NCBI GenBank assembly: GCA_016278505.1
Contig: JADQBQ010000005.1
Location: 36,771-100,770, forward strand
DNA length: 64,000 bases
Source of the DNA: Clostridiales bacterium
Lineage (GTDB): Bacteria; Bacillota; Desulfotomaculia; Desulfotomaculales; VENG01
Direction: 5' to 3'
Shown here: piece by piece, positions 1-64,000 of the stretch
How the letters are laid out: each line of letters opens with the position of its first letter
Position numbering within the stretch: the stretch's first letter is position 1
The notes under the pieces: model-generated
What the model was told of the DNA's origin: nothing
What the model saw: only the letters and a program-made list of their open reading frames with translations
The model's database searches: none
Made by a program: the position numbers and the translations under genes

Positions 1-2
1 AG

Positions 3-131
3 CAATGGATAGAACTTGTAGAGCCCATTCAACAGGACTTCGTAGCCAGGATGAACGAAAAAGGTCTAGAGGGAGAAAAGATTTTAAGCACAGTTAAACA
101 GTTAGCTAAAAAATACAACCAAGAATATTAA
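3..131 (+). CDS. 3' end of a TRAP-type solute-binding subunit gene (partial, starts upstream of window)
   Basis: Open frame from the window edge to TAA at 129-131. It is followed directly by DctQ- and DctM-like genes in the usual P-Q-M order. Only ~42 aa are visible, so the call is mainly contextual. Confidence 0.4.
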   Translation, partial: QWIELVEPIQQDFVARMNEKGLEGEKILSTVKQLAKKYNQEY

Positions 132-158
132 TTGACTTAATAAGCGGGGGTAAGAGGT

Positions 159-707
159 ATGAAACAAATGGTACAAAAAGCCGTTTGCAAATTTCCGGCC
201 GGTTTACAGGCCCGGTCCGGCACCAAACAACTTAGCGTTTTTGTTACCACACTGAGCCGGGTGCTTGATATGTTTGCCGGTCTATGCATGGTAGCCATTA
301 TGACACTAGTGGTATCAAACATAATATTGCGTACCGTCTTTAATCAGCCTATATTAGGCACGTACGAGTATGTGGGTTTTTTGACCGCCCTGGTAATCGG
401 CCTGGCTCTGGCTAATTGTGCTGTTCAAAATGGTCATATAGCAGTTGACTTCGTGGTGGAACGTTTTTCGGCTAAAGCACAGGCGACTACTGATATTGTG
501 ATTAACAGTGTCTCGCTGGGCTTTTGGTGTCTTGCATCCTGGCAACTTTGGGTTTATGCTGCCAGTACCGTAGATAAAGGGCTGGTCTCTCAGACTACAC
601 AAACACCTCTTTACCCCTTTATATATCTGGTATCCTTAGGTTTTTTTGCACTTTGCTTGGTAATACTGGTTAAATTATTTGATTCTATTAAAAGGGCGGT
701 CAGCTAG
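159..707 (+). CDS. TRAP transporter small permease subunit (DctQ-like)
   Basis: 182 aa with 4 predicted TM segments. It sits 3 nt upstream of the large-permease gene, with a G-rich SD before the ATG. Confidence 0.75.
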   Translation: MKQMVQKAVCKFPAGLQARSGTKQLSVFVTTLSRVLDMFAGLCMVAIMTLVVSNIILRTVFNQPILGTYEYVGFLTALVIGLALANCAVQNGHIAVDFVVERFSAKAQATTDIVINSVSLGFWCLASWQLWVYAASTVDKGLVSQTTQTPLYPFIYLVSLGFFALCLVILVKLFDSIKRAVS

Positions 708-710
708 TAA

Positions 711-2021
711 ATGAGTGAATTTGCAGTAGGAGTTATTGGCATAATATCTTTCTTTACTCTCTTGGCTTTGCGCATGCCCATTGCTTTTGCCATGGCGCTG
801 GTGGGTTTTGCCGGGTTCAGCTACCTGGTATCTCCCCCGGCCGCTTTTAGCATGCTCGCTCAGGAAATATATTCAACCTTTGCCTCACCTTCACTCAGCG
901 TTATAGCCATGTTTGTCTGGATGGGTTTTTTGGCCTTTTATTCGGGCATTGGTACCAAATTATATGTCTTTGCTTACAAACTTATAGGCCATTACCCCGG
1001 GGGACTGGCCATTGCCACCCAGGTAGCATGCGGCATATTTGGAGCTATCTGCGGATCAAATACAGCTACGGCGGCCACAATGGGAGCAATTGCCCTGCCG
1101 GAAATGCGAAAATACAAATATGATACCTCACTGGCCACCGCGGGTATCGCCGCAGGGGGCGTGCTGGGAGTTTTAATTCCACCCAGCGTAATCCTCATTG
1201 TTTACGGCATGTCCACGGAACAGTCGGTAGGGGAACTTTTTATGGCCGGCATAATACCGGCCATAATCTTGATGTTCTTCTACATGGCTGCCATATACAT
1301 TCTGGCATCACGCAACCCTGAAATTGCTCCCGCCGGACCAAAAGCCGGTTGGGAAGAGCGATTCACCGCTTTGCGCGGCGGATTAGGTGAAGTGCTGATT
1401 GTTTTTTCTGTTTCTATAGGAGGTCTTTTTGCAGGCTGGTTTACCCCTACTGAGGCCGGGGCTGTAGGTGCCGGCGGTGTATTAACGGTAGCCCTGCTGG
1501 GACGCCGCCTAAGCTGGGAAAACTTTAAGAGCTCACTTTTAGATGCCACACGTACTTCGGCAATGATCATGCTTATGGTGGCCGGGGCAATCGTTTTTGG
1601 CCGTTTCATGGCCGTGAGCAGATTGCCTTTCGAATTTGCTAACTGGGCGGGTTCTCTGCCGCTGCCACCCTTTGCTGTAATGGCAATAATTTTATTTATA
1701 TACCTAATTCTTGGCTGCTTTATCGATGCACTGGCCCTAATTCTTCTAACCATACCCATATTTTACCCTATAGTCGTTACCACTTTAGGGTACGACCCCA
1801 TTTGGTTCGGGGTAATTATCGTCATGGTAGTGGCCATGGGAGTGATTACACCGCCGGTGGGAATGAATGTGTATATTATTAAAGGAGTTGCACCCGATAT
1901 ACCATTGGAAAAAATATTTAAAGGTATTTGGCCATTCCTGATCGCGCTGGCGCTTTGCCTGGTATTACTGGTAGCCTTCCCGCAAATTGCCACCTTCCTG
2001 CCCGACTTACTATCCAAATAA
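711..2021 (+). CDS. TRAP transporter large permease subunit (DctM-like)
   Basis: 436 aa polytopic membrane protein with typical DctM size and sequence character (for example GSNTATAATMGAIALPEM). Confidence 0.9.
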   Translation: MSEFAVGVIGIISFFTLLALRMPIAFAMALVGFAGFSYLVSPPAAFSMLAQEIYSTFASPSLSVIAMFVWMGFLAFYSGIGTKLYVFAYKLIGHYPGGLAIATQVACGIFGAICGSNTATAATMGAIALPEMRKYKYDTSLATAGIAAGGVLGVLIPPSVILIVYGMSTEQSVGELFMAGIIPAIILMFFYMAAIYILASRNPEIAPAGPKAGWEERFTALRGGLGEVLIVFSVSIGGLFAGWFTPTEAGAVGAGGVLTVALLGRRLSWENFKSSLLDATRTSAMIMLMVAGAIVFGRFMAVSRLPFEFANWAGSLPLPPFAVMAIILFIYLILGCFIDALALILLTIPIFYPIVVTTLGYDPIWFGVIIVMVVAMGVITPPVGMNVYIIKGVAPDIPLEKIFKGIWPFLIALALCLVLLVAFPQIATFLPDLLSK

Positions 2022-2060
2022 GTTAACGGTTGGTGCCTGGCACCAATCGTTAACTTATTT
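2022..2060. terminator. bidirectional stem-loop terminator
   Basis: gttaacggttggtgcc/gcaccaatcgttaac hairpin followed by ttattt, lying between convergent genes. Confidence 0.6.
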
Positions 2061-2262
2061 ACGGCCGGTCACCCTTTCTGATAATCAAGTCGGCAAATTT
2101 CTCTTGTGACTTAGATGCCGCAATCCCCATATCTCCGATGAGTTTACGCAAATCAGAATCGACAATTTCCGTTTTGATCAAATTATAGGCTATAACAGCC
2201 ATTCTGGCATCCTTTTCATAATCCTGCAGCATATCCATATCGGTAAACTTCATTGGAATCAC
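2059..2262 (-). CDS. small helical protein, CotF/ferritin-like spore-coat-type (tentative)
   Basis: 67 aa. The pattern DMLQD..K......Y......E......LR resembles the Coat F domain. It overlaps the upstream ORF by 4 nt (ATGA). Confidence 0.35.
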   Translation of the reverse strand: MIPMKFTDMDMLQDYEKDARMAVIAYNLIKTEIVDSDLRKLIGDMGIAASKSQEKFADLIIRKGDRP

Positions 2263-2519
2263 TCCGTAGTAATGGATTCGTAATACTGCTGTAAAACTCT
2301 GGCACTTTTCCGCAGTAGCTTAGCTTCATCCTCAAAGTACTTTTTGACCTCCTGGTCAAAAGCATTTCCGGCAAAAAAGTCACACTTGCGAGCTGCAACT
2401 TGAGCTTCACTTGTTAATTTGGTCAGATAAGCCCCTTCCTTTATTCTTTGTATGCTAACAGGATCAAACTCACGTATTTTCTTCTTATTATCATTCAAAG
2501 CCTTAAATAGCTGTAACAA
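2259..2519 (-). CDS. small helical protein, translationally coupled partner of the CotF-like ORF
   Basis: 86 aa with a 4-nt overlap onto the downstream ORF. No family recognised with confidence. Confidence 0.3.
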   Translation of the reverse strand: MLQLFKALNDNKKKIREFDPVSIQRIKEGAYLTKLTSEAQVAARKCDFFAGNAFDQEVKKYFEDEAKLLRKSARVLQQYYESITTE

Positions 2520-2660
2520 AAAAACCTCCCCCTTTTGTCTTAAATTATTATTTCTAGGTTAACAATCAATTATGTGAGGCAGCTTTTGTATGTTAAAATA
2601 CAAAACCAGTTAGCCTTTAAAAGGCTAACTGGCAAAAGACAGGCAGGTTTGGTAAAAAGT

Positions 2661-2852
2661 CTATCTTTCCACTAAATTTTCAACGGAAACCTCTGTGACA
2701 GCACTTGCTTCGTCCAGCGGAGTTACCTTTGCCGTCTTGTCTTTCTGGCTTATACTCTCGATCCATACGGGAGAACCATTTAGCAATACATCAATTTTTT
2801 CCTCTACCTCAATTATTTGCTGCGCTCTTTCAAGATCCATAATTTTTCTCAC
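2661..2852 (-). CDS. sspH: H-type small acid-soluble spore protein
   Basis: MDLERAQQIIEVEEKIDVLLNGSPVWIESI...VTPLD...EVSVENL resembles B. subtilis SspH (RAKEIVES...V.YNG.PVYIQHV). The true start may be the ATG at 2840. Confidence 0.7.
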   Translation of the reverse strand: MRKIMDLERAQQIIEVEEKIDVLLNGSPVWIESISQKDKTAKVTPLDEASAVTEVSVENLVER

Positions 2853-2911
2853 TGCTCCTTTATATATTGGTACAGTATTAAGTTTTCCCAGTCCGGCAGC
2901 ATCTAAAACAT

Positions 2912-4543
2912 TTAACCCGGCCTATGCGAAGTGCTTCCTTGCTCAGCCATGAATTTACCCATTTCATACTCTCGCTGTCGGTCAACTCTCCCCTTACGCA
3001 GGAAAAACATTAGAGGCAAAGCAATTGCGATTATTATAGCAGCTATTATAAAGTCATCACTGATCGCCCTAACCATTGCCAGACGCTGAAGCTGAAGATT
3101 AGTAATGGCTGCTGCAACCGGCGCATCACCGACTATGCCGGCTAATCTTTCCAAAATACCGTTTGCTACCGGTGACATCCAGTTAACCTCGTCCCGCATC
3201 CAAGAAAAATGAAGTTTTTGGCGGGAAACCATAATATAGGTTAAAAAAGCAACCCCAAAAGAAGCAGAAATCTGTCGTGCTAAATTATTCAAAGCCGACG
3301 CACGGCCCGTAAGAGCCGGGGGCACCGTGTTCATCCCGGCGGTGGTAAGAGGCATCATGATCATACCCAGGCCTACCGCCCTAACAGCCAGCATTACCTG
3401 TAACCAGCGAAAGCTCGTATCCAGGGAAATGGTATGTAAATGATAAGTGGTCAGAATTAATATGGAAACTCCTACCAGGCCCAGGGGCATGGCTCCTATC
3501 TTATCAAACAGCCGCCCGCTTATGGGCATCATAATTCCACTGACAATGGCCATAGGCATCATCATCAAACCGGTCTCCATGGGAGTCAGACCCATCAAAT
3601 TCTGGGCATAAATAGGCACTAAAAATATGGCGGCAAATAATCCTACCGTCATTATGCTTGTACTAATAAGACTTATTGTTAAAATAGGGTTTTTTAACAA
3701 CCGCATGTCCAGCATAGGTTCTGAAAAATTCAATTCCCAAAGAATAAACATAATAAAGAGAAAACAAGCGGCAATTAGAAGACTGACAATGTAATAAGAA
3801 CTCCACCCCCAATCCTGCCCTTTACTAAGGGCCAGGAGCAGAAAGAAGCAACCTGTAGTAGATAAAAGAAAGCCTAACAGGTCAAACTTCAATTTAGGGT
3901 TAGGTGCAGTTTCCTGCAAGGCCATCATGGACAAGAATACGGCAACTGCACCCACCGGCAGGTTAATGGTAAAAACAGTACGCCAGCTAAATGCATCTAC
4001 TAGGTATCCGCCCAGAGTGGGGCCCACTGCCGGAGCAGCCATGGCAGCAATGCCCCACATCCCCATGGCCATACCCATACGCTCTCGTGGAATTATTCGA
4101 AACAGCATAGCCATACTTATAGGCATCATCATACCGCCGCCTATGGCTTGTATAACCCTGGCAAACACCAGAGAATTATTACTCCAGGCAGCAGCACACA
4201 ATCCCGAACCGATAGTAAATATTGTCAATGTAATCAGGTATACCCTTTTAAAGCCAAAGCGGTCCCCCAAATATCCCGTAACCGGCACAACGACTCCCGA
4301 TACCAACAAATAAGCCGTAAGCACCCACTGAATGTCTTCTGTCCCTACATTAAAAATTGCCATCATCCGGGGCAAGGCCACATTTACAATGCTCCCGTCC
4401 AGTATACCCATAAACGGACCCAGCACCAGTATAAATAATGCAGCCCAGGGAAATGGTTTCTCCGGCTCATTTTCTTGCGCCCCCGGTACTGGGGACGAAT
4501 TCTGCCTTGTCTTTTCCGCTTGGGGATCATCTTGCCGGCTCAT
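2912..4543 (-). CDS. MFS transporter, DHA2 (EmrB/QacA-like, 14-TMS) family
   Basis: 543 aa with about 14 TM segments and N-terminal MFS motifs (LPRM..., GYLGDRFGFKR). Confidence 0.85.
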   Translation of the reverse strand: MSRQDDPQAEKTRQNSSPVPGAQENEPEKPFPWAALFILVLGPFMGILDGSIVNVALPRMMAIFNVGTEDIQWVLTAYLLVSGVVVPVTGYLGDRFGFKRVYLITLTIFTIGSGLCAAAWSNNSLVFARVIQAIGGGMMMPISMAMLFRIIPRERMGMAMGMWGIAAMAAPAVGPTLGGYLVDAFSWRTVFTINLPVGAVAVFLSMMALQETAPNPKLKFDLLGFLLSTTGCFFLLLALSKGQDWGWSSYYIVSLLIAACFLFIMFILWELNFSEPMLDMRLLKNPILTISLISTSIMTVGLFAAIFLVPIYAQNLMGLTPMETGLMMMPMAIVSGIMMPISGRLFDKIGAMPLGLVGVSILILTTYHLHTISLDTSFRWLQVMLAVRAVGLGMIMMPLTTAGMNTVPPALTGRASALNNLARQISASFGVAFLTYIMVSRQKLHFSWMRDEVNWMSPVANGILERLAGIVGDAPVAAAITNLQLQRLAMVRAISDDFIIAAIIIAIALPLMFFLRKGRVDRQREYEMGKFMAEQGSTSHRPG

Positions 4544-4621
4544 ATTATCACTTCCTTGATTTTAGTGTTCTCTAATTGACGCGGTATCTCCTTCTGTAGG
4601 CACAAACCGTTTTCTCTGTCT

Positions 4622-4840
4622 AAACTCCCATGAACCATATACACAAACTAGCATGGAAAAACTACATTTTCGTGAAAGAAAGACTTCATAGGTCCAACAC
4701 TAAAAAAGAAAGGGCAATTGTTGACGGGATTGACGTGATTCTCGGGATAGAGATTAAAAACAAAGAGAAAGGAAAAGGCAAACACATTAGACAGGATTAC
4801 AGGATTCGCAGGATAAGGGATTTAAAGATATCGGTTAAAA
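4622..4840. repeat. dispersed non-coding repeat, copy A
   Basis: About 200 bp aligns with 23207..23407 (aaactcccatgaacc.tatacacaaactag...gggcaatt.ttgacgggatt...aggcaaacaca..agacaggatt...ggatttaaagata), with two short indels. Confidence 0.8.
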
Positions 4841-4921
4841 ATATAACAAAACCGCCGAAATAAATTAATGCTAATAAATATTATATGCAAAGAAATAATG
4901 AGGAAAACAAGCAAAGCTAAA

Positions 4922-5065
4922 AATCCTGTTGATCCTGTTAATCCTGTCGTAAAAAAAATGTTTGCCTCAAAGCCCCACATGCAAAGCCTTTTATCCCGCT
5001 TATTCCATTGATCCCGTCATAACCCACATGACCCATATACACAAACTAGTACGAAAAACTACATT
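4922..5065. repeat. partial, rearranged copy of the same repeat (inverted body plus direct head)
   Basis: 4922-5019 is a diverged reverse complement of the body at ~4735-4830 (caggatt repeats, aggcaaaca, cgggat). 5027-5065 repeats the head catga.ccatatacacaaactag.a.gaaaaactacatt in direct orientation. Confidence 0.6.
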
Positions 5066-5280
5066 GTCGCGAGAAAAACGAGCTAAATCAGTTCCCTTAT
5101 ACCCATTCTGGGCACATGGCGCGCGCTTTTCAGTACTTTTTTCTGTAAAAAAACAGTAACCCTCTTACGAGGGTTATGTTGCTTATAAAGTAAAGTTTAC
5201 TATCCTGTCTTTTACGCCCGCTTATTCATTTCATCTCGCAGGCCAGGCTAACGCTCAGTCACATATACTTACCTTAACAA

Positions 5281-5730
5281 TTATCCAGCCAGCCTTCCGG
5301 TTTTGAGTTTACCTCCGGGGATAACTCTCAATTTAACTTTCTTCTTAAGCTTACTGACCAAAAAGCTGAACAACGCCCCGGCCAAAGACACAGCACCCCA
5401 TAATAGTAAACTTTTAAAGCTCGTAGCGGTGCCCAATGCCAAACAAAAAATCGCTGCGAGAACAAAAACTTTAGCCGAAACAGAAGGATTAAGAAAAGAA
5501 TATACGCCACAGATAAGAAACAAGGGTGTTATCATCATTCCCATTACCCCGGTGCGGTAAAAACCAGTATCGTTTAATTGCGAGCCTTCCACGCAAACGG
5601 TAAAGGACTGCATTCCAACCAGATATAATAGCCCTAAACTTATTAACACTACAACGATTCTGAAAGTTATCCTGAAAAAATCACGCACGATATTTTCCTC
5701 CCCCGGAAATATTATCATGAACCGTAGCAT
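5281..5730 (-). CDS. hypothetical membrane protein
   Basis: 149 aa with 4 hydrophobic segments. No family recognised. Confidence 0.4.
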   Translation of the reverse strand: MLRFMIIFPGEENIVRDFFRITFRIVVVLISLGLLYLVGMQSFTVCVEGSQLNDTGFYRTGVMGMMITPLFLICGVYSFLNPSVSAKVFVLAAIFCLALGTATSFKSLLLWGAVSLAGALFSFLVSKLKKKVKLRVIPGGKLKTGRLAG

Positions 5731-5961
5731 AAATAACGTAATTTTATTAAATTTATTATCTCTTAATAACCAAATTTTATCTCATTGTGCGTGATATTTG
5801 CAACAAGTTTATGTATAAAGCATTGGAGTAATTTTCTGGGGAAATATATTGTAAAAAATCAGAGTTTAGGAAAAAATAGTGCTGAGGGAATATTTCGTGC
5901 CTTAATCATTATTAATGCCAAGTTAACTTGTTTAACAGGTGATGGGAGTGAATAAATAATA

Positions 5962-7131
5962 TTGAGTTTAAAGATAGTAACTTTTACTGACAGTTATTTA
6001 CCGTATAACAGTGGGGTTGTACACTCTATTGAAACTCTCATGGAGGAATTATCTTCCTGGGGGCACAAAATTTTGGTTTGTGCCCCCAGGTACCCTAATT
6101 GCATTGAAAACTCTAATATTTTCCGCATCACCTCGGTACCTTCCCCGACCGACCGCGACTATTATTTAGCCCTTCCATTCTCGGGACGTGTAAACGCTAT
6201 ATTAAAGACAATAAATCCGGACATTATCCATGTCCATCACCCCTTTGGCTTAGGGTGGATGGGCAAGAAAATTGCCCGGCGCCTAGGTATCCCCGTGGTT
6301 TATACCTGCCATACTTTTTATGAATTCTATAACCATTATGTACCCATTAACGCCTCCCTTGCCAATTTAATAATTAGGAAAGTTTATAAGAATTTCTGCA
6401 ACCAGTGTGATACAGTAATAGCCCCCACAGCAGTCACCCGTGATTACTTAAGACATTTAGGTGTTATAACACCCGTCAGCGTAATTCCCACCGGTATAAA
6501 AACTGAAAAGTTCATATTCGGCGAAAAAGGGTGGCTGCGAAAAAGATACGGTATAGCTCCGGAAGAAAAAATATTACTCTGTGTAGGAAGGCTCGGGAAA
6601 GAAAAAAATATGAGCTTTATCATTGAATGTTTTGCCGCTGTCAATAAAGAATTCCCGGAAACAAAATTAGTTATGGTCGGCAGGGGACCCCAAAAGGATG
6701 AATTGGAATGTTTGGCCCAGGATTTGGGCGTAAGGGAAAAAGTCATTTTTACAGGCCTTTTACCCAAAGAAGAGGTTATAAAGTGCTACCGTGACTCCCA
6801 CCTTTTTGTGTTCGCATCAGTATCGGAAACACAGGGACTGGTAGTATCCGAAGCAAAATCCGCCGGGCTACCGATTATCGCAGTAAAAGCAAACGGAGTG
6901 TCGGAAATGGTTCACAATGGGGTTGATGGCTTTTTAACCGAGCCGTCGCAGGAAGCGTTCCTGGAAAAAATAATGCTGCTGCTGGAGAATGATGACTTAA
7001 GACAGCAAATGTCCGGAAAAGCCCGTGAAAATTCAAAAATGTTATCCTCTAAAAATTACGCTTATAAAGTGTTAAAAGTATATTTAGCTTTAGTCGATGG
7101 TACAAAGGCAGGTTCTGCCCAGTCAAATTAA
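5962..7131 (+). CDS. glycosyltransferase family 4 (GT-B, Glycos_transf_1 type)
   Basis: 389 aa with TTG start. The N-terminus is GT4-like (IVTFTDSYLPYNSGV). The C-terminus has the E-x7-E-like region (FVFASVSETQGLVVSEAKSAGLPIIA). Confidence 0.85.
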   Translation: MSLKIVTFTDSYLPYNSGVVHSIETLMEELSSWGHKILVCAPRYPNCIENSNIFRITSVPSPTDRDYYLALPFSGRVNAILKTINPDIIHVHHPFGLGWMGKKIARRLGIPVVYTCHTFYEFYNHYVPINASLANLIIRKVYKNFCNQCDTVIAPTAVTRDYLRHLGVITPVSVIPTGIKTEKFIFGEKGWLRKRYGIAPEEKILLCVGRLGKEKNMSFIIECFAAVNKEFPETKLVMVGRGPQKDELECLAQDLGVREKVIFTGLLPKEEVIKCYRDSHLFVFASVSETQGLVVSEAKSAGLPIIAVKANGVSEMVHNGVDGFLTEPSQEAFLEKIMLLLENDDLRQQMSGKARENSKMLSSKNYAYKVLKVYLALVDGTKAGSAQSN

Positions 7132-7241
7132 GCTGGACAAAAGCTAAAGTTGAACAGCGGGACTAAAGAGAAAAGGGGACACACCTCCTGCAGAGGTATG
7201 TCCCCGACAAGTTGGGATTCCTCCCCACCTGAAACTCCCAC

Positions 7242-7628
7242 TTACCGTCCCATCATTCCATAGCCGTGACCGTTTCCTCTTTGCCCTCCGTCACTATATT
7301 GTGAATCTCCCATCATATAGTTGGAATCCATTTGATAATTATATTGCTGCATATAATTGAAATGATCTGACCATGTTTGGTTTTGATCGAAGTCCACATC
7401 AGTTTCTATTTCAGTTTCACCGGCACGATACTCTCCCCAATTGAACATATGGTTATCATATGCACCGGAATCTCCTCGTCCTACATACATGTCCTCGGAT
7501 GCCACGGCAGTATTTTGATGATTAGAAGACTGCATCATTGGTATCCCCCATGAAGCAAAAGCTGCCGGAGCCATAACACCAACAATTAACAGGGCACCTA
7601 AAGTCAAAGTTAATACTTTTCTTTTCAT
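7242..7628 (-). CDS. secreted Met/Gly/Tyr-rich small protein (family member 1)
   Basis: Signal peptide ending AFA-SW, a TWSDHFNYMQQYNYQM core and a GHGYGMMGR tail. Good SD (caggagg) precedes the ATG. Confidence 0.6.
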   Translation of the reverse strand: MKRKVLTLTLGALLIVGVMAPAAFASWGIPMMQSSNHQNTAVASEDMYVGRGDSGAYDNHMFNWGEYRAGETEIETDVDFDQNQTWSDHFNYMQQYNYQMDSNYMMGDSQYSDGGQRGNGHGYGMMGR

Positions 7629-7820
7629 TTAAAAAGTACCTCCTGAATTTAAATTTTAAGTTCAATAACATTAGGGGTTCCACGGCAATTATTCTTTTTT
7701 AGACCCCAGTTGTTATGTTATTTTCATCATATAAAATAAAAATAACAGCTCAAGGACGAAAGTATAACGATTTCTTCACAACTATGGGGACAGGCACCTT
7801 GGCATACTTTCCTAGACAAT

Positions 7821-7843
7821 AAAAAAACCGCCATTTCAGGCGG
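7821..7843 (-). terminator. intrinsic terminator after tctB copy 1
   Basis: ccgcc/ggcgg stem. The A7 run on the + strand gives a U-run on the minus strand. Confidence 0.5.
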
Positions 7844-7862
7844 AAAGTACTTCATATGAAAG

Positions 7863-8309
7863 CTACCCGCCGAAAACAATACCAACGGGAAGCGGTACTA
7901 AAAATGCATAGTTGAAGACACCGTAGAAAACTGCGGTTATCAGTGAAGCAATGACCACCGACTTTACAGGAGATACTTTTTTTGTGTTATCTAAAAGTTT
8001 AAAGAATACAGCCAGGAATAACAGGCTGGCCAAAGCAAAGCCGATGAGGATAATGGCACCAACGTAGGCTATTACACCTATTATCATCGGTATTAGCCTT
8101 TTTGCTTCTACGCCAGCGAAGGCCGGTTCAATGTTTTTCTTGATTAAGCTTTGAATTAACTGGATACCGCTAAAAAGTGCGAGAACAATTATGATTATTC
8201 TGGGGAAAAAGCCACCCATTTCACTGAGCCCGGACCCTTCACTCCAAAATATCCCACTGATGATCAAGATAATTGCTGCTGATATAATGTCTTTATTAAG
8301 CATTAGCAT
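7863..8309 (-). CDS. tctB: tripartite tricarboxylate transporter small membrane subunit (TctB), copy 1
   Basis: 148 aa, 4 TM, overlapping the tctA stop. Protein is identical to 15672..16118. Confidence 0.8.
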   Translation of the reverse strand: MLMLNKDIISAAIILIISGIFWSEGSGLSEMGGFFPRIIIIVLALFSGIQLIQSLIKKNIEPAFAGVEAKRLIPMIIGVIAYVGAIILIGFALASLLFLAVFFKLLDNTKKVSPVKSVVIASLITAVFYGVFNYAFLVPLPVGIVFGG

Positions 8310-10798
8310 CTGCCTCCTTGTCAGGAGTTTTGTTGCGTAGGTTGGAGATTAACGGCCAGCCGGCAGATACCAGACAAAGTAAAATCAATATGATAGAAAG
8401 TGGGCGTGTGAAGAATACTTCAAACATGCTGCCTGCTGATTTACCCATTAACATGGACTGTACCAGTCCATTTTCCGCTATGGGGCCTAGAATTAGGCCT
8501 AATACTATGGGCCCGGGGTGAAAACCGGCTTTTTTAGTTACATAACCAACTAAGCCGAATAGGATCATGATTATTACGTCTACAATGTTGTTTCTGATGG
8601 CATAGGAGCCGATTACTGTCATAAATACAACCATGGGGGCTAAGTAGCTGACGGGCAGGTTAATTAGTTTGGCTACATGGCGTGCCCCGTAGAAAGCCAT
8701 CACTCCCATGACTATATTGGCTACAATGAGTGAAAACAGGAAGGTGTAGGTTATGTCTCCATAGTTTATATATAGTTCCGGACCGGGTCTCATACCCTGG
8801 AGCATCAATGCACCCAGTAAAATGGCTGCCGGGGCCGCTCCCGGTATGCCCAGTGTCATTAACGGTACTAGTGAGCCGCCCACTTCTGCGTTGTTGGCTG
8901 CTTCTGAGGCTGCTACTCCGTCAATGTTGCCTTTGCCAAATTCTTTGGGCTTTTTGGACCAGCGGACTGCTTCGTTGTAAGATACCAGACCGGCAATGTT
9001 ACCGCCGGCACCGGGAACTATGCCTACAAAGGCTCCGATTACAGCTGATCTTAAAAGTAATATTGGTTTTTTAATTAAATCTGAGATTATTCCTTTAGCT
9101 ACACCTTTTTGTGGTTTGTAGTTGATGCTGTCATGTTGGCTAAATTTCTTTTCTATCATGCTTAAGACTTCGGGAATACAGAAAAATCCTATTAATACTA
9201 CAATCAATGATAAGCCGGCCTGCAGTTGGTAAAGACCAAAGGTGAAGCGCATTTCTCCGCCCAGGGGGGCTATACCGATTTGACTTAGTAAAAGACCTAT
9301 CCCACCACCTATCAAGCCTTTTAACATTGAACCGGAGGCTAAGGTGGCAATAATGGTCAGCCCGAAGATGGATAGCCAGAAGTATTCCGGCGGGCCGAAT
9401 TTTAATGCAATTGATGCTAGGGGCGGGGATAGCAGCAGGAGTACAACTGCTCCGATTACACCTCCCACAGCGGAGCTGAAGGCCGCGGTGACCAGGGCAT
9501 GCTCTGCTTTTCCTTTTTTTGTTAAAGGAAAGCCGTCAAAGGTGGTGGCAATGGCTGATGGTGTCCCCGGTGTGTTGACCAGGATGGCTGCGATACAGCC
9601 GCCATAAATAGCACCTACGTATATGCCGCCCAGGCCCATTAATGCCGGTACTGCGTCCATGGTGAAGGTAAAGGGTACTAAAAGGGCCATGGCCATGGTG
9701 GCGGTTAACCCGGGTAAGGCACCTACTATTATTCCAAAGCCTACGCCTATTGCCATGATTAAAAAGTTGGTTGGTTGAGCTATATTGCTTAGTGCTGCTA
9801 TAAAGTCGGCTGGCATGGCAAGTCTCCTCTCCATGATACATGGTGGTTCCCGGGAGACTTAGCCCGGGAACCTTTAATGTTATTTTTTATTTTGACTCTG
9901 CTTGTACTTTTTCTAATATTGCACTGTACTTGTCTTTCATTTCATTTATATATTGCTTCGATTCTTCTGCACCCATGGCCAGTGGCAGGAAGCCTTCTTC
10001 TTTCATTTGGGCGCGTATTTCTTCATCTTTGGCAATTTCTAAAAATGCTTTTTCTAGTTTTTCTATGATTCTCTTGTCTGTTTCCGGCGGTACTGCAACA
10101 CCGCGGTCAATACTGGCTGTCATGTCTATATCTTGTTCCATAAAGGTTTTTACATCCGGCAGGGGCTCAAATCTTTCTTTGGAACCAATGGCCAGTATCT
10201 TCATTTTGTCCTGGTGCTGTACCAGGTCGTTGGAGTTGGCCAACAGTGCATCTACGTGACCGCCTAAGTAGCTTTGCACTGATGGTGCTGCTCCCTGGGA
10301 CGGTACGTATTGGAATTCAGCACCGGTTTTGTCTTGCAGCTGCATTAAGGTGATGTGGTGTCCGGAATAGGTGCCGGAACCACCTACTGTGATTTGACCG
10401 GGCTTGGCCTTGCCTGCTTCAATGAATTCATCCAGTGTGTTATAGGGTGAGTCCGGCTGTACTGCCAGGCCGATGGGTGTTCCCTGAAATAGTGCCACCG
10501 GGTTTACCTGGTCTGTTTCGTAGCCGGCATTTTCTCTGGCCAGCGGCTGCAGTATAATGTGCGGTATATTCATCCCGGTCAGGTAATAGCCGTCGGGATC
10601 TTTCCTTACCAGCTCTGACCAGCCTACTGCTCCGCCACCACCGGGTTTGTTTTCGATTACTACATTGACTCCCAGCTTTTCTTCCAGTGGTTTTTGCTGC
10701 CTGCGGGCTTCTAGGTCTGACTGACCGCCTGGATTAAACGGCACTACATATTTTATTGTCTTGGTGGGGTAGTTAAATTCGTCTTTTCCTTCTTCCCC
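7882..10798. repeat. ~2.9 kb apparently base-identical segment, copy 1 (partner 15691..18607)
   Basis: Constant offset of 7809 bp. All sense and antisense ORFs in the track are identical between copies in several frames. Mismatches appear at 7863-7881 and from 10799 onward. Confidence 0.85.
8296..9834 (-). CDS. tctA: tripartite tricarboxylate transporter large permease (TctA), copy 1
   Basis: 512 aa polytopic protein with typical TctA motifs (GALPGLTATMAMALLVP, GIVPGAGG). Identical to 16105..17643. Confidence 0.9.
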   Translation of the reverse strand: MERRLAMPADFIAALSNIAQPTNFLIMAIGVGFGIIVGALPGLTATMAMALLVPFTFTMDAVPALMGLGGIYVGAIYGGCIAAILVNTPGTPSAIATTFDGFPLTKKGKAEHALVTAAFSSAVGGVIGAVVLLLLSPPLASIALKFGPPEYFWLSIFGLTIIATLASGSMLKGLIGGGIGLLLSQIGIAPLGGEMRFTFGLYQLQAGLSLIVVLIGFFCIPEVLSMIEKKFSQHDSINYKPQKGVAKGIISDLIKKPILLLRSAVIGAFVGIVPGAGGNIAGLVSYNEAVRWSKKPKEFGKGNIDGVAASEAANNAEVGGSLVPLMTLGIPGAAPAAILLGALMLQGMRPGPELYINYGDITYTFLFSLIVANIVMGVMAFYGARHVAKLINLPVSYLAPMVVFMTVIGSYAIRNNIVDVIIMILFGLVGYVTKKAGFHPGPIVLGLILGPIAENGLVQSMLMGKSAGSMFEVFFTRPLSIILILLCLVSAGWPLISNLRNKTPDKEADANA

Positions 10799-10876
10799 GT
10801 TCTGTGCGCATCCCGCAAAGACTCCGACTATTAACAGCAGTGATAGGATTGAGGCAAATACCTTAATTTTTTTCAT
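9887..10876 (-). CDS. tctC: tripartite tricarboxylate transporter substrate-binding lipoprotein (TctC/Bug family), copy 1
   Basis: 329 aa with lipobox FAGC and Bug-family character (VVPFNPGGQSD, NKPGGGG). The mature part is identical to copy 2. Confidence 0.9.
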   Translation of the reverse strand: MKKIKVFASILSLLLIVGVFAGCAQNGEEGKDEFNYPTKTIKYVVPFNPGGQSDLEARRQQKPLEEKLGVNVVIENKPGGGGAVGWSELVRKDPDGYYLTGMNIPHIILQPLARENAGYETDQVNPVALFQGTPIGLAVQPDSPYNTLDEFIEAGKAKPGQITVGGSGTYSGHHITLMQLQDKTGAEFQYVPSQGAAPSVQSYLGGHVDALLANSNDLVQHQDKMKILAIGSKERFEPLPDVKTFMEQDIDMTASIDRGVAVPPETDKRIIEKLEKAFLEIAKDEEIRAQMKEEGFLPLAMGAEESKQYINEMKDKYSAILEKVQAESK

Positions 10877-11056
10877 TCTCCTTGACCCTCCTGTAATTTA
10901 ATGCTAAAATTAAGTGTTGGTAAGACTTACTAAAATCGTACAAATAAAAAGTGATTATATATTGTTTTTTAATATAAGAATTTAAATATTTTACCAAAAT
11001 GGTTTATAGGTAACGGGAGAAGTTTCACCCTTCCCCCGTTACCTGTTTTTTTTCAA

Positions 11057-12217
11057 TTAAGCAGAACGATAAAGCTTTGTTAGTACATACTCAACGTGTC
11101 CTAATACTTCAGCCCTGGTCATACGCCCGTTAACCGTGCGCATCATCATTTCCATCAGGGCATCCCCGGCCTGTTCCAAATTCATTTCCATGCGCAACAT
11201 GCCGCTGAGATTAACATCTATATGTTCACCCATAGTTTCTGCTGTTAACGGATTAGCCGTTAACTTAATCACCGGAACCACAGGGTTACCTACAATATTG
11301 CCCTGACCGGTGGGGAAAAAGTGCAACACCGAACCGGCGGCACCCCACAATGTAACAGCCTCGGCGGCAGCAGAAGAGGTATCCATGTACCATAAGCCTT
11401 TTCCGGTGGGAGCTTCAGCAGGTTTCAGGACACCCACATACTTACATTTGCCGATTTTCTGGATATTACCCATAGCTTTTTCTTCAATGGTAGTTAGGCC
11501 ACCGGTAATATTCCCCTTTGTAGGCTGAGAACCGGAAAGGTCCACTCCCTGATCCAAAATAAATTGGTTATATTCACTCCAGGTTTTATAGAATTGTTCA
11601 CCGACTTCCGGAGTTGCACCCCGGCTCTTTACAATATCTTCCCCGCCGGTAATTTCTGAAGTTTCACCGAACATAACAGTGGCGTTCATTTCCACCAAGC
11701 GTTCCACCGCCTTACCGACGGTAGGATTGGAAGCCAGTCCGGAAGTGGTATCAGACTCTCCACACTTGACAGATACCACCAGTTCGTCCACGCTGCACTC
11801 TTCGCGCATCAGTTCAGTGGCCCATTGTACATATTCCATTGCTTTACGTGAAGCAGCTTCCACGGTTTTAAATTCCCCGCTCCGTTCAATGGCAAATCCG
11901 ATAACCGGCTTTCCGGTCTTGGCAATACCTTCAACAATGACATTTGTCCATTCAGGCTCAATGCCTATTACCACAACAGCTGCAATGTTTGGGTTACTAC
12001 CGGTTCCAATCAAGGTCCGGAAATATAAGTCCAGGTCCTCACCAAACTGCAGTCTTCCATAACCATGAGGAATAACCATGGTTCCCTTAACATTGTTGGC
12101 AACCTTTTCACTGGCTGAGTTTGACAAATCATCCAAAGGCAATATCAAAACGTTATTTCTAATCCCTACTCGTCCGTTTTCCCGCCTGTAACCCCAAAAC
12201 TTAGGAACATTCATCAT
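11057..12217 (-). CDS. UxaA-family lyase/dehydratase large subunit (SuyB-like)
   Basis: 386 aa. The N-terminus [19 protein letters not shown] and GESDTTSGL are typical of the UxaA C-terminal domain. It abuts the SAF-domain ORF. Confidence 0.8.
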
Positions 12218-12496
12218 TTACCACCTCGCAGTTTTCAAATTATGAGTGTGTACATGTTCACCTACGGCAATATCGTGAGTCGTAACACCAATGGGGAAAC
12301 CGTATTTTATAATCTGGTTACCCTTGGTTACATCCACCAGAGCAATTTTATGACCCAATAGAATATCGCTATTGGAAACTACTTCAATTTCGTTTCCTTC
12401 TTCCATAAAATACCCTTTCACCGTTTCTCCGGCCTTAATATCGGTAACGGCTACCCCAACAGAATCATTTTTGTCGTGGACAAGAAACTTAACCAT
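12218..12496 (-). CDS. SAF-domain small subunit of split UxaA-family enzyme (SuyA-like)
   Basis: 92 aa. [14 protein letters not shown]...GHKIAL... matches the SAF/UxaA N-terminal pattern. Its stop abuts the large-subunit start. Confidence 0.7.
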   Translation of the reverse strand: MVKFLVHDKNDSVGVAVTDIKAGETVKGYFMEEGNEIEVVSNSDILLGHKIALVDVTKGNQIIKYGFPIGVTTHDIAVGEHVHTHNLKTARW

Positions 12497-12601
12497 TATA
12501 ATCCTCCTCTCTAAAATATAAGTAGTTTATGTTTTATAATTTACCCTCACGGGGCAAAATGAAATAACCAGTTAGTTAACAAAATCTTTTACAACTTTTT
12601 T

Positions 12602-13654
12602 CTATAACGGGGCTACGCTGAATTGGAGGGCCAGTTCATTCAGCTCATCCAATACCGGCTGGGAAACAGGAATTCCATCCCGTTTGCGCTCAAGAAACTT
12701 ATTGGTGCGGCGCTCCCCGGGAATGAAGATTTCTTCTACTCCTGTGGCCTTGGGTGAACCCTTAACTTCATTGACCATATGATCCAGGCGACTAATAAAC
12801 ATGTCCAGAGGCATCAATTTATTTATATCCAAGGTTATAAAAAAATGACCGATATCCACTGGCTCGGTACTGTCATCGTAAATCCAACCCACCCTGGGTC
12901 CATAAGCCGACCCGCTCAAGATACCGGACATAATTTCTACAGCGAGCGCCAAGGCATAACCTTTCGGGCCGGCCATGGGGAGAACAGCCCCTTCCAGGGC
13001 TGCCTGGGCATCTGTAGTGGCCCTGCCTTCAGCATCTATGGCCCAGCCCTCCGGGATAGACCTTCCTTCCTTGGCGGCCGTAATAATGTTGCCCCGGGCC
13101 ACCGTGCTAGAGGACATATCAATTACTACCGGCTGATTTCTACCAGGAAAAGCGAAGGCAATAGGATTTGTACCAAAATAGGCCTTTTTTCCACCCCATG
13201 GGGTGATACCCGCAGGAGTATTGGTAAATGCCATACCCAACATACCGCTGGAAGCAGCCATTTTGCAATAATATGAAGATGCGCCGTAATGGTTGCTGTG
13301 TTTAGCAGCTACCGCTCCCATACCTGTTTCCCCGGCCAGCTCAATTGCCACCTGCATAGAGCGCACACCCACCAGCTGTCCCAACCCGTTATCGCCATCT
13401 ACTGTGGCCAGGCCGGGAGCGGTACGCTCAACCTTCATGTCCGCCTGAGAGTTAATACGACCATTTTGTATCCTGGACAAGTATATTGGTAGACGACTAA
13501 TACCGTGGGTGTCCAGACCTTCCAGACTGGTGTCAACCAGCACATCAGCCACTACAGCAGCATCTTCTTCCGGTACACCGGCACCCTGAATAAGATTCTT
13601 ACAAAATTTAACAAGCTTATCAGCTGAATATTGGGGCATTAAGGTCTCCTCCAA
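12602..13654 (-). CDS. Ldh_2-family (malate/L-lactate/sulfolactate-type) NAD(P)H dehydrogenase
   Basis: 350 aa with Ldh_2 character (GLDTHGISRLPIY, HSNHYGASSYY, GTNPIAFAFP). Confidence 0.85.
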   Translation of the reverse strand: MEETLMPQYSADKLVKFCKNLIQGAGVPEEDAAVVADVLVDTSLEGLDTHGISRLPIYLSRIQNGRINSQADMKVERTAPGLATVDGDNGLGQLVGVRSMQVAIELAGETGMGAVAAKHSNHYGASSYYCKMAASSGMLGMAFTNTPAGITPWGGKKAYFGTNPIAFAFPGRNQPVVIDMSSSTVARGNIITAAKEGRSIPEGWAIDAEGRATTDAQAALEGAVLPMAGPKGYALALAVEIMSGILSGSAYGPRVGWIYDDSTEPVDIGHFFITLDINKLMPLDMFISRLDHMVNEVKGSPKATGVEEIFIPGERRTNKFLERKRDGIPVSQPVLDELNELALQFSVAPL

Positions 13655-13675
13655 ATTTTAATAATCTATTTTTCT

Positions 13676-14617
13676 TTAGCTCACGCAACAATGTGAAGCT
13701 TGTCCAGCCAGCACTTTGGAAACCTCTCGCGCCACCAGTACCGAGGTGCGAACCTGTGCTTCTTCGGTCAGGCCGGCAATATGCGGGCTGAGAATTATAT
13801 TATCCAATTCTTTAAGGGGTGATTCCCCAGGGGGCTCCTGGGCTAATACATCCAGAGCCGCACCGGCAATTTGCTTGGATTTTAGCGCGTTAAACAGAGC
13901 ATCTTCATTTATAATGCCACCGCGCGAAGTATTTATGATACAGGCAGTTGATTTCATAATAGACAGGCTGTCTTTATTTATAATATTCCGCGTTTTTTTA
14001 TTCAGTGGTACATGCAAACTTATAAAGTCGGAATCGGAAAGTACCTGCTCCAAATCGGTAAGGCACACACCAAATTCCGTGCAGGCCACCTCGTAAGGAG
14101 GCAAAAATGGATCAAAACCTATTACATTCATACCAAACGCCCTTGTCCGGGCCGCCAGACGGCTACCTATTTCTCCAACCCCCACTAGACCCAGCGTTTT
14201 ACCATATAACTCGGTCAATGTGAATGTTCGGCGGTTCCAATTACCTGATTTTACATCACTGGTTGCCCAGGCCAGCTGCCTCGAAAAAGTAAACATTGCC
14301 GCAAAAACATATTCAACCACCGAAATTGCATTGGCGTTGCGGGCCACCACCACGTCAACATTTGAATCCTTACAGACACTTAGATCGATATTATCCAGAC
14401 CCACACCAAGACGTCCCAACACTTTTAATTTTGGTGCCGCCATGAGGAACTCTTTGTCAACCTTGGTCTGGTTCCTTACTATGACTGCGTCACTATCCGC
14501 TATTTCCAGCAGTAATTTATCACTCTGCCAGAGGTTCGGGTCATAAACAACTTGGCCCAATTCCCTTAGAATTTCCAATCCTTCTTCCCATATTAATTCC
14601 GTTACAACAATTTTCAT
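13676..14617 (-). CDS. D-isomer-specific 2-hydroxyacid dehydrogenase (PGDH-like)
   Basis: 313 aa with the GLVGVGEIGS Rossmann motif and the catalytic region SLHVPL...NTSRGG...SPHIAG. Confidence 0.85.
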   Translation of the reverse strand: MKIVVTELIWEEGLEILRELGQVVYDPNLWQSDKLLLEIADSDAVIVRNQTKVDKEFLMAAPKLKVLGRLGVGLDNIDLSVCKDSNVDVVVARNANAISVVEYVFAAMFTFSRQLAWATSDVKSGNWNRRTFTLTELYGKTLGLVGVGEIGSRLAARTRAFGMNVIGFDPFLPPYEVACTEFGVCLTDLEQVLSDSDFISLHVPLNKKTRNIINKDSLSIMKSTACIINTSRGGIINEDALFNALKSKQIAGAALDVLAQEPPGESPLKELDNIILSPHIAGLTEEAQVRTSVLVAREVSKVLAGQASHCCVS

Positions 14618-14686
14618 ACTATCGCTCCTATAATTATGTAAATTTAAACCAGTTGTAGTTATATTAGGTCACTTTTCATAGGTATG

Positions 14687-14697
14687 TGGTAGTACCA
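14687..14697. promoter_or_regulatory. candidate GntR/FadR-type operator TGGTA-G-TACCA
   Basis: Perfect 5-1-5 palindrome in the divergent region between the catabolic operon and the GntR gene. It fits the generic t.GT.n.AC.a GntR operator shape. Confidence 0.35.
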
Positions 14698-14815
14698 TTG
14701 GTTACGGTTATTGTATGTATTAAACATGATTATGTCAACAGTTTTTATAAATTTATTTCGCGAGTGAAAAATATTATACAATAACTATTGTTTTATTAAG
14801 ACACTACTGGTATAT

Positions 14816-14826
14816 TGGTATTACCT
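14816..14826. promoter_or_regulatory. second candidate GntR-type operator tGGTA-T-TACCt
   Basis: GGTAtTACC palindrome about 50 nt upstream of the GntR start. Confidence 0.35.
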
Positions 14827-14873
14827 CATACGAGTAACCACAAAAACTCCCACTTATCGAAGTGGGATAAAAT

Positions 14874-15599
14874 ATGGAGAGGAAGAATAAGATGTTTGAG
14901 AAAATTGGACGCAATGCCAGTCTAAAAAATCAAGTGGCAGAATACATAAAGAACCTCATCAAGAACGGCAAGCTTAAACCTGGTGACCGCTTGCCAACCG
15001 AAAGAGAAATGGCTGAAAAATTCGGAGTTAGCCGCACCGTGATCAGGGATGCGGTTAAAACTTTATCCGGTGTGGGCATCTTAAAGGTAAAGCACGGCCT
15101 TGGTATTTTTGTGGCTAAAGTAGATGTGGATATTATTGCGCGCCAGTTATCCAGTTTATTATTTAACGAAAGTGATACCGTGGATAACTTATTTGAGGTG
15201 CGAATGGAATTGGAGACTGTCGCAGCAGGCTGGGCTGCCGAACGCTGTACTGAAGAAGCCCGGGCTAAAATTTCGCAATTTACAAAGGAAAGTCAAGCTT
15301 TATTAAATTCGAACGGTGAAAGTGATAGTTTCCAGCAATATGATCAGGAGTTCCACTTATTGGTTTCGGAAATGACCGGCAACCCGGTTGTAGTTCGTTT
15401 AATGCGCAGCATGCTTGATCTTTTGGAGGAAGCCCGCTCCCACACATTACATATTCCCGGGAGGTTTGATTTATCGGTGCAGGAACATATAAAGGTTTTA
15501 GAGGCAATATATAAGGGTAACACTGATCAGGCTAAAAGCGCTATGCATGATCACTTGTTAAGTGTACTAAATTCTATTAAGGAAAGCAGAGATCACTAG
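14874..15599 (+). CDS. GntR-family transcriptional regulator, FadR subfamily (FCD domain)
   Basis: N-terminal wHTH (LPTEREMAEKFGVSRTVIRDAVKTL) followed by a helical FCD-like C-terminal domain. Confidence 0.85.
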   Translation: MERKNKMFEKIGRNASLKNQVAEYIKNLIKNGKLKPGDRLPTEREMAEKFGVSRTVIRDAVKTLSGVGILKVKHGLGIFVAKVDVDIIARQLSSLLFNESDTVDNLFEVRMELETVAAGWAAERCTEEARAKISQFTKESQALLNSNGESDSFQQYDQEFHLLVSEMTGNPVVVRLMRSMLDLLEEARSHTLHIPGRFDLSVQEHIKVLEAIYKGNTDQAKSAMHDHLLSVLNSIKESRDH

Positions 15600-15612
15600 G
15601 AGATATGATCTC

Positions 15613-15656
15613 AAAAAAAGGGATTTTACCCATAGAGGATAAAATCCCTTTTTTTT
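15613..15656. terminator. bidirectional intrinsic terminator
   Basis: gggatttta/taaaatccc stem flanked by an A-run and a T-run, between the convergent GntR gene and tctB copy 2. Confidence 0.75.
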
Positions 15657-15671
15657 GTGTGTTTTAATTAA

Positions 15672-16118
15672 TTAGCCGCCAAAAACAATGCCAACGGGAA
15701 GCGGTACTAAAAATGCATAGTTGAAGACACCGTAGAAAACTGCGGTTATCAGTGAAGCAATGACCACCGACTTTACAGGAGATACTTTTTTTGTGTTATC
15801 TAAAAGTTTAAAGAATACAGCCAGGAATAACAGGCTGGCCAAAGCAAAGCCGATGAGGATAATGGCACCAACGTAGGCTATTACACCTATTATCATCGGT
15901 ATTAGCCTTTTTGCTTCTACGCCAGCGAAGGCCGGTTCAATGTTTTTCTTGATTAAGCTTTGAATTAACTGGATACCGCTAAAAAGTGCGAGAACAATTA
16001 TGATTATTCTGGGGAAAAAGCCACCCATTTCACTGAGCCCGGACCCTTCACTCCAAAATATCCCACTGATGATCAAGATAATTGCTGCTGATATAATGTC
16101 TTTATTAAGCATTAGCAT
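15672..16118 (-). CDS. tctB: TctB, copy 2
   Basis: Protein identical to copy 1. Confidence 0.8.
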   Translation of the reverse strand: MLMLNKDIISAAIILIISGIFWSEGSGLSEMGGFFPRIIIIVLALFSGIQLIQSLIKKNIEPAFAGVEAKRLIPMIIGVIAYVGAIILIGFALASLLFLAVFFKLLDNTKKVSPVKSVVIASLITAVFYGVFNYAFLVPLPVGIVFGG

Positions 16119-18607
16119 CTGCCTCCTTGTCAGGAGTTTTGTTGCGTAGGTTGGAGATTAACGGCCAGCCGGCAGATACCAGACAAAGTAAAATCAATAT
16201 GATAGAAAGTGGGCGTGTGAAGAATACTTCAAACATGCTGCCTGCTGATTTACCCATTAACATGGACTGTACCAGTCCATTTTCCGCTATGGGGCCTAGA
16301 ATTAGGCCTAATACTATGGGCCCGGGGTGAAAACCGGCTTTTTTAGTTACATAACCAACTAAGCCGAATAGGATCATGATTATTACGTCTACAATGTTGT
16401 TTCTGATGGCATAGGAGCCGATTACTGTCATAAATACAACCATGGGGGCTAAGTAGCTGACGGGCAGGTTAATTAGTTTGGCTACATGGCGTGCCCCGTA
16501 GAAAGCCATCACTCCCATGACTATATTGGCTACAATGAGTGAAAACAGGAAGGTGTAGGTTATGTCTCCATAGTTTATATATAGTTCCGGACCGGGTCTC
16601 ATACCCTGGAGCATCAATGCACCCAGTAAAATGGCTGCCGGGGCCGCTCCCGGTATGCCCAGTGTCATTAACGGTACTAGTGAGCCGCCCACTTCTGCGT
16701 TGTTGGCTGCTTCTGAGGCTGCTACTCCGTCAATGTTGCCTTTGCCAAATTCTTTGGGCTTTTTGGACCAGCGGACTGCTTCGTTGTAAGATACCAGACC
16801 GGCAATGTTACCGCCGGCACCGGGAACTATGCCTACAAAGGCTCCGATTACAGCTGATCTTAAAAGTAATATTGGTTTTTTAATTAAATCTGAGATTATT
16901 CCTTTAGCTACACCTTTTTGTGGTTTGTAGTTGATGCTGTCATGTTGGCTAAATTTCTTTTCTATCATGCTTAAGACTTCGGGAATACAGAAAAATCCTA
17001 TTAATACTACAATCAATGATAAGCCGGCCTGCAGTTGGTAAAGACCAAAGGTGAAGCGCATTTCTCCGCCCAGGGGGGCTATACCGATTTGACTTAGTAA
17101 AAGACCTATCCCACCACCTATCAAGCCTTTTAACATTGAACCGGAGGCTAAGGTGGCAATAATGGTCAGCCCGAAGATGGATAGCCAGAAGTATTCCGGC
17201 GGGCCGAATTTTAATGCAATTGATGCTAGGGGCGGGGATAGCAGCAGGAGTACAACTGCTCCGATTACACCTCCCACAGCGGAGCTGAAGGCCGCGGTGA
17301 CCAGGGCATGCTCTGCTTTTCCTTTTTTTGTTAAAGGAAAGCCGTCAAAGGTGGTGGCAATGGCTGATGGTGTCCCCGGTGTGTTGACCAGGATGGCTGC
17401 GATACAGCCGCCATAAATAGCACCTACGTATATGCCGCCCAGGCCCATTAATGCCGGTACTGCGTCCATGGTGAAGGTAAAGGGTACTAAAAGGGCCATG
17501 GCCATGGTGGCGGTTAACCCGGGTAAGGCACCTACTATTATTCCAAAGCCTACGCCTATTGCCATGATTAAAAAGTTGGTTGGTTGAGCTATATTGCTTA
17601 GTGCTGCTATAAAGTCGGCTGGCATGGCAAGTCTCCTCTCCATGATACATGGTGGTTCCCGGGAGACTTAGCCCGGGAACCTTTAATGTTATTTTTTATT
17701 TTGACTCTGCTTGTACTTTTTCTAATATTGCACTGTACTTGTCTTTCATTTCATTTATATATTGCTTCGATTCTTCTGCACCCATGGCCAGTGGCAGGAA
17801 GCCTTCTTCTTTCATTTGGGCGCGTATTTCTTCATCTTTGGCAATTTCTAAAAATGCTTTTTCTAGTTTTTCTATGATTCTCTTGTCTGTTTCCGGCGGT
17901 ACTGCAACACCGCGGTCAATACTGGCTGTCATGTCTATATCTTGTTCCATAAAGGTTTTTACATCCGGCAGGGGCTCAAATCTTTCTTTGGAACCAATGG
18001 CCAGTATCTTCATTTTGTCCTGGTGCTGTACCAGGTCGTTGGAGTTGGCCAACAGTGCATCTACGTGACCGCCTAAGTAGCTTTGCACTGATGGTGCTGC
18101 TCCCTGGGACGGTACGTATTGGAATTCAGCACCGGTTTTGTCTTGCAGCTGCATTAAGGTGATGTGGTGTCCGGAATAGGTGCCGGAACCACCTACTGTG
18201 ATTTGACCGGGCTTGGCCTTGCCTGCTTCAATGAATTCATCCAGTGTGTTATAGGGTGAGTCCGGCTGTACTGCCAGGCCGATGGGTGTTCCCTGAAATA
18301 GTGCCACCGGGTTTACCTGGTCTGTTTCGTAGCCGGCATTTTCTCTGGCCAGCGGCTGCAGTATAATGTGCGGTATATTCATCCCGGTCAGGTAATAGCC
18401 GTCGGGATCTTTCCTTACCAGCTCTGACCAGCCTACTGCTCCGCCACCACCGGGTTTGTTTTCGATTACTACATTGACTCCCAGCTTTTCTTCCAGTGGT
18501 TTTTGCTGCCTGCGGGCTTCTAGGTCTGACTGACCGCCTGGATTAAACGGCACTACATATTTTATTGTCTTGGTGGGGTAGTTAAATTCGTCTTTTCCTT
18601 CTTCCCC
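15691..18607. repeat. ~2.9 kb apparently base-identical segment, copy 2
   Basis: See the partner at 7882..10798. Confidence 0.85.
16105..17643 (-). CDS. tctA: TctA, copy 2
   Basis: Protein identical to copy 1. Confidence 0.9.
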   Translation of the reverse strand: MERRLAMPADFIAALSNIAQPTNFLIMAIGVGFGIIVGALPGLTATMAMALLVPFTFTMDAVPALMGLGGIYVGAIYGGCIAAILVNTPGTPSAIATTFDGFPLTKKGKAEHALVTAAFSSAVGGVIGAVVLLLLSPPLASIALKFGPPEYFWLSIFGLTIIATLASGSMLKGLIGGGIGLLLSQIGIAPLGGEMRFTFGLYQLQAGLSLIVVLIGFFCIPEVLSMIEKKFSQHDSINYKPQKGVAKGIISDLIKKPILLLRSAVIGAFVGIVPGAGGNIAGLVSYNEAVRWSKKPKEFGKGNIDGVAASEAANNAEVGGSLVPLMTLGIPGAAPAAILLGALMLQGMRPGPELYINYGDITYTFLFSLIVANIVMGVMAFYGARHVAKLINLPVSYLAPMVVFMTVIGSYAIRNNIVDVIIMILFGLVGYVTKKAGFHPGPIVLGLILGPIAENGLVQSMLMGKSAGSMFEVFFTRPLSIILILLCLVSAGWPLISNLRNKTPDKEADANA

Positions 18608-18679
18608 ATTTTGTGCGCATCCCACTACAACTGATATTGCCAATATTAATACTAAAACCAATGGGCAAAATCGTTTCAA
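17696..18679 (-). CDS. tctC: TctC/Bug-family substrate-binding lipoprotein, copy 2
   Basis: 327 aa. It differs from copy 1 only in the signal peptide (lipobox VVGC). Confidence 0.9.
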   Translation of the reverse strand: MKRFCPLVLVLILAISVVVGCAQNGEEGKDEFNYPTKTIKYVVPFNPGGQSDLEARRQQKPLEEKLGVNVVIENKPGGGGAVGWSELVRKDPDGYYLTGMNIPHIILQPLARENAGYETDQVNPVALFQGTPIGLAVQPDSPYNTLDEFIEAGKAKPGQITVGGSGTYSGHHITLMQLQDKTGAEFQYVPSQGAAPSVQSYLGGHVDALLANSNDLVQHQDKMKILAIGSKERFEPLPDVKTFMEQDIDMTASIDRGVAVPPETDKRIIEKLEKAFLEIAKDEEIRAQMKEEGFLPLAMGAEESKQYINEMKDKYSAILEKVQAESK

Positions 18680-18819
18680 GGATACCCCCCCTAGTGTATA
18701 AATCTAAGATACTTAAAGTGTTCTATTTCACTAGTCATCAATATTAACTCATATACATAGATGGTTGTCTACCTGAACTTAATTCCATGAAAAATACTTC
18801 ATTTGTTTACATTGAATTC

Positions 18820-19989
18820 CTAAGCGCTGGGATACAATTTAGTCATGATGAACTCTTTATGCCCAAGAATTTCCGCACTCATCATACGACCGTTACATGC
18901 CCTTAACATCATATCCATCAATTTATCTCCCGCGCCCTCTAAATCCATTTCACGGCGCAATAAACCGGTAAGATCTACATCGATATGTTCGGACATGGTG
19001 GCGACTGTAATTGGGTTGGCACACAATTTAACCACCGGGATTACCGGATTACCTACAATATTTCCTTGCCCGGTGGGGAATAAATGCACCACCGCTCCTC
19101 CTGCGGCACACAGTGTAACCATTTCTGCCGCGGCAGAAGATGAATTCATAAAATGCAGCCCCGTGCCTTTGGGTGCCTCTGCCTCTTTTAGGGCACTTTT
19201 TACCATCGCTTTTCTGCCCATTTTTTGGATATTGCCTAACGCTTTTTCTTCAATAGTAGTTAAACCACCGGCAATATTACCCTGTGTTGGCTGAGATCCT
19301 AAAAGGTCAACTCCTTGACCCTCAATCAGATTCATGTAATCAGTATGCATTTTCAAAAATGCTTCTTTTACTTCCGGAGTAGCACATCTTTCAGCAACAA
19401 TGTCTTCTCCACCTGTTATCTCTGAGGTTTCACCAAAGATTGCCGTACCACCCCATTCCACTACCCGGTCAACCACTACACCTACAGTGGGATTTGACGC
19501 TAAGCCGGAAGTTGTATCCGACTCACCACATTTAACACTAACAGTGAGCTCCGAACCCCTGCATTCCACACGCTTTAGTTCGGTAGCATACTGCACGAAT
19601 TCATGAGCCTTGCGTGCAGCTGTTTCAATTGTTTTATACTGGCCGTTACGCTCAATGGCAAAACCAGCTACCGGCTTCCCGGTCTTAGCTATTCCATCCA
19701 CTATTTTGTTTGTCCAATTAGGCTCAATACCAATAACTACACAGGCAGCAATGTTTGGATTGCACCCGGTTCCAATCATGGTACGGAAAAATAGGTCTAA
19801 ATCTTCACCAAACTGCAAACGCCCATATGCGTGGGGCAAAGGTAATGTGCCTTGCACTATGCTGGCAACACCCTCAACAGCAGCGTTTGAAATGTCATCT
19901 AAAGCTAAAATTGCCACATGGTTCCTTACTCCTACACGCCCATTTTCACGCTTGTAACCGTAAAATATTGGTTCAGTCATTTTTACCAC
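18820..19989 (-). CDS. UxaA-family large subunit, diverged paralog of 11057..12217
   Basis: 389 aa, colinear with the other copy but with many substitutions ([19 protein letters not shown]...). Confidence 0.8.
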
Positions 19990-20267
19990 CTCAATGTCCT
20001 AAGATTGTGGGTATGCATATGCTCTCCTTTTTTGACAGCTTGGCTGGCTTTGCCGATTACCACGTTATATTTCAATACTTTGGCACCTTGATCAAGATCA
20101 TAAAGAGCAATCTTATGACCTAAAGGGATGTCATTTTGCGACTTTACGGTAACCGTTGAATTATCTTCCATCACCCAGCCACTAACATCTTCACCGGCTT
20201 TGATGTCTGTAACGGCCACCCCCACGTGATCTTGTTTATCGTGGACAAAAAAGTTCGTTTGCGCCAT
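19983..20267 (-). CDS. SAF-domain small subunit, diverged paralog of 12218..12496
   Basis: 94 aa with the pattern [13 protein letters not shown]...GHKIAL. It overlaps the large-subunit start by 7 nt. Confidence 0.7.
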
Positions 20268-20451
20268 ATATTATTGGCCTCCTCTCGAATATTTTTCTAC
20301 AAATAATATTATTATGTTACAATTCAACCTTTATTCATAAGCACCATGGTATTTTATTCCTAAATAAATTCCCTAACTTCTCCGTATAGTAATTCGTATC
20401 AGAGAAAAACTTGTTTAAAGATATATAAATTATAAGGAGGAAATAATCCTG

Positions 20452-20751
20452 ATGAAAACAAAGCAAAAGGATAAACAAACCCTTTTGAAAAAACCCCAAC
20501 AGATAAAACAAGAGATGGAGGCCGGTGCAGAATTAAGTCCTGCCCCGGTTCAGGATGCCGTTCAAAGCATGAAAACAAAACCCCGTGTGCAAAAAGCGAA
20601 ACCGGAAGGTCCTACACAGAATTTTGGCGGCGGCTGGGGAGTTGACGGGGCATTCTACCACGTTGATAAAGAAATATTACAACAAACTTCGGAAACTGGA
20701 CCTGCCTCGCTGGAAACTGACCTAATTACCAATCAAGTAAAAGATAAATGA
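20452..20751 (+). CDS. hypothetical Lys/Gln-rich small protein
   Basis: 99 aa with a strong SD (aaggagg) and a terminator directly downstream. No family recognised. Confidence 0.4.
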   Translation: MKTKQKDKQTLLKKPQQIKQEMEAGAELSPAPVQDAVQSMKTKPRVQKAKPEGPTQNFGGGWGVDGAFYHVDKEILQQTSETGPASLETDLITNQVKDK

Positions 20752-20768
20752 TACTCAAGGGAAAAGTA

Positions 20769-20799
20769 AAAAATCCCGATTACTAAATCGGGATTTTTT
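20769..20799 (+). terminator. intrinsic terminator, AAATCCCGAT hairpin family member 1
   Basis: aaaaatcccgat / atcgggattttt stem followed by a T-run. Confidence 0.8.
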
Positions 20800-20914
20800 A
20801 TTCACTTACCTTTTGTAACAAATTATTTAGATACTGTTTTATGGTTTGTAATATCTGTTTGTTATTATTGCGTTAACTCCTCCTAAAGTAATACCTCCTC
20901 TTTTCTTTTATTGA

Positions 20915-20942
20915 GAAATCCCGATTTTCTAATCGGGATTTC
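20915..20942. promoter_or_regulatory. hairpin of the same family without a U-run, just upstream of the 20969 gene
   Basis: gaaatcccgatt-ttct-aatcgggatttc. It lies 27 nt before the start codon and has no T-run. This could be an attenuator, an operator or a REP-like copy. Confidence 0.35.
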
Positions 20943-20968
20943 TTAATGACATTATTTAATCATTCGAG

Positions 20969-23218
20969 GTGAAATTAATGAACAGTGCCAAAAACACCTT
21001 CCCGGTTTTAAGCAGTGTATTTGTAGTTTCTACATCTCTCATTATGTATGAAATCATTTTAACCAGGTTGTATTCTGCCGTAATGTGGTATCACTTTGTA
21101 TCCCTGGCCGTTTCCATTGCCTTGTTTTCCCTTGCACTTGGAGGAATTCTAGTCTACCGGTATCCTTTAAAAGAAAAAAAGAAACGGCAAAATCTTAAGC
21201 TGAAAACTTGGGAGCGATCAAGTCTGACCGGGCTGGCTGTTTCCATTTTAATACTTACTCTGGTTTTTTATCGCGTGCCTTATCACAATGATTTATATAT
21301 GATTTATATTCTGGCGGGCGGAATACCCTTTGTTTTCGGAGGAATATACCTGTCGATATCTTTTTTTAACTTTCCGTCCCAAAGCTCTTACATCTATTTC
21401 GCTGACTTAATTGGTTCGGCAGCAGGCGGCGCTCTGATTATGAAACTATTAAATGACTATAGTATCATGCGTACTGTTGTCATTATAAGTTTGGTTTTGC
21501 TTGTAGTGATGGCAATAAGATTTTTGCCGGGTAAAAAGAGGTTGTTGGGATCAGTACTAACGTCATTTATGTTTATAATAGCGGTCTTTTTTGGCGGTAT
21601 TATAGATGAGTGGTCCGTAAACTTTAAAGCCTACCAGGGTGAACCTAAAATGTTAGGAATGTTATCAGGAAACCCGCAAAGCATATTTACCACGTGGGAT
21701 TCACTGGCCAAGACCGATGTGATAGAAACAGATAAAGATAACAATAAAATTGTCTTGGTAGACGGGGCTGCAAGTTCATACATGCTGCCTTTTAACGGGA
21801 ACTACCAGGAAGTGAGTAATCTTAGAAAGGAAACGGGCTATCTTCCTTTTGCCGTGGGCGAGCGGGACAATGCACTAATAATCGGTCCCGGGGGAGGCAA
21901 AGATATTCTCCTTGCCCACCTCGCCGGTGTACATGACATCACTGCAGTGGAGATCAACCCCGGTACAGTCCGGGCTGCCAGGAAATTTAAAGATTTTAAC
22001 GGTAATATATACGACCGCCCGGGAACCAAAACCCATGTTATTGATGGTCGAACGTTTATCAGCCAGGATAAAAATAAATATGACATAATTTACTTATCCC
22101 TTGTTATGACAAAAGCTTCGGAGATGCAAGAAAACTATATTTATACAGCTGAAGCCTTCGAGGAGTATTTGAACCATTTAACTGAAGAAGGTAAACTAGC
22201 ATTTTTACTTCACGGTGAATCGGATTTCTCCAAAGCACTGGCTACGGCAATTAAGGTGCTGGATAAGCGTGGCATATCCCGTGCTGAAATAGCTAATCAC
22301 ATTGCCATCGTGAACACTCAGAAGGATAATGACAAAGAATTGGAAGCCGCCGGCCAACATGGCGAAAAACTATACTATCCCTTATTAATTGTCAAGAATA
22401 CTCCTTTTAAACAAACTGAAGCTAATGCCCTGCTTGCCCTCTCACAGCAAGGCTCAAGCAATCCTGTATACTTACCGCAAAAAGGGACAGAGCTCAAATT
22501 GCCTTCCAATGATGATTTAGAGAGTTGGGTAGTTAATGATAATAAACCGTTTTTCTACAATAGTTCAAACGGTGCACCTAAAAGCGTTTGGGCCATATTG
22601 ATTGTCATGACATTGGGCGGGCTAATCTTTATTTATCCTCCCCTCAGACACAGAAGCAAAGAGGTCAAGCATTATGGCTCATATTTTGCGCTGCTGGGTA
22701 TTTCTTTTATGCTTATAGAGATACCTCTACTCCAAAATTTCATACTTTTTCTGGGTCGTCCCACTCTAACATTCTCCACGGTAATTGCTTCGCTGCTTTT
22801 TGCCGGTGGACTGGGCAGTTTCGCCACCTCATTTTTTAAAAGGGATAATACACCTGTGCTTGCCGGGATTGGCATTGCCCTTATGGTACTGATTATGAAT
22901 CTAAAACTCGATGATTTCCTGGCCGGCTACCAGGGCGTACCCATTTTAAATAAAATCATGATCGTTTTCCTTGTCTTACTTCCACTGGGCTTTCTAATGG
23001 GAATTCCCTTTCCCGTCGGCATTAAGAGAATGGAAGAAAAAAATCGAAATTTTGTTCCGGTAATGTGGGGAATAAACGGGTGGATGTCTGTAGTAGGATC
23101 TGTGGGTGCACTGGTTTTAGCCATGCATTTTGGGTTTACTCAGACACTTTACATGGGAGCAATAGGATATTTATTGTTTGCTGTATTCACCTTAAAAGTC
23201 ATGACAAAACTCCCATGA
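20969..23218 (+). CDS. fused polytopic membrane / spermidine-synthase-like (class I methyltransferase fold) protein
   Basis: 749 aa. TM blocks flank a central domain with LIIGPGGGKDIL...VEINPG...DIIYLS. The last codons and the stop lie inside dispersed-repeat copy B. Confidence 0.7.
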   Translation: MKLMNSAKNTFPVLSSVFVVSTSLIMYEIILTRLYSAVMWYHFVSLAVSIALFSLALGGILVYRYPLKEKKKRQNLKLKTWERSSLTGLAVSILILTLVFYRVPYHNDLYMIYILAGGIPFVFGGIYLSISFFNFPSQSSYIYFADLIGSAAGGALIMKLLNDYSIMRTVVIISLVLLVVMAIRFLPGKKRLLGSVLTSFMFIIAVFFGGIIDEWSVNFKAYQGEPKMLGMLSGNPQSIFTTWDSLAKTDVIETDKDNNKIVLVDGAASSYMLPFNGNYQEVSNLRKETGYLPFAVGERDNALIIGPGGGKDILLAHLAGVHDITAVEINPGTVRAARKFKDFNGNIYDRPGTKTHVIDGRTFISQDKNKYDIIYLSLVMTKASEMQENYIYTAEAFEEYLNHLTEEGKLAFLLHGESDFSKALATAIKVLDKRGISRAEIANHIAIVNTQKDNDKELEAAGQHGEKLYYPLLIVKNTPFKQTEANALLALSQQGSSNPVYLPQKGTELKLPSNDDLESWVVNDNKPFFYNSSNGAPKSVWAILIVMTLGGLIFIYPPLRHRSKEVKHYGSYFALLGISFMLIEIPLLQNFILFLGRPTLTFSTVIASLLFAGGLGSFATSFFKRDNTPVLAGIGIALMVLIMNLKLDDFLAGYQGVPILNKIMIVFLVLLPLGFLMGIPFPVGIKRMEEKNRNFVPVMWGINGWMSVVGSVGALVLAMHFGFTQTLYMGAIGYLLFAVFTLKVMTKLP

Positions 23219-23407
23219 ACCTTATACACAAACTAGTATGAGAAAACTACATTTTTATGAAAGAAAGACTCCATAGTGCCAACACTAAAAAAGAAAGGGC
23301 AATTTTTGACGGGATTCTCGGGATAGAGATTAAAATAAAGAGAAAAGAAAAGGCAAACACATGAGACAGGATTCGAGGATAAAGGATTTAAAGATAGCGT
23401 TTTAAAA
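23207..23407. repeat. dispersed non-coding repeat, copy B
   Basis: Aligns with 4622..4840. The short reading frame seen in copy A is broken here after 8 codons. Confidence 0.8.
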
Positions 23408-23616
23408 GCTAATTGGTTATAAGGTTAAGCTTAAAAGAGTTAACTAAGCCATATAAGAAAAGATCCCGTTTTAACGGGATCTTTTCTTATTAAAGCTAAC
23501 CGATCTACGCTGTCTGTAAGACTCTCATTATCATAACATATCCGGTTTCATTTATTGCTACCTGATCTCCTACTTTCAGTTCATCAATAAATATACGGTT
23601 ACCGTCAGTGTCATAC

Positions 23617-24084
23617 TTACATTCCCATATTCCCAGAGCCCATGCCCCCACTGTGACCTGAACCCATACTATTGCTATTGCCGCCCATCATACCCCCAGC
23701 ATTACCTTGAACCTGTTTATTGTTGAACTGAGTTCCATGGGTATCGTTCATGTAATCATTCATTGCATCATGGTTTTGCTGCATTGTATCGTAGTTCATT
23801 TGCGCATCCATTTGAAACTGCCTCTGGCTATCAGGAGCTGCAGCGTCTTTTTGCTTTTGCACCCTGGTCTCTTTTTCTTTAGTCAACTGATCCATATAAG
23901 CACCGGGCTGCATTTTTATTTGTTGGGAATCCTGCTTGGTTACGGTATCACTTGACTGCTGAACTTGTGCCTGTGGTGCCTTGGCGCTCGGCTCGAACTG
24001 CATGGTACCGGCATACGAGACTCCCACCAAAGCCAAACCCATTGTCATCACTGAAACACCCGTTAATAATTTTTTTCCTATCAT
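23617..24084 (-). CDS. secreted Met/Gln/Asp-rich small protein (family member 2)
   Basis: Signal peptide, repeated Q/M/D motifs and a tail GGMMGGNSNSMGSGHSGGMGSGNMGM. Good SD (aggagg). Confidence 0.6.
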   Translation of the reverse strand: MIGKKLLTGVSVMTMGLALVGVSYAGTMQFEPSAKAPQAQVQQSSDTVTKQDSQQIKMQPGAYMDQLTKEKETRVQKQKDAAAPDSQRQFQMDAQMNYDTMQQNHDAMNDYMNDTHGTQFNNKQVQGNAGGMMGGNSNSMGSGHSGGMGSGNMGM

Positions 24085-24120
24085 CTAATTATGACCTCCT
24101 ATTTTTTGTGTTTTGCGGTT

Positions 24121-24154
24121 AGTTATTCGAAGCGTGTATCATTTTTGGGGAGGT
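24121..24154 (-). promoter_or_regulatory. candidate SigI-type promoter (C-rich -35, CGAA -10)
   Basis: The minus strand reads ACCTCCCC-N17-CGAATAACTAACCGCAAAAC, a block shared with 50471..50504 and 54916..54950. Confidence 0.45.
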
Positions 24155-24164
24155 CTTATTAATT

Positions 24165-24992
24165 TTATCCGCCTTGAACAGAGAAAAATAGAAGCACAGA
24201 TAATATCATTCCAATAGCAGTTATAACTATTGTTGTCACCATTCCGGACTTCTTTTGCATCACCGGAGGTAATGGGTATCTTGTTTTAAGCGCCAGGCTC
24301 AAAAAGAAACCTGCTGCTATGGTGATCAAGCTTAAGAGGTGAGACACAGAGAAGGGATCTATAATAACGGGATTGGTACGCAAGAATTCTACTGCTCCCC
24401 TGATTAAAGCATACCCAATAAGATAATGCACAAATATTTGCCCCTGATATTTTGCCCGGTCTCTTTTTAGCCAAAGGTAGGCAAATAATGAATAGTCCAA
24501 GAGCACCTCATAAATCTGTACAGGATGGACTAATGTGCCCCCAACCCATACACCCCATGGATAAACTCCCTCCATAGGAATTCCAAAAACATCACATCCA
24601 ATTCTGCCTATGGCCTGCCCTAAAATCAAAGAAGGAGCCAGAATATCAGCGAACTGCCACAAAGGTAATTTATTTCGCTTAATGTAGTATATTGCTACCA
24701 ATGAACCGCCTAGAATACCCCCGTGTATAGAGAGTCCCCCGTTCTGAATCATCACTATATCCAACGGGTTTTGGACATAGTACATAGGGCTATAAAAAAG
24801 AATATAGCCAAGCCTGGCACCAACAATACCACCCAGTAAAGTCCATACTGTAAGATCCAAGGCTTTGTCTGGAGGTAACCCTTTCCTACGTGCCTGCCAA
24901 ACTGTAAGCAAGATTCCAGCCAATGCACCCAGGGCAACCATCGCACCAAAGAAATATACTTCAAAAAACCCAAAGTCAAATAGTAATTTCAA
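24165..24992 (-). CDS. lgt: prolipoprotein diacylglyceryl transferase
   Basis: 275 aa with characteristic Lgt sequence (GGIVGARLGYILFY, GGLSIHGGILGG, GRIGCD). Confidence 0.9.
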   Translation of the reverse strand: MKLLFDFGFFEVYFFGAMVALGALAGILLTVWQARRKGLPPDKALDLTVWTLLGGIVGARLGYILFYSPMYYVQNPLDIVMIQNGGLSIHGGILGGSLVAIYYIKRNKLPLWQFADILAPSLILGQAIGRIGCDVFGIPMEGVYPWGVWVGGTLVHPVQIYEVLLDYSLFAYLWLKRDRAKYQGQIFVHYLIGYALIRGAVEFLRTNPVIIDPFSVSHLLSLITIAAGFFLSLALKTRYPLPPVMQKKSGMVTTIVITAIGMILSVLLFFSVQGG

Positions 24993-25118
24993 CCTAACCT
25001 ACCTCCAAATAATTAGTCCAAAAATATAAACGGAAAAGGGAGGATTCTCAATTTCATCCTCCCCGCCAGGAACCGTACTGAAAACCTCCGGGTTCCATTT
25101 ACTCACTGAATAATACTT

Positions 25119-25451
25119 TTAGCCGGAAACGTAAAATAGGTAAAGATTTAACAAACTAAAGACTACGGAAAACGTTATAACCATAACCGCCAGATGGGTT
25201 AGCAAGGCCTTTTTTGTGCTGATATTATGTTTTTTAACGCTTCGCCTAAAGGCCCAGCCCATGTAAATCATTCCTGCTCCCAGGAAATACAGCCTGTAGT
25301 CCACCATCCATTGGCTAAAAAGTGTTGCCCCGGCACTAAAACCTATAGCAAGGGCAACAGCGTGTAATATGCAGCACAGCCCTCCGAGCAATCCTCCTTT
25401 TGTCCCCTCACTGATACTATTGCTTTTAAGTTTAGCCAATAACTTTCCCAT
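25119..25451 (-). CDS. hypothetical 3-TM membrane protein with a Cys-Cys pair in TM1
   Basis: 110 aa. The GGLCCILHAV motif is reminiscent of small metal-transport proteins, but no family is assigned. Confidence 0.4.
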   Translation of the reverse strand: MGKLLAKLKSNSISEGTKGGLLGGLCCILHAVALAIGFSAGATLFSQWMVDYRLYFLGAGMIYMGWAFRRSVKKHNISTKKALLTHLAVMVITFSVVFSLLNLYLFYVSG

Positions 25452-25635
25452 CCTATGACCTCCTTTTCTAACATTTACTTGGATATATTTTAATGGTTAT
25501 AAATCACGAATTGTTTAAGCAAACCACAACTTTATTTAAAGATATAGTTTAATAATTTTACATACACTTGTAATATAATTGGGATATTTTTGTTTTATAA
25601 TTTCTGTTAATTGAGGTAATGAGGTGGAGGTAGAG

Positions 25636-25791
25636 ATGGCTGTGAATAAAATCATCATTGGAGCATTTATAGTTTTGGCACTATTTGTCACGGTTAGATT
25701 GGTTTGGTTTTCGCATGAAGACATAAGCAATAAAAACAACCAAGAGACTAACCAATCGTTCGATCCTTTTGATCATGACGCGCATCATTAA
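25636..25791 (+). CDS. small single-TM protein (51 aa), below the ORF-track size cut-off
   Basis: Strong SD (gaggtggagg) 5 nt before the ATG, one TM helix and an acidic/His tail. Read directly from the DNA. Confidence 0.35.
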   Translation: MAVNKIIIGAFIVLALFVTVRLVWFSHEDISNKNNQETNQSFDPFDHDAHH

Positions 25792-25946
25792 TAGAGAACA
25801 ATGTAATCATTAATATTCCTTAATAAGGAGAATCAAAATGATATATTACCTTTTTAGTATTATGTTTTTAGCACTATTTGTCATATGGATTCCCTGGGTT
25901 GGCCTTTAAACAATAGTAGGTAACGATCAAAGGAGGCAGCAGAGAA

Positions 25947-26126
25947 TTGATACCGAGGACAGCCGAACTACTCATAGATATAGAACACGAGCGTCACAAG
26001 CTACATGAGAAGGCAAAAAAAAATCCCCGTGACATAGGAATACTACTGGAAACAAGCAAGAGACTGGATAAATTAATTATAGAATATCAAAAGTTAACCA
26101 ATTATTCTCATAGACAGGAGGAATAA
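25947..26126 (+). CDS. Spo0E-family sporulation regulatory phosphatase-like protein (59 aa, TTG start)
   Basis: aggagg SD 10 nt upstream of the TTG. IDIEHERHKLHEKA...LLETSKRLDKLIIEYQKL matches the Spo0E helical hairpin pattern. Missing from the track because it is under 60 aa. Confidence 0.55.
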   Translation: MIPRTAELLIDIEHERHKLHEKAKKNPRDIGILLETSKRLDKLIIEYQKLTNYSHRQEE

Positions 26127-26161
26127 ATCTTGATGTTAATTCCCCGAACCGGATTCGGCCT

Positions 26162-26248
26162 TGGAAATACTTAAGAAGCGCTATGCTACAGGAGAATTAA
26201 CCTTAGAAGATTATCGAGCAATGGCGGAGGAAATACGAGGCGGGTAAA
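26162..26248 (+). pseudogene. SHOCT-domain remnant
   Basis: LEILKKRYATGELTLEDYRAMAEEIRGG resembles the C-terminus of the SHOCT protein at 55161..55433 (LLNRRYASGELTTEEYIAMREEIRGY). The open frame is only ~35 codons with no membrane part. Confidence 0.4.
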
Positions 26249-26387
26249 AAAGGCATCCTTTGAGATGTCTTTTTTTGCAGCAAGATATAATGGGAAAACC
26301 AGTTCCCAATTATACCGGAATAAGGTAAAATAATGTAGAAGAATTGAACAGGCAGCTGTGATTAACATGTTTAATGAGAGGTGTACC

Positions 26388-26867
26388 ATGAAACCCGTAA
26401 GATTAAACGACATTGCAGAACATTTGGATTGCATTATGGATGGCTGGAAGATGTACTATAACAAGAAAACCGGCAAAATTACAGAGGTACAAGTTGAATA
26501 CTTAGGTATTGCCGAGGAGTCAGAAGAAGAGGACGATTTTAGTGGATATGATCAATGGGAGCAGGAAGCAATCAAAGAAGCCATTGACATCATAGAAAAT
26601 GAGGATGATTATATTAGGCTGCCAGACGAATATGACATCCATGAATACAGCATTATGCAGGATTTTTGTTACTCGATAGAGGATGAACAGCTAAATAACA
26701 AGCTATGTAACGCTATATCCGGCAGGGGTGCATTTAGGCGATTTAAAGATGCAATGATACGGTACGATTTGGAAGATAGCTGGTATGCCTATAAGTACCA
26801 ATCATTACGCAAAATAGTGCAGGATTGGTGCAAATTTAATAATATACCTTGGATACCCGGTACTTAA
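26388..26867 (+). CDS. UPF0158-family protein
   Basis: The acidic middle region and the C-terminal GRGAFRRFKD......W..Y are typical of UPF0158. SD gagg precedes the ATG at 26388. Confidence 0.55.
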   Translation: MKPVRLNDIAEHLDCIMDGWKMYYNKKTGKITEVQVEYLGIAEESEEEDDFSGYDQWEQEAIKEAIDIIENEDDYIRLPDEYDIHEYSIMQDFCYSIEDEQLNNKLCNAISGRGAFRRFKDAMIRYDLEDSWYAYKYQSLRKIVQDWCKFNNIPWIPGT

Positions 26868-26880
26868 AGATTCGTGGAGC

Positions 26881-26919
26881 AAATGCTAACCAATTTTAAA
26901 AAATTGGTTAGCATTTTTT
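26881..26919 (+). terminator. intrinsic terminator
   Basis: aatgctaaccaatt / aattggttagcatt stem followed by a T-run. Confidence 0.8.
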
Positions 26920-26977
26920 GTTTTTTCCATTTACAACTTTGCATGATTAGTGTAAAAATACACAGTTCAATGAAAAA

Positions 26978-27091
26978 ATGCCCTGTACAACTGTATTGCT
27001 ATCTATTACTTCAGCCTGCCCATATAATTGCAGTTACTGTTACCAGAAACTTGACCGGGGCAGGGATATGGCAATCATAACCCTTTTTTAA
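26978..27091 (+). pseudogene. 5' fragment of a radical SAM gene
   Basis: MPCTTVLLSITSACPYNCSYCYQKLDRGRD carries the CxxxCxxC cluster motif. The frame stops after 37 codons, about 85 nt before the IS256 end. Confidence 0.5.
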
Positions 27092-27176
27092 TTTTGTCGG
27101 TCATATAACTTGGCAAAACACCAATCAAAGGTGTAATTTGTTATGAGCGAAATCCTTAAAGATGGGAGTATGCAGA

Positions 27177-28662
27177 GTTTTGTGTAAATGGCTTCTTACC
27201 TTAAGTAATGGTTAAGCTATAAATGGCTCTTACCCGCAGGAGGGTACGGCTCTGCTGGAGAGCAACCGGAGCGCCTGACGGGGTTCTGCCGGGGGTAAGT
27301 AGGGGTACAAAAACAGTGCCCCCTTATCCTTTTAAATATACTTACCCTTGAGGAGAACAAGGCGTTAAACTCTTGGGGCTTCGCCCCAATAAAGGGAATT
27401 ATATAGCCAGTTCTGCTTTAAGCCTATCGGCAAAGTATATCCCAATCTGTGAAGCACATTCTTTCCAATCTCTTATAGGTATAGTCCACTTTTTAGCTAC
27501 TTCAACAGTTGCCAGATAGATTATTTTCCGAAGGGCATCATCAGTTGGGTATGTTGTCTTAGTCTTAGTTACTTTCCGCAACTGACGGTGGTAACCTTCA
27601 ATGATGTTGGTCGTATATATTGTCTTACGCATGGCATAAGGGTACTTAAAATATGCAGTTAATTCAACCCAGTTTGTCTCCCAGGATCGGATGATTATTG
27701 GGTGCTTCTTACCCCATTTTTCCTTAAACATTTCAAAGGCAAACTCGGCCTCTTCTATGGTTAACGCCTGGTATACTTGCTTAAGATCAGCTATTAATTC
27801 TTTACGTTCTTTGTGAGGGACATATTTTAAAGAGTTTCTGATTTGATGAACAATGCATAGCTGGATCTCTGTATTGGGAAATACGCTGTTAATGGCCTCA
27901 GAGAACCCGGAGAGCCCGTCTTTACAGGCAATCAGAATATCCTCAACACCTCTGTTCTTAAGGTCATTGCATACACCAAGCCAGAAACTGGCGCTTTCAT
28001 TCTCACCAATCCAGATGCCTAATATGTCCTTATGGCCGTCCATATTTACAGCTAGCACGCTATAGGCAGCTTTGTTTATGATCCGGTTTTCCTTGCGTAC
28101 CTTGAAGTGTATGGCATCTAAAAAAATGATTGGATAAACACGGTCTAGCGGCCGTGACTGCCACTCAGAAATCATGGGCATGATCTTATCGGTCACTTTA
28201 CTGACCATGGTGGGGGATACATCAATACCGTAGATGTTCCGCATGTGGTCTTCGATATCACGAGTGGACATGCCTTTGGCATACATGGCTATGATCTGGT
28301 CTTCTAGCTGGTTTGAAGTAGTCTCATACTTCTTGATAATCTGAGGCTCAAACTCTGCATTACGGTCTCGAGGTAGCCTCAGCTCTGTTTTACCAAGCCT
28401 GGTTTGGATAGTTTTCTGGCTATAGCCATTACGGCTGTTACCGGTATTGTTGCCTTCAACATTGTGTTTCTGATAGCCAAGATGGTTTTCTATTTCACCC
28501 TCGAATATTTCTTGCAGGGTGTCCTTAAACAAGCCTTTGAGCATTTCATGTACGTCATCAACTGTGCGGCATTCTTGTGCCAGTTCCTTGATTGTTTTGT
28601 CCTTCACGTTTTGCATAAATGGTCAGCTCCTTTATTGGTAGTTATAACCATTTACACAAAAC
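27177..28662 (-). mobile_element. IS256-family insertion sequence (~1.49 kb)
   Basis: Terminal inverted repeats gttttgtgtaaatgg (27177-27191) and ccatttacacaaaac (28648-28662) flank the transposase gene. Confidence 0.8.
27399..28616 (-). CDS. IS256-family (mutator-type) transposase
   Basis: 405 aa with the typical IS256 motifs PRDR...FEP.I..K, YPIIFLDAIHFKVR and C.VHQIRNS. Confidence 0.9.
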   Translation of the reverse strand: MQNVKDKTIKELAQECRTVDDVHEMLKGLFKDTLQEIFEGEIENHLGYQKHNVEGNNTGNSRNGYSQKTIQTRLGKTELRLPRDRNAEFEPQIIKKYETTSNQLEDQIIAMYAKGMSTRDIEDHMRNIYGIDVSPTMVSKVTDKIMPMISEWQSRPLDRVYPIIFLDAIHFKVRKENRIINKAAYSVLAVNMDGHKDILGIWIGENESASFWLGVCNDLKNRGVEDILIACKDGLSGFSEAINSVFPNTEIQLCIVHQIRNSLKYVPHKERKELIADLKQVYQALTIEEAEFAFEMFKEKWGKKHPIIIRSWETNWVELTAYFKYPYAMRKTIYTTNIIEGYHRQLRKVTKTKTTYPTDDALRKIIYLATVEVAKKWTIPIRDWKECASQIGIYFADRLKAELAI

Positions 28663-28665
28663 GAA

Positions 28666-29334
28666 TTACGTTCTCTTAAAGATTTTCTTAGCGCGACTAA
28701 CTCGTTTCCTAAATTTAACATTACTTTCACGTTCACCTAATATCGCGGCCATTTCCGCTGTTGTGAATCCTTGATAAACTAGTCCAATAATTTCCGAATA
28801 TTGCGGTTTTACTTCGTGAAATTCTCTCATAACTTGTTTTACAGTTTTGCTTGTTGTAATTATGTCCTCAATATCTGTTTGACTTGCTAACGTGTCGCCA
28901 AGAGTTTTAATTGTTTCTTCTTTATTATTAATTAGACGGTCTAACGAATCATTGCGGGCTTTATCGTAACGGATTCCGTCTTTATCTTCGTTATTTCCTC
29001 TAACGCGATATTGCCGCCAAACGTTAGGTCTATATCGTTTTTGAAGGAAATAATAAAATCTTTGAATGAAGTTGCTTTGTCCGTTGAATTCTTTGGCGGC
29101 AGTCCAGACAGCCATCGAAAATGCACTTTCAAAATCTTTAACAGGTATTGTTAAACCATATTGCGCTGCTTTGAAGGTTTCTTTTCGGGCTTCGTTGGTA
29201 ACCAAGGGTTTCATCTCGGCGAACAGGTCGGTAAACACTTCTTCGCCCCCATTAGTAGCAAACTCTAACGCCAATTCATTGATCTTTTGGTTATCCAATT
29301 GATTAACATGTCCATATTCCATTGTGAAAAACAA
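28666..29334 (-). CDS. sigma-70-like factor of mobile-element/phage type (tentative)
   Basis: A region-2-like block (AVWTAAKEFNGQSNFIQRFYYFLQKRY) and a C-terminal HTH (FTTAEMAAILGERESNVKFRKRVSRAKK). The likely start is the ATG at 29320. Confidence 0.5.
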   Translation of the reverse strand: MFFTMEYGHVNQLDNQKINELALEFATNGGEEVFTDLFAEMKPLVTNEARKETFKAAQYGLTIPVKDFESAFSMAVWTAAKEFNGQSNFIQRFYYFLQKRYRPNVWRQYRVRGNNEDKDGIRYDKARNDSLDRLINNKEETIKTLGDTLASQTDIEDIITTSKTVKQVMREFHEVKPQYSEIIGLVYQGFTTAEMAAILGERESNVKFRKRVSRAKKIFKRT

Positions 29335-29875
29335 CCCCTTCTATGTTTGGTGAGTTCTAACGGTTCATGCCGTTGGAAATCTGGGGTTGTGACGTCACAA
29401 GGAAAAATTTAGGAAATAATTAAAAAGGGAAACGAATTCGTTTGATTGTGGGCATAGAGAAACCAGCCTTGCCCTACGATAACAAAGCAAGGAAACGGTT
29501 TCGTTTTATAAAAGTAAAAAATCCCATTATCCATAAGAGCGGTAAAAGTCCATTCCCGATGTGAAAAGTTTTTTTATGGCGCCAAAGTAACGAAAACGTT
29601 TGCCCCTTTGAAAGTTGCGACGGGAAAAGTTAACAAATGGTTCCAGATTTTAGCAAAAACTTGGAACTATTTGTTAACTTCGTAAACCATTTTTATAAGT
29701 TGTCGGACCCGACCGAACATTTAAACCCGAAGAAGGGTTACAAAATAGAATTGGATTGTTTTCGCCGTTAGCCATTTTATCAACCCCCAAAAATTTTGAT
29801 TTAAAGACGTCTCGGGGTTCCCGTCTTTGAAAAAGAATGCCGTTTTAAAACCCCAAACCGTGACTTGTAATAAAT

Positions 29876-29900
29876 AGAAAAGACGCCCGAAGGCGTCTTT
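29876..29900 (-). terminator. intrinsic terminator, AAGACGCC hairpin family
   Basis: agacgcc-cgaa-ggcgtct stem with a U-run on the minus strand, directly after the stop at 29914. Confidence 0.7.
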
Positions 29901-29913
29901 AATTTAAAGCGTT

Positions 29914-30579
29914 TTAGGGTGTAATTTTAAGATGAACGGTTTCTTTATAATTTGGGTAAACAACATAAGACTTAACCCAATTGTCCGGGGAATCCTCTCG
30001 ACCGGACGGTTTGGTTTCTTCATAAACATTACCTTCGCTGTCAAAGTGAGAATAAACCGAAGTTGTTCCAACAAGGAATTCTTCAATCTTGTTATAATTT
30101 GAATAACAACTAGTAACCGGACCGTTTTGCCCAATAACTAAGGTTGTCATTCCACGAATTACTTGGCCAACTCCGTCCCACCTTAAGCCTGAAACATTAA
30201 AACGTTCTTCAATAATTTGCATCCCGTCCACAACAGCCCGGCAATAAAGTTCGTTATCGTTGGTTGCAAGGGTCATTTCAACATATTCACCCGACGCAAT
30301 TTGGATATTAGCGGCGTCAATATAACCCCAAAAACCGGGATAACTTACATAGAAAAGCCAAAATTGGTCGCAATTTGCGCAAGCGCCCGGTGCGTAAGCT
30401 ATACCAAATTCACAATCAACTTGTGCGGTTTCGCTAGAAACCCCAAGGTAATTATACGCGGCATGGCCAGCTGAAAGGTTTAAATCACTTAAAGTTGGTA
30501 AAGTAACTCTTAAACCGCCTTTCCTATAACCTTCATACGTCTTACGCCTTCTTATTGCTTCATAAAGGTTTGACGACAA
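29914..30579 (-). CDS. hypothetical protein (beta-rich, no family recognised)
   Basis: 221 aa with SD aggagg. It is flanked by the repeated intergenic cassette. Confidence 0.5.
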   Translation of the reverse strand: MSSNLYEAIRRRKTYEGYRKGGLRVTLPTLSDLNLSAGHAAYNYLGVSSETAQVDCEFGIAYAPGACANCDQFWLFYVSYPGFWGYIDAANIQIASGEYVEMTLATNDNELYCRAVVDGMQIIEERFNVSGLRWDGVGQVIRGMTTLVIGQNGPVTSCYSNYNKIEEFLVGTTSVYSHFDSEGNVYEETKPSGREDSPDNWVKSYVVYPNYKETVHLKITP

Positions 30580-30687
30580 AATATCTACCTCCTAAAGTTA
30601 TTTTGAAAGACATTGGCCCGGACCGTTAACGTCTTTCAGTAAAGAATGCCGCTAGATATTCCGTAAATGTGACGTAGTAAAATAAAA

Positions 30688-30707
30688 AAGACGCCCGAAG
30701 GCGTCTT
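30688..30707 (-). terminator. intrinsic terminator, identical AAGACGCC hairpin
   Basis: aagacgcc-cgaa-ggcgtctt with a U-run on the minus strand. It overlaps the stop codon at 30706. Confidence 0.75.
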
Positions 30708-30912
30708 AATCGTTCTCTTTTGATTCTCCGTAAACCCGTTTCATTGCGCTTACAGTAATAAGCCAGGTCTTCCCGCTTTTCCGAACTTCCTTCCCTTCCT
30801 CAAATCGGCCCCGGTGTATCGCGCTTCGAAGGGTCGATTCTCCTAGTCCCCATTTTTCAGCGGCTTCGGCGAATGTCAGAACTTCATATAGTGCTTTTGG
30901 TCTTGGTCCCAT
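30706..30912 (-). CDS. small helix-turn-helix DNA-binding protein
   Basis: 68 aa (TFAEAAEKWGLGESTLRSAI.RGRF...RKSGKTWLI). It is a paralog of 33444..33665. Confidence 0.55.
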   Translation of the reverse strand: MGPRPKALYEVLTFAEAAEKWGLGESTLRSAIHRGRFEEGKEVRKSGKTWLITVSAMKRVYGESKEND

Positions 30913-30986
30913 TGTTCCTTTTTCCTCTTAATCCGTTTCTTATCTCTATATTATATGCCGTTAAGCCCCGAAGTCCTTCGTAATAA

Positions 30987-31436
30987 TTACCGTCTAAAGG
31001 TTTGTATTACAAGTTGACTTTCAAAAAACCATTCTTCATATTCTTTTAAGAACTGGTAATTAAGTTCCCGAACTTTCAATTGTTCTTTGTTGGTAGTCGT
31101 TTCCTTATTCCGGTTTTCCGGGTCAAATGCTTTTGCGGTCGGGAAGTTCCAGCCCGGGATTTTGGCCCCTTTGTCTTTATTTTCTTCGTACCAATCAATT
31201 AATTCTTGGGACGGTTTAACCGGCGGTTCCCCGTAAACGCGCCCGTCTTCGTCGTTAAATAGTGCTTCGCCAACGTAAACATCCGGTTGTTCGCCGTTTT
31301 GCCATTTTTCAACTTGTTCTCCCGTTAAGTATACCCGCTTGGGTTCCGTGGAATAATCGCCAACCGGTGGCTTGGGATAAACTGAATAATCCCAATGGTA
31401 TTTAAAGTAAGACTCTTTTAACGTTACTTCTTGTCG
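30987..31436 (-). pseudogene. 149-codon open frame without a usable start codon
   Basis: Read from the DNA as RQEVTLKESYFKYHWDYSVYPKPPVGDY...EEWFFESQLVIQTFRR*. The first ATG/GTG/TTG is only ~27 codons before the stop. The frame overlaps the 3' end of the upstream ORF in another frame. Confidence 0.4.
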
Positions 31437-31676
31437 TCAAGAGCTTGGTCAACTTCTTCTTCCGATATACCTCGTTCATACCAAAATTCATGTGCCTTTA
31501 CCCCGTCAAGAATCTTTTGCAGTTCCGCCGGGACCGGTTTTGATTCATTCTGAACGACGGCGGGCTTGTCCTTTAGTGCGTCGGCTTCGGTCCGGTTATT
31601 TTCTGTAATACTGTAACCGACCGCGCCGCCAACAATTAAAGTCGCAATGCCCAACCCGGCAATGGTCTTTTTCCAT
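31424..31676 (-). pseudogene. membrane-anchored small protein with apparent 1-nt frameshift after the start codon
   Basis: The ATG at 31676 has a well-spaced SD (gggagg-7 nt) but is out of frame. Removing the g after the ATG gives MKKTIAGLGIATLIVGG..., which joins the long ORF. Confidence 0.4.
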
Positions 31677-31678
31677 TG

Positions 31679-32245
31679 CTATTCCTCCCATTCCTTATTT
31701 TCTAAAATTGATTCATAAGTTCGTGAATAATCAATAATCTTCTTTCTCTCGGGTTCAATTTCCGCTAATACATTTTCAATATAGTCTTGGTTTATTTCAA
31801 AAGGCGGTTCCCCTTTAAGCCTTAAAGCTTCTAATATCGTTATATATGCTTGGTCAATATCCCAAAGTGCCGAAGAATGCAACTCCCGGGGAACGTAAGA
31901 ACTGTAAGACTTTGTTTGTAAAAGATATTCACCTACAATTTTATGGAATTGAATATAACTCCCATAAATACTAAACCTCATTTTGTCGTACCAAACAACG
32001 GGATTATCCATATTATTAAAGTCGGTATCTTCTAATCCGCCCAATCTTGTTCTAGTATTTTCCAATATTAACGCAAGACCAATCGCCTCTTTTTCAGTTG
32101 TTGGCGGCGCTTCAATCTTTTCCGTTTGGGGAAACGGTTCTTTATCCGTTACCATATTTGACCCGGGACCGGGTTCTTGGCCTTGGGCCACGCAACCTGC
32201 AAATAATAGCGCCGATAGCGAAACCGTTGCAATTAATCGTTTAAT
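31679..32245 (-). CDS. lipoprotein, possibly ATT-initiated or 5'-damaged
   Basis: The frame is open to 32263 and encodes IKRLIATVSLSALLFAGC (lipobox). It has no ATG/GTG/TTG upstream of the signal peptide. An ATT at 32245 sits 8 nt after ggaaggggg. Confidence 0.4.
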   Translation of the reverse strand: MKRLIATVSLSALLFAGCVAQGQEPGPGSNMVTDKEPFPQTEKIEAPPTTEKEAIGLALILENTRTRLGGLEDTDFNNMDNPVVWYDKMRFSIYGSYIQFHKIVGEYLLQTKSYSSYVPRELHSSALWDIDQAYITILEALRLKGEPPFEINQDYIENVLAEIEPERKKIIDYSRTYESILENKEWEE

Positions 32246-32433
32246 ACAACCAACCCCCTTCCTTTAAAAAATTAGACTTAACAAACGTCGTCGAAGTTCC
32301 TTGCAACGTTTCCATTATCGTAACACAACGAATGCGTTGCGGTAAAGCATAAAAAAACCGGGTAGAAATCCCGGTTTCTGTCATAATTTTTTTACCTTAA
32401 AACTAGAACATCCAACTAACTACTTATCTGGGC

Positions 32434-33013
32434 ATGGTGGACAAGATTTTGCTTGATGCCGCTCATGATGCCGGACCCATCTATGAACTCTTACTTAAAC
32501 AAAATATCGAGCCATTTATCGACCTCAATGTGCGCGGCACAAAAGAACCTGAAAACCGACGGTGATATTCAGATTTCGCCCGAAGGTATCCCGATTTGTC
32601 CCACCGGAAAGAAGATGAAGCGTAACGGCTTCGACCATTCCCAGAAACGGCATAAGTGGAAATGTCCGATGATGAAGAAGCGGACTACGAACACCTGCCC
32701 CAAACCATGTTCGACCGCTAAATTCAGTAGGCCGTTCCATACCTACAGTAAAGACAACCCTCGACTGTTCCCGGATACACCAAGGGATTAGGAAAAGTGG
32801 AAAACATTTATAAGCAACGTACTACCGTTGTAGCGTACTAATAAACGAGAGAAGGTTGATTATAAGCTGGAAGCCGGTCGGCACCGTTCTACTAAAATGT
32901 GGTACATATGTATTTACGGTATTATGATGTGTCAGCATATGGATGCCTGGTATTTGCACCAGAAAGCAGCTCTAAAAGTCTTAAAACAACTTATTTTCTC
33001 ACAGACCGCTTAA
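32434..33013 (+). pseudogene. DDE transposase C-terminal remnant (IS4/IS1182-like), frameshifted with in-frame stops
   Basis: LDAAHDAGPIYELLLKQNIEPFID is in one frame, then CPTGKKMKRNG...KWKCP... in another. Stops interrupt ...EKWKTFISN.. and ..RSTKMWYICIYGIMMCQHMDAW. Confidence 0.55.
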
Positions 33014-33443
33014 CTCAACCCTGAAGGTTATTTTTTAATAGAAGCCGTTAGGCTTTTTGGGCATGTCCTTTTTTAGGTACATCATAATGGTTAAGTTTTT
33101 TAAGTCCAGCACATCCATAATTCCCAGTTGTTTTATACCAAATTTAACGATTCCCCCCATCTAATACCGAGAGTCTATTTACTTATTGAAACGGCGGCCC
33201 GGGGAATTAACCATTCCCGTCGTTCCTAAAATTTCATGCCGTTTATAGTCATCTTGTGTGACGGTAGAATTAAAAAAAGACACCCAAAATCCCAGTGTCT
33301 TTTGACATTTAACATTCAATTTTAGTATCTAAAAATAAAAACGTCTTTGATTGACGTCTTTAAGCTATAAAATGACTAATATTGTCGAATGCCTTGCATT
33401 AAAAAAAAACTTTAAAATTATAAGTACGGTTATATTTTATGTT

Positions 33444-33665
33444 TTAGTAGCCTTTGTTATCAGGGTCTACTTTTGGTGGCCCATAATGTTCTTCCATAAC
33501 GTCATAAGGAATTAACCATGTTCGGCCCGATTTACGAACTTCGATCCCTTCGGGAAACTTACCGCGAAATATCGCCCCGCGTAAAGTCGATTCGCCTAAT
33601 TTCCACATTTGCGCGGCTTCCTTAAGGGTCAATATTTTTTTAAGGGCTTCTTTTGTGTTGAACAT
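33444..33665 (-). CDS. small helix-turn-helix DNA-binding protein (paralog of 30706..30912)
   Basis: 73 aa (TLKEAAQMWKLGESTLRGAIFRGKF...RKSGRTWLI). Confidence 0.55.
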   Translation of the reverse strand: MFNTKEALKKILTLKEAAQMWKLGESTLRGAIFRGKFPEGIEVRKSGRTWLIPYDVMEEHYGPPKVDPDNKGY

Positions 33666-33803
33666 TAAACGTTTTAGGTCCTCCTTTCATTTTTAACTAT
33701 TATATGTAAAAAACCTGGGCGGTTACGTCCGGGCTTGTATTTTAGTTTTAATACGTGAGATAGAGTTGCTGTTTTTTTAAATGTAAACCTCTCATTACCA
33801 AGG

Positions 33804-34663
33804 GGTGTCAGGGGGACGGGGTTATTGACACTCCTATGCTTTTAAAACAATACCCCTATTGATACCTGTAATCCTTTCTATTTGTCTAATTGATAAGCTA
33901 TATTCTTCTTTTAGTTCCTTCAAATATGTATTTCTTGTTAATCTATCAAGTTTATGTAAATGAGGTGTATCCTTTACTTTACATACTGTTTTAATTATAT
34001 TTCTTGCTTCTTCATCCATTATTCGATGCTTTTCTTCTATATCTAAACATTCATTATAATTCACTTTACTATTATATTGTATAAAACTCTTTGTTGCCTG
34101 TTCTTTATCACTGTTAAATAGTTCAAGAGCGAAATCTACATTAACTATTTTTGTTTTATTTACATATTCATTAAAGCTGCTCCATTTATATTGATCAATA
34201 CTTTTTACTAATCCGGCTTTAATTGGGTTTTGGTGTATATATCTCTGAACAATTAGAAAATATGTATCATCCTCTACCGGTTCACTTTTAAATCTGTCTT
34301 GAAATAGGTTTCCTACTCTTTGATATTTACAATTGTACCAATAAACATAGCTGCCGCATATCCTACACATCACTTGTTCCAGCGGTTCCTTATCGATTTT
34401 TAATAGCAGATGCACATGATTTCCCATCAAGCAGTATGCATAAATTTCATATTCGCTTTTTTCTTTATAACGCTGTATTGTGTGAATAAATTTTACACAA
34501 TCTTCTTCGTCTTCAAAAATGGTCTGCCGGTTTATTCCTCTCATCATTATATGGTATATCCCGCTTTCACTTTTCTCCCTAGCCTTTCTTGGCATAAATA
34601 CACCTCCAACCTATGCTACCTTAGACTGGAGATGGTTGTCAATAACCCCGTCCCCTTGACACC
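33804..34663 (-). mobile_element. RAYT / IS200-like Y1-transposase unit bounded by 27-bp inverted repeats
   Basis: ggtgtcagggggacggggttattgaca (33804-33830) is the reverse complement of tgtcaataaccccgtccccttgacacc (34637-34663) with 1 mismatch. Confidence 0.6.
33834..34595 (-). CDS. REP-associated tyrosine transposase-like (IS200/IS605 Y1 family)
   Basis: 253 aa with YHIMMRGINRQTIF...YCLMGNHVHLLL...YIHQNP, the HUH and Y1 signature regions. Confidence 0.8.
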   Translation of the reverse strand: MPRKAREKSESGIYHIMMRGINRQTIFEDEEDCVKFIHTIQRYKEKSEYEIYAYCLMGNHVHLLLKIDKEPLEQVMCRICGSYVYWYNCKYQRVGNLFQDRFKSEPVEDDTYFLIVQRYIHQNPIKAGLVKSIDQYKWSSFNEYVNKTKIVNVDFALELFNSDKEQATKSFIQYNSKVNYNECLDIEEKHRIMDEEARNIIKTVCKVKDTPHLHKLDRLTRNTYLKELKEEYSLSIRQIERITGINRGIVLKA

Positions 34664-34730
34664 TAAGTTGTCGCAAATTACATAATATGGTATAATGTCA
34701 TTAACCAGCTCTTAAAGGGGTGAAAAGCCC

Positions 34731-35063
34731 ATGATTTTTTTAAATTTTGCAGAAAGAAAAGCACTAAATGAGTTTTCTTTAAGGGTTAAAAATGCTCTAA
34801 GTGAAAATTTATTTGGTCTTAAGTTTTTCGGTTCGAAGTCAACCGGTAAATTTAATGATGAATCAGATATTGATGTACTCATAGTTGTCAGCAACAGAGA
34901 TGAAAACGTACTGGATACCATCAGTGATATTTTGTTGGATATAGAGCTGAAATACTCCTCTAACATTTCTCCAGTGGTACTCTCAACCGCAGAGTTCTTA
35001 AAGAATCAACAACATCAAACGTTGTTCTATCATGAGGTAACCCGTGACGGTGTAACATTATGA
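34731..35063 (+). CDS. MNT-type nucleotidyltransferase (antitoxin of HEPN/MNT module)
   Basis: 110 aa with the FGSKSTGKFNDESDIDVLIV motif. It has a 4-nt overlap with the HEPN ORF. Confidence 0.8.
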   Translation: MIFLNFAERKALNEFSLRVKNALSENLFGLKFFGSKSTGKFNDESDIDVLIVVSNRDENVLDTISDILLDIELKYSSNISPVVLSTAEFLKNQQHQTLFYHEVTRDGVTL

Positions 35064-35452
35064 TTAAGGATATGGACCTAGCCCAATACAGGATTCAAAA
35101 AGCATATAATCATCTCAAATCAGCAGAAATTCTTTTTAACGCTGGAATGTATAATGATTCTCAGGGCCGTTCTTATTATGCCATGTTTAACGCTGCCCGA
35201 GGACTTCTAGCCTTGAAACAACTTGACAGCAAAAAACATAGCGGTGTAATTTCTTTATTTAATCAACATTTCGTCAAGACCGGCATAGTTGATCGAACAG
35301 CTGGTAGGAACCTTAATAAGGCCAGAGTGAAAAGGGAATCATCTGACTATGCTGATTTCTATTTAGTCAGTAAAGAGGAATCGTATAACCAGTTAGAGAC
35401 TGCAAAAGAATTTGTGGAACTTATTAAATTAACGCTAGAAAAGATGAGTTAA
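35060..35452 (+). CDS. HEPN-domain protein (toxin of HEPN/MNT module)
   Basis: 130 aa helical protein with the region ...ARVKRESSDYADF. Translationally coupled to the MNT gene. Confidence 0.75.
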   Translation: MIKDMDLAQYRIQKAYNHLKSAEILFNAGMYNDSQGRSYYAMFNAARGLLALKQLDSKKHSGVISLFNQHFVKTGIVDRTAGRNLNKARVKRESSDYADFYLVSKEESYNQLETAKEFVELIKLTLEKMS

Positions 35453-36074
35453 TGCTCAAGACCTGGTAAACCACCACTTCAATAATTTACAGCTTTATAC
35501 CCAATGGTTATTCGAGATTATGGCTTTCAGCCGGGCCGACAAACCGAATTGCTTCCAGTTATTTTATAACTGTTGCGTATTTTACCAACAGAACGAAACC
35601 GCTTCGCGGTGGTTTTCAGGGATAAAACCCATTGATACTGTTTCTAAGTCAAATTAGCCTGTTTCTCAAAGTGATTCTTTGTTTTTAACAACAAAAGACC
35701 ACCCAACAGCGGCAAAATTTTAACAAAGAATTGCCGGAAGTGTTTCCAGTTGGTAAAATAAAAAGTGCTTCCCCCGATTCCTGTCGAATCAATCCAAGGG
35801 GAAACACTTTTCCATATAAACACCGTGAGGATATACAATTTTGGTTGCGATGTCAAGACCTACATGCAAATCATATAAATCATATTTACGGTACAAATGC
35901 AAGCAATGTAACGTATCACATGCACTAAAGCCGGAATTCCTGGCATCCCGCCACCAATATGACACCTTCGAGCGCCAAGCCTTCGTGCTTCAATATACCT
36001 ACTCCCAGAAAGCACAGTGCACTTTTTCGCAAACTCCAAAACCAACTATTCCCCTTGGTCCAGGTATCCCATAA

Positions 36075-36467
36075 CATAAAGAATTTTCCCCATACCCGCC
36101 CATTTCTGCCCAAATAATTGAAGAAGATAAAGCTGTTTTCGGTTGTACTGCAGGTGGTACAGACAGGTTCTATATCAATGCCAAGGGAGATTTACAGCCA
36201 TGCGAGTTTCTGAATATATCCTTTGGCAACATCACAGAGAATCAATTCGAGGACATTTATCAAGCAATGCGCGGCTGCTTTGCCTGGGGCGGAGATTGTT
36301 TCCTTTGCGAAAAATACTCCAAAGAGATCCTTGAGCTTTACCGGGAACACAATTTGACCTCCCTTCCCCTCACCCCTAAGCTGTCGAAAAAGATATATTG
36401 TGCATGGGATCGGGGGCAAAAAACTGAGTTATACGAAAGGCTCGAAAGTACATCTATTAACAAATAA
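36075..36467 (+). pseudogene. 3' fragment of a radical SAM/SPASM-domain gene
   Basis: The frame is open from 36075. FGCTAGGTDRFYINAKGDLQPCEF...CFLCEKY are SPASM/twitch-type Cys motifs. There is no N-terminal radical SAM core here. Confidence 0.55.
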
Positions 36468-36486
36468 CACAAAGAAGGTTTTTACA

Positions 36487-36876
36487 GTGAATAATGAAGA
36501 GTTAAGAAAAAAAGTCAGAAGTGCCGCTGCTGAAATTTTGTATACAGAGGCTGTTATTTCCCCAGTCAATCTGTTAATGAAGATCGGAGTACTATCTAAG
36601 AAAGACTATGAGGATTGGAGAATGGGGAGAATCTCGAATCTAGAGAGGGTATGCCTGGCAAATCTGAGCAAATTGTCGATAGCTATGAAAGAATTAAGGA
36701 AATTTGCACGGGAAAACAATCTAAAGCCCTCAAAAACGGTGTACAAGAAGTGGGGAAAAGGGAAAAAGATCTTTTTGCAGTTCAGTAAATATAATAAGCC
36801 TGCTATCGAGGAAGCTTATTCAACTCATTACATAGATTCAGGTAAAGCTTCCAGGCGAAAACAAAGCGCGCGCTAA
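36487..36876 (+). CDS. hypothetical protein
   Basis: About 129 aa from the GTG at 36487. Its last 140 bp are repeated at 37834..37973. Confidence 0.4.
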   Translation: MNNEELRKKVRSAAAEILYTEAVISPVNLLMKIGVLSKKDYEDWRMGRISNLERVCLANLSKLSIAMKELRKFARENNLKPSKTVYKKWGKGKKIFLQFSKYNKPAIEEAYSTHYIDSGKASRRKQSAR

Positions 36877-36884
36877 TAATTTTT
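36745..36884. repeat. 140-bp direct repeat, copy 1 (partner 37834..37973)
   Basis: aagaagtgggg.aaagggaaaaagat...gcgcgctaataattttt aligns at a constant offset of 1089 bp with a few mismatches. Confidence 0.8.
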
Positions 36885-36994
36885 GATTGTTTTTCTACGG
36901 TCATGGGATATATTTCCCGTACTTCGCCGTATAATACCTTCGGGCCAAGAACCGAGGCGGTGACTTTCACCCTCTGGCCCAATTTCACCCCACC
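36884..36994 (-). pseudogene. internal fragment of a HlyD/MacA-like adaptor gene
   Basis: About 110 bp aligns with 38356..38467, roughly 85 percent identical by eye. The peptides are KLGQRVKVTASVLGPKVLYGEVREIYP versus KLGQRVKITAPVLGPKVLYGEVGEIYP. Confidence 0.6.
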
Positions 36995-37036
36995 TAGTTA
37001 GGCGGGGTTTTTATAAAAACACTCTTTTTTTAATAA

Positions 37037-37504
37037 TTATCTAGCTTGATACTTCACATATAGCTCTTCAGCCCAATGCTTGAAATCATGGGGTTTTCCA
37101 ATTGGTATTCCCTTGAATGTTTGGAGATTGAGTAAGTCGCTTTGGTTATAAGTAATTATATATTTTGCTCCTCCCCTGAGTGCTACCCATAAAAAATTAT
37201 CGTCATCTCTATCGGGGGAGTAGTTTTGCCAATCCGCAGGCATTTCTGGAACCTTGTTTTCATGGCAAAGCAGTAAATCTAAAGTTTCGTGGGACTCCGT
37301 ACATAATTTAACGTCAAATTTATTCGTATAATTTAGGGCGAGCCGGTCGATAATTTCATGAGCTTCACTGCGAGTAAATTCATTCCAAAGGAGTGTAAAA
37401 TCACAGAAGGAGAGTATATGGTAAAAAAATGTTTCGCTATATATTGAGGGCACTAAAACATTTGTGTCAACGACTATCGGAACGCCTGCGTCTAACCTCA
37501 GCAC
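37037..37504 (-). CDS. PIN-domain toxin (putative ribonuclease)
   Basis: The N-terminal IVVDTNVLV and the C-terminal D.DDNFLW.A......YIIT.N..DL are typical of PIN-family toxins. Confidence 0.7.
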   Translation of the reverse strand: MLRLDAGVPIVVDTNVLVPSIYSETFFYHILSFCDFTLLWNEFTRSEAHEIIDRLALNYTNKFDVKLCTESHETLDLLLCHENKVPEMPADWQNYSPDRDDDNFLWVALRGGAKYIITYNQSDLLNLQTFKGIPIGKPHDFKHWAEELYVKYQAR

Positions 37505-37640
37505 GGGCTTTAATTACCTCTCTTTGAATATCATCTTCTGTGACTCCGGCAGCTTTCATGCATTTATGGATGTTCTTTGCTTTATCTAAGGCCTGCAAGG
37601 TTTTTTCTCTGCGGTTTGTTAAGTTGGCAACAGCTTGCAT
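37467..37640 (-). CDS. putative antitoxin of the PIN module
   Basis: Small ORF directly upstream of and overlapping the PIN gene. There is no recognisable fold, so the call is positional. Confidence 0.35.
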   Translation of the reverse strand: MQAVANLTNRREKTLQALDKAKNIHKCMKAAGVTEDDIQREVIKARAEVRRRRSDSR

Positions 37641-37833
37641 TTTTTTACCCCCCCTTTTTTGAGATTTACTTTTACAGAGAATAGAATTTGGTCTTTTAGC
37701 CATTGTTTACCATCCCTTCTATTTTGTCAAGTACATAGTTGGCATAAATGTTAATCATTAACTATAATTAGTGTTGTCTTATTATTTATTTAATAAACAA
37801 CTAAAATATGTTATTAATGCTTATGCAAACATT

Positions 37834-37973
37834 AAGAAGTGGGGCAAAGGGAAAAAGATATTGTTGCAGTTCAGTAAATATAATAAGCCTGCTATCGAGG
37901 AAGCTTATTCAACTCATTACATAGATTCAGGTAAAGCTTCCGGGCGAAAACAAAGCGCGCGCTAATAATTTTT
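37834..37973. repeat. 140-bp direct repeat, copy 2
   Basis: See 36745..36884. It is followed by the hairpin aaaacccccgt...acgggggtttt. Confidence 0.8.
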
Positions 37974-38019
37974 AAAACCCCCGTGACAAGATACGGGGGT
38001 TTTATTGTTCCAACATTTA

Positions 38020-39201
38020 TTAATTTTCAATCGGCTTAACCCTTGTGTTTTCCTTTAAATCCAGGCTCCCGTCGCGGATAATAACATCCCCTGCTGCCAG
38101 GCCTTCAGTTATTTCAATGTTCTCCCTATCTCCTATACCAGTTTTCACCGGCCTGTGTTCAACCCGGTTATCTATTACCACCATCACTTCCTTACTGCCA
38201 CCTTGCAGGGTATGCACCGCTTCCCTGGGGATTACCGGTACATCCTTGTGGGTTAAGGTTTCAATGGCCACCTTTACATCATAGCCGGGCTTAAGATTGG
38301 CCGGGTCGGCCAAGGTGACAATGACGGGCACCCGTCTCTGGATAACCCCCAATGCTGATTGTTTTTCCACGGCCAGGGGATATATTTCCCCCACTTCGCC
38401 GTATAAGACCTTTGGTCCAAGAACCGGGGCGGTGATTTTTACCCTCTGACCCAGTTTTACCTCACCCAGGTCGTCGCTGAGAATATCCGCCTTGATTTCA
38501 AGTTTGTCCTGCACTGCAACACTGGCCAGTACTGTACCCGGGGTCACCACCTGTTCCTGCTTGGCCGGCAAACTAAGGACTATACCGTCCACGGGGCTTT
38601 GCAGCGTCAGTTGCCGCTCTTTGCGGTTAAGGTTCTGCAGCGACCGGTTCAAGCCCGCCTGCTGTGCTCGGGTACTCTCTAAAAGGGATTTCTGCTCCTG
38701 CAGGCTTTGCTCCAGGGTTTGCACCTTTAGTTCGGCTGCTTCAAATTCCACTGTGGAGATAGCCCCGGATTCATACAAATCCTGAAACCGCGCCAGGTTT
38801 TCGCCCGCATTTTTCAATTCCAATTCTATGCGCTGCACAGCCGCTTGAGCGGCAGCAATAGAAGCTGCGGTTTGCGACAATTGAGAGCGAGTATCTTCAA
38901 CTTGCAATGAAAGATCCAGGTTTTCCATTACAACCATAGTTTGCCCTTTGTTAACCTGTTGACCTCTGTCAACGGGTACCTGCACAACTTTGGCGTTCTG
39001 GGGGGCGTGCAAGTCGTAACTGGTGGCGGGCTGAACATAACCGGTATCTTCAACGGACCGGATTATATCCCCGGTCCGAACCTGCACCGTTTCTGCCCCG
39101 GTTCCACCGGTTAAAACAGTGATTGCGGTTATTAACGCCAGTATCACCACGATGCCCACCAGTATGAACAATTTTTTTCTTTTCTTAGCAACCGGCTTCA
39201 T
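38020..39201 (-). CDS. HlyD/MacA-family periplasmic adaptor (membrane fusion protein)
   Basis: 393 aa with an N-terminal TM, long coiled-coil segments and beta-barrel-like C-terminal regions. Confidence 0.85.
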   Translation of the reverse strand: MKPVAKKRKKLFILVGIVVILALITAITVLTGGTGAETVQVRTGDIIRSVEDTGYVQPATSYDLHAPQNAKVVQVPVDRGQQVNKGQTMVVMENLDLSLQVEDTRSQLSQTAASIAAAQAAVQRIELELKNAGENLARFQDLYESGAISTVEFEAAELKVQTLEQSLQEQKSLLESTRAQQAGLNRSLQNLNRKERQLTLQSPVDGIVLSLPAKQEQVVTPGTVLASVAVQDKLEIKADILSDDLGEVKLGQRVKITAPVLGPKVLYGEVGEIYPLAVEKQSALGVIQRRVPVIVTLADPANLKPGYDVKVAIETLTHKDVPVIPREAVHTLQGGSKEVMVVIDNRVEHRPVKTGIGDRENIEITEGLAAGDVIIRDGSLDLKENTRVKPIEN

Positions 39202-39215
39202 ATAAAGACCTCCTG

Positions 39216-41630
39216 TTAATCTTTATTCTTCAATACTTCCACCAGTTGCAGCTGTCTGACACCCCTGACAGCCAGCAGGTGGGCCACCATGATAAAGAAA
39301 AAAGCACCCAGGGCGGAGTATATATAAGTAGTTGGATAGATTATTACCGGCATGGTAAACAAATCCGTGCTCAGCGCACTAATGTAGCCCTTAACCATCA
39401 GGTAGCCGAAGGGCAGGCCCAGAGCTACTCCCAGCAGGGACTGCAGCAGATTTTCCTTCAGTAGTATGCCGGAGACTTCGCTTATCGTAAAACCCAGAAC
39501 CCGCAGGGAGGCCAGTTCTCGCTGCCTTTCCGAGAAACTGATCACTGAAGAGTTGTATACTATGGCAAAGCCCAGCAGCAGCGAGAAGAAAACCAGAATA
39601 GAGATTGAATAGATCATGGCATCCATATTTTGATTGAAATTATCCAGTTCCTTCTGGCGGCTCAGAATGGATGACACCGCGGTCATGTCCTCCAGTTCCT
39701 CTTCCATATGAGCGGTGAAAGCCGGATCCACTTTCAGCATCACACCGGATGCCAGCTGCCTTTCCTGCAACAGGAGGTTGGCCTGTTGCAGCGAAACGAA
39801 GGAACCTCCACCCACCAACTGCCTATTTATACCTACAATTTTAATTTTGTCGTGCCTGGCAGGGCCAATACCCAGCAATGTTTCAACTTGCACCATATCG
39901 CCAACTTGGGCCCCCAGTTTATTTGCTGTCCTCCGGCTGATAAGCAGGCCTTTGGCGGGCACCGGGACGGGCTGTTCCCTGTGGTCTCTCAGCCTTTTCA
40001 AAGTACTTCCAGGGTCTAAGCCGGTGATGGAATCATCTTCTTCTTTACCGTTAAACTTTATTTTTGCCGGTATCTCCAGCAAAGGTTCTGATTTTTGTAC
40101 TCCTTGAATGCGGCTTATGTTCAGAATTTCGCTTTCTTTTACCGGTGTGGTGAATCGAATAAGGTAATCATAACGCTGGTTCTGGTGAAAATGAGATTCT
40201 ATCATATAATCTACGGCGTCAATGGTGAATAAGGATACCACCAGCATGCCCACGGCAAAAACAACTCCCACCGTAGTAATGGCAAAGCGACCGCGGTTCC
40301 GGGCCGCGGATCTAATGCTCATCTTCCAGGCGGTATCCAGACGGTGCCATAGCCATGATAGGTTCTCAACCAGAGTTTTGCCACCACCCTTGGGTGGCTC
40401 GGGACGCATGGCTTCCGCGGGGTTGATAGTGGTCACGCTGCGGCATGCAATGAAGCCGGCCAGAGTGCTTACCCCGAGGCTGAGTATAAAACCGTAAAGT
40501 ATGGCCTGGGTGTTCACGGCACCAATGGTTGAGGGCAGGTTGAAATATACGGCATAGGCCTGGGACATCACCGAGGCCAGGGCAAGACCGAGCAGAGTTC
40601 CCAGCACTGCGCCAAATAAAGCTACCATAACGGAATAACCGGTATAGTGCAGTATTACTTGCCTGTTATTGTAGCCCAGCGCTTTCATAACCCCTATTTG
40701 CAGGCGCTGCGAGCGTACTATACGTCCCAGGATAACGAACTGGATGGCGGCGGCAATGCCCAAAAAAATAGCGGGCATAAAGCGTGAAGAAGCCTTCAGG
40801 CCGTCAAGTTCTCCTTCCAACATGGCGTTACTGAGCTGTTGTTTGCGCGGGTATGCGGCCAGGTTGCCGTAAGGCTCCAGTATGCTTTTTACCTGCCGGG
40901 CCACCTTTTCAGCGTCGGTACCCGGAGCCAGCGTAACCAGCACCTGATTAACCTGCCCTGGCAAGTTTAATAGCTGCTGGGCCCTTTCACGGGGTATGGC
41001 GATGATGCCGAAGGATCTGGGGTCGGGTAAAAGGGTGGCGGCGTCCTTCATCAGATAAATAAATTCCGGCCCGGTGGCAGTACCCACCATGGTCAAGGGC
41101 ACCTTTTTTCCCTCCGCCACGATGGTCACGGTATCATTGAAGTCCAGGTGGTTGGCTTCGGCATACTGGGGGTCTACCAGGATCTCGATATCTCCGGTAC
41201 GGGTATGTTGTTCCCCGGGCCGGGCACTCACTGCCTCTGCAGCAAAAAACCGGCCGGTAAGCAACTGCAGGCTGTTAATTTGGTATTCCATGGGCAGGGA
41301 ATAGCTTGTCAGGCGGGCAGTGGCCCGCTTATTGTAGTCATTTACCAGGGTCACATCCTTTTGTATGCGCCCGGTTACCCCGGTTACCCCGAGTATGGTC
41401 TCAATCTGCTTGGTCACTTGTTGCGGAGCCTTAACAACATGAAAATAATAGTCCGCAAAGTTATGATCCCGGTAAAACTTCTCCTTTGATTCATTTAAAT
41501 TAAAATACGCCGTGGTCATGGCTATGTAAACGGCTATACCTACCATAACCACCGCAGCCACGGCCAGAAACTGCCCCTTGGTTTTACCGATAGTGCGCCA
41601 TAATTTTTTATGTAGAGCCCTCATTACCAC
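39216..41630 (-). CDS. ABC transporter permease with two FtsX domains (MacB type)
   Basis: 804 aa in two FtsX-like 4-TM blocks separated by large extracytoplasmic domains. Confidence 0.85.
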   Translation of the reverse strand: MVMRALHKKLWRTIGKTKGQFLAVAAVVMVGIAVYIAMTTAYFNLNESKEKFYRDHNFADYYFHVVKAPQQVTKQIETILGVTGVTGRIQKDVTLVNDYNKRATARLTSYSLPMEYQINSLQLLTGRFFAAEAVSARPGEQHTRTGDIEILVDPQYAEANHLDFNDTVTIVAEGKKVPLTMVGTATGPEFIYLMKDAATLLPDPRSFGIIAIPRERAQQLLNLPGQVNQVLVTLAPGTDAEKVARQVKSILEPYGNLAAYPRKQQLSNAMLEGELDGLKASSRFMPAIFLGIAAAIQFVILGRIVRSQRLQIGVMKALGYNNRQVILHYTGYSVMVALFGAVLGTLLGLALASVMSQAYAVYFNLPSTIGAVNTQAILYGFILSLGVSTLAGFIACRSVTTINPAEAMRPEPPKGGGKTLVENLSWLWHRLDTAWKMSIRSAARNRGRFAITTVGVVFAVGMLVVSLFTIDAVDYMIESHFHQNQRYDYLIRFTTPVKESEILNISRIQGVQKSEPLLEIPAKIKFNGKEEDDSITGLDPGSTLKRLRDHREQPVPVPAKGLLISRRTANKLGAQVGDMVQVETLLGIGPARHDKIKIVGINRQLVGGGSFVSLQQANLLLQERQLASGVMLKVDPAFTAHMEEELEDMTAVSSILSRQKELDNFNQNMDAMIYSISILVFFSLLLGFAIVYNSSVISFSERQRELASLRVLGFTISEVSGILLKENLLQSLLGVALGLPFGYLMVKGYISALSTDLFTMPVIIYPTTYIYSALGAFFFIMVAHLLAVRGVRQLQLVEVLKNKD

Positions 41631-42334
41631 TCAATCCTTTCCGGTGGCAGGGGAGAGGCATTCTCCCTGATCTCGGCTACAGTCCCATCTCTCATACGCA
41701 CCACCCGGTGGGCCATTTCACCGATGGGGGTATTGTGGGTAACAATGACCACGGTACTGCCCTGTTCCCGGTTTATTTTCACCAGCAAGGCCAGGATGAG
41801 TTTTCCGGTCTGGTAATCCAGAGCACCGGTGGGCTCGTCACAAAGTAACAGCCGGGGATTTTTCACCGTTGCCCGGGCGATGGATACCCGCTGCTGTTCA
41901 CCGCCGCTCATCTGGGAGGGGAAATGGTCCATCCGGTCGGCCAGACCCACATCCCTCAGTACGTCGGTTACAGCCAAAGGCTCATCCACCAGGTCGGCGG
42001 CCAGTTCCACATTCTCTTTGGCCGTCAAGTCAGGTATCAGGTTATAAAACTGAAATACAAAACCAATTTTATTTCTTCTGTAACTGGTTAACTGATCATC
42101 ATTGGCCTGTCCAAGATTACTGTCTCCAAAATACACCTCTCCTTCGGTGGGCAGATCCATTCCCCCCATGATATTAAGCAGGGTGCTCTTCCCGGATCCG
42201 CTGGGACCCAGGATCACCAGTATCTCACCCTGGTACACGTCCAGTGTAGTTTCCTTAAGGGCATTAACCGTTACTTCTCCCATATGGTAAGTTCTGGTTA
42301 GGCGGTTTAAACACATCAATTTATTTTTGGTCAT
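41624..42334 (-). CDS. ABC transporter ATP-binding protein (MacB/LolD type)
   Basis: Walker [10 protein letters not shown], signature MSGGEQQR and Walker B LLLCDEPT. The start is taken at the ATG at 42334. Confidence 0.9.
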
Positions 42335-42347
42335 ATCCGCACGCCTT

Positions 42348-42785
42348 TCAAGGTTTTTCCGAAGATTCGTCAATCTGGCCCTTCGTCCAGCGATCATATT
42401 GAATGGTTATATCTGATAAATACCAGTTGATAAAATTAAAATAATCCTTCAACACCAGAAGGTTTTCCCTGGATGCCCGGTTTTGGGTTGGAACAGTACC
42501 GAGCCCCTGGTCAATTACTTGCTCCCATAACTTCATGGTGCCTGCTTTTTCCATCGAGGCTTTAATCCAGGAATGTGCATTGGCCCGGTAATAGCCTTTG
42601 CGCTCTCCAGGTATGCTTACCTTCTCAAATATACGCATAGCCAGTCCCTGCCGGATGGTAAGGGATGCAGTGGCCTTACTATACATTAAATTTTTTGCTA
42701 TCTCGTCCAGGGTACTGGGGTGATCAGCCAGCAACAGGTAGCCAAAGGTGCGACCCAGGGTCTTGGATGCGCCGGAATTCTCCAT
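42348..42785 (-). CDS. GbsR/MarR-like winged-helix transcriptional regulator (5' end uncertain)
   Basis: LGRTFGYLLLADHPSTLDEIAKNLMYSKATASLTIRQ is GbsR-like. The frame extends upstream with homologous-looking residues but no start codon. Confidence 0.6.
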   Translation of the reverse strand: MENSGASKTLGRTFGYLLLADHPSTLDEIAKNLMYSKATASLTIRQGLAMRIFEKVSIPGERKGYYRANAHSWIKASMEKAGTMKLWEQVIDQGLGTVPTQNRASRENLLVLKDYFNFINWYLSDITIQYDRWTKGQIDESSEKP

Positions 42786-42872
42786 TAACAGCCCCAGTTC
42801 TTCTATAAATTGAAGTTCCCGTTCCTTTATGTGACATCACGCTCCTTTTACGGCATCATAACATTTAATTTA

Positions 42873-42888
42873 TTTAGTTACAACTAAA
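42873..42888. promoter_or_regulatory. candidate operator TTTAGTT-AC-AACTAAA
   Basis: Perfect 7-2-7 palindrome about 35 nt upstream of the regulator/ABC operon start region. Confidence 0.3.
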
Positions 42889-43034
42889 CAAATTAAAAAC
42901 TCAGGGGATTATACTTTGTTGAAAAATGTTTAATTTTTTATTGCGCTTTTGTGATACTTAATTAGTAAGGTTGATTAATAAGGAATATTAAACAACTCTC
43001 AGATAGAATCAGACATAAGTGGAGTGAATATTTA

Positions 43035-44468
43035 ATGTCCAAAAGCATTGTAGTAAAACTATGGTTAACAATGACTGCTCTTGTCTTTTTAATACTGGTG
43101 ACAGCATGGTTTGCCCACACCCGGATACAAACCGACAGGTACTTTCAGCAGCAGGGTGAAGAGCTAATTCAGAAAGGTTTTAGACTCTCAGAAATATTAC
43201 GAGATGAACATGATAATTTAAAGCAGGAGAAAATAATTCAGGCCTCAGCAAAAGTTTTAAACGCCAATATTATGTTCATGGATAAACAGGAATTCCTTGA
43301 TGGATGTCAGAACGGTGACAGTCACCATGACCCGTTAGTTGCCAGTGAAGTTAAAAGTTTGTTTGCAGGCAACCCGGTGTTTCACAGAGGACCGGGAAAG
43401 ATTTACGATAATGAAGTAATCAGTGCCGGAGTGCCAATCATGTCCGGCGATATATTAAAAAAAATTATCATGCTTCATGCTCCCATTACTCCACTGAGCA
43501 GCCGGATAAATGACTTGAAACAAGTTACACTGACTGTGGGCCTGGGCGGGATAATCATGGCCACCATATTAAGCTTCTTTTTATCCAGACGGTTCTCCGG
43601 TCCGCTTCTGGAAATGAACAGAGTAGCTCAGGCCATGGCTCACGGTAACTATAAAAGGAAAGTTCGTGCTAACTCTCAAGATGAAATTGGACTACTGGCA
43701 AATTCCTTAAATACGCTGGCCTTAAAATTAGAGGAGAAAATCTCAGCTTTGGAAAGAATGGATAATACCCGCAGAGAGTTTGTCGCTAATGTTTCTCACG
43801 AACTTCGGACCCCATTGGCAATTGTTCAAGGTTATACAGAAGCGTTGTTGGACGGCATGGTTGATGACCCCGAGGAACAGCATCTATATTTAAGTCATAT
43901 TTCCGACGAATTAAACCGCCTGCGCCGCCTGGTATCAGAATTGTTGGATTTAAAACGGATGGAATCCGGACGGCAAGACTTTAGCAAGGAAGTAATCGAG
44001 ATTGATTCGATTATTGATAAGGTTACCAAAAAAATTGAACCAACGGCAAAAGAAAACAACGTTAAGTTGGAATCAGATTATGATGCTGCATTAAAACCGA
44101 TCATGGGAAATGCCGACCTCTTGGAACAAGTTTTTTTCAACCTGATTATTAATGGCATAAAGTTTTCCTTTGCCGGGGGTACGATTAAAATATCAGCTTC
44201 TTCAGGTGAGGGCTACACACACATTTCAGTGAGTGATGCTGGTTCAGGAATCCCACAGCAAGAGCTGCCGTTTATCTTTGAACGCTTTTACAAAGTAGAT
44301 AAGTCCAGGACAAGAAGCGGGCAAAATGTAGAAAACAGTGACGGAACAGGTCTCGGGCTGGCCATAGCGAACAGCATTGTACAAACCCATAACGGTATTA
44401 TCAATGTTCAAAGCAGGCCAGGAGGGGGAAGCACATTCACTGTATCTATTCCCATCAAACCGGCCTAA
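43035..44468 (+). CDS. sensor histidine kinase (TM-sensor-TM-HAMP-HisKA-HATPase), no adjacent response regulator
   Basis: H-box VSHELRTPL and the N/G boxes (GTGLGLAI). It is a paralog of 50717..52165. Confidence 0.85.
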   Translation: MSKSIVVKLWLTMTALVFLILVTAWFAHTRIQTDRYFQQQGEELIQKGFRLSEILRDEHDNLKQEKIIQASAKVLNANIMFMDKQEFLDGCQNGDSHHDPLVASEVKSLFAGNPVFHRGPGKIYDNEVISAGVPIMSGDILKKIIMLHAPITPLSSRINDLKQVTLTVGLGGIIMATILSFFLSRRFSGPLLEMNRVAQAMAHGNYKRKVRANSQDEIGLLANSLNTLALKLEEKISALERMDNTRREFVANVSHELRTPLAIVQGYTEALLDGMVDDPEEQHLYLSHISDELNRLRRLVSELLDLKRMESGRQDFSKEVIEIDSIIDKVTKKIEPTAKENNVKLESDYDAALKPIMGNADLLEQVFFNLIINGIKFSFAGGTIKISASSGEGYTHISVSDAGSGIPQQELPFIFERFYKVDKSRTRSGQNVENSDGTGLGLAIANSIVQTHNGIINVQSRPGGGSTFTVSIPIKPA

Positions 44469-44594
44469 TCTAGTCTCTAATATTGTTAGAAAATCTAGAT
44501 ATGGGCGTAAATAATTTGACAAAAATGAATGATATATTGCTAGTAAGCAAACATTCTAACCTAAAATCACATTAAATAAGGAGGTATAAACGGC

Positions 44595-45293
44595 ATGGGA
44601 AGTTTAGGTAAATTGTCTTCCATGGTTAAAATGCGGTTTTCCAGAATGGTAGACAAACTGGAAGATCCGCGGGACTCTTTAGAGTACTCTTTTGAGAAAC
44701 AAAGAGAACTACTTATTCAAACCAAGAGAAGCATTGCGGAAGTTATAACATCTAAAAAACGTTTGGAAATGCAATTGCACCGCTTGGAAATATCCAGCAA
44801 GGAATATGAGGAAAAAGCTAAAAAACTGGTGGCGGAAGATAGAGATGAACTGGCCGAATCTATGCTGGAACGCAAACATGAGACTTTGGCTCAAATTGAA
44901 AATATGAAGCAGCGGATTGAAGAATTAGATGTGGACAAGGAACACTTGATGGGTGCGGAAGCTAAATTGACAAATAACCTGGAATTTTTAAGAGTTCAAA
45001 AGGAAGTCATCAAGGCTCAATATACGGCAGCACAGGCTCATGCAAAAATCGGTGAAGTAGCCACAGGACTGTCGGATGATAGCAATGACATTGGCAATGT
45101 AATAGAAAGGGCCCGTGAAAGAACCGATGAATTAAAAGCAAAGTCATCTGCAATTGAGGAACTTGTTGAACGCAATGTAGTGACTGACCATTTAAATGCA
45201 AAGACAGCTATCGGTATAGGAAATGATGAGATATCCTCTAAAGCTAAAGAGGATCTTCTCAGAATCAAAAAAACCGGTCAAGACATCATTTAA
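44595..45293 (+). CDS. PspA/IM30-family protein
   Basis: 232 aa coiled-coil. The N-terminus ...DKLEDPRDSLEYSFEKQRELL is typical of PspA. Confidence 0.85.
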   Translation: MGSLGKLSSMVKMRFSRMVDKLEDPRDSLEYSFEKQRELLIQTKRSIAEVITSKKRLEMQLHRLEISSKEYEEKAKKLVAEDRDELAESMLERKHETLAQIENMKQRIEELDVDKEHLMGAEAKLTNNLEFLRVQKEVIKAQYTAAQAHAKIGEVATGLSDDSNDIGNVIERARERTDELKAKSSAIEELVERNVVTDHLNAKTAIGIGNDEISSKAKEDLLRIKKTGQDII

Positions 45294-45324
45294 AAAATAC
45301 TCCTCCTCTTCTCTTTTTTGAGAT

Positions 45325-45355
45325 AAAGGGGTTTGGCATATGCCAAACCCCTTTT
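45325..45355 (+). terminator. intrinsic terminator
   Basis: ggggtttggca / tgccaaacccc perfect stem followed by a T-run. Confidence 0.8.
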
Positions 45356-45489
45356 AATTTCAGATCAATGCCAAGCACCTGGACTTTATATGAGGGAACT
45401 CTTTTTAATCGAATTAAGCAGGATATTTGTGGGATTATGTCGAAAACATTGTATCCAAACAGAACTAACTAGATTTACAGGAGAAGAAT

Positions 45490-46146
45490 ATGAAAATAAG
45501 TTCTAGCAAAGGCAGCATATACGGAACCATTATCGGGGTTGCTGTAGCAATTCCATGCATTGTTTATTGTTATTTATTCCCACAACAGTGGCACATGCTA
45601 GTACTACCGCTATTTTACATACCTCTTGGTTTTTGGCTGGGATTATTGTATGACAGGGTTAATTTTTTAGCTAATTACGATGTATTAACCAACGTTGCCA
45701 ACCGAAGGATGTTTGAAAAAGTACTATCTCGTTACCTGAACAAAGCAGCCGGAAGTAGATTAAAACTTTCCTTAATATTTATTGACGTTGACAACTTTAA
45801 ACAGATTAATGATGTATGTGGACATGAACTTGGAGATACAGCTCTAAAAGAAATTGCAAAAAAGATCAAAGCAAATTTGCGACCTGCAGATATCGTTGGG
45901 AGAATCGGTGGAGATGAGTTTGTTATACTTTGTTGTAATATATCAAACGAAGAAAGCTCAGGGATCATTGAAAGGATCAAAAAATCAGTTAGTGAAGTAA
46001 CAATAGGAAAGTTTAAATTGAGCATCTCAGCCGGGGCTGCAGTATATCCCGAAGACGGAATTACCTCAGAAGAGTTAATTAGAACAGCAGATATGTTAAT
46101 GTATGATAACAAGTCTCACAGGAAAGCAGTAAACTCGTTCAGCTAA
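45490..46146 (+). CDS. membrane-anchored diguanylate cyclase (GGDEF domain)
   Basis: Two N-terminal TM helices followed by RIGGDEF. Confidence 0.85.
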   Translation: MKISSSKGSIYGTIIGVAVAIPCIVYCYLFPQQWHMLVLPLFYIPLGFWLGLLYDRVNFLANYDVLTNVANRRMFEKVLSRYLNKAAGSRLKLSLIFIDVDNFKQINDVCGHELGDTALKEIAKKIKANLRPADIVGRIGGDEFVILCCNISNEESSGIIERIKKSVSEVTIGKFKLSISAGAAVYPEDGITSEELIRTADMLMYDNKSHRKAVNSFS

Positions 46147-46266
46147 AGCTGAACATCAGGGCTAAAGAAATCCCTTGCTGCTGTTAACGTTGGCTTTGAT
46201 AATGTTCACCACTAGCCCGTAGTCGCTTACCAAGCGGTATATTACGGGCTAACCGGACTTTGATTA

Positions 46267-46425
46267 TCAATCTGATCTATATCCCCAATTACCCCTTTTA
46301 ATGGTTTGCCAGAACAGTCCCACCTCATGAGAAGGAAGAACGTTTACCGGTTCTCCCAATGCAAACTCACCTTTTACAATCCAACAGACAATATGCCCCC
46401 GGCAGGTCCCTTTGGCTCTCTCCAT
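46267..46425 (-). CDS. small ORF (52 aa), below the ORF-track cut-off
   Basis: Strong SD (cggaggt) 8 nt before the ATG. MERAKGTCRGHIVCWIVKGEF... has no recognised family. Confidence 0.3.
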   Translation of the reverse strand: MERAKGTCRGHIVCWIVKGEFALGEPVNVLPSHEVGLFWQTIKRGNWGYRSD

Positions 46426-46738
46426 CAGCAATTACCTCCGAAAATTATTTTCCTTATAATAGTTTAGAAAAAAGCCTCTTCCACAATTTAGAAGAGGCTT
46501 ACACATAAAAATAGGTTAAAACAATGAATCGTTGGGAGATGCAACTTTGCGTATAGGTTATTCTATCAATCTATTATCACGCATCGTTTACAAACGTTTA
46601 AACTTTTTGTGACATCCCACTACCCCTTTGTTGTTAACTAAAATGTTATATTTTTTTGCAGACAGCGAGATACATTTGTAAAATTTGCAAGGTAAAATCA
46701 ACTGTAATAATGATTATTAATGGAGGTGTTATGGCGTA

Positions 46739-46927
46739 GTGATTAAAAAATTTATCATTCTTTTTATTTTACTACTAGTTCTATTCTTATTGGCCAAGCC
46801 TATGGTATTCTTTGCCTTTTCTCTGGTGAAATTTCTTACGGGCTTACTGATATTAGGACTCTTCCTTTACGGTATCCTGGTAATATTGCCTAAAATAGCA
46901 GCTCACTTCAATAAAAGAGCACGCTAA
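46739..46927 (+). CDS. small 2-TM membrane protein
   Basis: 62 aa, hydrophobic, lying 38 nt upstream of the peptidase gene. Confidence 0.4.
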   Translation: MIKKFIILFILLLVLFLLAKPMVFFAFSLVKFLTGLLILGLFLYGILVILPKIAAHFNKRAR

Positions 46928-46965
46928 ATCAGTTCCCTTACAAAAAAACCTGATAGGAGTACTAA

Positions 46966-48282
46966 ATGGGAAAAAGAAAACTTGCTATTTTAATCGCTAT
47001 TTTAGGCCTGCTGCTATTATCCGTTTTCGTTGGGTGGATGTATCAGGCAAGACCGTATAAAGAAGTATTTGCAGTGAAAATTGACGGCGAACTAATTGGA
47101 TATGTTGAAGAACCCGGCATGATAGAAAAAGAGATTAATTTTATTGAAAACGAACTTCATAATAAGGGATACCCCAAAATTAATTTGAAGGAAAATGTTC
47201 AGACCACCCCGGAAAGAAAAAAGGATGCGGAACTTTTTGACAGCCAGGAGTTACGATCAATTTTGGAGGACAAGCTTACTTTTAGCACACAGGCAACAGC
47301 GATAATTATTGACGGTAAAGAAATTATGGCAGTCCAAAACCAGGCTGCTGCCCGTTCAGTTTTGGAAGTATTGAAGGACAGATATTCCACACAGGACACC
47401 CAAAAAGTATCGTTTAAGGAAGAAATCAGTTATTCTGACCGGCAGTTTTCCGTAAAATTAATCCGCACTAAGCTTGAAGCAGCAAACTATCTCCTTGACT
47501 TACAAAAATCTGTTTCATATGAAGTAAAGAAAGGCGATACTATATGGAGTATAGCTAACAAGAATAGCTTGAGTGAGAAAGATATTATTAACGTGAACCC
47601 TTCCATTAATCCTGAATTAATAAAACCAGGTGAGAGAATTATTTTACCAGGGAAAAAAGCCTTAACGGTAATTACCACAGAAAAGAACAGTTCCAAGGAA
47701 AAGGTTCCATTCAAGACAGAATCTCAATGGAATTCTTCATTGCCATACGGAAAAACAAAAGTTGTCAGAAACGGCAGTCCGGGGCTGAAACAGGTAGTAT
47801 ACGAAGTCACTTTTTATAACGGTATCAAAGTAAAAACAAATAAGCTTTCAGAAAAAATAATTGAAGAGCCGGTAAACAAAATAATAGAAAAAGGCTCTCA
47901 ACGACAAGTCTCCCGCAGCGGGCGATTCATTCGCCCCACAACCGGTCCCATTTCTTCTTATTTTGGGCCAAGATGGGGAACAACTCACAGGGGAATTGAT
48001 TATGCCGCACCCTATGGGGAAGCTGCTAAAGCATCTGCTTCAGGTACCGTAAACTATGCCGGCTGGGCAAATGGCTATGGGCAAGTAGTTTATATTCAAC
48101 ACCGAAACGGCCTAACAACAAGATATGCACATCTTTCCAAGGTAGCAGTGTCTAGCGGGCAGCAAGTTGCCGGGGGACAAGTAATTGGCCAAGTTGGGGC
48201 AACCGGGAATGCAACAGGTCCCAACCTTCATTTTGAAGTAAGGAAAAATGGGATACCACAGAACCCGTTAAATTATCTCTAG
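46966..48282 (+). CDS. M23-family peptidoglycan metalloendopeptidase with LysM and G5-like domains
   Basis: LysM (YEVKKGDTIWSIA...), a G5-like block, and the M23 motifs HRGIDYAAP and GPNLHFEVRKNG. Confidence 0.85.
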   Translation: MGKRKLAILIAILGLLLLSVFVGWMYQARPYKEVFAVKIDGELIGYVEEPGMIEKEINFIENELHNKGYPKINLKENVQTTPERKKDAELFDSQELRSILEDKLTFSTQATAIIIDGKEIMAVQNQAAARSVLEVLKDRYSTQDTQKVSFKEEISYSDRQFSVKLIRTKLEAANYLLDLQKSVSYEVKKGDTIWSIANKNSLSEKDIINVNPSINPELIKPGERIILPGKKALTVITTEKNSSKEKVPFKTESQWNSSLPYGKTKVVRNGSPGLKQVVYEVTFYNGIKVKTNKLSEKIIEEPVNKIIEKGSQRQVSRSGRFIRPTTGPISSYFGPRWGTTHRGIDYAAPYGEAAKASASGTVNYAGWANGYGQVVYIQHRNGLTTRYAHLSKVAVSSGQQVAGGQVIGQVGATGNATGPNLHFEVRKNGIPQNPLNYL

Positions 48283-48428
48283 CAATTAAGATTAGTCCAT
48301 TTCGCTTCCAAAGGCAATTGTTACAGATTAGTTAAATTGTCTTATACGGATTGTAACATTCATTTGTTAGTATTTCATTAACGCCTCTTACAAAATAATA
48401 CCTCCATCATTTTTAAGTTCTTCTTTGC

Positions 48429-48461
48429 AAAAAATCCCGATTCCAACAATCGGGATTTTTT
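48429..48461 (+). terminator. intrinsic terminator, AAATCCCGAT hairpin family member 3
   Basis: aaaaaatcccgatt-ccaac-aatcgggatttttt. Confidence 0.7.
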
Positions 48462-48549
48462 GTGCGCCCCAAAAGTCCATGGATAGTGAATGAAATTTAG
48501 ATTTATAGGCATAATAAACTAGGAATAAATTTCGAGGAGGCATATAAAA

Positions 48550-48894
48550 ATGGGTGTTCTACCAAATTCGCCTAAATCTATGGATAACTGTATTGAGGAG
48601 TGTGTAAAATGTGCAAGAGCCTGTGATGAGTGTTTTACGGCTTGCATGGGAGAACCTGATGTAAAAGACAGAATTCAATGCATTAAAACTCTTAATGACT
48701 GTGCCGAAATCTGTGTGCAAGCCGTTCAATATATGTCCAGGAACAGCCTTCATGCTAAGTCTTTATGTGAGGTATGTGCTGAAATTTGCGAAGCTTGTGC
48801 CAAAGAATGCGATAAATTTCATGATGAACATTGTAAGGAATGTGCAAGAATCTGCCGTGAATGTGCACAAGCTTGTAGGGAAATGGCCGTTTAG
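48550..48894 (+). CDS. Cys-rich four-helix-bundle copper-binding-type protein (DUF326 family)
   Basis: 114 aa with repeated C..C...C...C heptad-like motifs (CIEECVKCARACDEC, CAEICVQA, CAEICEACAKECD, CKECARICRECAQAC). Confidence 0.8.
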   Translation: MGVLPNSPKSMDNCIEECVKCARACDECFTACMGEPDVKDRIQCIKTLNDCAEICVQAVQYMSRNSLHAKSLCEVCAEICEACAKECDKFHDEHCKECARICRECAQACREMAV

Positions 48895-48986
48895 GAAATC
48901 AATCGGAAGTTAGTAGGTGGGGGAAAATCCCCATCAGAAGCAATAAATAAGCCTCTTCTATACGAAGAGGCTTATTTAAAAGTAGG

Positions 48987-49352
48987 TTAATTGGAATTGT
49001 AATTTCCGTTCATTCCGTAGCCGTAACCGCCCATCATGCCCATCATACCGTTATAACCCATCTGGTTATGGAAGTCATTCATGTAAGCAAAGTGGTCCTG
49101 CCATGCTTGGGCTTGTGCTGGATAGTTATAGTTACGCCCTTTCGATGAGGAATCCTGGGGTGTGTCTTGACCGGTATCAACAGCGTCATCTGCTGCAGGC
49201 ATTACCGTCATGTCCTGGTAATCTGCATTCATCACATTTGGATAATTGCTTGTGTCCATCCGGGCACTCTGCCACGATGCAAAGGCTGTTGGTGCCACAA
49301 TAGCTGCAACCAGTAAAACTCCTAAAATCAATATCCATACTTTTCCTTTCAC
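48987..49352 (-). CDS. secreted Met/Gly/Tyr-rich small protein (family member 3)
   Basis: GTG at 49352 lies 7 nt after ggagg. Signal peptide ending AFA-SW, an AWQDHFAYMNDFHNQM core and a GMMGMMGGYGYGMNGNY tail. Confidence 0.6.
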   Translation of the reverse strand: MKGKVWILILGVLLVAAIVAPTAFASWQSARMDTSNYPNVMNADYQDMTVMPAADDAVDTGQDTPQDSSSKGRNYNYPAQAQAWQDHFAYMNDFHNQMGYNGMMGMMGGYGYGMNGNYNSN

Positions 49353-49460
49353 GCTCTTACCTCCATTAAAAATTATCTTATTGAGATAATTATACCAAGC
49401 CAAAGTTACATACCAAGAACGAAATCGTTACATTAATTTAACAACCATATCATTATGACT

Positions 49461-49646
49461 TCAGCCTTTTCCATGCTGGTGCTTATCATTACTACAGCAG
49501 TCACCTGGTTTTTTTTCGGAAGCGGCATGATCACCAGATTGGTCTGAGTGATCATGCCCACCGCAGCACCCACCTTTCCTACTCATCATCCAAACCATAA
49601 GCCCGCCAATTAAGATGTAAGGAAGAAAATTATACAAGGAATCCAC
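49461..49646 (-). CDS. small membrane protein with Cys/His-rich tail (DUF2933-like)
   Basis: 61 aa with one TM followed by GGCCGGHDHSD...DCCSNDKHQHG. Confidence 0.5.
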   Translation of the reverse strand: MDSLYNFLPYILIGGLMVWMMSRKGGCCGGHDHSDQSGDHAASEKKPGDCCSNDKHQHGKG

Positions 49647-49823
49647 TTTTTCTCACCACCTTCTAACATAAATATTTTCATACTTAATTTTATCCATCTA
49701 CTATCACAATTCTATTACAAATCACTGAACTCTTTATAACATCGCTTAATGATTAAAAGCAGTCATAAACAATATAAGACACCCCTTTTAAGGGATGTCT
49801 TATATTGTTTCTCTTAAGTTATA

Positions 49824-50387
49824 TTAACGGTGCATTCCACCATTGCTGCTCCCACCTGAATGGGAATTGCTGCTGTCAGCTTTTTGCATTTGGTCAGTCA
49901 TGTCAGCCTGCACATCTACCATCTGATCCTGCATATCTTTTTGTACATCAGACATCTGTGCTTGCATATCTTCATGAACTTCAGTCATATCTTGAGTGTC
50001 TACATTGTTGGCTTCATGAACATCCTGCATTTGCTTCTGTAATTCAGCATCATTCGTCATTTCAGTTCCCATCTGTAAGTTAGCTGAACTATCTTCATCT
50101 TCATCTGTAACTGCATCATCATTGTTTTCATTATTAGCTTCATCGTCTGCTTCCTCTTCATCGGTGGTAGCTTCATCTTCTGTTTCATCAACATCATCTG
50201 TGTTTTCATCGCTAGCTTCATCTTGATCTGCGGATGTAGTGTTTACATCTTCCATTGCAGCATTCATCTCATCTACAGTCATCTGTGCATTACTAACAGT
50301 AGCCGCGTTCGCTATACCGACAAGTGCAATTCCTAATACAATTATAAAGAATGTCAACAACAACCTATGCTTTCCCATCTTTGCCAT
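49824..50387 (-). CDS. secreted acidic Met/Asp/Gln-rich protein (family member 4)
   Basis: The ATG at 50387 has SD ggagga. Signal peptide, a poly-acidic stretch, repeated D/M/Q/V-H motifs and a tail GGSSNGGMHR. Confidence 0.55.
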   Translation of the reverse strand: MAKMGKHRLLLTFFIIVLGIALVGIANAATVSNAQMTVDEMNAAMEDVNTTSADQDEASDENTDDVDETEDEATTDEEEADDEANNENNDDAVTDEDEDSSANLQMGTEMTNDAELQKQMQDVHEANNVDTQDMTEVHEDMQAQMSDVQKDMQDQMVDVQADMTDQMQKADSSNSHSGGSSNGGMHR

Positions 50388-50470
50388 GCTTAATTCCTCC
50401 TTAAGTAATAAATAAATTAGATTTAAAGTTATACGGCTTTTTAACTCACCTCCCTTTGCCGTTTTCAATT

Positions 50471-50504
50471 AGTTATTCGAAGATGTTAATTAATTTAGGA
50501 GGGT
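50471..50504 (-). promoter_or_regulatory. candidate SigI-type promoter
   Basis: The minus strand reads TTACCCTCC-N18-CGAATAACTAATTGAAAACGGCAAAG. Confidence 0.45.
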
Positions 50505-50716
50505 AATTACTAAATCCAGGCTATAAATTATTTTGTTATTAATAAACCGGCTTAGTGGCTGGTTCCCCTTGGCTGATTTTTTAAAATCTGTTAGTGGTAT
50601 GGCAATTTATACACTTGAGTTATTTTAAAAAAACGTTAAAATGGAATATAGTCGACATTTCTGCAGCACTTACATTTTACATTTCGGTACTTTAGAATTG
50701 AAAGGTTGAGAAATAA

Positions 50717-52165
50717 ATGAAGATGTTTAAGAAAAGCATAATGCTTCAATTGTGGCTGGTAATGACTTTGCTTGTTTTAACGACTTTATGGCTAATCGGT
50801 TTTGTACAAACAAAAGTACTCGAACAAACCTATTACGGCCAGCATATTAACCAACTGACCATAGAAGGACAGAAGGTAGTAAATAAAGTACAATCTGGTG
50901 AAAACCCTGCTGATTTGAGTACACTCTCTCATATACTGGGGTTGAATATTATGATTGTTAATGAAGAGGGTTATATACAGGAGTGCCGGGGAATGGGCAT
51001 GGACATGTCCCCCGGGACAGATGTCGATGTGTTTGGTCATCACGGGATCCCTTGGGGAAAAGAAGAGTTTGAGAAAATCCTGCAGGGAGAAGAAATGCAT
51101 TATATAGGGAGAAACACCTTAATTGACCAGGATGTGCTTTCTGTCGCTCTACCATATCAGGCTCCACAGGAAAAGGGTATGGTCATGGTGAGCGCCCCCC
51201 TTGCCCCTATTACCGAAAGAGTATCAATATTACAAAGAGTGACTGTTTATACAGGAATCGGGGGCATCCTTTTGGCAACCCTGCTGAGCCTTTTTCTCTC
51301 CCGCAGTGTGTCGTTCCCCCTGGTAAAAATGAATAAGGTTGCCTCTGCTATATCAAGGGGTGATTACAGCAACCGGCTTAATATTTACCGAGAAGATGAA
51401 ATAGGTGTATTAGCAAATACCCTGAATTCCATGTCACAGGAAATTGAAGAAAAGATATCGGCCATCGAAAGAATGGATAACGCCAGGCGTGATTTTATAG
51501 CTAATGTTTCTCATGAACTGCGAACGCCGCTGTCGGTGATGCAGGCATGTAATGAAGCGTTAACGGATGACATAGCTGAAACAGAGGAAGAAAGACAGGA
51601 ATACCTGGAAAGCATTAATCAGGAAATTTTACGATTACGTCGCCTTGTTTCTGAGGTACTGGATTTACGTAAATTAGAATCCGGAAATGCGGATTTCAGT
51701 TTCTACCCGGTAAATGTTACGTCACTAATACACGAAGTTACAAAGATATTTAATACGGTTGCCTTGAAAAAAAATATCGATTTGCAGTTAAACCTGGAAG
51801 GAGAAGTGCCGGACATTAGGGCAAACAAAGATAAGATTAAGCAGGTTTTTGTCAACCTCTTGGATAATGCTATGAAAGCAACCCCGGAAGGCAGCAATAT
51901 AAAGGTAGAAATGGCAAAGGCCAATGGGTTTGTCAAATTTGAGGTTAAAGATTCCGGTACTGGAATTGACCAAAATGAACAACAGCTTATCTGGGAAAGG
52001 TTCTATAAAGCAGACAAATCCAGAAACCGCTCCGGCTTCGGAACCGGCCTTGGCTTGCCTCTTGTTAAAAGGATTGTGGAAGCTCACGGAGGGGAAATCT
52101 GGGTTGAAAGCTCCCCTGGTGAAGGCGCAGCCTTTATTTTCACACTTCCCGCTGTCACCGACTAA
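50717..52165 (+). CDS. sensor histidine kinase (HAMP-HisKA-HATPase)
   Basis: H-box VSHELRTPL and G box GTGLGLPLV. Convergent with the OmpR-type regulator. Confidence 0.85.
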   Translation: MKMFKKSIMLQLWLVMTLLVLTTLWLIGFVQTKVLEQTYYGQHINQLTIEGQKVVNKVQSGENPADLSTLSHILGLNIMIVNEEGYIQECRGMGMDMSPGTDVDVFGHHGIPWGKEEFEKILQGEEMHYIGRNTLIDQDVLSVALPYQAPQEKGMVMVSAPLAPITERVSILQRVTVYTGIGGILLATLLSLFLSRSVSFPLVKMNKVASAISRGDYSNRLNIYREDEIGVLANTLNSMSQEIEEKISAIERMDNARRDFIANVSHELRTPLSVMQACNEALTDDIAETEEERQEYLESINQEILRLRRLVSEVLDLRKLESGNADFSFYPVNVTSLIHEVTKIFNTVALKKNIDLQLNLEGEVPDIRANKDKIKQVFVNLLDNAMKATPEGSNIKVEMAKANGFVKFEVKDSGTGIDQNEQQLIWERFYKADKSRNRSGFGTGLGLPLVKRIVEAHGGEIWVESSPGEGAAFIFTLPAVTD

Positions 52166-52217
52166 TGAAAAGAGAGGAAGGCCCTAAATGGACCTTCCTC
52201 CCTCAATTTCTCTTTAA

Positions 52218-52925
52218 CTATTTCTTGCCCTCGGATGGTGGCTCAAACTTATAACCCACTCCCCAAACAGTATTAACATAAGATGTCTCATTACTGGCCG
52301 TGGCCAATTTTTCTCGCAAGCGATTAATATGGGTGTCTACCGTTCGCGCGTCACCTAAATAATTATACCCCCATACCGACTCCAATATATTTTCTCTGCT
52401 AAAAATCCTGCCGGGTGAACCTGCCAAAATGTATAGGATATCAAACTCTTTAGGTGTAAGTGTTACATTTTGATCATTGATAATGACCTTCCGAGTGTCA
52501 AGATTTATGGATATACCCTCAAAAGTTAAAATACTTTTCTTATCCTGTGAAGAACTTTTATCTGCAGCCCGTCTTAGCACCGCCTTTACCCTGGCCACCA
52601 ACTCCCTGGGTGAAAACGGCTTTACAACATAGTCGTCCGCCCCCATTTCAAGTCCTAAAATCCTGTCAATCTCATCCTCCCTCGCCGTTAGCATAATTAT
52701 AGGGACATCACTGGTCTTTCTTAACTCGCGACAGACTTCCCAACCATCGGCTCCCGGCATCATGATGTCCAGAACAACCAGATCCGGACTGCATTTTTTA
52801 AATTCTTCTATGGCATCCAGACCGTTAGAGCACTCAATAACATTAAAATCTTCTTTCTCCAAATATTTTTTAACAATTTGACAGATCTTTTCCTCATCAT
52901 CTGCAATTAAAACCGTATTTTTCAC
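52218..52925 (-). CDS. OmpR/PhoB-family response regulator
   Basis: Receiver domain (ADDEE...VLDIMMPG...KPF) plus a winged-helix output domain (TVDTHINRLREKL...VWGVGYKF). Confidence 0.9.
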   Translation of the reverse strand: MKNTVLIADDEEKICQIVKKYLEKEDFNVIECSNGLDAIEEFKKCSPDLVVLDIMMPGADGWEVCRELRKTSDVPIIMLTAREDEIDRILGLEMGADDYVVKPFSPRELVARVKAVLRRAADKSSSQDKKSILTFEGISINLDTRKVIINDQNVTLTPKEFDILYILAGSPGRIFSRENILESVWGYNYLGDARTVDTHINRLREKLATASNETSYVNTVWGVGYKFEPPSEGKK

Positions 52926-53002
52926 AAGCTACCACCTTTTTCTGCAAATTATCTTAAAAAGATATTACCACATATCAATACTATCTCTCAAATTAAAGTT
53001 AA

Positions 53003-54115
53003 TTAATGTCCATTCTCCATGTATTGATTCATTTGATCAGTATTAGGCATATTTCCTTCGTACCAGTCTTCATGCACCCTGTAATCAGAGCGATCCTGCT
53101 TTTTATCTTCAGTTGTTGCCGAATGCATGTTATCGTCCGGTTCATTTACATTATTCATCATAGGAATGTCATTCATTTCATTCACCTGCATGCCGGTATC
53201 GTTGGTAGAATCATTATCCCCCGACATACCATTCATATTATTACCGTGATTAGGCATTTCGTTGCCCTGGCCATCTTCATTCACGCTGCCTGGCATTTCA
53301 GAATTGTTTTGCATATGGTTATTGTTTTCTTTATTCATTCCTGTTTCATAGTGATATCCCTCAAACATTGAGCTTACCTCTTTGCTTTCTGTTAGTTCCA
53401 TCATGTTTCTGTCATTCATTTCCTCAGCAGAAATATTGTTTCCTATTTCATGATAACGGTTCATAACCATATACCTGTTCACGGACAAGCCTTCGTTTAA
53501 AGCTTTTTCCCGCTCTTTTTCACTACTCATTTGGATGGAAACATAACCGTTAAGTTTTTTCTCCTTAAAGGTAGCATCAATAACCGCTTGTAGATCCTTC
53601 TTGTTTACAGCATTATAGTTATCCATCGGTACCACACTAGCCAAGACCACATTATCCTTATCGTCCTTAATAAACCCTTCCGATGCCGCTCTTTCCATAA
53701 TCAAATTCACCGCTTTATATACATCAACTTCTTTTAAATCCAGCTCATCCAAGAGTTTTTGACCACCTTCGTTATACGACCGTGCACCTATCACCCTGGC
53801 ATCTTTGTCCACTTCCAATTCCAAACTGGGGTTGAAATCCAAGGCTACGTAGGCTGATGCCGGAACCGAAAATACCGTTAAATATATGCCCAGGAACATG
53901 AATAAGGCCAAAACCGCAGCAGCAGCGGGCATAAAACCTCTTACAAACATTTTTTGTTTATGTTTTTTTGTTTCGTTTGTAAAGACCTCTATTATTTCTC
54001 CAGGGTTTACAGCATGCGGCGGTGCAGGCACTTCCAAAAACTGACCATGGCAGGTATAGACGGTTACTTTGTCTTTGTTTTTATTCATTTCCATTACAAC
54101 GCCGGAAGTTTTCAT
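53003..54115 (-). CDS. rsgI: RsgI-like anti-sigma-I factor with Met/Asn/Asp/His-rich C-terminal extension
   Basis: RsgI_N-like start (GVVMEM..DKVTVYTCHGQFLEV), a single TM, and AYVALDFNPSLELEVD...NEGG...EKALNEGLS, which is colinear with B. subtilis RsgI as recalled. Confidence 0.7.
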   Translation of the reverse strand: MKTSGVVMEMNKNKDKVTVYTCHGQFLEVPAPPHAVNPGEIIEVFTNETKKHKQKMFVRGFMPAAAAVLALFMFLGIYLTVFSVPASAYVALDFNPSLELEVDKDARVIGARSYNEGGQKLLDELDLKEVDVYKAVNLIMERAASEGFIKDDKDNVVLASVVPMDNYNAVNKKDLQAVIDATFKEKKLNGYVSIQMSSEKEREKALNEGLSVNRYMVMNRYHEIGNNISAEEMNDRNMMELTESKEVSSMFEGYHYETGMNKENNNHMQNNSEMPGSVNEDGQGNEMPNHGNNMNGMSGDNDSTNDTGMQVNEMNDIPMMNNVNEPDDNMHSATTEDKKQDRSDYRVHEDWYEGNMPNTDQMNQYMENGH

Positions 54116-54134
54116 GGTAACACCTTCTTGTTGT

Positions 54135-54845
54135 TTATTGAGGAAAGGTCGTAAAATGCTTCAATCCCGACAGTTCCGGTTCAGTTAAAATCAGTGTCAA
54201 TGCAATTATATACTTTCTACCTTTCTCTATCACCTTACGACTATAACCAGTGCCTTTACATAGCTCTTTTACAGGCAGCCGTTTCCTTTCAGTGAGTTGT
54301 TCAAGTAATTCTTGATCATTCTGAAGATACTTTGCCGCCTGCATAAGGTTTTCCCTGGTATCCCTGTGTTTGGGAGAACAACTAACTAAATCCTTGAACG
54401 TTATCCCATAGCCATCCAGTTTAGTATTGAATACAGCCACTGTTTCAGAAAGGTCTGCCTGTTTTTCTTCATTTTCGAAATTTGTTATAGAAACATCTCT
54501 TTCACCTTTACTAAATTCACTATTCTCGGGATCAATAGGGATAAGGGAAGCATGTTTTTCCTTTGCTTCTTTTCTGAAGTAATCCACCAAACGTCGGTGA
54601 ATTACTTGGTAAGCAAAAGAAGTAAAAGAGGTTTTGCCGCTAGAATCATAAGAATCTATAGCTTCATTATAAGCTAATAAGGCAATGCTTAGTTCTTCAT
54701 CCACTCCCCATTCAAGGTAACGTTTACAAACGTTGGAACCTACTTTTGCAATGAATGGTTTGCCGTCCTCAATAATTTTTTCCCGCGCCCACTCATCACC
54801 GGTTTGGGCCTCTTTAATCATTTTGTCGTTAACCTGTTTGCGCAA
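54135..54845 (-). CDS. sigI: RNA polymerase sigma-I-type factor
   Basis: 236 aa sigma-70 family protein directly upstream of the RsgI-like gene, with SigI-like region 2 (SIALLAYNEAIDSYD...SFTSFAYQVIHRRLVDYFRKE). Confidence 0.75.
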   Translation of the reverse strand: MRKQVNDKMIKEAQTGDEWAREKIIEDGKPFIAKVGSNVCKRYLEWGVDEELSIALLAYNEAIDSYDSSGKTSFTSFAYQVIHRRLVDYFRKEAKEKHASLIPIDPENSEFSKGERDVSITNFENEEKQADLSETVAVFNTKLDGYGITFKDLVSCSPKHRDTRENLMQAAKYLQNDQELLEQLTERKRLPVKELCKGTGYSRKVIEKGRKYIIALTLILTEPELSGLKHFTTFPQ

Positions 54846-54915
54846 ATTTATTCACTCCAACCCTTTTGGGATCTAATAAGAATGACAGTGGATGGAGCTT
54901 TGCCGTTTTTCACCC

Positions 54916-54950
54916 AGTCATTCGAAACATTCCGCATTGTTTAGGGGGGT
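54916..54950 (-). promoter_or_regulatory. candidate autoregulatory SigI-type promoter
   Basis: The minus strand reads ACCCCCC-N19-CGAATGACTGGGTGAAAAACGGCAAAG, about 75 nt upstream of the sigI start. Confidence 0.5.
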
Positions 54951-55160
54951 ATGTATACTGTGATTAACTGTGATTATAAAAAAAAACATTGAACAAACTT
55001 GCTCGCAGGTTTAACAATTCTGTTACAAAAAACAAACAGATTATGCCCGCCCCCAATTCAACAGCAAATCCTTAACACTAATGTAAAGTTTGCGCCAAGT
55101 TTTTGTAATTTTGATGATCTATAATAAAGACAATAAAACCAAGAGCACTTCGACAAAAAG

Positions 55161-55433
55161 ATGGGAGGTATATTTATGCACATGTTTTATGGCGCCTCGG
55201 GATTCGGTTTCTTGCAAATGCTTATACCGATGCTGATATGGCTTGCTGTTGTTATGGGAATGATTCACTTAGTCTCGCGGTGGTTTGGTGGTCAAAGAAA
55301 ATTTCCTAAAGAGGAAAATCTACAGCCTAGTGCAGATAATTCGTCTATTGAGTTATTAAATAGGCGTTATGCCTCAGGTGAGTTAACAACCGAGGAATAT
55401 ATAGCCATGAGGGAAGAAATCAGGGGCTACTAA
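55161..55433 (+). CDS. SHOCT-domain membrane protein
   Basis: Two hydrophobic helices, then LLNRRYASGELTTEEYIAMREEI, the SHOCT motif. Confidence 0.65.
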   Translation: MGGIFMHMFYGASGFGFLQMLIPMLIWLAVVMGMIHLVSRWFGGQRKFPKEENLQPSADNSSIELLNRRYASGELTTEEYIAMREEIRGY

Positions 55434-55531
55434 TCTTATTAGGTGTAAAGTAATTGTTTTACTTTTGCCATAACTTCGTGACATTTACCTTTTATAATTA
55501 GAGTAAATCAAATTCATACGGAGGCGATAAA

Positions 55532-55933
55532 ATGAAAAAACTTATGATCCTAACAGTAGCAGCACTTTTAATGGGTACACTGCTTATCCCGGCTGCATTC
55601 GCGGAGACACCTGAATACGGTGATTGGTTTGACCAAATGTTCCAATGGCATAACCAGTGGGTAGATGATGCGGTGGAAAACGGCCAAATGACCGAAGAGC
55701 AAGCCGAAGCCTGGCAAGACCATTTCAATTACATGAAAGACTTCCACAGCCAATATCCCATGGGAATGATGATGGGCGGCTATGGTATGATGGGACCCGG
55801 TTACGGTGAAAATGCAGGCTACGGCGGCTACATGGGTTCCGGTTCCGGTTATGGAATGGGTGGCTACGGCGGCATGATGGGACAGGGTTATGGAATGGGC
55901 GGTTATGGATACAGCCCTAACAATTCAAACTAA
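55532..55933 (+). CDS. secreted Met/Gly/Tyr-rich small protein (family member 5)
   Basis: Signal peptide ending AFA-ET, an AWQDHFNYMKDFHSQY core and a long (G/M/Y)n tail. Confidence 0.6.
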   Translation: MKKLMILTVAALLMGTLLIPAAFAETPEYGDWFDQMFQWHNQWVDDAVENGQMTEEQAEAWQDHFNYMKDFHSQYPMGMMMGGYGMMGPGYGENAGYGGYMGSGSGYGMGGYGGMMGQGYGMGGYGYSPNNSN

Positions 55934-55947
55934 TAGAGAAATATTTA

Positions 55948-55976
55948 AAGAGACCGTTTTGATAACGGTCTCTTTT
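55948..55976 (+). terminator. intrinsic terminator
   Basis: agagaccgtt / aacggtctct stem followed by a T-run. Confidence 0.8.
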
Positions 55977-56137
55977 GAGTTCCCAACAGTACAACAACGC
56001 ATAAAGGATAAAAACCAGCCGGTTTCTTATATAAGAAGGTTAAAAAACAGAGACTATAGAAAGTGTTTAAAAACAATACTAATATATTTTTTAAAATAAT
56101 ATGAATGAATATTCATTTATATTAAGAGGAGGATAAC

Positions 56138-56935
56138 ATGATCAAAATTAATAACCATAACGGAATAACTTACACCAAAATAGCTGCTAAATTTTTCAAC
56201 TATAGATTGAATGTGTATATCTACATTGATGATCAAATTCTGATTGATACCGGCCCAAGCCGTTTTGCTAAAGCACTTAATGATTTTTTTAAAACCCATA
56301 CTATTAAGAAAGCTATTCTCACCCATTGCCATGAAGATCACAGCGGAAACGCCCCATTATTAGAAAAAACAGGCATTCCCATATATACACATCCCACTGT
56401 CATATCCTTTTGCAGAAAAAAAGCAAGACTTCCCGCATACCGCCGTTTCTTCTGGGGTAAACGACTAAACTTCAACCCACTGCCTCTTTCCGGCAACGTG
56501 GAGGGAGATAATAAAACGCTGGAAGTTTTGGAATTGCCGGGGCATTCTTCTGACCACGTGGCATTTTATAACGCCAAGAACGGTTATGTTTTTACCGGCG
56601 ATCTGTTTGTTTCTCCAAAAACTAAAATGATAATGCCTGAAGAATCCATCTCCGAAACGATCAATTCCTTACAAACTTTATTGCAGAGAGACTTTCAAAC
56701 CATTTACTGTGCCCATGCCGGGGTGGTGGAAAAGGGCCGAGAAATGATGCAGAAAAAATTAGAACATTTAAAACAGCTGCAAGGTGAAGTCATTAAACTA
56801 CACCGGCAGGGTTTTGATATTCAGGCTATTAATAAAAGGATCTTTCCGCAAAAGGCTCCCATTAGCCTGATTTCAAGAAATGAATGGTGTTCAGAAAACA
56901 TTATCAAATCCATAATCAAAGACTTAAACAGGTAA
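56138..56935 (+). CDS. MBL-fold metallo-hydrolase
   Basis: HCHEDHSGN (the HxHxDH motif) plus downstream His/Asp ligand positions. Confidence 0.8.
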   Translation: MIKINNHNGITYTKIAAKFFNYRLNVYIYIDDQILIDTGPSRFAKALNDFFKTHTIKKAILTHCHEDHSGNAPLLEKTGIPIYTHPTVISFCRKKARLPAYRRFFWGKRLNFNPLPLSGNVEGDNKTLEVLELPGHSSDHVAFYNAKNGYVFTGDLFVSPKTKMIMPEESISETINSLQTLLQRDFQTIYCAHAGVVEKGREMMQKKLEHLKQLQGEVIKLHRQGFDIQAINKRIFPQKAPISLISRNEWCSENIIKSIIKDLNR

Positions 56936-57163
56936 CTTTGCTTTAGTGAACAAGTAATTTACTGCCACATCATTACATGCACGCAGTTTTTTATTCAGCA
57001 AGTGGCTGTGCCGGGGCGGCCATAACATAATATTAATTAACATGGCCACAACAAGCCCAATCAAGATAACGGCTGTCCTGCCCAAAGCATGCGTAAGGAA
57101 CTGCATAGACATACATCCTCACGAAATTGTGGTATGATTACTTCTTGTATATGGCAGTTACTT

Positions 57164-57619
57164 TTATTGCATTATGGCGGCCACAACAAATACCACGTAA
57201 AATACTGCAACAAATGCCAATGTGGCAGGGCGAAGTACTTTTTTAAACGTTAAGCTTAAATAAACCAATCCTGCCCCGAACAGGGCCAAAACGGCACTGG
57301 TCACTGCAAGTTCAGACAGGTTCCAAGGTGTCAACGCTATACCTAAAGCCGGTATAAGAGAACTTTGAAACACCATCGCTCCCGTAATATTTCCCAGTGC
57401 TAAAGTGTCCTTTCCCTGGCGCACCCAAATGACGCTGTTGAATTTTTCCGGTAGCTCAGTGGCGATAGGGGCAATAAATATAGACAATACAAATGGTGAA
57501 ATTTGAAAAATTTGCGCTATATGCTTTATTGCATCCACAAATAAATGTGCACCCAAGATTATACCACCCAGAGCAAAATATGCTTTAATATAAAAAAAGC
57601 GCGCCAAATTAGTTCCCAT
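57164..57619 (-). CDS. half-length CaCA-family (sodium/calcium exchanger-type) membrane protein
   Basis: 151 aa with a single alpha-repeat (ATELPEKF...LGNITGAMVFQSSL). No second half is present upstream. Confidence 0.5.
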   Translation of the reverse strand: MGTNLARFFYIKAYFALGGIILGAHLFVDAIKHIAQIFQISPFVLSIFIAPIATELPEKFNSVIWVRQGKDTLALGNITGAMVFQSSLIPALGIALTPWNLSELAVTSAVLALFGAGLVYLSLTFKKVLRPATLAFVAVFYVVFVVAAIMQ

Positions 57620-57750
57620 AGTGCGCGCTTGTTAGTACTTTACATCCTAAAGTATTAACAAAAAGTAAGACCATTACGCATTCTTTTCACGTAAGGGTCT
57701 CACTTAGCAATTTAACCACAGTTCGCTACCGTCAAATTGAGCCTACGACC

Positions 57751-58350
57751 TTAATTATGGCCTCTATTTTCGTTTTTAGCACCTTTATTACGGTACCATC
57801 TAACTAAATAAATAACGATACCAAGTAAACCTATGCCTAAGGTAAGCAGGGCAAAAGGCCCACTTTCCAAAAAGGCTTTAGCAGACTGCCCATAAAAGGT
57901 AATTATGGCGGCCACAAGAAAGAAGCGGGCTCCTCTGCCTAAAGTAGACCAAAAAACAAGCTTTTTCAATGACAACCCCAAAGCACCCGATGAAACAGTA
58001 ATTAACTTAAAAGGGATGGGAGTAAAGGAAGCCATCAATACCGCCATCACACCGTGAACCTGTATAATGCCTTCTGCCTTGGCCAATTTGCTTTCGGAAA
58101 AAATTTTTCTGACCAGTGGTTTGCCACCCTTTAAGCCCAACCAGTACCCAATCAGCGCACCTATAACCGAGGTTATCGTAGTAACAAAGGCAAGCCAAAA
58201 GGCACCGGAGGGATCTATCAGGCTTAAAGGAATAAATAAAACCTCGGGTGGTATAGGACTAATAAAAGAATCCAATAAAGTTAATAACATTAACCCCCAT
58301 ACCCCAAACTCTTCTGCCACCGCTAATACCCATTCTATTATGGCATCCAT
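57751..58350 (-). CDS. DedA/YqaA-family (VTT domain) membrane protein
   Basis: 199 aa (LLDSFISPIPPEVLFIP...GYWLG..GG). Confidence 0.75.
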   Translation of the reverse strand: MDAIIEWVLAVAEEFGVWGLMLLTLLDSFISPIPPEVLFIPLSLIDPSGAFWLAFVTTITSVIGALIGYWLGLKGGKPLVRKIFSESKLAKAEGIIQVHGVMAVLMASFTPIPFKLITVSSGALGLSLKKLVFWSTLGRGARFFLVAAIITFYGQSAKAFLESGPFALLTLGIGLLGIVIYLVRWYRNKGAKNENRGHN

Positions 58351-58356
58351 TAATAA

Positions 58357-59196
58357 TTATAACCTCATGCTGTGAAGTTTTTCTACCCGCTCTTCTATGG
58401 GCGGATGAGTACTGAAAAGTTTCGCCATGGACGCTCCCGAAAGCGGGTTTACAATAAAGAGATGTGATGAGGCTGGATTGGTCTTCATGGGAATCCTATG
58501 AGCTGCCGACTGCAATTTTAATAATGCACTGGCAAGACCTTCCGGTGCCCCGGCAATCTGTGCGCCTGTGGAATCAGCCATGTATTCCCGGGAGCGAGAG
58601 ATGGCCATCTGAATAACCATTGCAGCTATGGGGGCCAGGAAAGCCATAATCAGGCCGCCCACCATACCGCCTCCATCTTCATCATCGCCGCCCATACCAA
58701 ATATAGCCGCCCACTGAAATACGTTGGCTATCATGGTTATGGCTCCGGCCAGAGCAGCAGCAATAGTGCCCACCAGAACATCCCTATTCTTTATATGCGC
58801 TAACTCATGCGCCAAAACCCCTTCCACTTCAGAACGATTTAAGAGCCGCATCAACCCTTCAGTAACGGCCACTGCCGCGTGCGACGGGTTGCGCCCAGTA
58901 GCAAAGGCGTTGGGCTGGTCTGATGGGGTTACATAAAGTTTTGGCATCGGTATGCCTGCCCGCCGGGACAGTCTCTTCACTATGTCGTACAATTCAGGCG
59001 CCTCTGATTCGGACACCGGGTATGATTTTGTCATTTTTATAGCAATTTTATCACTCTTGAAATAACCGAACAAATTCAACCCCATGGCAATCAAGAAAAA
59101 TAAAAAGGCTCCGGATTCTCCTCCAAGGGCACTTCCCATGAATACAAGTAAAACGGAGAGTAAGCCCATTAACATCCAGGCTTTTAATGTATTCAT
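58357..59196 (-). CDS. htpX: M48-family zinc metalloprotease HtpX
   Basis: HELAHIKNRD zinc motif, 4 TM segments, typical HtpX length. Confidence 0.9.
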   Translation of the reverse strand: MNTLKAWMLMGLLSVLLVFMGSALGGESGAFLFFLIAMGLNLFGYFKSDKIAIKMTKSYPVSESEAPELYDIVKRLSRRAGIPMPKLYVTPSDQPNAFATGRNPSHAAVAVTEGLMRLLNRSEVEGVLAHELAHIKNRDVLVGTIAAALAGAITMIANVFQWAAIFGMGGDDEDGGGMVGGLIMAFLAPIAAMVIQMAISRSREYMADSTGAQIAGAPEGLASALLKLQSAAHRIPMKTNPASSHLFIVNPLSGASMAKLFSTHPPIEERVEKLHSMRL

Positions 59197-59327
59197 TTTT
59201 CATAACCTCCACACAAAATATTTTGAGGTATTATAGATAGGAAAAATATAAAGCGTAAGCGTCTGGTTTACCTTCGCTCTATTACATTATATACCATCCG
59301 ACACCCAGTGTGCAGTTCTAATGATGG

Positions 59328-59855
59328 TTAATAAGAATTATCTTCAGGGGCTTTATTTTTTATTTGCATAGATTTTGTATCCTTTTTCTTAAATAATTTA
59401 CTCGAATTCTTGTAAATGAGGGGGAATATAAAGTATGCCAAGACCGCTACCAATGAAGCATTAATAATACTTCCCAGCAAATAGGCAGGACCGGCATGAG
59501 TAAAGAAATCTATAATTCTGTCCCAAAAGGACAGATCATACGCAATACTCTGGGGCAGTCTTTCACTGGAAGTAATAAACAGGGCCCCGGTCTTATAGTT
59601 AAGAATATATAGGATGGGTGATACATAGGTCAACAAAAGCGCCGGTAACGTGGTAACTACAATATTTAACCTGAGCATTTTAGCCAGTAGCACGCCTAAG
59701 GGGATATTTATACCGGGCAAAGGCAAAAAGGCGAGTCCGAAACCCAGTGCCATACTTTTAGCTAATTTGTAAGGGCAATCCTTAATATTAAATATTTGTA
59801 AGACTCTATTTTTTATATTTTGGATTTTGATCGCTCCTCGCTGAAGATAAAACAC
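59328..59855 (-). CDS. DUF2062-family membrane protein
   Basis: 175 aa (LAKSMALGFGLAFLPLPGINI...). Confidence 0.55.
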   Translation of the reverse strand: MFYLQRGAIKIQNIKNRVLQIFNIKDCPYKLAKSMALGFGLAFLPLPGINIPLGVLLAKMLRLNIVVTTLPALLLTYVSPILYILNYKTGALFITSSERLPQSIAYDLSFWDRIIDFFTHAGPAYLLGSIINASLVAVLAYFIFPLIYKNSSKLFKKKDTKSMQIKNKAPEDNSY

Positions 59856-60044
59856 CTACTCCATTTTAATTATACAATCTCAACCTCAAACTGTACAGGT
59901 TAACGTATTTGTCTCTAATCACACAATATTCCGGCTTTTTTACAGCGTGCACATATGTACGACAAGATAGCAAATCTATTAAGACATAAAAGAGGAGCAA
60001 TTTCCTAACGGAAATTGCTCCTCTTTATTTTAATATCTGCTGTA

Positions 60045-60242
60045 TTAATCAGCGATAACATTTGCGGCTTGAGGGCCACGGTTACCTTCAACAACGTCAA
60101 AAGTTACATCCTGACCTTCCTCAAGATTCTTAAAGCCTTCGCCTTGGATTGCGGAAAAATGAACAAATACATCATTACCTTCACTTGTCTCAATAAAACC
60201 GAATCCCTTTTCTGTGCTGAACCACTTTACTTTACCAACCAT
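60045..60242 (-). CDS. csp: cold-shock protein (CspA family)
   Basis: [18 protein letters not shown]...DVFVHFSAI carries the RNP1/RNP2 motifs. SD aggagg precedes the ATG at 60242. Confidence 0.9.
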
Positions 60243-60533
60243 TCTAAAACCTCCTTTTACTATAGAATTGCTCAAAAGCTTAAAACTCAAAAACCTTGAC
60301 CAATCATAATAAAATAAAAGGTCTTAAAATGGTTTGCGTTTTCAACTTTTTAACACTTGTCTAATAATAACACAGTCTACGATAAATAGCAAATAAAACA
60401 TAAAAATATTTAAAAAGCATATAAATGTAACTATTTTATTAATTACTTAAGTTATCATATATATCTTTCTAAATATAAACAGGCTAAGGAATGTATAGTC
60501 ACCTTAGCCCATATTAATAATATTATATTAATG

Positions 60534-60848
60534 TTATTTTGAATCCACTTCATTTTTAGACCTTTTGGCATAACAATCGACACAATATAAAGGCTGGTCC
60601 TCACTTGGTTTAACAGGAACTCTAGCCTCCACGCCACATCCGGCACAAATGGCAGAATACATTTGACGCTTTTGTCGACTGCCTCCACGGCTATTACGTT
60701 TATTACTACGGCCTTTAAGATTAGCCCGGCATTGCTGACATCGCTTTGGATTAGTAAAGCCTTTCTCTGAAAAAAATTCTTGCTCCGATGCAGAAAACAA
60801 AAATTCAGTTCCGCAATCGCAGCATTTTAAATTTTTATCTACAAACAT
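60534..60848 (-). CDS. CxxC-x17-CxxC zinc-ribbon protein
   Basis: From the ATG at 60848: KCCDCGTEFLFSASEQEFF..KGF..PKRCQQCR, plus a second CAGCG...YCVDC ribbon. Confidence 0.65.
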   Translation of the reverse strand: MFVDKNLKCCDCGTEFLFSASEQEFFSEKGFTNPKRCQQCRANLKGRSNKRNSRGGSRQKRQMYSAICAGCGVEARVPVKPSEDQPLYCVDCYAKRSKNEVDSK

Positions 60849-61088
60849 GTTAAAACCTCCCCGTAGATTTTTCCGTTGAGTAAGCGCATATATCCCAAAC
60901 CAAGTGAAAAATTTAGAGAGGAGAAAAATGCAAAACCTACCTAGGAACACTTCATTTTAACACAAATACATCTTATTGGTCAAAAATCAATTGAGAAACT
61001 CACATTCAAGCCCTTACCAACCGGTGAGTGAGACATAAACTTAAGACGCACCCACCGGTCTTACCGTGAGGGTGCGTTATACTTCCGC

Positions 61089-61547
61089 TCAAACCAGGGG
61101 AAACATTATCCTGGTTTTGAGCTCGTCTTCCGGTGTTACGGCAGGGTCATTATAATAAAATTCGTAAGCCACGCCGGTAGGGGTAAGACCTTTCTCCTTT
61201 ACCCACTCCATCAAGGCGTTATAGGCAGACTCTATCTTGTGATACGGTCCCACATGCATACAAACAGCGTATTTCCCCGCTGGAATTTTACCAGGCTTAA
61301 TATTGTCTTTTGCGGGTAACTCCTTTTGTACCAGAAAGCCTGCTTCGATGTCAAGATCCTGCATGTCCATATTATAATAAGCGGCAAAAGTGGCCTGGGA
61401 TGGTTCTTCACCCAGCTCAGAGAAATACTCCGTAATAGCGGTATAAATATTACCTAACTCCTGTGGCAGGTTTTCCACAGATGATCTCGTTCGGATTGAT
61501 AGTACAAAATTGGCCGGTTGTTCGACTATTCCACATGTATACTTCAC
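61089..61547 (-). CDS. GyrI-like small-molecule-binding domain protein
   Basis: 152 aa in a two-repeat beta-alpha pattern with GPY...Y..L..W typical of the GyrI-like/AraC effector domain. Confidence 0.65.
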   Translation of the reverse strand: MKYTCGIVEQPANFVLSIRTRSSVENLPQELGNIYTAITEYFSELGEEPSQATFAAYYNMDMQDLDIEAGFLVQKELPAKDNIKPGKIPAGKYAVCMHVGPYHKIESAYNALMEWVKEKGLTPTGVAYEFYYNDPAVTPEDELKTRIMFPLV

Positions 61548-61811
61548 GGGTGGCCTCCTCCTAACAAAAAATAGTATACTGTTTTAATTGCCTGAGAAAT
61601 TCTACCACAACTAACATTTGATTTCAATTATTTATATAAGGCTTTTCACTGAATATGGGATCTTCCAGGAGCCTACAAGGCGGCAGGCCATCTTCTTTTC
61701 TGATCTCTTCCTAACTATAAAAAGTCCTGGCCCTTAAAAAAAAGGACCGGGACTTTACCATCATCTTAGGTATTATGTTTTCCACAACATCTCCGGCCAA
61801 GTTAAAAAACA

Positions 61812-62165
61812 TCAATATTTTTCCAACTCATATAGCACTGCTCCACAATGAGCACAAAACTTGGCGTTATGAGGATTCACGCTATTACATTGTTTACATT
61901 TGTTTTCTTCCGGAACTTGTGCCTTAAGTTGTATCTCCAACTGTTTAATTTCTTCACACAGTTCCGCTACCGCCTCGCTATCCAAGTTATTTTCCTTATA
62001 TTGGTTATACACCAAATCGCCTAACTGATTTTTCTTTTTGTTAATTTCATACTCTATTTTTGATGCCGATATTTTTGTTTGGGCAATATCAATAAACTCC
62101 TCGGACTTTTGCTTTATGTGATCCGTGATTCTGAAAAAGTCGTCTTTAAAAGCCAAAAAAATCAC
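61812..62165 (-). CDS. coiled-coil protein with C-terminal zinc ribbon
   Basis: CKQCNSVNPHNAKFCAHCG at the C-terminus. Confidence 0.5.
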   Translation of the reverse strand: MIFLAFKDDFFRITDHIKQKSEEFIDIAQTKISASKIEYEINKKKNQLGDLVYNQYKENNLDSEAVAELCEEIKQLEIQLKAQVPEENKCKQCNSVNPHNAKFCAHCGAVLYELEKY

Positions 62166-62436
62166 TCCTTAATAACATTCATTATTTTGACAAAATTTTA
62201 CCACTAAATAAAGAGAGAAGCAAGGCGCAAGTGGGGACGGTTCTTGCTTGCGCGGCTTTATGGATAACACTATTTTGAGGTTTGGCAGGAACCATTGGGG
62301 TAGGTGGTTTCGTAGGCGTCCCGGCTATGATATACTTATAAGGTGCTCCACATACGTGGATAGCATAACTTTACGACACAGGAGAAAACCAAGTAGATAC
62401 TATATCCTCTCATTAGAATTTTTTTTGCCATAAGCC

Positions 62437-62476
62437 AATACCATATGCCGCGGCCAAAGCCGCGGCATATGGTATT
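62437..62476. repeat. perfect 17-bp-stem hairpin (aataccatatgccgcgg-ccaaag-ccgcggcatatggtatt)
   Basis: Read directly. There is no U-run on either strand after the stem, so it is not a canonical terminator. Confidence 0.7.
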
Positions 62477-62560
62477 CCGCAGCGCAAGGAAAATAAAATA
62501 TATCTTAAAAAGCAATCCTTTGGCGCTGGTTTTATTTTAGAAAAGAAGTGAGTTTAAGGG

Positions 62561-63196
62561 GTGGTTCCAATGACTGAACGTGAATTTCTTATTCAATTTT
62601 CCCACTTTAAGCAAGAATTCCTTGATACATCAAAGCGTCCGGCCGGAAAGCCGAAAGGAAACAGAAAGAAGGTATTGGAGAACTTTGAGCGGTGGCTGCA
62701 GCTCAGGGCAAAAATGGAAAAGGCTGAGATGACGTTCAGTGATTTTTTGAATAATGTGGTACTAGTCGCCGGTAAGATTTTGGAAAATAATAATATAGCC
62801 ATATCCTGTCCATCCCCGGTATTTAAAGAATCTAAGCGCTGCATAAGTATCTTTAATAATTCCACCGTATTTTACCGTATAGGTAGGGTAAGACCCCGGC
62901 GTGGCTTTAACAAGGGGCAGAACATACTGGTCATCGAACTGGTAATGGATGGACACAAGAAGTCGGTATTCCTTCCTTTACTGGAAATGAAAGAGGAAAT
63001 TGAAGAAAGGTTAGGAGAAAAGCTACTGCGGGAACTCCCCCGAACAGAAGCAGCAGGGCATTACAGAGTAAAAACTTTTCTTCCTTATCATCTGGTGGAA
63101 TCAAATGATGTCCAAATAGTGGCCAGGGACTTAGCAGATTTCATATTGGCCACACTTCCCAGCCTGGAAAAACTGGGGTTAAGCAGGCACCCTTAA
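62561..63196 (+). CDS. hypothetical protein
   Basis: 211 aa ORF. No family assigned with confidence. Confidence 0.4.
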   Translation: MVPMTEREFLIQFSHFKQEFLDTSKRPAGKPKGNRKKVLENFERWLQLRAKMEKAEMTFSDFLNNVVLVAGKILENNNIAISCPSPVFKESKRCISIFNNSTVFYRIGRVRPRRGFNKGQNILVIELVMDGHKKSVFLPLLEMKEEIEERLGEKLLRELPRTEAAGHYRVKTFLPYHLVESNDVQIVARDLADFILATLPSLEKLGLSRHP

Positions 63197-63335
63197 GTTA
63201 GACGTAAGTATTGGGGCGCGCGGCATGTCCAATGGCCACCATGAGTAGGGAAGTGCCGGATCGTATGGGATTGTTAAGATTACAGTCTTCTGGAATATAT
63301 CTTTGACCACAGCATTTGGGGGAAATACATTGTAA

Positions 63336-63521
63336 TGGGTTTCCATTGCTGCCGGCATTGGGATCAAAGGGAAAAAAGGAAAGCTCATTATTTACTGCAG
63401 AACAGGTAACAGAAGTGCCGATACAGCTGAATTTCTGGTAGATAAGGGTTTTGATAATGTCTATAATCTAAAAGACGGTATTGTTGGTTGGGCGTATAAA
63501 AAGGCCGATTATAAAGTTTAA
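63336..63521 (+). pseudogene. rhodanese-domain C-terminal fragment without a start codon
   Basis: KLIIYCRTGNRSADTAEFLVDKGFDNVYNLKDGIVGWAY is the rhodanese active-site loop and C-terminus. The frame opens after a TAA at 63333 and contains no ATG/GTG/TTG. Confidence 0.5.
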
Positions 63522-63566
63522 ACACCCGTTTCCCTTTCTTGCCGGGACCGGGTGTTTTGCTGTCTT

Positions 63567-64000
63567 TTATTTAAAATCTTTTCCTATAGAAAACGCCCGC
63601 CCTATTTCCTCGCCCACGCCGTAGTAATTTTTACTGTCAGGAGCATATAGAAGGGGTTTAATTTTTTCTATGATCGGATCGTCCCCTTCCGCCAGGGCTG
63701 CATCAATTTTTACATCTACAATTTCACCGATAAACTGTGTGTGCAGACCGATCTCCACCGACTGGATAACCTTACATTCCAAGTTTAAAGGAAACTCTTG
63801 CACATAAGGGGCATCAACGAAATCACTTTTTGCCGGAGTAAGCCCGGTTATGGTAAATTTGTCTTCATTACGTCCTGATACTATGCCGAAATAATCTGCC
63901 TCCCGGGCATTTTTTTCAGAGGGAATACTCACCGTAAAGCATTTCTTGACAACTATGTTGCTATAGGTATGTGCGGCTTGGCGCAGGGCAACGGAAACAC
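63567..64000 (-). CDS. flavin reductase-like (FMN-binding split-barrel) protein, 5' end beyond the window
   Basis: The frame stays open to the window edge. SGRNEDKF...GLT......V.AP.V.E.P..LEC is typical of the flavin reductase-like domain. Confidence 0.6.
   Translation of the reverse strand, partial: VSVALRQAAHTYSNIVVKKCFTVSIPSEKNAREADYFGIVSGRNEDKFTITGLTPAKSDFVDAPYVQEFPLNLECKVIQSVEIGLHTQFIGEIVDVKIDAALAEGDDPIIEKIKPLLYAPDSKNYYGVGEEIGRAFSIGKDFK

Follow-up and report, generated by a model that had tools for sequence, protein, structure and literature searches.

Two transporter-lyase gene clusters in the window

The window (the whole stretch of DNA analyzed here, 64,000 nt) contains two gene clusters, both lying entirely on the minus strand and each combining a TTT transporter with a two-subunit UxaA-family enzyme. 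TctC, TctA, and TctB are encoded together in the order tctC-tctA-tctB, and all three exceed their Pfam gathering scores. In cluster 1, tctC1 (9887 to 10876) encodes a lipoprotein of 329 amino acids (aa), the TTT substrate-binding protein (Pfam TctC, 163 bits versus a cut-off of 27); tctA1 (8296 to 9816) encodes the large membrane subunit (Pfam TctA, 487 bits), taken here in the 506-aa form called in relatives (P0241) within an open reading frame that reaches 9834; and tctB1 (7863 to 8309) encodes the small membrane subunit of 148 aa (Pfam TctB, 60 bits). Cluster 2 contains tctC2 (17696 to 18679; 327 aa), the mature part of whose product equals TctC1, tctA2 (16105 to 17625), identical to tctA1, and tctB2 (15672 to 16118), whose protein is 100% identical to TctB1. 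The called genes are shorter than the longest open reading frames (TctA, 506 versus 512 aa; large subunit of the UxaA-family enzyme, 386 versus 389 aa), and TctB is 146 aa long in the source call versus 148 aa here.

Next to the transporter genes, cluster 1 encodes a UxaA-family enzyme (11057 to 12496; 76 to 80% identical to its orthologs in loci L001 to L009) composed of a SAF-type small subunit (12218 to 12496) and a large subunit (11057 to 12217; Pfam SAF, GD_AH_second, and GD_AH_C). Its paralog in cluster 2 occupies 18820 to 20267 (small subunit, 19983 to 20267; large subunit, 18820 to 19980, 386 aa). Two dehydrogenase genes are found in cluster 1 only: one for a ComC-like member of the Ldh_2 family (12602 to 13654; Pfam Ldh_2, 428 bits) and one for a D-isomer-specific 2-hydroxyacid dehydrogenase, a candidate SlcC-like enzyme (13676 to 14617; Pfam 2-Hacid_dh and 2-Hacid_dh_C). 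Between the clusters lies a gene for a GntR/FCD regulator on the plus strand (14874 to 15599; Pfam GntR and FCD), divergent from cluster 1; the same divergent arrangement occurs in L001, L005, and L008.

Upstream of cluster 1, a promoter is predicted on the minus strand at 14710 to 14738 (TTGACA-17-TACAAT, 11 of 12 matches), and the palindrome TGGTACTACCA lies downstream of this promoter-like site at 14697 to 14687. In a search for a regulator site common to the regions upstream of both clusters, cluster 2 yielded only the palindrome ACCATGGT, the layout of which differs from that of TGGTACTACCA. Past tctB1, a terminator-like hairpin on the minus strand (7828 to 7843; CCGCCTGAAATGGCGG) is followed by a run of T residues. 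A distinct hairpin of this type, also followed by a T run, lies past tctB2 on the minus strand (15613 to 15651; AAAGGGATTTTA...TAAAATCCCTTT); it was read directly from the sequence, its loop being too long for the hairpin scanner used. Rfam gave no matches anywhere in the window.

Both clusters are candidate sulfolactate-degradation loci

Sulfolactate clusters comprising slcHFG-slcC-comC and suyAB have been described in Taurinivorans muris and Chromohalobacter salexigens (PMC10507020) and SuyAB in Desulfovibrio sp. DF1 (PMC6278857), and sulfate/sulfite-reducing Firmicutes are reported to carry candidate suyB genes (PMC10507020; PMC6278857). The architecture of cluster 1 (TTT importer, second dehydrogenase, and lyase) matches this published gene content, with its two dehydrogenases, one of which is a ComC-like Ldh_2 protein, and a UxaA-family lyase made of two subunits. 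Unlike the published clusters, the locus carries two lyase paralogs, and its function is predicted from the genes. Both paralogs have the two-subunit UxaA-family layout of a SAF small and a GD_AH large subunit in Pfam, and homologs of the cluster 2 large subunit (67 to 69% identical) are named (2R)-sulfolactate sulfo-lyase subunit beta or SuyB in JGI and UniRef annotation. The best NCBIfam match of the Ldh_2 protein is L-sulfolactate dehydrogenase, at 313.6 bits against an equivalog cut-off of 500 and hence below it. In a PDB sequence search with the large subunit, the sole match was galactarate dehydratase (6u7l, E = 3e-37), and no SuyB structure appeared. The cluster 1 enzyme is probably a SuyAB-type sulfolactate sulfo-lyase, and both clusters are probable sulfolactate-degradation loci. 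What TctCBA would transport is suggested by the neighboring genes only.

The transporter genes form an identical block between diverged flanks

Exact string comparison of 7882 to 10798 with 15691 to 18607 within the window yielded 0 mismatches in 2917 nt. The two copies, both on the minus strand, form a direct repeat with a constant offset of 7809, and identity at this offset drops to background (about 25%) on either side. A reading made from the sequence alone (the sequence-only reading) had described a base-identical block of about 2.9 kb at these positions spanning tctB, tctA, and the mature part of tctC; comparison of the window with itself bore this out, with no scattered differences, and the gene coordinates place in the block all of tctA, tctB minus its last 6 codons, and tctC from codon 27 of tctC1. 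The UxaA-family genes next to the block have diverged, again as that reading had it (65% nucleotide identity; 69% aa identity for the large subunit and 54% for the small subunit). The GC content of the block resembles that of its surroundings.

The block ends inside reading frames on both sides. At the 3′ edge of copy 1 (7863 to 7881, minus strand), identity was said to stop within the last 6 codons of tctB, and indeed these codons and the stop codon differ from the homologous positions 15672 to 15690 at 4 sites, all of which leave the protein unchanged: two synonymous coding positions (7881 and 7872), a synonymous position in the last Gly codon (7866), and one position in the stop codon (7863; TAG versus TAA). 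Beyond the tctB stop codon the copies have no homology. The 5′ edge of copy 1 (10799 to 10876, minus strand) comprises the tctC1 signal peptide and lipobox, its upstream part being diverged. Here identity had been placed as ending inside the TctC signal peptide; it in fact ends 3 to 4 codons past the lipobox residue Cys23 (10810 to 10808), the first differences being synonymous third positions of Gln25 (10802) and Asn26 (10799). Homology between tctC1 and tctC2 extends as far back as the lipobox; the signal peptides have diverged in their hydrophobic parts, which also carry an indel. The corresponding edge of copy 2 (18608 to 18679, minus strand) is the tctC2 signal peptide with its TTG start, diverged from copy 1 and likewise separated from it by the indel. 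This copy-2 type of signal peptide recurs beside a uxaL2-type gene in relatives (L081, L083, and L084).

Probable concerted evolution of the two copies within each lineage

The assembly GCA_009711705.1 is about 97.5% identical to the window and conserves its gene order, the conserved order being seen in L090/L081. Its own two copies are identical to each other over 2914 nt. In a four-sequence comparison inside the block, 81 sites are the same in both window copies and differ from a state common to both copies of the relative, versus 0 sites with an orthologous pattern, although these 81 sites are read from two consensus sequences, which could mask a few true differences between copies. Outside the block, in the 150-nt flanks and edges, 111 sites have the orthologous pattern (copy 1 alike in both genomes and different from copy 2, also alike in both). 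Divergence between the window and GCA_009711705.1 is 2.8% in the block, similar to the 1.2 to 2.5% in the flanks. The site patterns and the similar divergence of block and flanks together indicate that the copies track each other within each lineage.

The ends of the identical run also differ between genomes, that of GCA_009711705.1 being shifted by 15 to 18 nt relative to the window at both ends. At the 5′ edge, copy 2 of the window has copy-1 alleles (18595, 18591, and 18590), and copy 2 of GCA_009711705.1 keeps its own; at the 3′ edge, copy 1 of GCA_009711705.1 has copy-2 alleles at 7881 and 7872, and copy 1 of the window keeps its own and is the odd one out. Donor polarity is opposite in the two genomes: copy 1 to copy 2 at the 5′ edge in the window and copy 2 to copy 1 at the 3′ edge in the relative. 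Since these edge alleles adjoin unique flank, they are reliably assembled. In a third strain, L083, copy-1 alleles in copy 2 reach still further in the 5′ direction. These comparisons support concerted evolution that would be recurrent and lineage independent, with tract ends differing by lineage. The claim that old paralogs recently underwent gene conversion or segmental replacement thus gains from the 81 versus 0 sites inside the block and the 111 outside it, but its implication of one event does not stand.

Among more distant relatives, GCA_009711615.1 contains both clusters on separate contigs. Between its two clusters, the dehydrogenase genes share 73% nucleotide identity, the lyase genes 67%, and tctC 83% (86% aa), and the intergenic regions have no similarity. 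The two contigs end in the same 127 nt, which begin at the tctA ribosome-binding site and are 100% identical, and these shared contig ends suggest that homogenization in this genome is probably limited to tctA and tctB. On whether the tct operons of relatives are diverged, a point raised by the sequence-only reading, GCA_009711615.1 therefore gives a divided answer: tctC is diverged, and identity begins only at the start of tctA. L086 and L087 (83% large-subunit identity) encode both lyase paralogs but only one TTT transporter, which is unrelated (TctC, 35% identical). A scan of GTDB species representatives returned no close relative, the best TctA being 82% identical (Peptococcaceae bacterium BRH_c8a); the gene order of cluster 1 is conserved among the species-representative loci. 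Mature TctC was uninformative as to the original donor copy: the window protein is 79% identical to that of L001, which has the copy-1 context, and equally so to that of L084, which has the copy-2 context. A literature search with the accessions of the metagenome-assembled genomes (MAGs) and the run identifiers found no publication.

Assembly of the repeat and alternative explanations

An independent JGI contig of the same locus differs from the window at 2 of 21,521 positions (8115 and 15924); these two positions correspond to each other in the two copies, and the change is synonymous. This same-site difference suggests that the block interior was probably assembled as a single collapsed consensus, so that zero mismatches, correct for the sequence as assembled, are unproven as an independently established count. 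An assembler can run one collapsed consensus through both copies of a direct repeat separated by a unique segment; the copies must still be nearly identical for such collapse to occur. Short-read contigs end 30 nt into the block, break at its edges, or consist of the block alone, and a Logan contig from SRR4072255 is exactly the 2917-nt block with 1 difference; the warning that the block is an assembly hazard was well founded. It is a real, if less than even, possibility that a few interior differences (for example, at 8115/15924) were merged by the assembler and that the count of zero is false, which would be compatible with gene conversion. Between assemblies only the repeat site differs, and C and T alternate at 8115 across Logan contigs from different runs, but this polymorphism could equally be a strain difference carried by both copies. 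A far stronger artifact, in which the real copies are substantially diverged, or in which each genome has one copy (owing to a strain mixture or a 7.8-kb circle), and one consensus was placed twice, would fit the same-site difference, the contigs that break at or coincide with the block, and the break of the related MAG GCA_009711615.1 at its own repeat with a 127-nt overlap. We consider this very unlikely, because graph collapse requires near-identity and copies 35% diverged, like the flanks, would assemble separately. Four distinct in-frame junctions, a unique middle segment (GntR to uxaL1) that links block end to block start on one molecule, an arrangement common to three assemblies (the window, the JGI contig, and GCA_009711705.1), and conversion already visible in edge alleles linked to unique flank all argue against it as well.

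The tctCBA genes could have been duplicated recently and independently into the second cluster in each lineage, and the presence in L086 and L087 of both lyase paralogs with one unrelated TTT transporter does indicate that the transporter content of the locus has changed over time. Gene order and both flanks are nevertheless conserved, with orthologous patterns right up to the block edges, and the copy-2 signal peptide common to L081, L083, and L084 argues that tctC was already there. One ancestral conversion followed by ordinary divergence would leave singleton differences; it would not produce 81 sites at which the two copies of each genome agree, together with near-zero divergence within genomes. 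We regard either history as highly improbable. Least probable of all, and rejected here, is the double insertion of a mobile cassette or of an element acquired horizontally. Transposase genes do occur elsewhere in the window (27399 to 28616 and 33834 to 34595), but nothing specific points to such an element: no inverted repeats of at least 40 nt were found in the window, no transposase and no inverted or flanking direct repeats were found at the block, GC content is like that of the surroundings, and the edges lie in the tctC and tctB reading frames, fused in frame to diverged homologous sequence.

Probable gene conversion within an anciently duplicated module

Recurrent gene conversion of transporter genes inside an anciently duplicated and diverged module is very likely the explanation of these observations. 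According to this model, a whole catabolic module (two dehydrogenases, a two-subunit UxaA/SuyAB-like lyase, and the tctC-tctA-tctB transporter) would have been duplicated long ago, after which the enzyme genes would have diverged to about 65 to 73% nucleotide identity and the transporter genes would have been overwritten repeatedly, one copy by the other, through nonreciprocal homologous recombination, most likely when breaks were repaired from the paralogous copy. The sequence-only reading had denied an old tandem duplication. It was right that the identity is not mere retention, but an old duplication of the module belongs to the story, both clusters being present in GCA_009711615.1 at 67 to 83% nucleotide identity. 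Tract length would be bounded by the region of high identity, which would place the ends only a few nucleotides from the points at which homology breaks down, the tctC lipobox and the last tctB codons. Conversion would be ongoing and independent in each lineage, close relatives having their own tract ends and opposite donor direction. RecA-type recombination would be very inefficient between sequences as diverged as the flanks. The model needs either transporter genes that stayed similar to each other all along or, as a starting point, a rare replacement event.

Homogenization might alternatively be maintained by selection and not be a neutral by-product, if the membrane subunits of both operons, together with the binding protein in this lineage, must stay interchangeable, either because mixed complexes form or because two diverging lyases share one imported sulfonate as substrate. 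Selection would in that case permit conversion of the transporter genes but act against it in the enzyme genes. We think this unlikely; were it true, the converted extent (tctA and tctB only in GCA_009711615.1, tctCBA here) would track substrate sharing between the clusters.

Gene conversion between duplicated genes is a well-known process, of which this locus is a clean further example. The amoCAB and haoAB copies of Nitrosomonadales are near-identical within genomes, differ between species, and lie in conserved synteny, a pattern attributed to recurrent gene conversion (PMC6053082). Like them, the genes described here are multigene operon copies in conserved synteny whose products form a complex. 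Unlike them, only the transporter part is homogenized, with the enzyme genes of the same transcription units at 65 to 73%, and the time depth is shallow, between the levels of strain and genus. In its main text, the survey of those operons makes no mention of transporters (PMC6053082). In Salmonella, transfer between tufA and tufB is nonreciprocal, in contiguous tracts limited by the ends of homology (PMC5485169). The same paper gives 2 to 4 kb as the size of most repeated genes (PMC5485169), a range into which the 2.9-kb block falls. Both cases involve two chromosomal copies and homology-limited tracts; the tuf genes, however, are inverted and far apart, and their conversion was measured experimentally, whereas the tct copies are direct, lie 7.8 kb apart, and point to conversion through sequence comparison.

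The locus is a compact natural case in which conversion would be confined to part of a duplicated operon, leaving the enzymes free to diverge and the transporter the same, and its several strains with different tract ends could be used for studying the reach of conversion tracts into decaying homology. Short-read assemblies of these uncultured Peptococcaceae-like bacteria fragment or go wrong at the 2.9-kb direct repeat, and one MAG lacks tctA and tctB owing to it. Because the repeats are direct, recombination between them deletes or amplifies the 7809-bp unit and does not invert it; of the two rearrangements that had been foreseen, only deletion holds. This 7.8-kb unit (regulator, both dehydrogenases, and one lyase) would be prone to such changes through the repeat. 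Finally, the locus adds a candidate cluster for the utilization of sulfolactate (an organosulfonate) with two lyase paralogs in anaerobic Firmicutes.

Results

Two gene clusters of the window share a block of 2917 nt (7882-10798 and 15691-18607) in direct orientation. String comparison found 0 mismatches between the copies at an offset of 7809, as the sequence-only reading had claimed; on both sides of the block, identity at this offset drops to ~25%, the background level. The cluster genes concerned lie on the minus strand. Cluster 1 opens with a divergent GntR/FCD regulator (14874-15599), followed by a 2-hydroxyacid dehydrogenase (13676-14617), an Ldh_2-family dehydrogenase (12602-13654), the small (12218-12496) and large (11057-12217) subunits of a UxaA-family lyase, and the tripartite tricarboxylate transporter (TTT) genes tctC1 (9887-10876), tctA1 (8296-9816), and tctB1 (7863-8309). 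Cluster 2, without dehydrogenases, comprises the small (19983-20267) and large (18820-19980) lyase subunits, tctC2 (17696-18679), tctA2 (16105-17625), and tctB2 (15672-16118). A terminator-like hairpin, different in each, ends both clusters. Both clusters encode the same TctA and TctB (100% identity), and the difference between TctC1 and TctC2 is confined to the signal peptide. The flanking lyase paralogs are diverged, as first noted (large subunit 69% and small subunit 54% protein identity; 65% DNA).

The block ends within coding sequence. On the tctB side, the final 19 nt (7863-7881) hold four differences, stop codons TAG versus TAA among them, that leave the protein unchanged; past this 3′ edge, homology between the copies ends. 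This boundary lies within the last tctB codons, as proposed, but the one proposed inside the TctC signal peptide does not: the first differences there, at 10799 (Asn26) and 10802 (Gln25), are synonymous third positions three and two codons past the lipobox cysteine (10810-10808). Upstream of this edge, the two signal peptides have diverged and are offset by an indel; the intergenic regions before them are unrelated. The block is thus bordered on both sides by what appear to be short stretches of old, diverged homology, which points to gene conversion between paralogs and not to insertion of a fresh copy.

A homolog 99% identical to the large subunit of cluster 2 is encoded by MAG GCA_009711705.1 (R), whose locus L090 carries both clusters in the same order at ~97.5% identity to the window. 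We aligned the two block copies of the window (W1 and W2) with those of R (R1 and R2), considering the block interior separately from the edges plus 150-nt flanks. The earlier reading had suggested such a comparison to see whether a relative's copies are diverged. They are not (R1 and R2 are identical over 2914 nt; L090 9037-11950, offset 7818), yet 81 interior sites have W1=W2 differing from R1=R2, and none of the interior sites shows the orthologous pattern. In contrast, the edges and flanks contain 111 sites at which W1=R1 differs from W2=R2. Divergence between the window and R is 2.8% in the block, like the 1.2-2.5% of flanking genes. Because a single conversion before the lineages split would give singleton differences, not shared ones, homogenization took place in each lineage once they had separated. 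Given 0 differences within the window versus 81 between lineages, the most recent homogenization in the window lineage dates to about the final 4% of the period since the split (by a Poisson upper bound of 3/81).

Tract ends also differ between the two lineages. Three sites at the 5′ edge (18595, 18591, and 18590) have copy-1 alleles in W2 but not in R2, which retains its own (GEGEF versus GKDEF in the protein). Conversely, two sites at the 3′ edge (7881 and 7872) have copy-2 alleles in R1 but not in W1, which retains its own. Paralog-specific alleles are retained in the window and R alike at 10802/10799 and 7866/7863. Since these edge sites lie within one read length of unique sequence, they are trustworthy whatever the assembly did to the interior, and their alleles record separate events of opposite donor direction. 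The original proposal of gene conversion between old paralogs is therefore retained, but not as a single recent event. In a third strain, a Logan contig (L083, SRR34857728) whose flank and signal peptide are of the copy-2 type shows copy-1 alleles even at the two sites that remain copy-2 type in both W2 and R2; window-like, relative-like, and private alleles are mixed in its interior. Because this contig extends 1.3 kb into the block without breaking, the copies in that strain may differ, or only a single copy may be present.

The predicted assembly hazard was evident in independent data. Logan contigs from independent runs look as for a collapsed repeat: L095 is the 2917-nt block itself, others are block-internal, and L082 ends 30 nt (k-1) inside R's block. 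An independent assembly of the window's own locus (JGI metagenome contig Ga0326300_100026; L093/L094) differs from the window at 2 of 21,521 positions, 8115 and 15924, which correspond to one synonymous site of tctB (GCT/GCC) in the two copies; the other allele occurs in R and two Logan contigs. This coincidence suggests either that assembly produced a single consensus for the repeat or that both copies are polymorphic. A direct repeat with a unique middle forms one consistent graph path, so both copies may be output from one consensus. We regard the block interior as one consensus written twice, in which a few real differences are perhaps hidden, and the number of 7809-bp units as not fixed by the assembly. 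The shared site and the broken contigs would also fit an identity due only to the assembler; however, collapse needs near-identity, and copies as diverged as the flanks could not collapse, so an explanation without conversion is not rescued. Two block contexts on one molecule are required by the four different in-frame junctions together with the unique segment between the copies, and the edge alleles show conversion independently.

A more distant relative, MAG GCA_009711615.1 (T), encodes a cluster-2-type large subunit at 89% identity. In T, a 303-kb contig (L084) ends in cluster 2, and a 5.2-kb contig (L098) carries cluster 1; each cluster has its own 2-hydroxyacid and Ldh_2 dehydrogenase pair. 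This arrangement indicates that the ancestral duplicated unit was the whole module and that cluster 2 of the window has since lost its dehydrogenases. Between the clusters of T, the dehydrogenase genes are 73%, the lyase genes 67%, and the tctC genes 83% identical in nucleotides, and the tctC-tctA spacers share no similarity. The final 127 nt of both contigs, from the tctA ribosome-binding site onward, are 100% identical, from which we infer that both contigs reach a repeat collapsed in a k=127 graph. A homolog search returned no TctA match from T, which appears to be without tctA and tctB, presumably because the collapsed repeat contig was left unbinned. Most probably tctA and tctB were homogenized in T too and tctC was not; how much of the region is converted thus differs by lineage, with similarity climbing toward tctA. 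The transporter genes were either homogenized continuously since duplication or diverged first and were later replaced; the TctC proteins of T, 86% identical to each other and 79% to those of the window, hint at earlier divergence. In ENA contigs L086/L087 (large subunit 83% identical to the cluster 2 type), both lyase paralogs occupy one cluster with a single unrelated TTT transporter (TctC 35% identical), indicating that these enzymes have changed transporter partners in evolution.

In published sulfolactate clusters (PMC10507020), SlcHFG forms a TTT importer, SlcC and ComC are dehydrogenases, and SuyAB is the lyase; the gene set described here matches this inventory. SuyAB was demonstrated in Desulfovibrio sp. 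DF1, with candidates in sulfate/sulfite-reducing Firmicutes (PMC6278857). Large-subunit homologs at 67-69% identity are annotated as SuyB by some sources; the best NCBIfam match of the Ldh_2 protein is L-sulfolactate dehydrogenase, below cut-off; and the cluster-2-type lyase of L086/L087 adjoins a small 240-aa NIR_SIR (nitrite/sulfite reductase family) protein. Sulfolactate degradation is a probable assignment on these sequence grounds. Among GTDB species representatives, the nearest TctA (82%) belongs to Peptococcaceae bacterium BRH_c8a, and the host is an uncultured Peptococcaceae-like Firmicute. Just 3′ of the cluster 1 promoter-like site, a perfect palindrome, TGGTACTACCA (14687-14697, minus strand), is akin to FadR/PdhR-type GntR operators. 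Upstream of cluster 2 (20340-20350) only ACCATGGT occurs, arranged differently, so the two operons may not share a regulator.

Elsewhere in the window, a TRAP transporter (DctQ and DctM, 159-2021; R also has DctP adjacent) places a second family of organic-acid importers a few kilobases from the TTT operons. A repeat element of ~190 nt (4617-4805, 5016-5058, and 23202-23380; 81-90% identical; no Rfam match) occurs both upstream of an MFS transporter gene and in the convergent gap that follows the gene for a 749-aa spermine-synthase-like membrane protein; a 77-aa lysine-rich ORF (4630-4863) lies in one of the copies. Further short direct repeats (84-97%) occur at ~36.7-38.5 kb (36745-37004 versus 37834-37973 and 38356-38476). 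Transposases of the Mutator/IS256 family and IS200-like type lie at 27399-28616 and 33834-34595, and the window and R do not align around 26081-27626.

Discussion

Homogenization of the block is real and well explained; the case for conversion is built on within-genome identity, between-genome divergence, orthologous flanks, and differing tract ends. Mechanistically, a break would be repaired with the paralog as template, one copy being overwritten by the other, and the tracts would be contiguous and stop where homology ends, as described for bacterial gene conversion, e.g., in tuf genes (PMC5485169). The repeat had also been considered a substrate for deletion or inversion. Because it is direct, crossing-over would delete or amplify the 7809-bp unit, which carries the regulator, both dehydrogenases, one lyase, and one transporter copy, and would not invert it. 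In practice, the repeat matters most as an assembly hazard. Concerted evolution is known for tufA/tufB and for duplicated membrane-complex operons such as amoCAB (PMC6053082); the block adds a TTT transporter to these examples. Its appeal is that homogenization covers just part of the duplicated operon.

Follow-up and report, generated by a model that had tools for sequence, protein, structure and literature searches.

Two adjacent gene clusters lie in the window, the 64-kb stretch of DNA analysed here (Table 1). Cluster I encodes the TctC, TctA, and TctB subunits of a TTT importer; a split UxaA-family enzyme; an Ldh_2-family dehydrogenase; a D-2-hydroxyacid dehydrogenase; and a divergently transcribed GntR-family regulator. 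Cluster II (15672–20267) holds only the lyase subunits and a second TctC, TctA, and TctB. The first-pass annotation gave the genes, their sizes, and their domains correctly, and Pfam scores of the cluster proteins all far exceed the curated cut-offs. An independent JGI assembly (contig L003, 99.99% identical) repeats the layout of both clusters. Two start sites are placed differently elsewhere: SuyB-II at 19980 (386 aa) in other assemblies, and the ComC-like gene possibly at an ATG at 13639 (345 aa, the JGI call).

Table 1. Genes and sequence features of the two clusters, with positions in the window
Feature	Positions	Strand	Characteristics
TctB-I, SlcG-like small membrane subunit	7863–8309	-	PF07331; last gene of operon I
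TctA-I, SlcF-like large membrane subunit	8296–9834	-	PF01970, 487 bits
TctC-I, SlcH-like lipoprotein solute-binding protein of TTT importer	9887–10876	-	PF03401; lipobox FAGC
SuyB-I, predicted large catalytic subunit of (2R)-sulfolactate sulfo-lyase	11057–12217	-	386 aa; GD_AH, PF04295/PF20629
SuyA-I, predicted small subunit of sulfolactate sulfo-lyase	12218–12496	-	92 aa; SAF domain
ComC-like Ldh_2 dehydrogenase, candidate (R)-sulfolactate dehydrogenase / sulfopyruvate reductase	12602–13654	-	PF02615, 428 bits
SlcC-like D-2-hydroxyacid dehydrogenase, candidate (S)-sulfolactate dehydrogenase	13676–14617	-	313 aa; PF00389/PF02826; first gene of operon I
Candidate operator O1	14675–14697	-	palindrome TGGTACTACCA, just downstream of promoter
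Promoter-like site, operon I	14710–14738	-	TTGACA-17-TACAAT; 11/12 consensus positions, best in region
Candidate operator O2	14814–14828		ATTGGTATTACCTCA; upstream of gntR
GntR-family regulator with FCD effector domain (FadR subfamily)	14874–15599	+	PF00392, PF07729; divergent from operon I
Duplicated importer (span 15672–18679)	TctB-II 15672–16118; TctA-II 16105–17643; TctC-II 17696–18679	-	
Perfect direct repeat, 2,917 bp	7882–10798; 15691–18607		zero mismatches
SuyB-II, predicted large subunit of second lyase	18820–19989	-	in SuyB clade
SuyA-II, predicted small subunit of second lyase	19983–20267	-	SAF-type sequence

The first-pass annotation had matched these genes to the parts list of sulfolactate degradation, and the literature bears that list out: SlcC, PF00389/PF02826; ComC, PF02615; SuyB, PF04295/PF20629; and SlcHFG, a TTT importer. 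The cluster is a predicted version of this known bacterial route, in which sulfolactate is imported and cleaved to pyruvate and sulfite. Earlier descriptions of the route come from Chromohalobacter salexigens, Taurinivorans muris, and Desulfovibrio sp. DF1.

The lyase large subunits carry most of the argument. SuyB anchor sequences came from the hpsN-hpsO-hpsP-suyAB locus of Cupriavidus pinatubonensis, the suyR-suyAB-suyZ locus of Paracoccus versutus (suyZ, sulfate exporter), and the suyAB-tctCAB-2HADH-Ldh_2 locus of Halomonas sediminis; these are close relatives or syntenic loci of the characterised enzymes of P. pantotrophus NKNCYSA, C. salexigens, and Desulfovibrio DF1. Both large subunits are 61–68% identical to the anchors (SuyB-I, 63–66%; SuyB-II, 61–68%), which are themselves only about 64% identical to one another. 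Identity falls below 41% for every other UxaA-family protein compared (at most 39% for SuyB-I), and plasmid matches outside SuyB drop to less than 39%. Phylogeny places both subunits inside the SuyB clade in 200 of 200 bootstraps, together with the anchors; UxaA, GarD, and the other split UxaA-family enzymes fall outside it. Both share all 31 invariant residues specific to the clade, and in both, cysteine is missing at GarD positions 144, 179, and 215, a loss noted as the SuyB exception (PMC6336799). These features support the identification of both large subunits as SuyB orthologues.

The small subunits point the same way. SuyA-I shows 40–43% identity to its C. pinatubonensis and P. versutus counterparts, with which it has a C-terminal GEHxHxHNxKTxRW motif in common; SuyA-II is 42–46% identical to anchored SuyA. 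Between clusters, the large subunits are 69% and the small subunits 54% identical. SuyAB-I and SuyAB-II are old paralogues, kept in relatives: SuyB-II orthologues there (83–89% identity) adjoin the dehydrogenase pair, and the type II lyase is also linked to a TTT transporter.

By family, one dehydrogenase matches SlcC and the other ComC, as the sulfolactate pathway calls for. The top NCBIfam and PDB matches of the SlcC-like enzyme are SerA-type enzymes, and the literature places SlcC in or beside the SerA clade. Its Arg232/Glu261/His279 triad, GxGxxG motif, and Arg48-Asn49 are invariant. Homologues linked to SuyAB in Desulfofundulus and in relatives match it at 66–75% identity, and in a reciprocal test its nearest plasmid homologues adjoin SuyB genes. 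The top NCBIfam match of the ComC-like enzyme is NF040650, sulfolactate dehydrogenase (314 bits, under the cut-off of 500), and it is 40% identical to Methanocaldococcus jannaschii ComC (PDB 2x06); its nearest homologues in the plasmid records show no SuyAB linkage.

The best-scoring match to TctC-I in 865 plasmid records is the Paracoccus seriniphilus TctC whose gene immediately follows that of SuyB. The tctCAB genes are freshly duplicated: TctA and TctB are 100% identical between clusters, and the two TctC copies differ only ahead of the lipobox cysteine. Because the mature TctC proteins are the same, both clusters import the same ligand. (The first-pass annotation did not mention this perfect repeat. 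A Logan contig, L004, stops at the repeat edge; the JGI contig has both copies.)

The gene set recurs in several phyla. Among 80 SuyB loci, drawn from many phyla, 13 have both dehydrogenase families within 10 kb; one locus, L016, has the gene order of the window, and cultured Desulfofundulus australicus has the full set, GntR/FCD regulator included. The closest described system is that of C. salexigens (SlcHFG, SlcC, ComC, SuyAB; Denger & Cook 2010), whose seven functional parts all have a counterpart of the same Pfam family in the window. Each gene of a Halomonadaceae locus with this layout has its homologue there: SuyB, 66–68% identity; SuyA, 42–51%; TctA, 51%; SlcC-like, 44%; TctC, 38%; and ComC-like, 37%. 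However, gene order differs; the effector domain of the regulator is FCD in the window and UTRA in C. salexigens; and the window cluster lacks the sulfite/sulfate exporter but carries an additional SuyAB pair and a duplicate of the importer. The hosts also differ, C. salexigens being an aerobic halophile and the window host an anaerobic spore-former.

Anaerobes with the same gene set include T. muris and Bilophila wadsworthia, whose sulfite serves as electron acceptor; in T. muris LT0009, sulfolactate induces slcHFG-slcC-comC and suyAB. Both are Desulfovibrionaceae, unlike the window host, and their lyase genes lie apart from the others, clustered with hpsN and a TRAP transporter, whereas the window lyase is part of the dehydrogenase–TTT operon. 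Recombinant SuyAB of Desulfovibrio sp. DF1, a sulfate reducer, converts sulfolactate to pyruvate and sulfite in an Fe2+-dependent reaction (Burrichter et al. 2018); the same study listed SuyB candidates in Desulfotomaculum, Desulfitobacterium, and Desulfosporosinus. DF1 likewise carries two SuyAB paralogues, but these are 87.6% identical, at separate loci, and fed by DHPS via DhpA and SlaB; those of the window are 69% identical, adjacent, and accompanied by a proposed racemase pair and a TTT importer.

The slcC-gntR intergenic region carries a conserved candidate FadR-type operator. GGTAnTACC occurs twice in the 64 kb, both times in this region. A 23-nt stretch at O1, TGGTACTACCACATACCTATGAA, is identical in a relative, L092, where it lies ahead of tctC and the promoter layout is also present; a near-identical O2 15-mer, ATTGGTAATACCTCA, lies upstream of gntR in D. 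australicus. The regulator has orthologues in the equivalent clusters of L092 (68% identity) and Desulfofundulus (35%). A terminator-like hairpin (7843–7828) follows just downstream of TctB-I. This arrangement suggests that the GntR/FCD protein probably represses operon I at TGGTA-N-TACCA operators. In the 64-kb window, no such site accompanies operon II, which is probably regulated separately.

Together, these genes suggest a four-step route. Extracellular sulfolactate would be bound by the TctC lipoprotein and imported by TctAB. The SlcC-like enzyme would oxidise (S)-sulfolactate to 3-sulfopyruvate, and the ComC-like enzyme would reduce 3-sulfopyruvate to (R)-sulfolactate, so that the two jointly would act as a racemase. 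Finally, Fe(II)-dependent, heteromeric SuyAB, as two paralogous pairs, would cleave (R)-sulfolactate to pyruvate and sulfite.

The first-pass annotation left the substrate open, since UxaA-family enzymes also act as dehydratases of sugar acids such as altronate and galactarate. On this alternative, the split enzymes would be altronate-, galactarate-, or pentonate-type dehydratases in a sugar-acid pathway. Names favour this reading: the Pfam domains are called after galactarate and altronate dehydratase, public annotations say 'D-galactarate dehydratase', and there is a weak NCBIfam TIGR03248 match (150 bits versus a cut-off of 731). E. coli UxaA and GarD (PDB 6u7l) do share superfamily and domain order, their SAF domain corresponding to SuyA and their second and C-terminal domains to SuyB. 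But the window enzyme is split in two polypeptides, only 25–30% identical to them; it has gained the SuyB-specific residues and lost three of the four conserved dehydratase cysteines; and predicted C-S cleavage replaces dehydration. The large subunits separate from the dehydratases in 200 of 200 bootstraps, genes for a KDG kinase, aldolase, or isomerase are absent from the cluster, and its dehydrogenases are SerA-like and ComC-like. The phylogeny largely refutes a sugar-acid dehydratase, which we regard as extremely improbable, and with the cysteine loss it narrows the caveat considerably; sulfolactate itself is the substrate we infer. Alternatively, the same chemistry might act on another beta-substituted 2-hydroxy acid (another C3 sulfonate that is channelled through sulfopyruvate, or a phospho- or carboxy-analogue, for example a tartrate or malate derivative), or just one lyase pair might serve sulfolactate. 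Assays cover just a few members of the SuyB clade, several relatives retain two 69%-identical paralogues next to each other, and the Ldh_2 protein is not specifically nearest to SuyAB-linked homologues. Moreover, a split UxaA-family clade from Variovorax sp. PBL-E5 plasmid 3, absent from the window, is sister to the SuyB clade (187 of 200 bootstraps) and lacks the same cysteines; although it is only 37–41% identical, a GntR regulator, hydroxyacid dehydrogenase, TctC, and Ldh-family oxidoreductase flank it, so gene context alone is not diagnostic. Yet the SuyB clade is unusually conserved, with 134 invariant columns in 21 sequences from many phyla, all kept by both paralogues. SuyB-II departs at only four conserved SuyB positions, by conservative, lineage-specific changes; type II lyases in relatives are tied to the same dehydrogenases and TTT; and the shared mature TctC implies one ligand. 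Another substrate, or a divided role, is accordingly improbable.

What becomes of the sulfite from sulfolactate is less certain. GlnRS is 77–80% identical to that of Desulfoscipio, Desulfallas, and Desulfotomaculum, which marks the host as Desulfotomaculia-like, and for this reason dissimilatory sulfite reduction is likely. Instead, sulfolactate might be fermented or degraded for carbon or sulfur, and the sulfite assimilated, detoxified, or exported: neither a sulfite reductase (dsr, asr, or any other) nor a TauE/SuyZ exporter is encoded in the window or the 10 kb to its left, the Desulfotomaculia include non-sulfate-reducing syntrophs (Pelotomaculum is among the GlnRS matches), and in aerobes SuyAB serves purely for carbon. 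But the great majority of the closest homologues of SuyB-I and SuyB-II belong to organisms that reduce sulfate or sulfite (Desulfurispora, Desulfoscipio, Desulforudis, Desulforamulus, Desulfomonile, and Desulfovibrio), one relative encodes a small siroheme-type NIR_SIR protein adjoining suyA-II, and the cluster, unlike those of aerobes, has no exporter gene. A fate other than respiration is possible but rather unlikely.

Clusters I and II together, then, probably enable an uncultured, spore-forming relative of sulfate reducers to catabolise 3-sulfolactate. To the known pathway they add two old SuyAB paralogues, a perfect tctCAB duplication, and a conserved candidate FadR-type operator.

Each of the two predicted sulfolactate loci in the window encodes a lyase as separate polypeptides, a small SAF-type subunit and a large GD_AH subunit, from adjacent or overlapping genes with the small gene upstream, in keeping with the SuyAB pattern of a subunit of about 8-10 kDa followed by one of about 42 kDa. 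Open reading frames and domain searches bear out the genes, sizes, and domains that the first-pass annotation listed for cluster I, along with its description of cluster II as transporter and lyase only. An independent JGI assembly (L003) has an identical layout and is 99.99% identical to the window. An Rfam scan of the 64-kb window returned no match. Just downstream of operon I lies a 128-aa reading frame (7242-7628, minus strand) that has a signal peptide and a Gly/Met/Tyr/Asn/Gln-rich tail but no family match.

Features of the two clusters (window positions; aa, amino acids)
Feature	Position	Strand	Remarks
TctB-I	7863-8309	minus	
TctA-I	8296-9834	minus	
TctC-I	9887-10876	minus	
Large subunit, cluster I (SuyB-I)	11057-12217	minus	386 aa; second and C-terminal domains of galactarate/altronate dehydratases
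SAF-domain small subunit, cluster I (SuyA-I)	12218-12496	minus	92 aa
Ldh_2-family dehydrogenase, cluster I	12602-13654	minus	PF02615, 428 bits
D-2-hydroxyacid dehydrogenase (2HADH), cluster I	13676-14617	minus	313 aa; PF00389/PF02826
Promoter-like site TTGACA-17-TACAAT	14738-14710	minus	5' of first operon I gene; best in region
GntR/FCD regulator	14874-15599	plus	divergent from cluster I
Cluster II	15672-20267	minus	94-aa SAF protein (SuyA-II), 389-aa large subunit (SuyB-II), TctC/TctA/TctB

A tblastn search of 72,556 plasmids with the cluster I large subunit gave a bimodal result: 13 records at 60-65% identity, and the rest below 39%. The high-identity group includes a Paracoccus versutus locus, gntR-[small]-[large]-sulfate-exporter, which is the suyR-suyAB-suyZ arrangement of P. 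pantotrophus. It also includes a Cupriavidus pinatubonensis locus, hpsN-hpsO-MFS-hpsP-[small]-[large], known from strain JMP134 as the DHPS/sulfolactate cluster. SuyB-I and SuyB-II are 61-64% identical to these two anchors (themselves only 64% identical to one another) and 66-68% identical to the protein from a suyAB-tctCAB-2HADH-Ldh_2 locus of Halomonas sediminis. All three anchors come from syntenic relatives of the strains that were assayed and are not the proteins whose activity was measured. Identity to the compared UxaA-family proteins outside the SuyB clade is at most 41%.

A neighbour-joining tree joined the window proteins and anchors with homologues from Desulfotomaculia, Moorella, Desulfovibrio, Pelagibacter, Rhodococcus, and Nitrospirota; four other split UxaA-family enzymes; and E. 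coli UxaA and GarD. Support was taken from explicit bipartition counts (n=200), and the SuyB clade containing both window proteins was recovered in 200/200 bootstraps. The first-pass annotation had asked for this phylogeny, and had named clustering with sugar-acid dehydratases as an outcome that would refute the sulfolactate reading. Instead, both large subunits group with SuyB, apart from UxaA, GarD, and the other split enzymes.

Residue patterns point the same way. Four cysteines are conserved across the UxaA/GarD superfamily, sulfolactate sulfo-lyase excepted (Watanabe et al., PMC6336799). In all aligned SuyB-clade sequences, both window proteins included, GarD C144, C179, and C215 are replaced by Leu or Ile, by Arg, and by a gap, respectively; of the set, only C288 is retained. 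Both window large subunits carry every clade-specific invariant residue (31/31). A sugar-acid dehydratase of the UxaA/GarD type, despite the shared domains, is ruled against by these missing cysteines and by the split enzyme, in place of a single polypeptide of about 500 residues; with TIGR03248, whose cut-off is 731 bits, the window enzyme scores 150. GarD is represented in the PDB (6u7l), whereas SuyB has no structure there. Together, these comparisons support the prediction that the window SuyAB pairs are (2R)-sulfolactate sulfo-lyases (EC 4.4.1.24). Precedent comes from SuyAB of Desulfovibrio sp. DF1, which depends on Fe2+ to release sulfite and pyruvate from (R)-sulfolactate.

Gene context is a poorer guide. 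A split UxaA-family enzyme on plasmid 3 of Variovorax sp. PBL-E5 is only 37-41% identical to SuyB, lacks the same cysteines, and is sister to the SuyB clade. Together with its neighbours (GntR regulator, hydroxyacid dehydrogenase, TctC, and Ldh-family oxidoreductase; locus L008, 2735-8289) it reproduces the parts list of the window, and it may represent a lyase, not yet characterised, that acts on a related compound. Because this sister clade shares the parts list, the window lyases are assigned by phylogeny rather than by gene neighbourhood.

In public annotation, both window large subunits and hundreds of homologues are called 'D-galactarate dehydratase', 'UxaA family hydrolase', or 'altronate dehydratase'; sulfolactate sulfo-lyase appears only among KEGG-based JGI names.

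The remaining pathway components belong to the families that the first-pass annotation had listed, and the literature confirms that list. In C. salexigens, SlcC belongs to PF00389/PF02826, ComC to PF02615, and SuyB to PF04295/PF20629; SlcC is placed in or beside the SerA clade of 2-hydroxyacid dehydrogenases; and SlcHFG is a TTT-type importer, whose role in sulfolactate import is putative even in C. salexigens and T. muris. The window 2HADH is SerA-like and has the fold expected for SlcC (EC 1.1.1.310). Its R232/E261/H279 triad and the anion-binding Arg residues R48 and R69 do not vary across the SuyAB-linked homologues, and it is 44% identical to the SuyAB-linked enzyme of the syntenic Halomonas sediminis locus, which serves as proxy for the characterised C. 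salexigens SlcC and ComC. In the plasmid search (3,043 matching records), at least eight of the best 2HADH matches have one of the 13 SuyB-clade genes no more than 15 kb away.

Evidence is less decisive for the Ldh_2 protein as ComC (EC 1.1.1.337/338), although it has the predicted family membership. Its best NCBIfam match is NF040650, sulfolactate dehydrogenase, at 314 bits (below the cut-off of 500), and it is 40% identical over its full length to Methanocaldococcus jannaschii ComC (2x06). The nearest plasmid homologues (about 42%) have no SuyAB linkage, whereas proteobacterial SuyAB-linked proteins are 33-39% identical; SuyAB-linked orthologues within the Firmicutes reach 67-74%. Thus, the protein neither exceeds the equivalog cut-off nor clusters specifically with SuyAB-linked ComC.

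TctC, TctA, and TctB are encoded together with suyAB and the slcC-like and comC-like genes, and the top-scoring plasmid homologue of TctC is the gene immediately 3' of SuyB in Paracoccus seriniphilus. Among SuyB loci of species-representative genomes, 13 of 80 have both dehydrogenase families within 10 kb. The locus L016 has a gene order equal to that of the window, and Desulfofundulus australicus DSM 11792, a sulfate reducer available in culture, has the complete gene set, including a GntR/FCD regulator. The 52-nt gap between tctC and tctA contains a strong GC-rich hairpin (GGTTCCCGGG-N8-CCCGGGAACC; 9845-9872 and 17654-17681), which could stabilise the mRNA or act as an attenuator, so that the binding protein is expressed above the membrane subunits. 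A TRAP transporter lies 6 kb from operon I, with DctQ and DctM at 159-2021 and DctP just outside the window (8366-9421 of the flanking sequence L098). T. muris imports sulfonates through TRAP systems, but the window TRAP genes have no catabolic genes adjacent, and nothing ties them to the sulfolactate cluster.

Candidate regulatory elements flank operon I. Only a few bases 3' of the promoter-like site is TGGTACTACCA, a perfect palindrome. A 23-nt stretch, TGGTACTACCACATACCTATGAA, has an identical copy in the related genome L092, again just 3' of a promoter (TTGACA/TAAAAT) but before tctC. A second candidate site, ATTGGTATTACCTCA, is upstream of gntR and matches ATTGGTAATACCTCA upstream of gntR in Desulfofundulus. 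The motif GGTAnTACC occurs twice in the 64-kb window, both times inside the 256-bp slcC-gntR intergenic region. These sites are consistent with FadR-subfamily operators, and suggest that the GntR/FCD regulator controls operon I. No FadR-type operator was found upstream of cluster II or in the internal intergenic gaps. A terminator-like hairpin (7843-7828) follows tctB-I.

Two other regions deserve mention. Divergent from suyA-II is a 99-aa reading frame (20452-20751, plus strand), low in complexity and rich in Lys, Gln, and Pro, that is conserved (67%) at the equivalent position in one relative, L094; it has no family match, and a regulatory role is not evident. Three TGGTnnnACCA-like sites, one of them perfect, fall within 100 bp at 55625-55722, and may mark another GntR/FadR-type regulatory region, unconnected to the sulfolactate genes.

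The two clusters differ sharply in how alike their parts are. TctB and TctA are 100% identical between clusters, and TctC is identical from the lipobox cysteine on, whereas the large and small lyase subunits are only 69% and 54% identical. The identity reflects a direct repeat of 2,917 bp with zero mismatches (7882-10798 and 15691-18607) that spans tctB, tctA, and mature tctC, bounded by the TctC lipobox cysteine codon and a point 18 nt beyond the tctB stop. (The first-pass annotation did not record it.) The short-read Logan contig L004 stops within the repeat, about 30 nt from its edge, which is what a real repeat would produce.

Related genomes suggest how this arrangement arose. L092 and L093 share the order NIR_SIR, 148-aa reading frame, suyA2B2, 2HADH, Ldh_2, suyA1B1, gntR (opposite strand), tctCAB, with a single transporter; L094 has 2HADH, Ldh_2, suyA2B2, tctC. 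SuyB-I and SuyB-II each group with their own orthologues (200/200 bootstraps). The lyase pairs therefore are old paralogues, whereas the single transporter in relatives indicates that the second copy is recent and new to the lineage of the window strain, through duplication or gene conversion. Have the paralogues diverged in function? SuyB-II shows only four lineage-specific changes at otherwise conserved SuyB positions, all conservative, so neofunctionalisation is not supported. It seems improbable that the pairs are non-redundant, with one differing in stereo- or substrate specificity (for example, for a second C3 sulfonate delivered by the same TctC) or serving as a constitutive scavenging module that escapes GntR. 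Were this so, the very recent gain of a perfect importer copy downstream of the second lyase would be an adaptive step giving that module autonomy.

Genes for SspH, SpoIIR, and an RsgI/SigI pair are present in the window and its left flank, and GlnRS is 77-80% identical to those of Desulfoscipio, Desulfallas, Desulfotruncus, and Desulfotomaculum. The host is therefore an endospore-former of the Bacillota, uncultured and Desulfotomaculia-like. Most of the closest SuyB homologues belong to sulfate or sulfite reducers, and sulfite respiration by the host is plausible; no gene for a sulfite reductase or exporter was found in the 64-kb window or the 10 kb to its left. In L092 (8308-9541) and L093 (200-1435), a 240-aa siroheme-type protein resembling nitrite/sulfite reductases (NIR_SIR_ferr plus NIR_SIR) is encoded directly upstream of suyA-II, joined there by the cysteine-rich 148-aa reading frame; neither has a homologue in the window.

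Elsewhere, a MacB-type efflux operon (38020-42397: HlyD-like adaptor, FtsX/MacB permease, and ABC ATPase) has a G+C content of 50-53% against about 40% around it, which suggests horizontal acquisition. Between a Mutator-family transposase (27399-28616) and an IS200-like Y1 transposase (33834-34595) are several reading frames without family match.

The sulfolactate pathway is established in C. salexigens and in two anaerobes, T. muris and B. wadsworthia, and SuyAB of Desulfovibrio sp. DF1 was proven with recombinant enzyme. That strain, like the window, has two SuyAB paralogues, and the same paper listed SuyB candidates in Desulfotomaculum, Desulfitobacterium, and Desulfosporosinus; suyAB-slcC-comC also was described in peatland Acidobacteria MAGs. 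The window thus adds a well-supported case of a known system, not a new kind; as variations, the divergent lyase pairs lying side by side and the importer duplication are minor. SuyB phylogeny, cysteine loss, and the matching dehydrogenase and TTT families all favour the sulfolactate reading first proposed from the sequence, and the clusters probably encode sulfolactate import, racemisation, and desulfonation. A candidate operator for the GntR/FCD regulator, and the availability of D. australicus DSM 11792 in culture, make the prediction checkable.

Sulfolactate is an intermediate in the turnover of sulfoquinovose, DHPS, and cysteate. The predicted function would reassign genes labelled 'D-galactarate dehydratase' or 'UxaA family hydrolase' in public databases to sulfolactate desulfonation. 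Moreover, a complete import, racemase, and lyase module in Desulfotomaculia-like spore-formers would extend organosulfonate-driven production of sulfite and sulfide to Gram-positive anaerobes of sediment and subsurface, an extension that Burrichter et al. (2018) only suggested, from SuyB matches.

Follow-up and report, generated by a model that had tools for sequence, protein, structure and literature searches.

The stretch of DNA that was analysed, hereafter the window, spans 64,000 nucleotides and carries a sigI-rsgI module on its minus strand. Its source is an uncultured Desulfallaceae-like member of the Clostridia known from metagenomes only. Desulfoscipio geothermicus is the closest named relative, and the MAG GCA_009711705.1 is a near-identical close relative, with ~98% DNA identity across the sigI-rsgI locus. 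The module, the two candidate target genes and their upstream elements are as follows.

54135..54845, minus strand: sigI, 236 aa, TTG start (NCBIfam NF006175 SigI)
53003..54115, minus strand: rsgI, 370 aa (Pfam RsgI_N 31.1 bits, RsgI_M 109.5 bits)
53006..53395, minus strand: extracytoplasmic tail of RsgI, residues 241-370 (from composition)
54910..54950, minus strand: PsigI, predicted sigma-I-type autoregulatory promoter (ACCCCCCTAAA, 15 nt, CGAATGACT)
49824..50387, minus strand: target 1, 187 aa, signal peptide ANA/AT (ORF with a strong ribosome-binding site, AAGGAGG)
50465..50504, minus strand: Pt1, predicted sigma-I-type promoter before target 1 (ACCCTCCTAAA, 14 nt, CGAATAACT)
49780..49806, minus strand: intrinsic terminator after target 1 (stem 49794-49782, extended by reading the sequence)
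23617..24084, minus strand: target 2, 155 aa, signal peptide SYA/GT (ORF)
24115..24154, minus strand: Pt2, predicted sigma-I-type promoter before target 2 (ACCTCCCCAAA, 14 nt, CGAATAACT)

SigI scored 289 bits against NF006175 (cut-off 244) and matched the SigI6 structure 8i24_F over its full length (E 6e-42), and likewise the SigI1 structure. It contains a sigma-2 domain and a SigI-specific C-terminal domain, and the His-containing PKHRD motif, which reads the promoter A-tract (PMC10575876), is conserved. RsgI consists of a sigma-binding anti-sigma N-domain, one transmembrane helix, a SEAL domain with N95/P96 and a low-complexity tail. An N/P self-cleavage site has been described in RsgI (PMC10556640); here, P96 aligns with the residue at which the cleaved chains of 8heq, 8hdj and 8u9o start, and chains B of RsgI2 and RsgI9 in the PDB begin at the residue aligned to P96. 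Additionally, DFNPS is invariant across 6 relatives. The tail (130 residues; N 18%, M 12%, E 11%, D 9%, H 5%) ends in QMNQYMENGH. Compared with the close relative L019, it shows 2 synonymous and 10 non-synonymous codon changes, and its Met positions are conserved only in part. Collectively, curated models, solved-structure homologues and the cleavage motif agree with the identity proposed in the initial annotation and indicate that 54135-54845 and 53003-54115 encode a true pair of sigma-I and anti-sigma-I, an envelope signalling system with a disordered-tail RsgI.

The three minus-strand blocks quoted in that annotation are all present. The block upstream of sigI (54950-54903) reads ACCCCCC-N19-CGAATGACTGGGTGAAAAACGGCAAAG, that upstream of target 1 (50504-50459) reads ACCCTCC-N18-CGAATAACTAATTGAAAACGGCAAAG, and that upstream of target 2 (24154-24107) reads ACCTCCCC-N17-CGAATAACTAACCGCAAAACACAAAA. 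With spacing aligned on the A-tract, as in the literature, AAA and CGAA are separated by 15, 14 and 14 nt in PsigI, Pt1 and Pt2, whose CGAA elements lie at 54921, 50476 and 24126. The −35 ACCCCC and −10 CGAA(W) elements, cited in the initial annotation, agree with the published Bacillales consensus ACCCCC--AA-N15-CGAA----T and the C. thermocellum sigma-I3 consensus CCCYYAAA-N13-14-CGWA (PMC4711584); all three sites fit, including the T five bases past CGAA. The C. thermocellum sigI2 and sigI3 promoters (CCCCCGAAA / CCCCTCAAA ... CGAAATAACT) are also very similar in look. All three sites are intergenic and oriented toward the downstream gene, and Pt2 begins 11 nt past the lgt stop codon. By analogy with the mapped C. 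thermocellum sigI1 and sigI6 starts, 10-11 nt downstream of CGAA (PMC4711584), transcripts would be expected to start ~10-11 nt past CGAA, at ~54911/54910 (PsigI), ~50466/50465 (Pt1) and ~24116/24115 (Pt2), with predicted 5'UTRs of 66, 79 and 32 nt. A shared sequence that had been described as a conserved leader does exist, but it is mainly the discriminator and the first ~13 transcribed bases.

Matches to the loose pattern CC[CT]CC-N15-21-CGAAT are no rarity (3 in the window versus 1.17 in dinucleotide shuffles), but the 13-mer TTCGAATRACTRR, common to all three blocks, is rare (3 versus 0.02). The 7 sigI promoters used to train a two-block weight matrix all came from organisms other than this one, 3 being those of orthologous loci and 4 published ones of Clostridium. 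Pt2 (23.5 bits), PsigI (21.1 bits) and Pt1 (21.05 bits) were ranks 1-3 of the distinct matches over 128,000 positions, and the fourth-ranked match in the 64-kb window scored 14.0 bits. Sites of at least 21 bits appeared at 0.022 per simulated window. These figures bear on the possibility that PsigI alone is functional, with Pt1 and Pt2 fortuitous or decayed and the targets served by other promoters or by lgt read-through. Loose versions of the motif are indeed common, ~2% of simulated windows contain one site of at least 21 bits by chance, and no terminator was found in the 80 nt separating lgt from target 2. However, two or more such sites together were found in 0/400 simulated windows, and Pt1 and Pt2 lie between genes, point toward their targets and are separated by 32-79 nt from strong ribosome-binding sites. 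Moreover, no comparable sigma-70-like promoter was found directly upstream of target 1 or target 2, nor any sigma-70-like site on the minus strand of the lgt-target 2 gap.

Relatives provide further evidence. Orthologous sigI loci (protein identity 65% in L001, about 50% in L011 and 46% in L002) keep the sigma-I-type promoter upstream of sigI, as does L019, which supports in silico the autoregulation that had been proposed. Pt1 is kept in L019 with 2 substitutions, both outside the core elements. Target 1 has two relatives, both weak, among 1.84 billion representatives; in each case the best-scoring sigma-I-type site of the contig lies just upstream (24.8 bits in L141, 19.1 bits in L144). This supports the suggested link between SigI and its targets and argues against a functional PsigI alone, a reading that we consider scarcely credible. 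L141 carries its own sigI-rsgI 7 kb from the target 1 relative, and its second sigma-I-type site (20.3 bits) precedes a LysM-Hydrolase_2 cell-wall hydrolase, paralleling lytE in B. subtilis (PMC7478892). No sigma-I site before a cell-wall gene was found in the ~84 kb of the source genome scanned, and no second sigma-I-type site was found within 10 kb of the L001 and L011 sigI-rsgI loci. Target 2 has near-identical relatives only; since no diverged orthologue was found, Pt2 is without comparative support, and the region upstream of the target 2 equivalent in L012 is 100% identical. Overall, the assignment of the promoters and regulon to sigma-I is highly probable.

Both target genes lie at the coordinates first given for them, and their mature products are Met-rich as described (9% in target 1 and 11% in target 2; window median 2.5%). 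Target 1 comprises a signal peptide, an acidic disordered region, a Met-stripe helix and a Gly/Ser tail. In a single-sequence AlphaFold2 model, its helix spans residues 131-173 (pLDDT 72-90), and all 7 Met of this predicted helix fall within an 80-degree arc (p 0.0002). Relative to L019, target 1 differs by an in-frame 8-codon indel, 15 synonymous and 10 non-synonymous changes. Target 2 comprises a signal peptide, a Gln-rich region, a Met/His helix and a Gly/Met tail, with the AlphaFold2 helix at residues 85-129 (pLDDT 76-82 across residues 91-110). A signal peptide and short Met/His motifs are common to the two proteins; whole-length homology is not clear, the likeness being limited to these features. 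As read from their sequences, each target is a Sec-exported, lineage-restricted, nearly orphan, low-complexity protein encoded by a monocistronic gene. The initial annotation had set such unusual secreted targets apart from cell-wall genes; the export and low complexity hold for both, but cell-wall targets are possible, given the L141 site before the LysM hydrolase.

Further features surround the module.

52218..52925, minus strand: OmpR-family response regulator (Pfam Response_reg + Trans_reg_C)
50717..52165, plus strand: sensor histidine kinase (HAMP-HisKA-HATPase; Pfam)
55011..55027, minus strand: WalR/OmpR-type direct repeat TGTAACAGAATTGTTAA, a perfect match to TGTWAH-N5-TGTWAH
55532..55933, plus strand: Met/Gly-rich secreted protein, motif AWQDHFNYMKDFH (context gene, not a sigma-I target)
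48987..49403, minus strand: Met/Gly-rich secreted paralogue, motif AWQDHFAYMNDFHNQM (context gene)
55161..55433, plus strand: SHOCT-domain membrane protein, divergent from sigI (Pfam SHOCT; context gene)
49461..49646, minus strand: 61-aa membrane protein with Cys/His-rich tail CCGGHDH...CC (context gene)
48550..48894, plus strand: Cys-rich DUF326 protein (Pfam DUF326, E 1e-13; context gene)

The response regulator gene starts 77 nt after rsgI, with no terminator found between them. The same order occurs in L013, and in L019 a 480-bp insertion separates the two genes. The regulator is 73% identical to an L011 regulator adjoining a Met/Gly-rich gene and pspA. The kinase gene is convergent with the regulator gene and divergent from target 1, and its product is 37% identical to the L011 kinase at 17713-19170. 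The WalR-type repeat precedes the −35 element of PsigI by 61 nt, and 16/17 of its bases are identical upstream of L001 sigI; WalR sites upstream of sigI are known in B. subtilis (PMC7478892). Similarly, a 1-mismatch box (55444-55460) lies upstream of 55532..55933, whose orthologues flank sigI-rsgI in L001 and L011, and a perfect box (49427-49443) lies upstream of its paralogue. As a second input, the OmpR-family regulator probably controls sigI and its Met/Gly-rich neighbours by way of TGTWAH-N5-TGTWAH boxes. These neighbours resemble DUF2680/YckD-like proteins in being small and having signal peptides, and the segment W-x-DHF-x-YM-x-DFH of 55532-55933 is a weak Pfam DUF2680 match (E 0.002, under the gathering score). 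In contrast, their long Gly/Met/Tyr tail lies outside DUF2680, and they have WalR-type boxes, not sigma-I promoters. The SHOCT gene beside sigI is conserved by synteny in L001, L019 and L141, and pspA, an M23/LysM/G5 peptidase, lgt and a MacB-type pump are envelope-related neighbours. L141 encodes a look-alike of the 61-aa protein, with a hydrophobic N-terminus and a CCGGH...CC tail (compared by eye, unaligned); its gene is divergent from sigI and adjoins SHOCT and Cu-type ATPase genes. The DUF326 protein appears similar to Csp-family copper-storage proteins, scoring 44.5 bits against the NCBIfam Csp1 family, under the cut-off of 100.

With the hardware unchanged, a thiophilic metal such as Cu(I) or Ag(I) might be the signal, bound by the Met/His-rich RsgI tail, and the targets might be secreted Met/His "sponge" proteins, SilE/PcoE-like in action and unrelated to SilE/PcoE. 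In the window, L001, L011 and L141, Met makes up 10-12% and His 3-5% of the RsgI tail, whereas the tail of the outgroup L002 has 0% Met. The motifs M-x3-H and M-x3-H-x2-M are common to target 1, its relative P0024 and target 2; Met occupies i-4 of 7/9 His in the three combined (3/3 in target 2), and Met-His enrichment over own-composition shuffles gave p 0.037, 0.013 and 0.0007, respectively. The Met stripe on the predicted target 1 helix points the same way. Moreover, the RsgI C-terminus MNQYMENGH matches MNDYMNDTH of target 2, and YM.[DN].H occurs 4 times in the six-frame translation, all within these Met-rich proteins. Copper genes adjoin 3/4 such loci: a copper-type ATPase with a CsoR/RicR-like repressor in L011; a Cys/His-rich protein, SHOCT and a CPC-motif ATPase in L141; and the Csp-like DUF326 protein with the Cys/His-rich protein in the window. 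SilE and PcoE are disordered Met/His sponges controlled by envelope two-component systems (PMC5008109). The targets likewise are small, exported and predicted to be largely disordered, have Met and His spaced i/i+3-4 on helix-prone segments, and are predicted to be tied to an envelope signalling system. However, searches of Pfam, NCBIfam and the PDB did not reveal any sequence relationship, the targets have 3-4 His versus 10 in SilE/PcoE, the host is a Gram-positive bacterium, a sigma factor is in control instead of CusRS/SilRS, and metal binding by the targets is putative. In addition, no sigma-I-type site was found before any copper ATPase gene, and the second site of L141 would drive a cell-wall hydrolase. 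Relatives share just some of the Met positions of the RsgI tail, the tail encoded in the window shows no enrichment of M...H, and the gene neighbourhood is circumstantial, including the DUF326 match under the Csp cut-off. Copper sensing in Firmicutes is normally cytoplasmic (CsoR/CopY), which also counts against a metal signal. We judge it a live alternative at rather low probability.

Because oxidation converts hydrophobic Met to polar Met sulfoxide, Met oxidation could also be the signal; in an obligate anaerobe, the Met-rich tail and the secreted proteins might sense oxidants or act as a sink for them. The composition of tails and targets fits, and the hydrophobic face of the target 1 helix is Met-only, so that oxidation would destroy it. 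However, neither a methionine sulfoxide reductase nor an oxidative-stress gene turned up among the annotated neighbours, and the Met-His pairing and copper-gene linkage would be left unexplained. This reading is very improbable.

The best explanation overall, at a probability of about 0.6, is a sigma-I/RsgI pair that responds to an envelope signal, amplifies itself and has two secreted Met-rich outputs. If the pair works as its B. subtilis and C. thermocellum counterparts do, RsgI would be constitutively self-cleaved; a change sensed by its tail would pull off the cleaved ectodomain, a site-2 protease (RasP/RseP) would then cut the membrane stub, and freed SigI would amplify its own operon and turn on the two secreted proteins. 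The top-ranked candidate for the signal, at somewhat less than even odds, is a cell-wall or envelope defect or stress, as sensed by the disordered-tail RsgI of B. subtilis (PMC9732909). The 10-12% Met in the RsgI tails of four related systems appears unexplained by a generic disordered sensor and counts against this explanation.

The system resembles B. subtilis SigI-RsgI, which serves cell-wall homeostasis, in the domain order of both proteins, the N/P site in the SEAL domain, a low-complexity tail in which no folded domain was detected, an autoregulatory promoter fitting the Bacillales consensus, a WalR-type box upstream of sigI and, in L141, a sigma-I-type site before a LysM cell-wall hydrolase. 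It differs in that the tail is Met-rich (12%), whereas B. subtilis-type tails are described as hydrophobic-depleted, in the adjoining OmpR-family regulator and kinase genes and in the repeated linkage to copper-handling genes. C. (Acetivibrio) thermocellum SigI1-8/RsgI1-9, which are polysaccharide sensors, provide the closest solved structures (SigI6 and the RsgI2 SEAL domain) and share the promoter layout of A-tract plus CGWA. In contrast to that paralogue family, the window has one pair, its RsgI is without a carbohydrate-binding or glycoside-hydrolase sensor domain, and its targets do not include cellulosomal enzymes. Those visible here are secreted orphan proteins of low complexity, whereas the B. 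subtilis targets are sigI-rsgI, mreBH, lytE and bcrC. Because the promoter type precedes two small secreted Met-rich proteins, the predicted SigI output in this organism would, if the regulon assignment is true, differ from the cell-wall and cellulosome genes known elsewhere.

The initial annotation described three minus-strand promoter-like blocks, one upstream of sigI and two upstream of genes for Met-rich secreted proteins, designated here target 1 and target 2. All three blocks are present exactly as quoted, are intergenic, and are each oriented toward the gene below; a sequence check likewise confirmed the claimed spacers of 19, 18, and 17 nt. When the A-tracts are aligned, the distances from AAA to CGAA are 15, 14, and 14 nt. 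Block 1 precedes sigI (TTG start at 54845), block 2 precedes target 1, and block 3 precedes target 2 inside an 80-nt gap after lgt. The genes concerned are:

54135-54845, minus strand, sigI
53003-54115, minus strand, rsgI
49824-50387, minus strand, target 1 (187-aa ORF)
23617-24084, minus strand, target 2 (155-aa ORF)
24165-24992, lgt (Pfam LGT)

The SigI consensus given there (-35 ACCCCC, -10 CGAA/CGWA) agrees with the published ones, namely ACCCCC--AA-N15-CGAA----T for Bacillales sigma-I and CCCYYAAA-N13-14-CGWA for C. thermocellum sigma-I3 (PMC4711584). All three blocks fit, with a C-rich region and A-tract, 13-15 nt, CGWA, and then T five bases on, and the sigI2 promoter of C. thermocellum (CCCCCGAAA...CGAAATAACT) is closely similar. 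In C. thermocellum, sigI1 and sigI6 have mapped transcription starts 10-11 nt past CGAA (PMC4711584), an offset that would put the starts here on the G of GAAAAC or GCAAAAC. The shared sequence previously called a conserved leader does exist, but by the same offset it is predicted to be mostly the discriminator and approximately the first 13 transcribed bases. An Rfam search of the whole window returned no known RNA family, and the leaders are thus not known riboswitches.

To weigh the blocks against chance, we compared loose and trained motif models. The loose motif CC[CT]CC-N15-21-CGAAT is common (3 sites in the window versus 1.17 in dinucleotide shuffles), while the 13-mer TTCGAATRACTRR common to the blocks occurs 3 times versus 0.02. 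Because loose regular expressions are not significant alone, they were replaced by a two-block weight matrix trained independently on seven sigI promoters, three of them from the orthologous loci L001, L011, and L002, and all taken from outside the window to avoid circularity. Both strands were scanned with spacers of 13-15 nt. The top three distinct matches are the three blocks (23.5 bits at 24152, 21.1 at 54948, and 21.05 at 50502), and the next, at 14.0 bits, lies within the kinase gene. Thus, the objection that the motif occurs at background frequency applies to the loose pattern, but the matrix ranks the blocks first to third, against only 0.022 sites of at least 21 bits per simulated window and never two in one (400 first-order Markov simulations of the window). 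Across the window and 10 kb beyond each end (20 kb of flanks), no site other than the three blocks exceeds 16 bits. A metagenome DNA-pattern scan for the promoter gave at least 120 matches, apparently by chance, and none among them was near sigI or rsgI.

Other origins of the blocks were also considered. Immediately upstream of the two targets, the same strand carries no comparable sigma-70-like promoter, and target 1 is followed by its own terminator. Operators of a response regulator and a duplicated mobile element were both rejected, as the same block precedes sigI in genomes lacking a two-component system beside it, and the spacers show no relationship; inspection of the spacing also ruled against an ECF-type promoter (AAC-N16-17-CGT). 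Separately, a weak site lies approximately 4.5 kb past the window's right end (contig L016, 14909-14940, plus strand). Its extended -10 is good (CGAAATAACT, shared with C. thermocellum sigI2), but it lacks a C-rich/A-tract -35 element. It is located 86 nt before a gene for a 242-aa lipoprotein with the Met-rich C-terminus MDMSNMIEQMPDMSQ.

The promoter upstream of sigI was then compared across relatives. Among named genomes, Desulfoscipio geothermicus (L001; SigI 65% identical) is the closest; the other relatives compared are L011 (RsgI 50% identical to that of the window), the Carboxydocellales MAG L002 (SigI 46% identical), and the near-identical MAG GCA_009711705.1 (L019; about 98% DNA identity). 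A genome-collection scan with SigI as the query yielded two loci only, and the comparative coverage of sigI loci is hence narrow. The sigma-I-type promoter is kept in all four, which supports the proposed autoregulation of sigI at the level of predicted sites; the extended -10 TTCGAATAA and the leader segment CGGYAAGACTCCATCCA are also kept in L001 and L011. Within the sigI leader (54845-54905, minus strand; L001 9940-10008; L011 9215-9283), the ribosome-binding site GGTTGGAG has a potential pairing partner in a conserved CTCCATCC, and TTTGC, at the TTG start codon, has one in GGCAAAG. The resulting hairpin would mask the ribosome-binding site. Its two arms are conserved across three species; covariation, however, is absent, and folding gives a z-score of -0.7; the pairing could be a translational control element, e.g. 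a thermometer.

The identity of the sigI-rsgI module was borne out by profile and structure-sequence matches. SigI scores above the curated NCBIfam cut-offs (NF006175, 289 bits, cut-off 244; TIGR02895, 200 bits, cut-off 185) and consists of a sigma-2 domain and a SigI-specific C-terminal domain, with residues 9-221 aligning to the open-complex structures of SigI6 (8i24_F, E 6e-42) and SigI1 (E 2e-34). Its SPKHRDT segment aligns with TPKHRDS of SigI6; in the PKHRD segment of SigI, the His inserts into the A-tract minor groove and K-H-R acts as the minor-groove reader (PMC10575876). A sigma-like ORF at 28666-29334 was tested as a SigI paralogue and is not one. Immediately downstream, rsgI starts at 54115 on the same strand as the sigI stop at 54135, and its product contains both RsgI_N (PF12791, 31.1 bits, cut-off 25) and the RsgI_M/SEAL domain (PF23750, 109.5 bits), separated by a single transmembrane helix read from the sequence at about residues 61-85 (FMPAAAAVLALFMFLGIYLTVFSVP). 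The predicted cleavage motif DFN95↓P96S does not vary among six relatives, and in alignments with the cleaved PDB structures of RsgI2 and RsgI9, P96 is the counterpart of residue 1 in the C-terminal chain. Furthermore, N95↓P96 corresponds to N97↓P98, where B. subtilis RsgI cleaves itself (PMC10556640).

After the SEAL domain, RsgI continues for 130 residues in a low-complexity, poorly conserved tail (N 18%, M 12%, E 11%, D 9%, H 5%), and a Pfam search found no domain after residue 218. B. subtilis RsgI is of the disordered-tail type (PMC9732909), and the long tail with no detectable domain places the predicted architecture of the window RsgI with this type, not with the carbohydrate-binding type. 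Met makes up 10-12% of the RsgI tails in the window, L001, L011, and L141 (the contig of a target 1 relative) and 0% in L002. Moreover, the C-terminus MNQYMENGH resembles MNDYMNDTH of target 2, and the complete six-frame translation has just four instances of the core YM.[DN].H, in RsgI, target 2, and two adjacent Met/Gly-rich secreted paralogues. Between the window and L019 (10001-11113), 5 synonymous and 16 non-synonymous codon changes separate the rsgI copies, with 2 and 10 of these in the tail alone; the counts are 10 and 2 for sigI and 12 and 3 for the response regulator gene. Judged by codon changes, the RsgI sensor is under relaxed or diversifying selection. At another locus (L005 9192-10246, and L006-L010), an RsgI relative of 61% identity is split into a 68-aa RsgI_N ORF and a 283-aa SEAL ORF, with no sigI called upstream and no sigma-I-type site above 12.4 bits in L005; this may be a decaying module.

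The strongest support for a SigI regulon comes from the family of target 1. A word-index search found no homologue of target 1, whose own sequence is absent from the index, and only near-identical copies of target 2; the region upstream of the target 2 copy in L012 is identical and thus uninformative. In L019, target 1 carries an in-frame 8-codon insertion with 15 synonymous and 10 non-synonymous codon changes, indicating that the gene is coding and fast-evolving, and its promoter has two substitutions, both outside the core elements. When 1.84 billion representatives were searched exhaustively with HMMER, only two weak relatives of target 1 came up, P0024 (pairwise E 2e-15; contig L141) and P0025 (the 1-kb contig L144). 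The best weight-matrix match in L141 (24.8 bits) places CGAA approximately 80 nt upstream of P0024, 7 kb from that contig's own sigI-rsgI, whose SigI is 47% identical to that of the window; similarly, the best match in L144 (19.1 bits) places CGAA approximately 60 nt upstream of P0025. All three detectable family members are therefore preceded by a predicted sigma-I-type promoter.

The second-best match in L141 (20.3 bits) precedes a gene for a LysM-Hydrolase_2 cell-wall hydrolase and shows that a classical cell-wall output is probably present in a relative. The original claim that the targets are not cell-wall genes holds for the window and its 20 kb of flanks, where no sigma-I site precedes a cell-wall enzyme gene of the B. 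subtilis-type output (lytE-like hydrolase, mreBH, bcrC), the M23/LysM peptidase gene (46966-48282) likewise having none, but does not extend to this relative.

Both target proteins appear to be exported, with Sec-type signal peptides read from the sequence as ending ANA↓AT in target 1 and SYA↓GT in target 2; those of target 1, P0024, P0025, and target 2 are alike and centred on LGIA(L/M)VG(I/V)ANA. The mature proteins are of low complexity. In the structure models, an acidic and predicted disordered stretch of some 65 residues in target 1 is followed by a helix at residues 131-173 (pLDDT 72-90) with all seven Met within an 80-degree arc (p 0.0002); target 2 combines a Gln-rich region and a Gly/Met tail with a helix most confident over its Met/His segment. 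One core, running from M-x3-M through M-x3-H to M-x3-H-x2-M, is common to target 1, P0024, and target 2, and M-x3-H is enriched relative to own-composition shuffles in each (p 0.037, 0.013, and 0.0007, respectively). Pfam, NCBIfam, and PDB searches of both targets gave noise only, with no family, fold, or relative; this includes SilE and PcoE, for which there was no Pfam or NCBIfam match above noise and no PDB sequence match. SilE and PcoE are Met/His metal sponges (PMC5008109). Predicted export, low-pLDDT regions around a Met-rich helix, the Met stripe, and M-x3-H enrichment are features that the modelled targets appear to share with them, and the likeness is a functional analogy, not a family assignment. 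Just after target 2, in another frame (about 23490-23600, minus strand), 36 codons (YDTDGNRIFIDELKVGDQVAINETGYVMIMRVLQTA) remain from the C-terminal end of an 81-aa gene, which is intact in L011 (11318-11563), right beside rsgI; target 2 may have displaced its front half.

Genes for Met/Gly/Tyr-rich secreted proteins occur on either side of sigI-rsgI or together with it in the window, L001, L011, and L019, and in every relative examined but L141. The window paralogues are:

7242-7628, minus strand, Met/Gly-rich secreted paralogue
48987-49403, minus strand, Met/Gly-rich secreted paralogue
55532-55933, plus strand, Met/Gly-rich secreted paralogue

All three have the motif W-x-DHF-x-YM-x-DFH, which in two of them spaces His at i, Met at i+4, and His at i+8, and they end in GYGMMGG-type tails. 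No sigma-I site was found at these genes. WalR/OmpR-type repeats (TGTWAH-N5-TGTWAH) occur as follows:

55011-55027, minus strand, window
49427-49443, minus strand, window
55444-55460, plus strand, window
7731-7747, minus strand, window
49703-49719, minus strand, window
9751-9767, L001
8537-8553, L001
16565-16581, L011
4672-4688, L011

These boxes lie upstream of sigI (above its promoter), of all three Met/Gly-rich genes, and of a Cys/His-rich small gene, and are conserved in orthologous loci. Three are perfect in the window versus 0.65 expected, including 55011-55027 and 49427-49443, and the sigI box has 16 of 17 bases conserved in L001. In B. subtilis, WalR binds upstream of sigI (PMC7478892). 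In addition, the response regulator beside rsgI (52218-52925, minus strand) is 73% identical to the regulator adjoining a Met/Gly gene in L011. The boxes suggest a second, two-component input to the locus.

The region between the two target loci looks rich in mobile elements by annotation, with a Mutator-family transposase (27399-28616, minus strand) and an IS200-like transposase (33834-34595, minus strand) together with HEPN and PIN genes. Elsewhere, a 2,951-bp direct duplication (7864-10814 and 15673-18623; 99.8% identity) covers the tctC-tctA-tctB tricarboxylate transporter genes. A stretch of approximately 200 bp (23207-23407), just past the likely terminator hairpin downstream of target 2 and overlapping the 3' end of a 749-aa ORF (20969-23218) by about 12 nt, recurs with 84% identity about 18.5 kb away at 4622-4841, just downstream of an MFS transporter gene (2912-4543).

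Collectively, these matches show a predicted parts list for sigma-I/RsgI regulated proteolysis together with three sigma-I-type promoters, and the SigI regulon interpretation is supported at the sequence level. RsgI would be constitutively self-cleaved; a signal would lead to loss of its ectodomain, upon which site-2 cleavage of RsgI by RasP would release SigI, resulting in positive autoregulation and induction of the two secreted proteins. As for the signal, the L011 locus contains a copper-type P-type ATPase and a CsoR/RicR-like repressor, the L141 locus a Cys/His-rich small membrane protein, SHOCT, and a CPC-motif ATPase, and the window a Cys/His-rich 61-aa protein, a Csp-like DUF326 protein (below cut-off), and SHOCT. 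This copper-gene linkage, the Met-richness conserved in the tails, and the Met/His motifs would fit a metal-sensing variant of the system, which we nevertheless consider rather unlikely. A more specific and quite improbable form would be a distinct RsgI clade whose disordered Met/His tail senses Cu(I)/Ag(I), with sigma-I inducing a secreted Met/His family that buffers the metal in the wall. Here, the metal would fold the tail or cross-link it to other Met-rich wall proteins, and the resulting pulling force would separate the self-cleaved SEAL; the induced family, previously undescribed, would combine a conserved signal peptide with a hypervariable body and the M-x3-H-x2-M core, and would compete with the tail for metal, closing a negative feedback loop. 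The neighbours also include the envelope-related pspA, M23/LysM peptidase, lgt, and a MacB-type pump. Cell-wall or envelope stress is the signal that we favour, with a probability of roughly 45%, because of the B. subtilis precedent, these neighbours, and the L141 hydrolase site.

By its predicted features, the system belongs to the SigI/RsgI family; its Met-rich tail is unusual, and so is its predicted output. Sigma-I/RsgI is among the few bacterial pathways thought to be driven by mechanical force across the membrane. To our knowledge, its known inputs are only cell-wall gaps and plant polysaccharides, and its known outputs only cell-wall enzymes and cellulosome genes. The present locus suggests a third flavour, in which the sensor tail and the regulated products are both Met-rich, extracellular, and of low complexity, with repeated linkage to copper genes. 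An orthologous sigI-rsgI locus is present in the named culture-collection strain Desulfoscipio geothermicus DSM 3669, in which experiments would be feasible. If the link is real, it would become testable whether the composition of the RsgI disordered tail encodes signal specificity, and a new fast-evolving family of secreted Met/His proteins would be defined.
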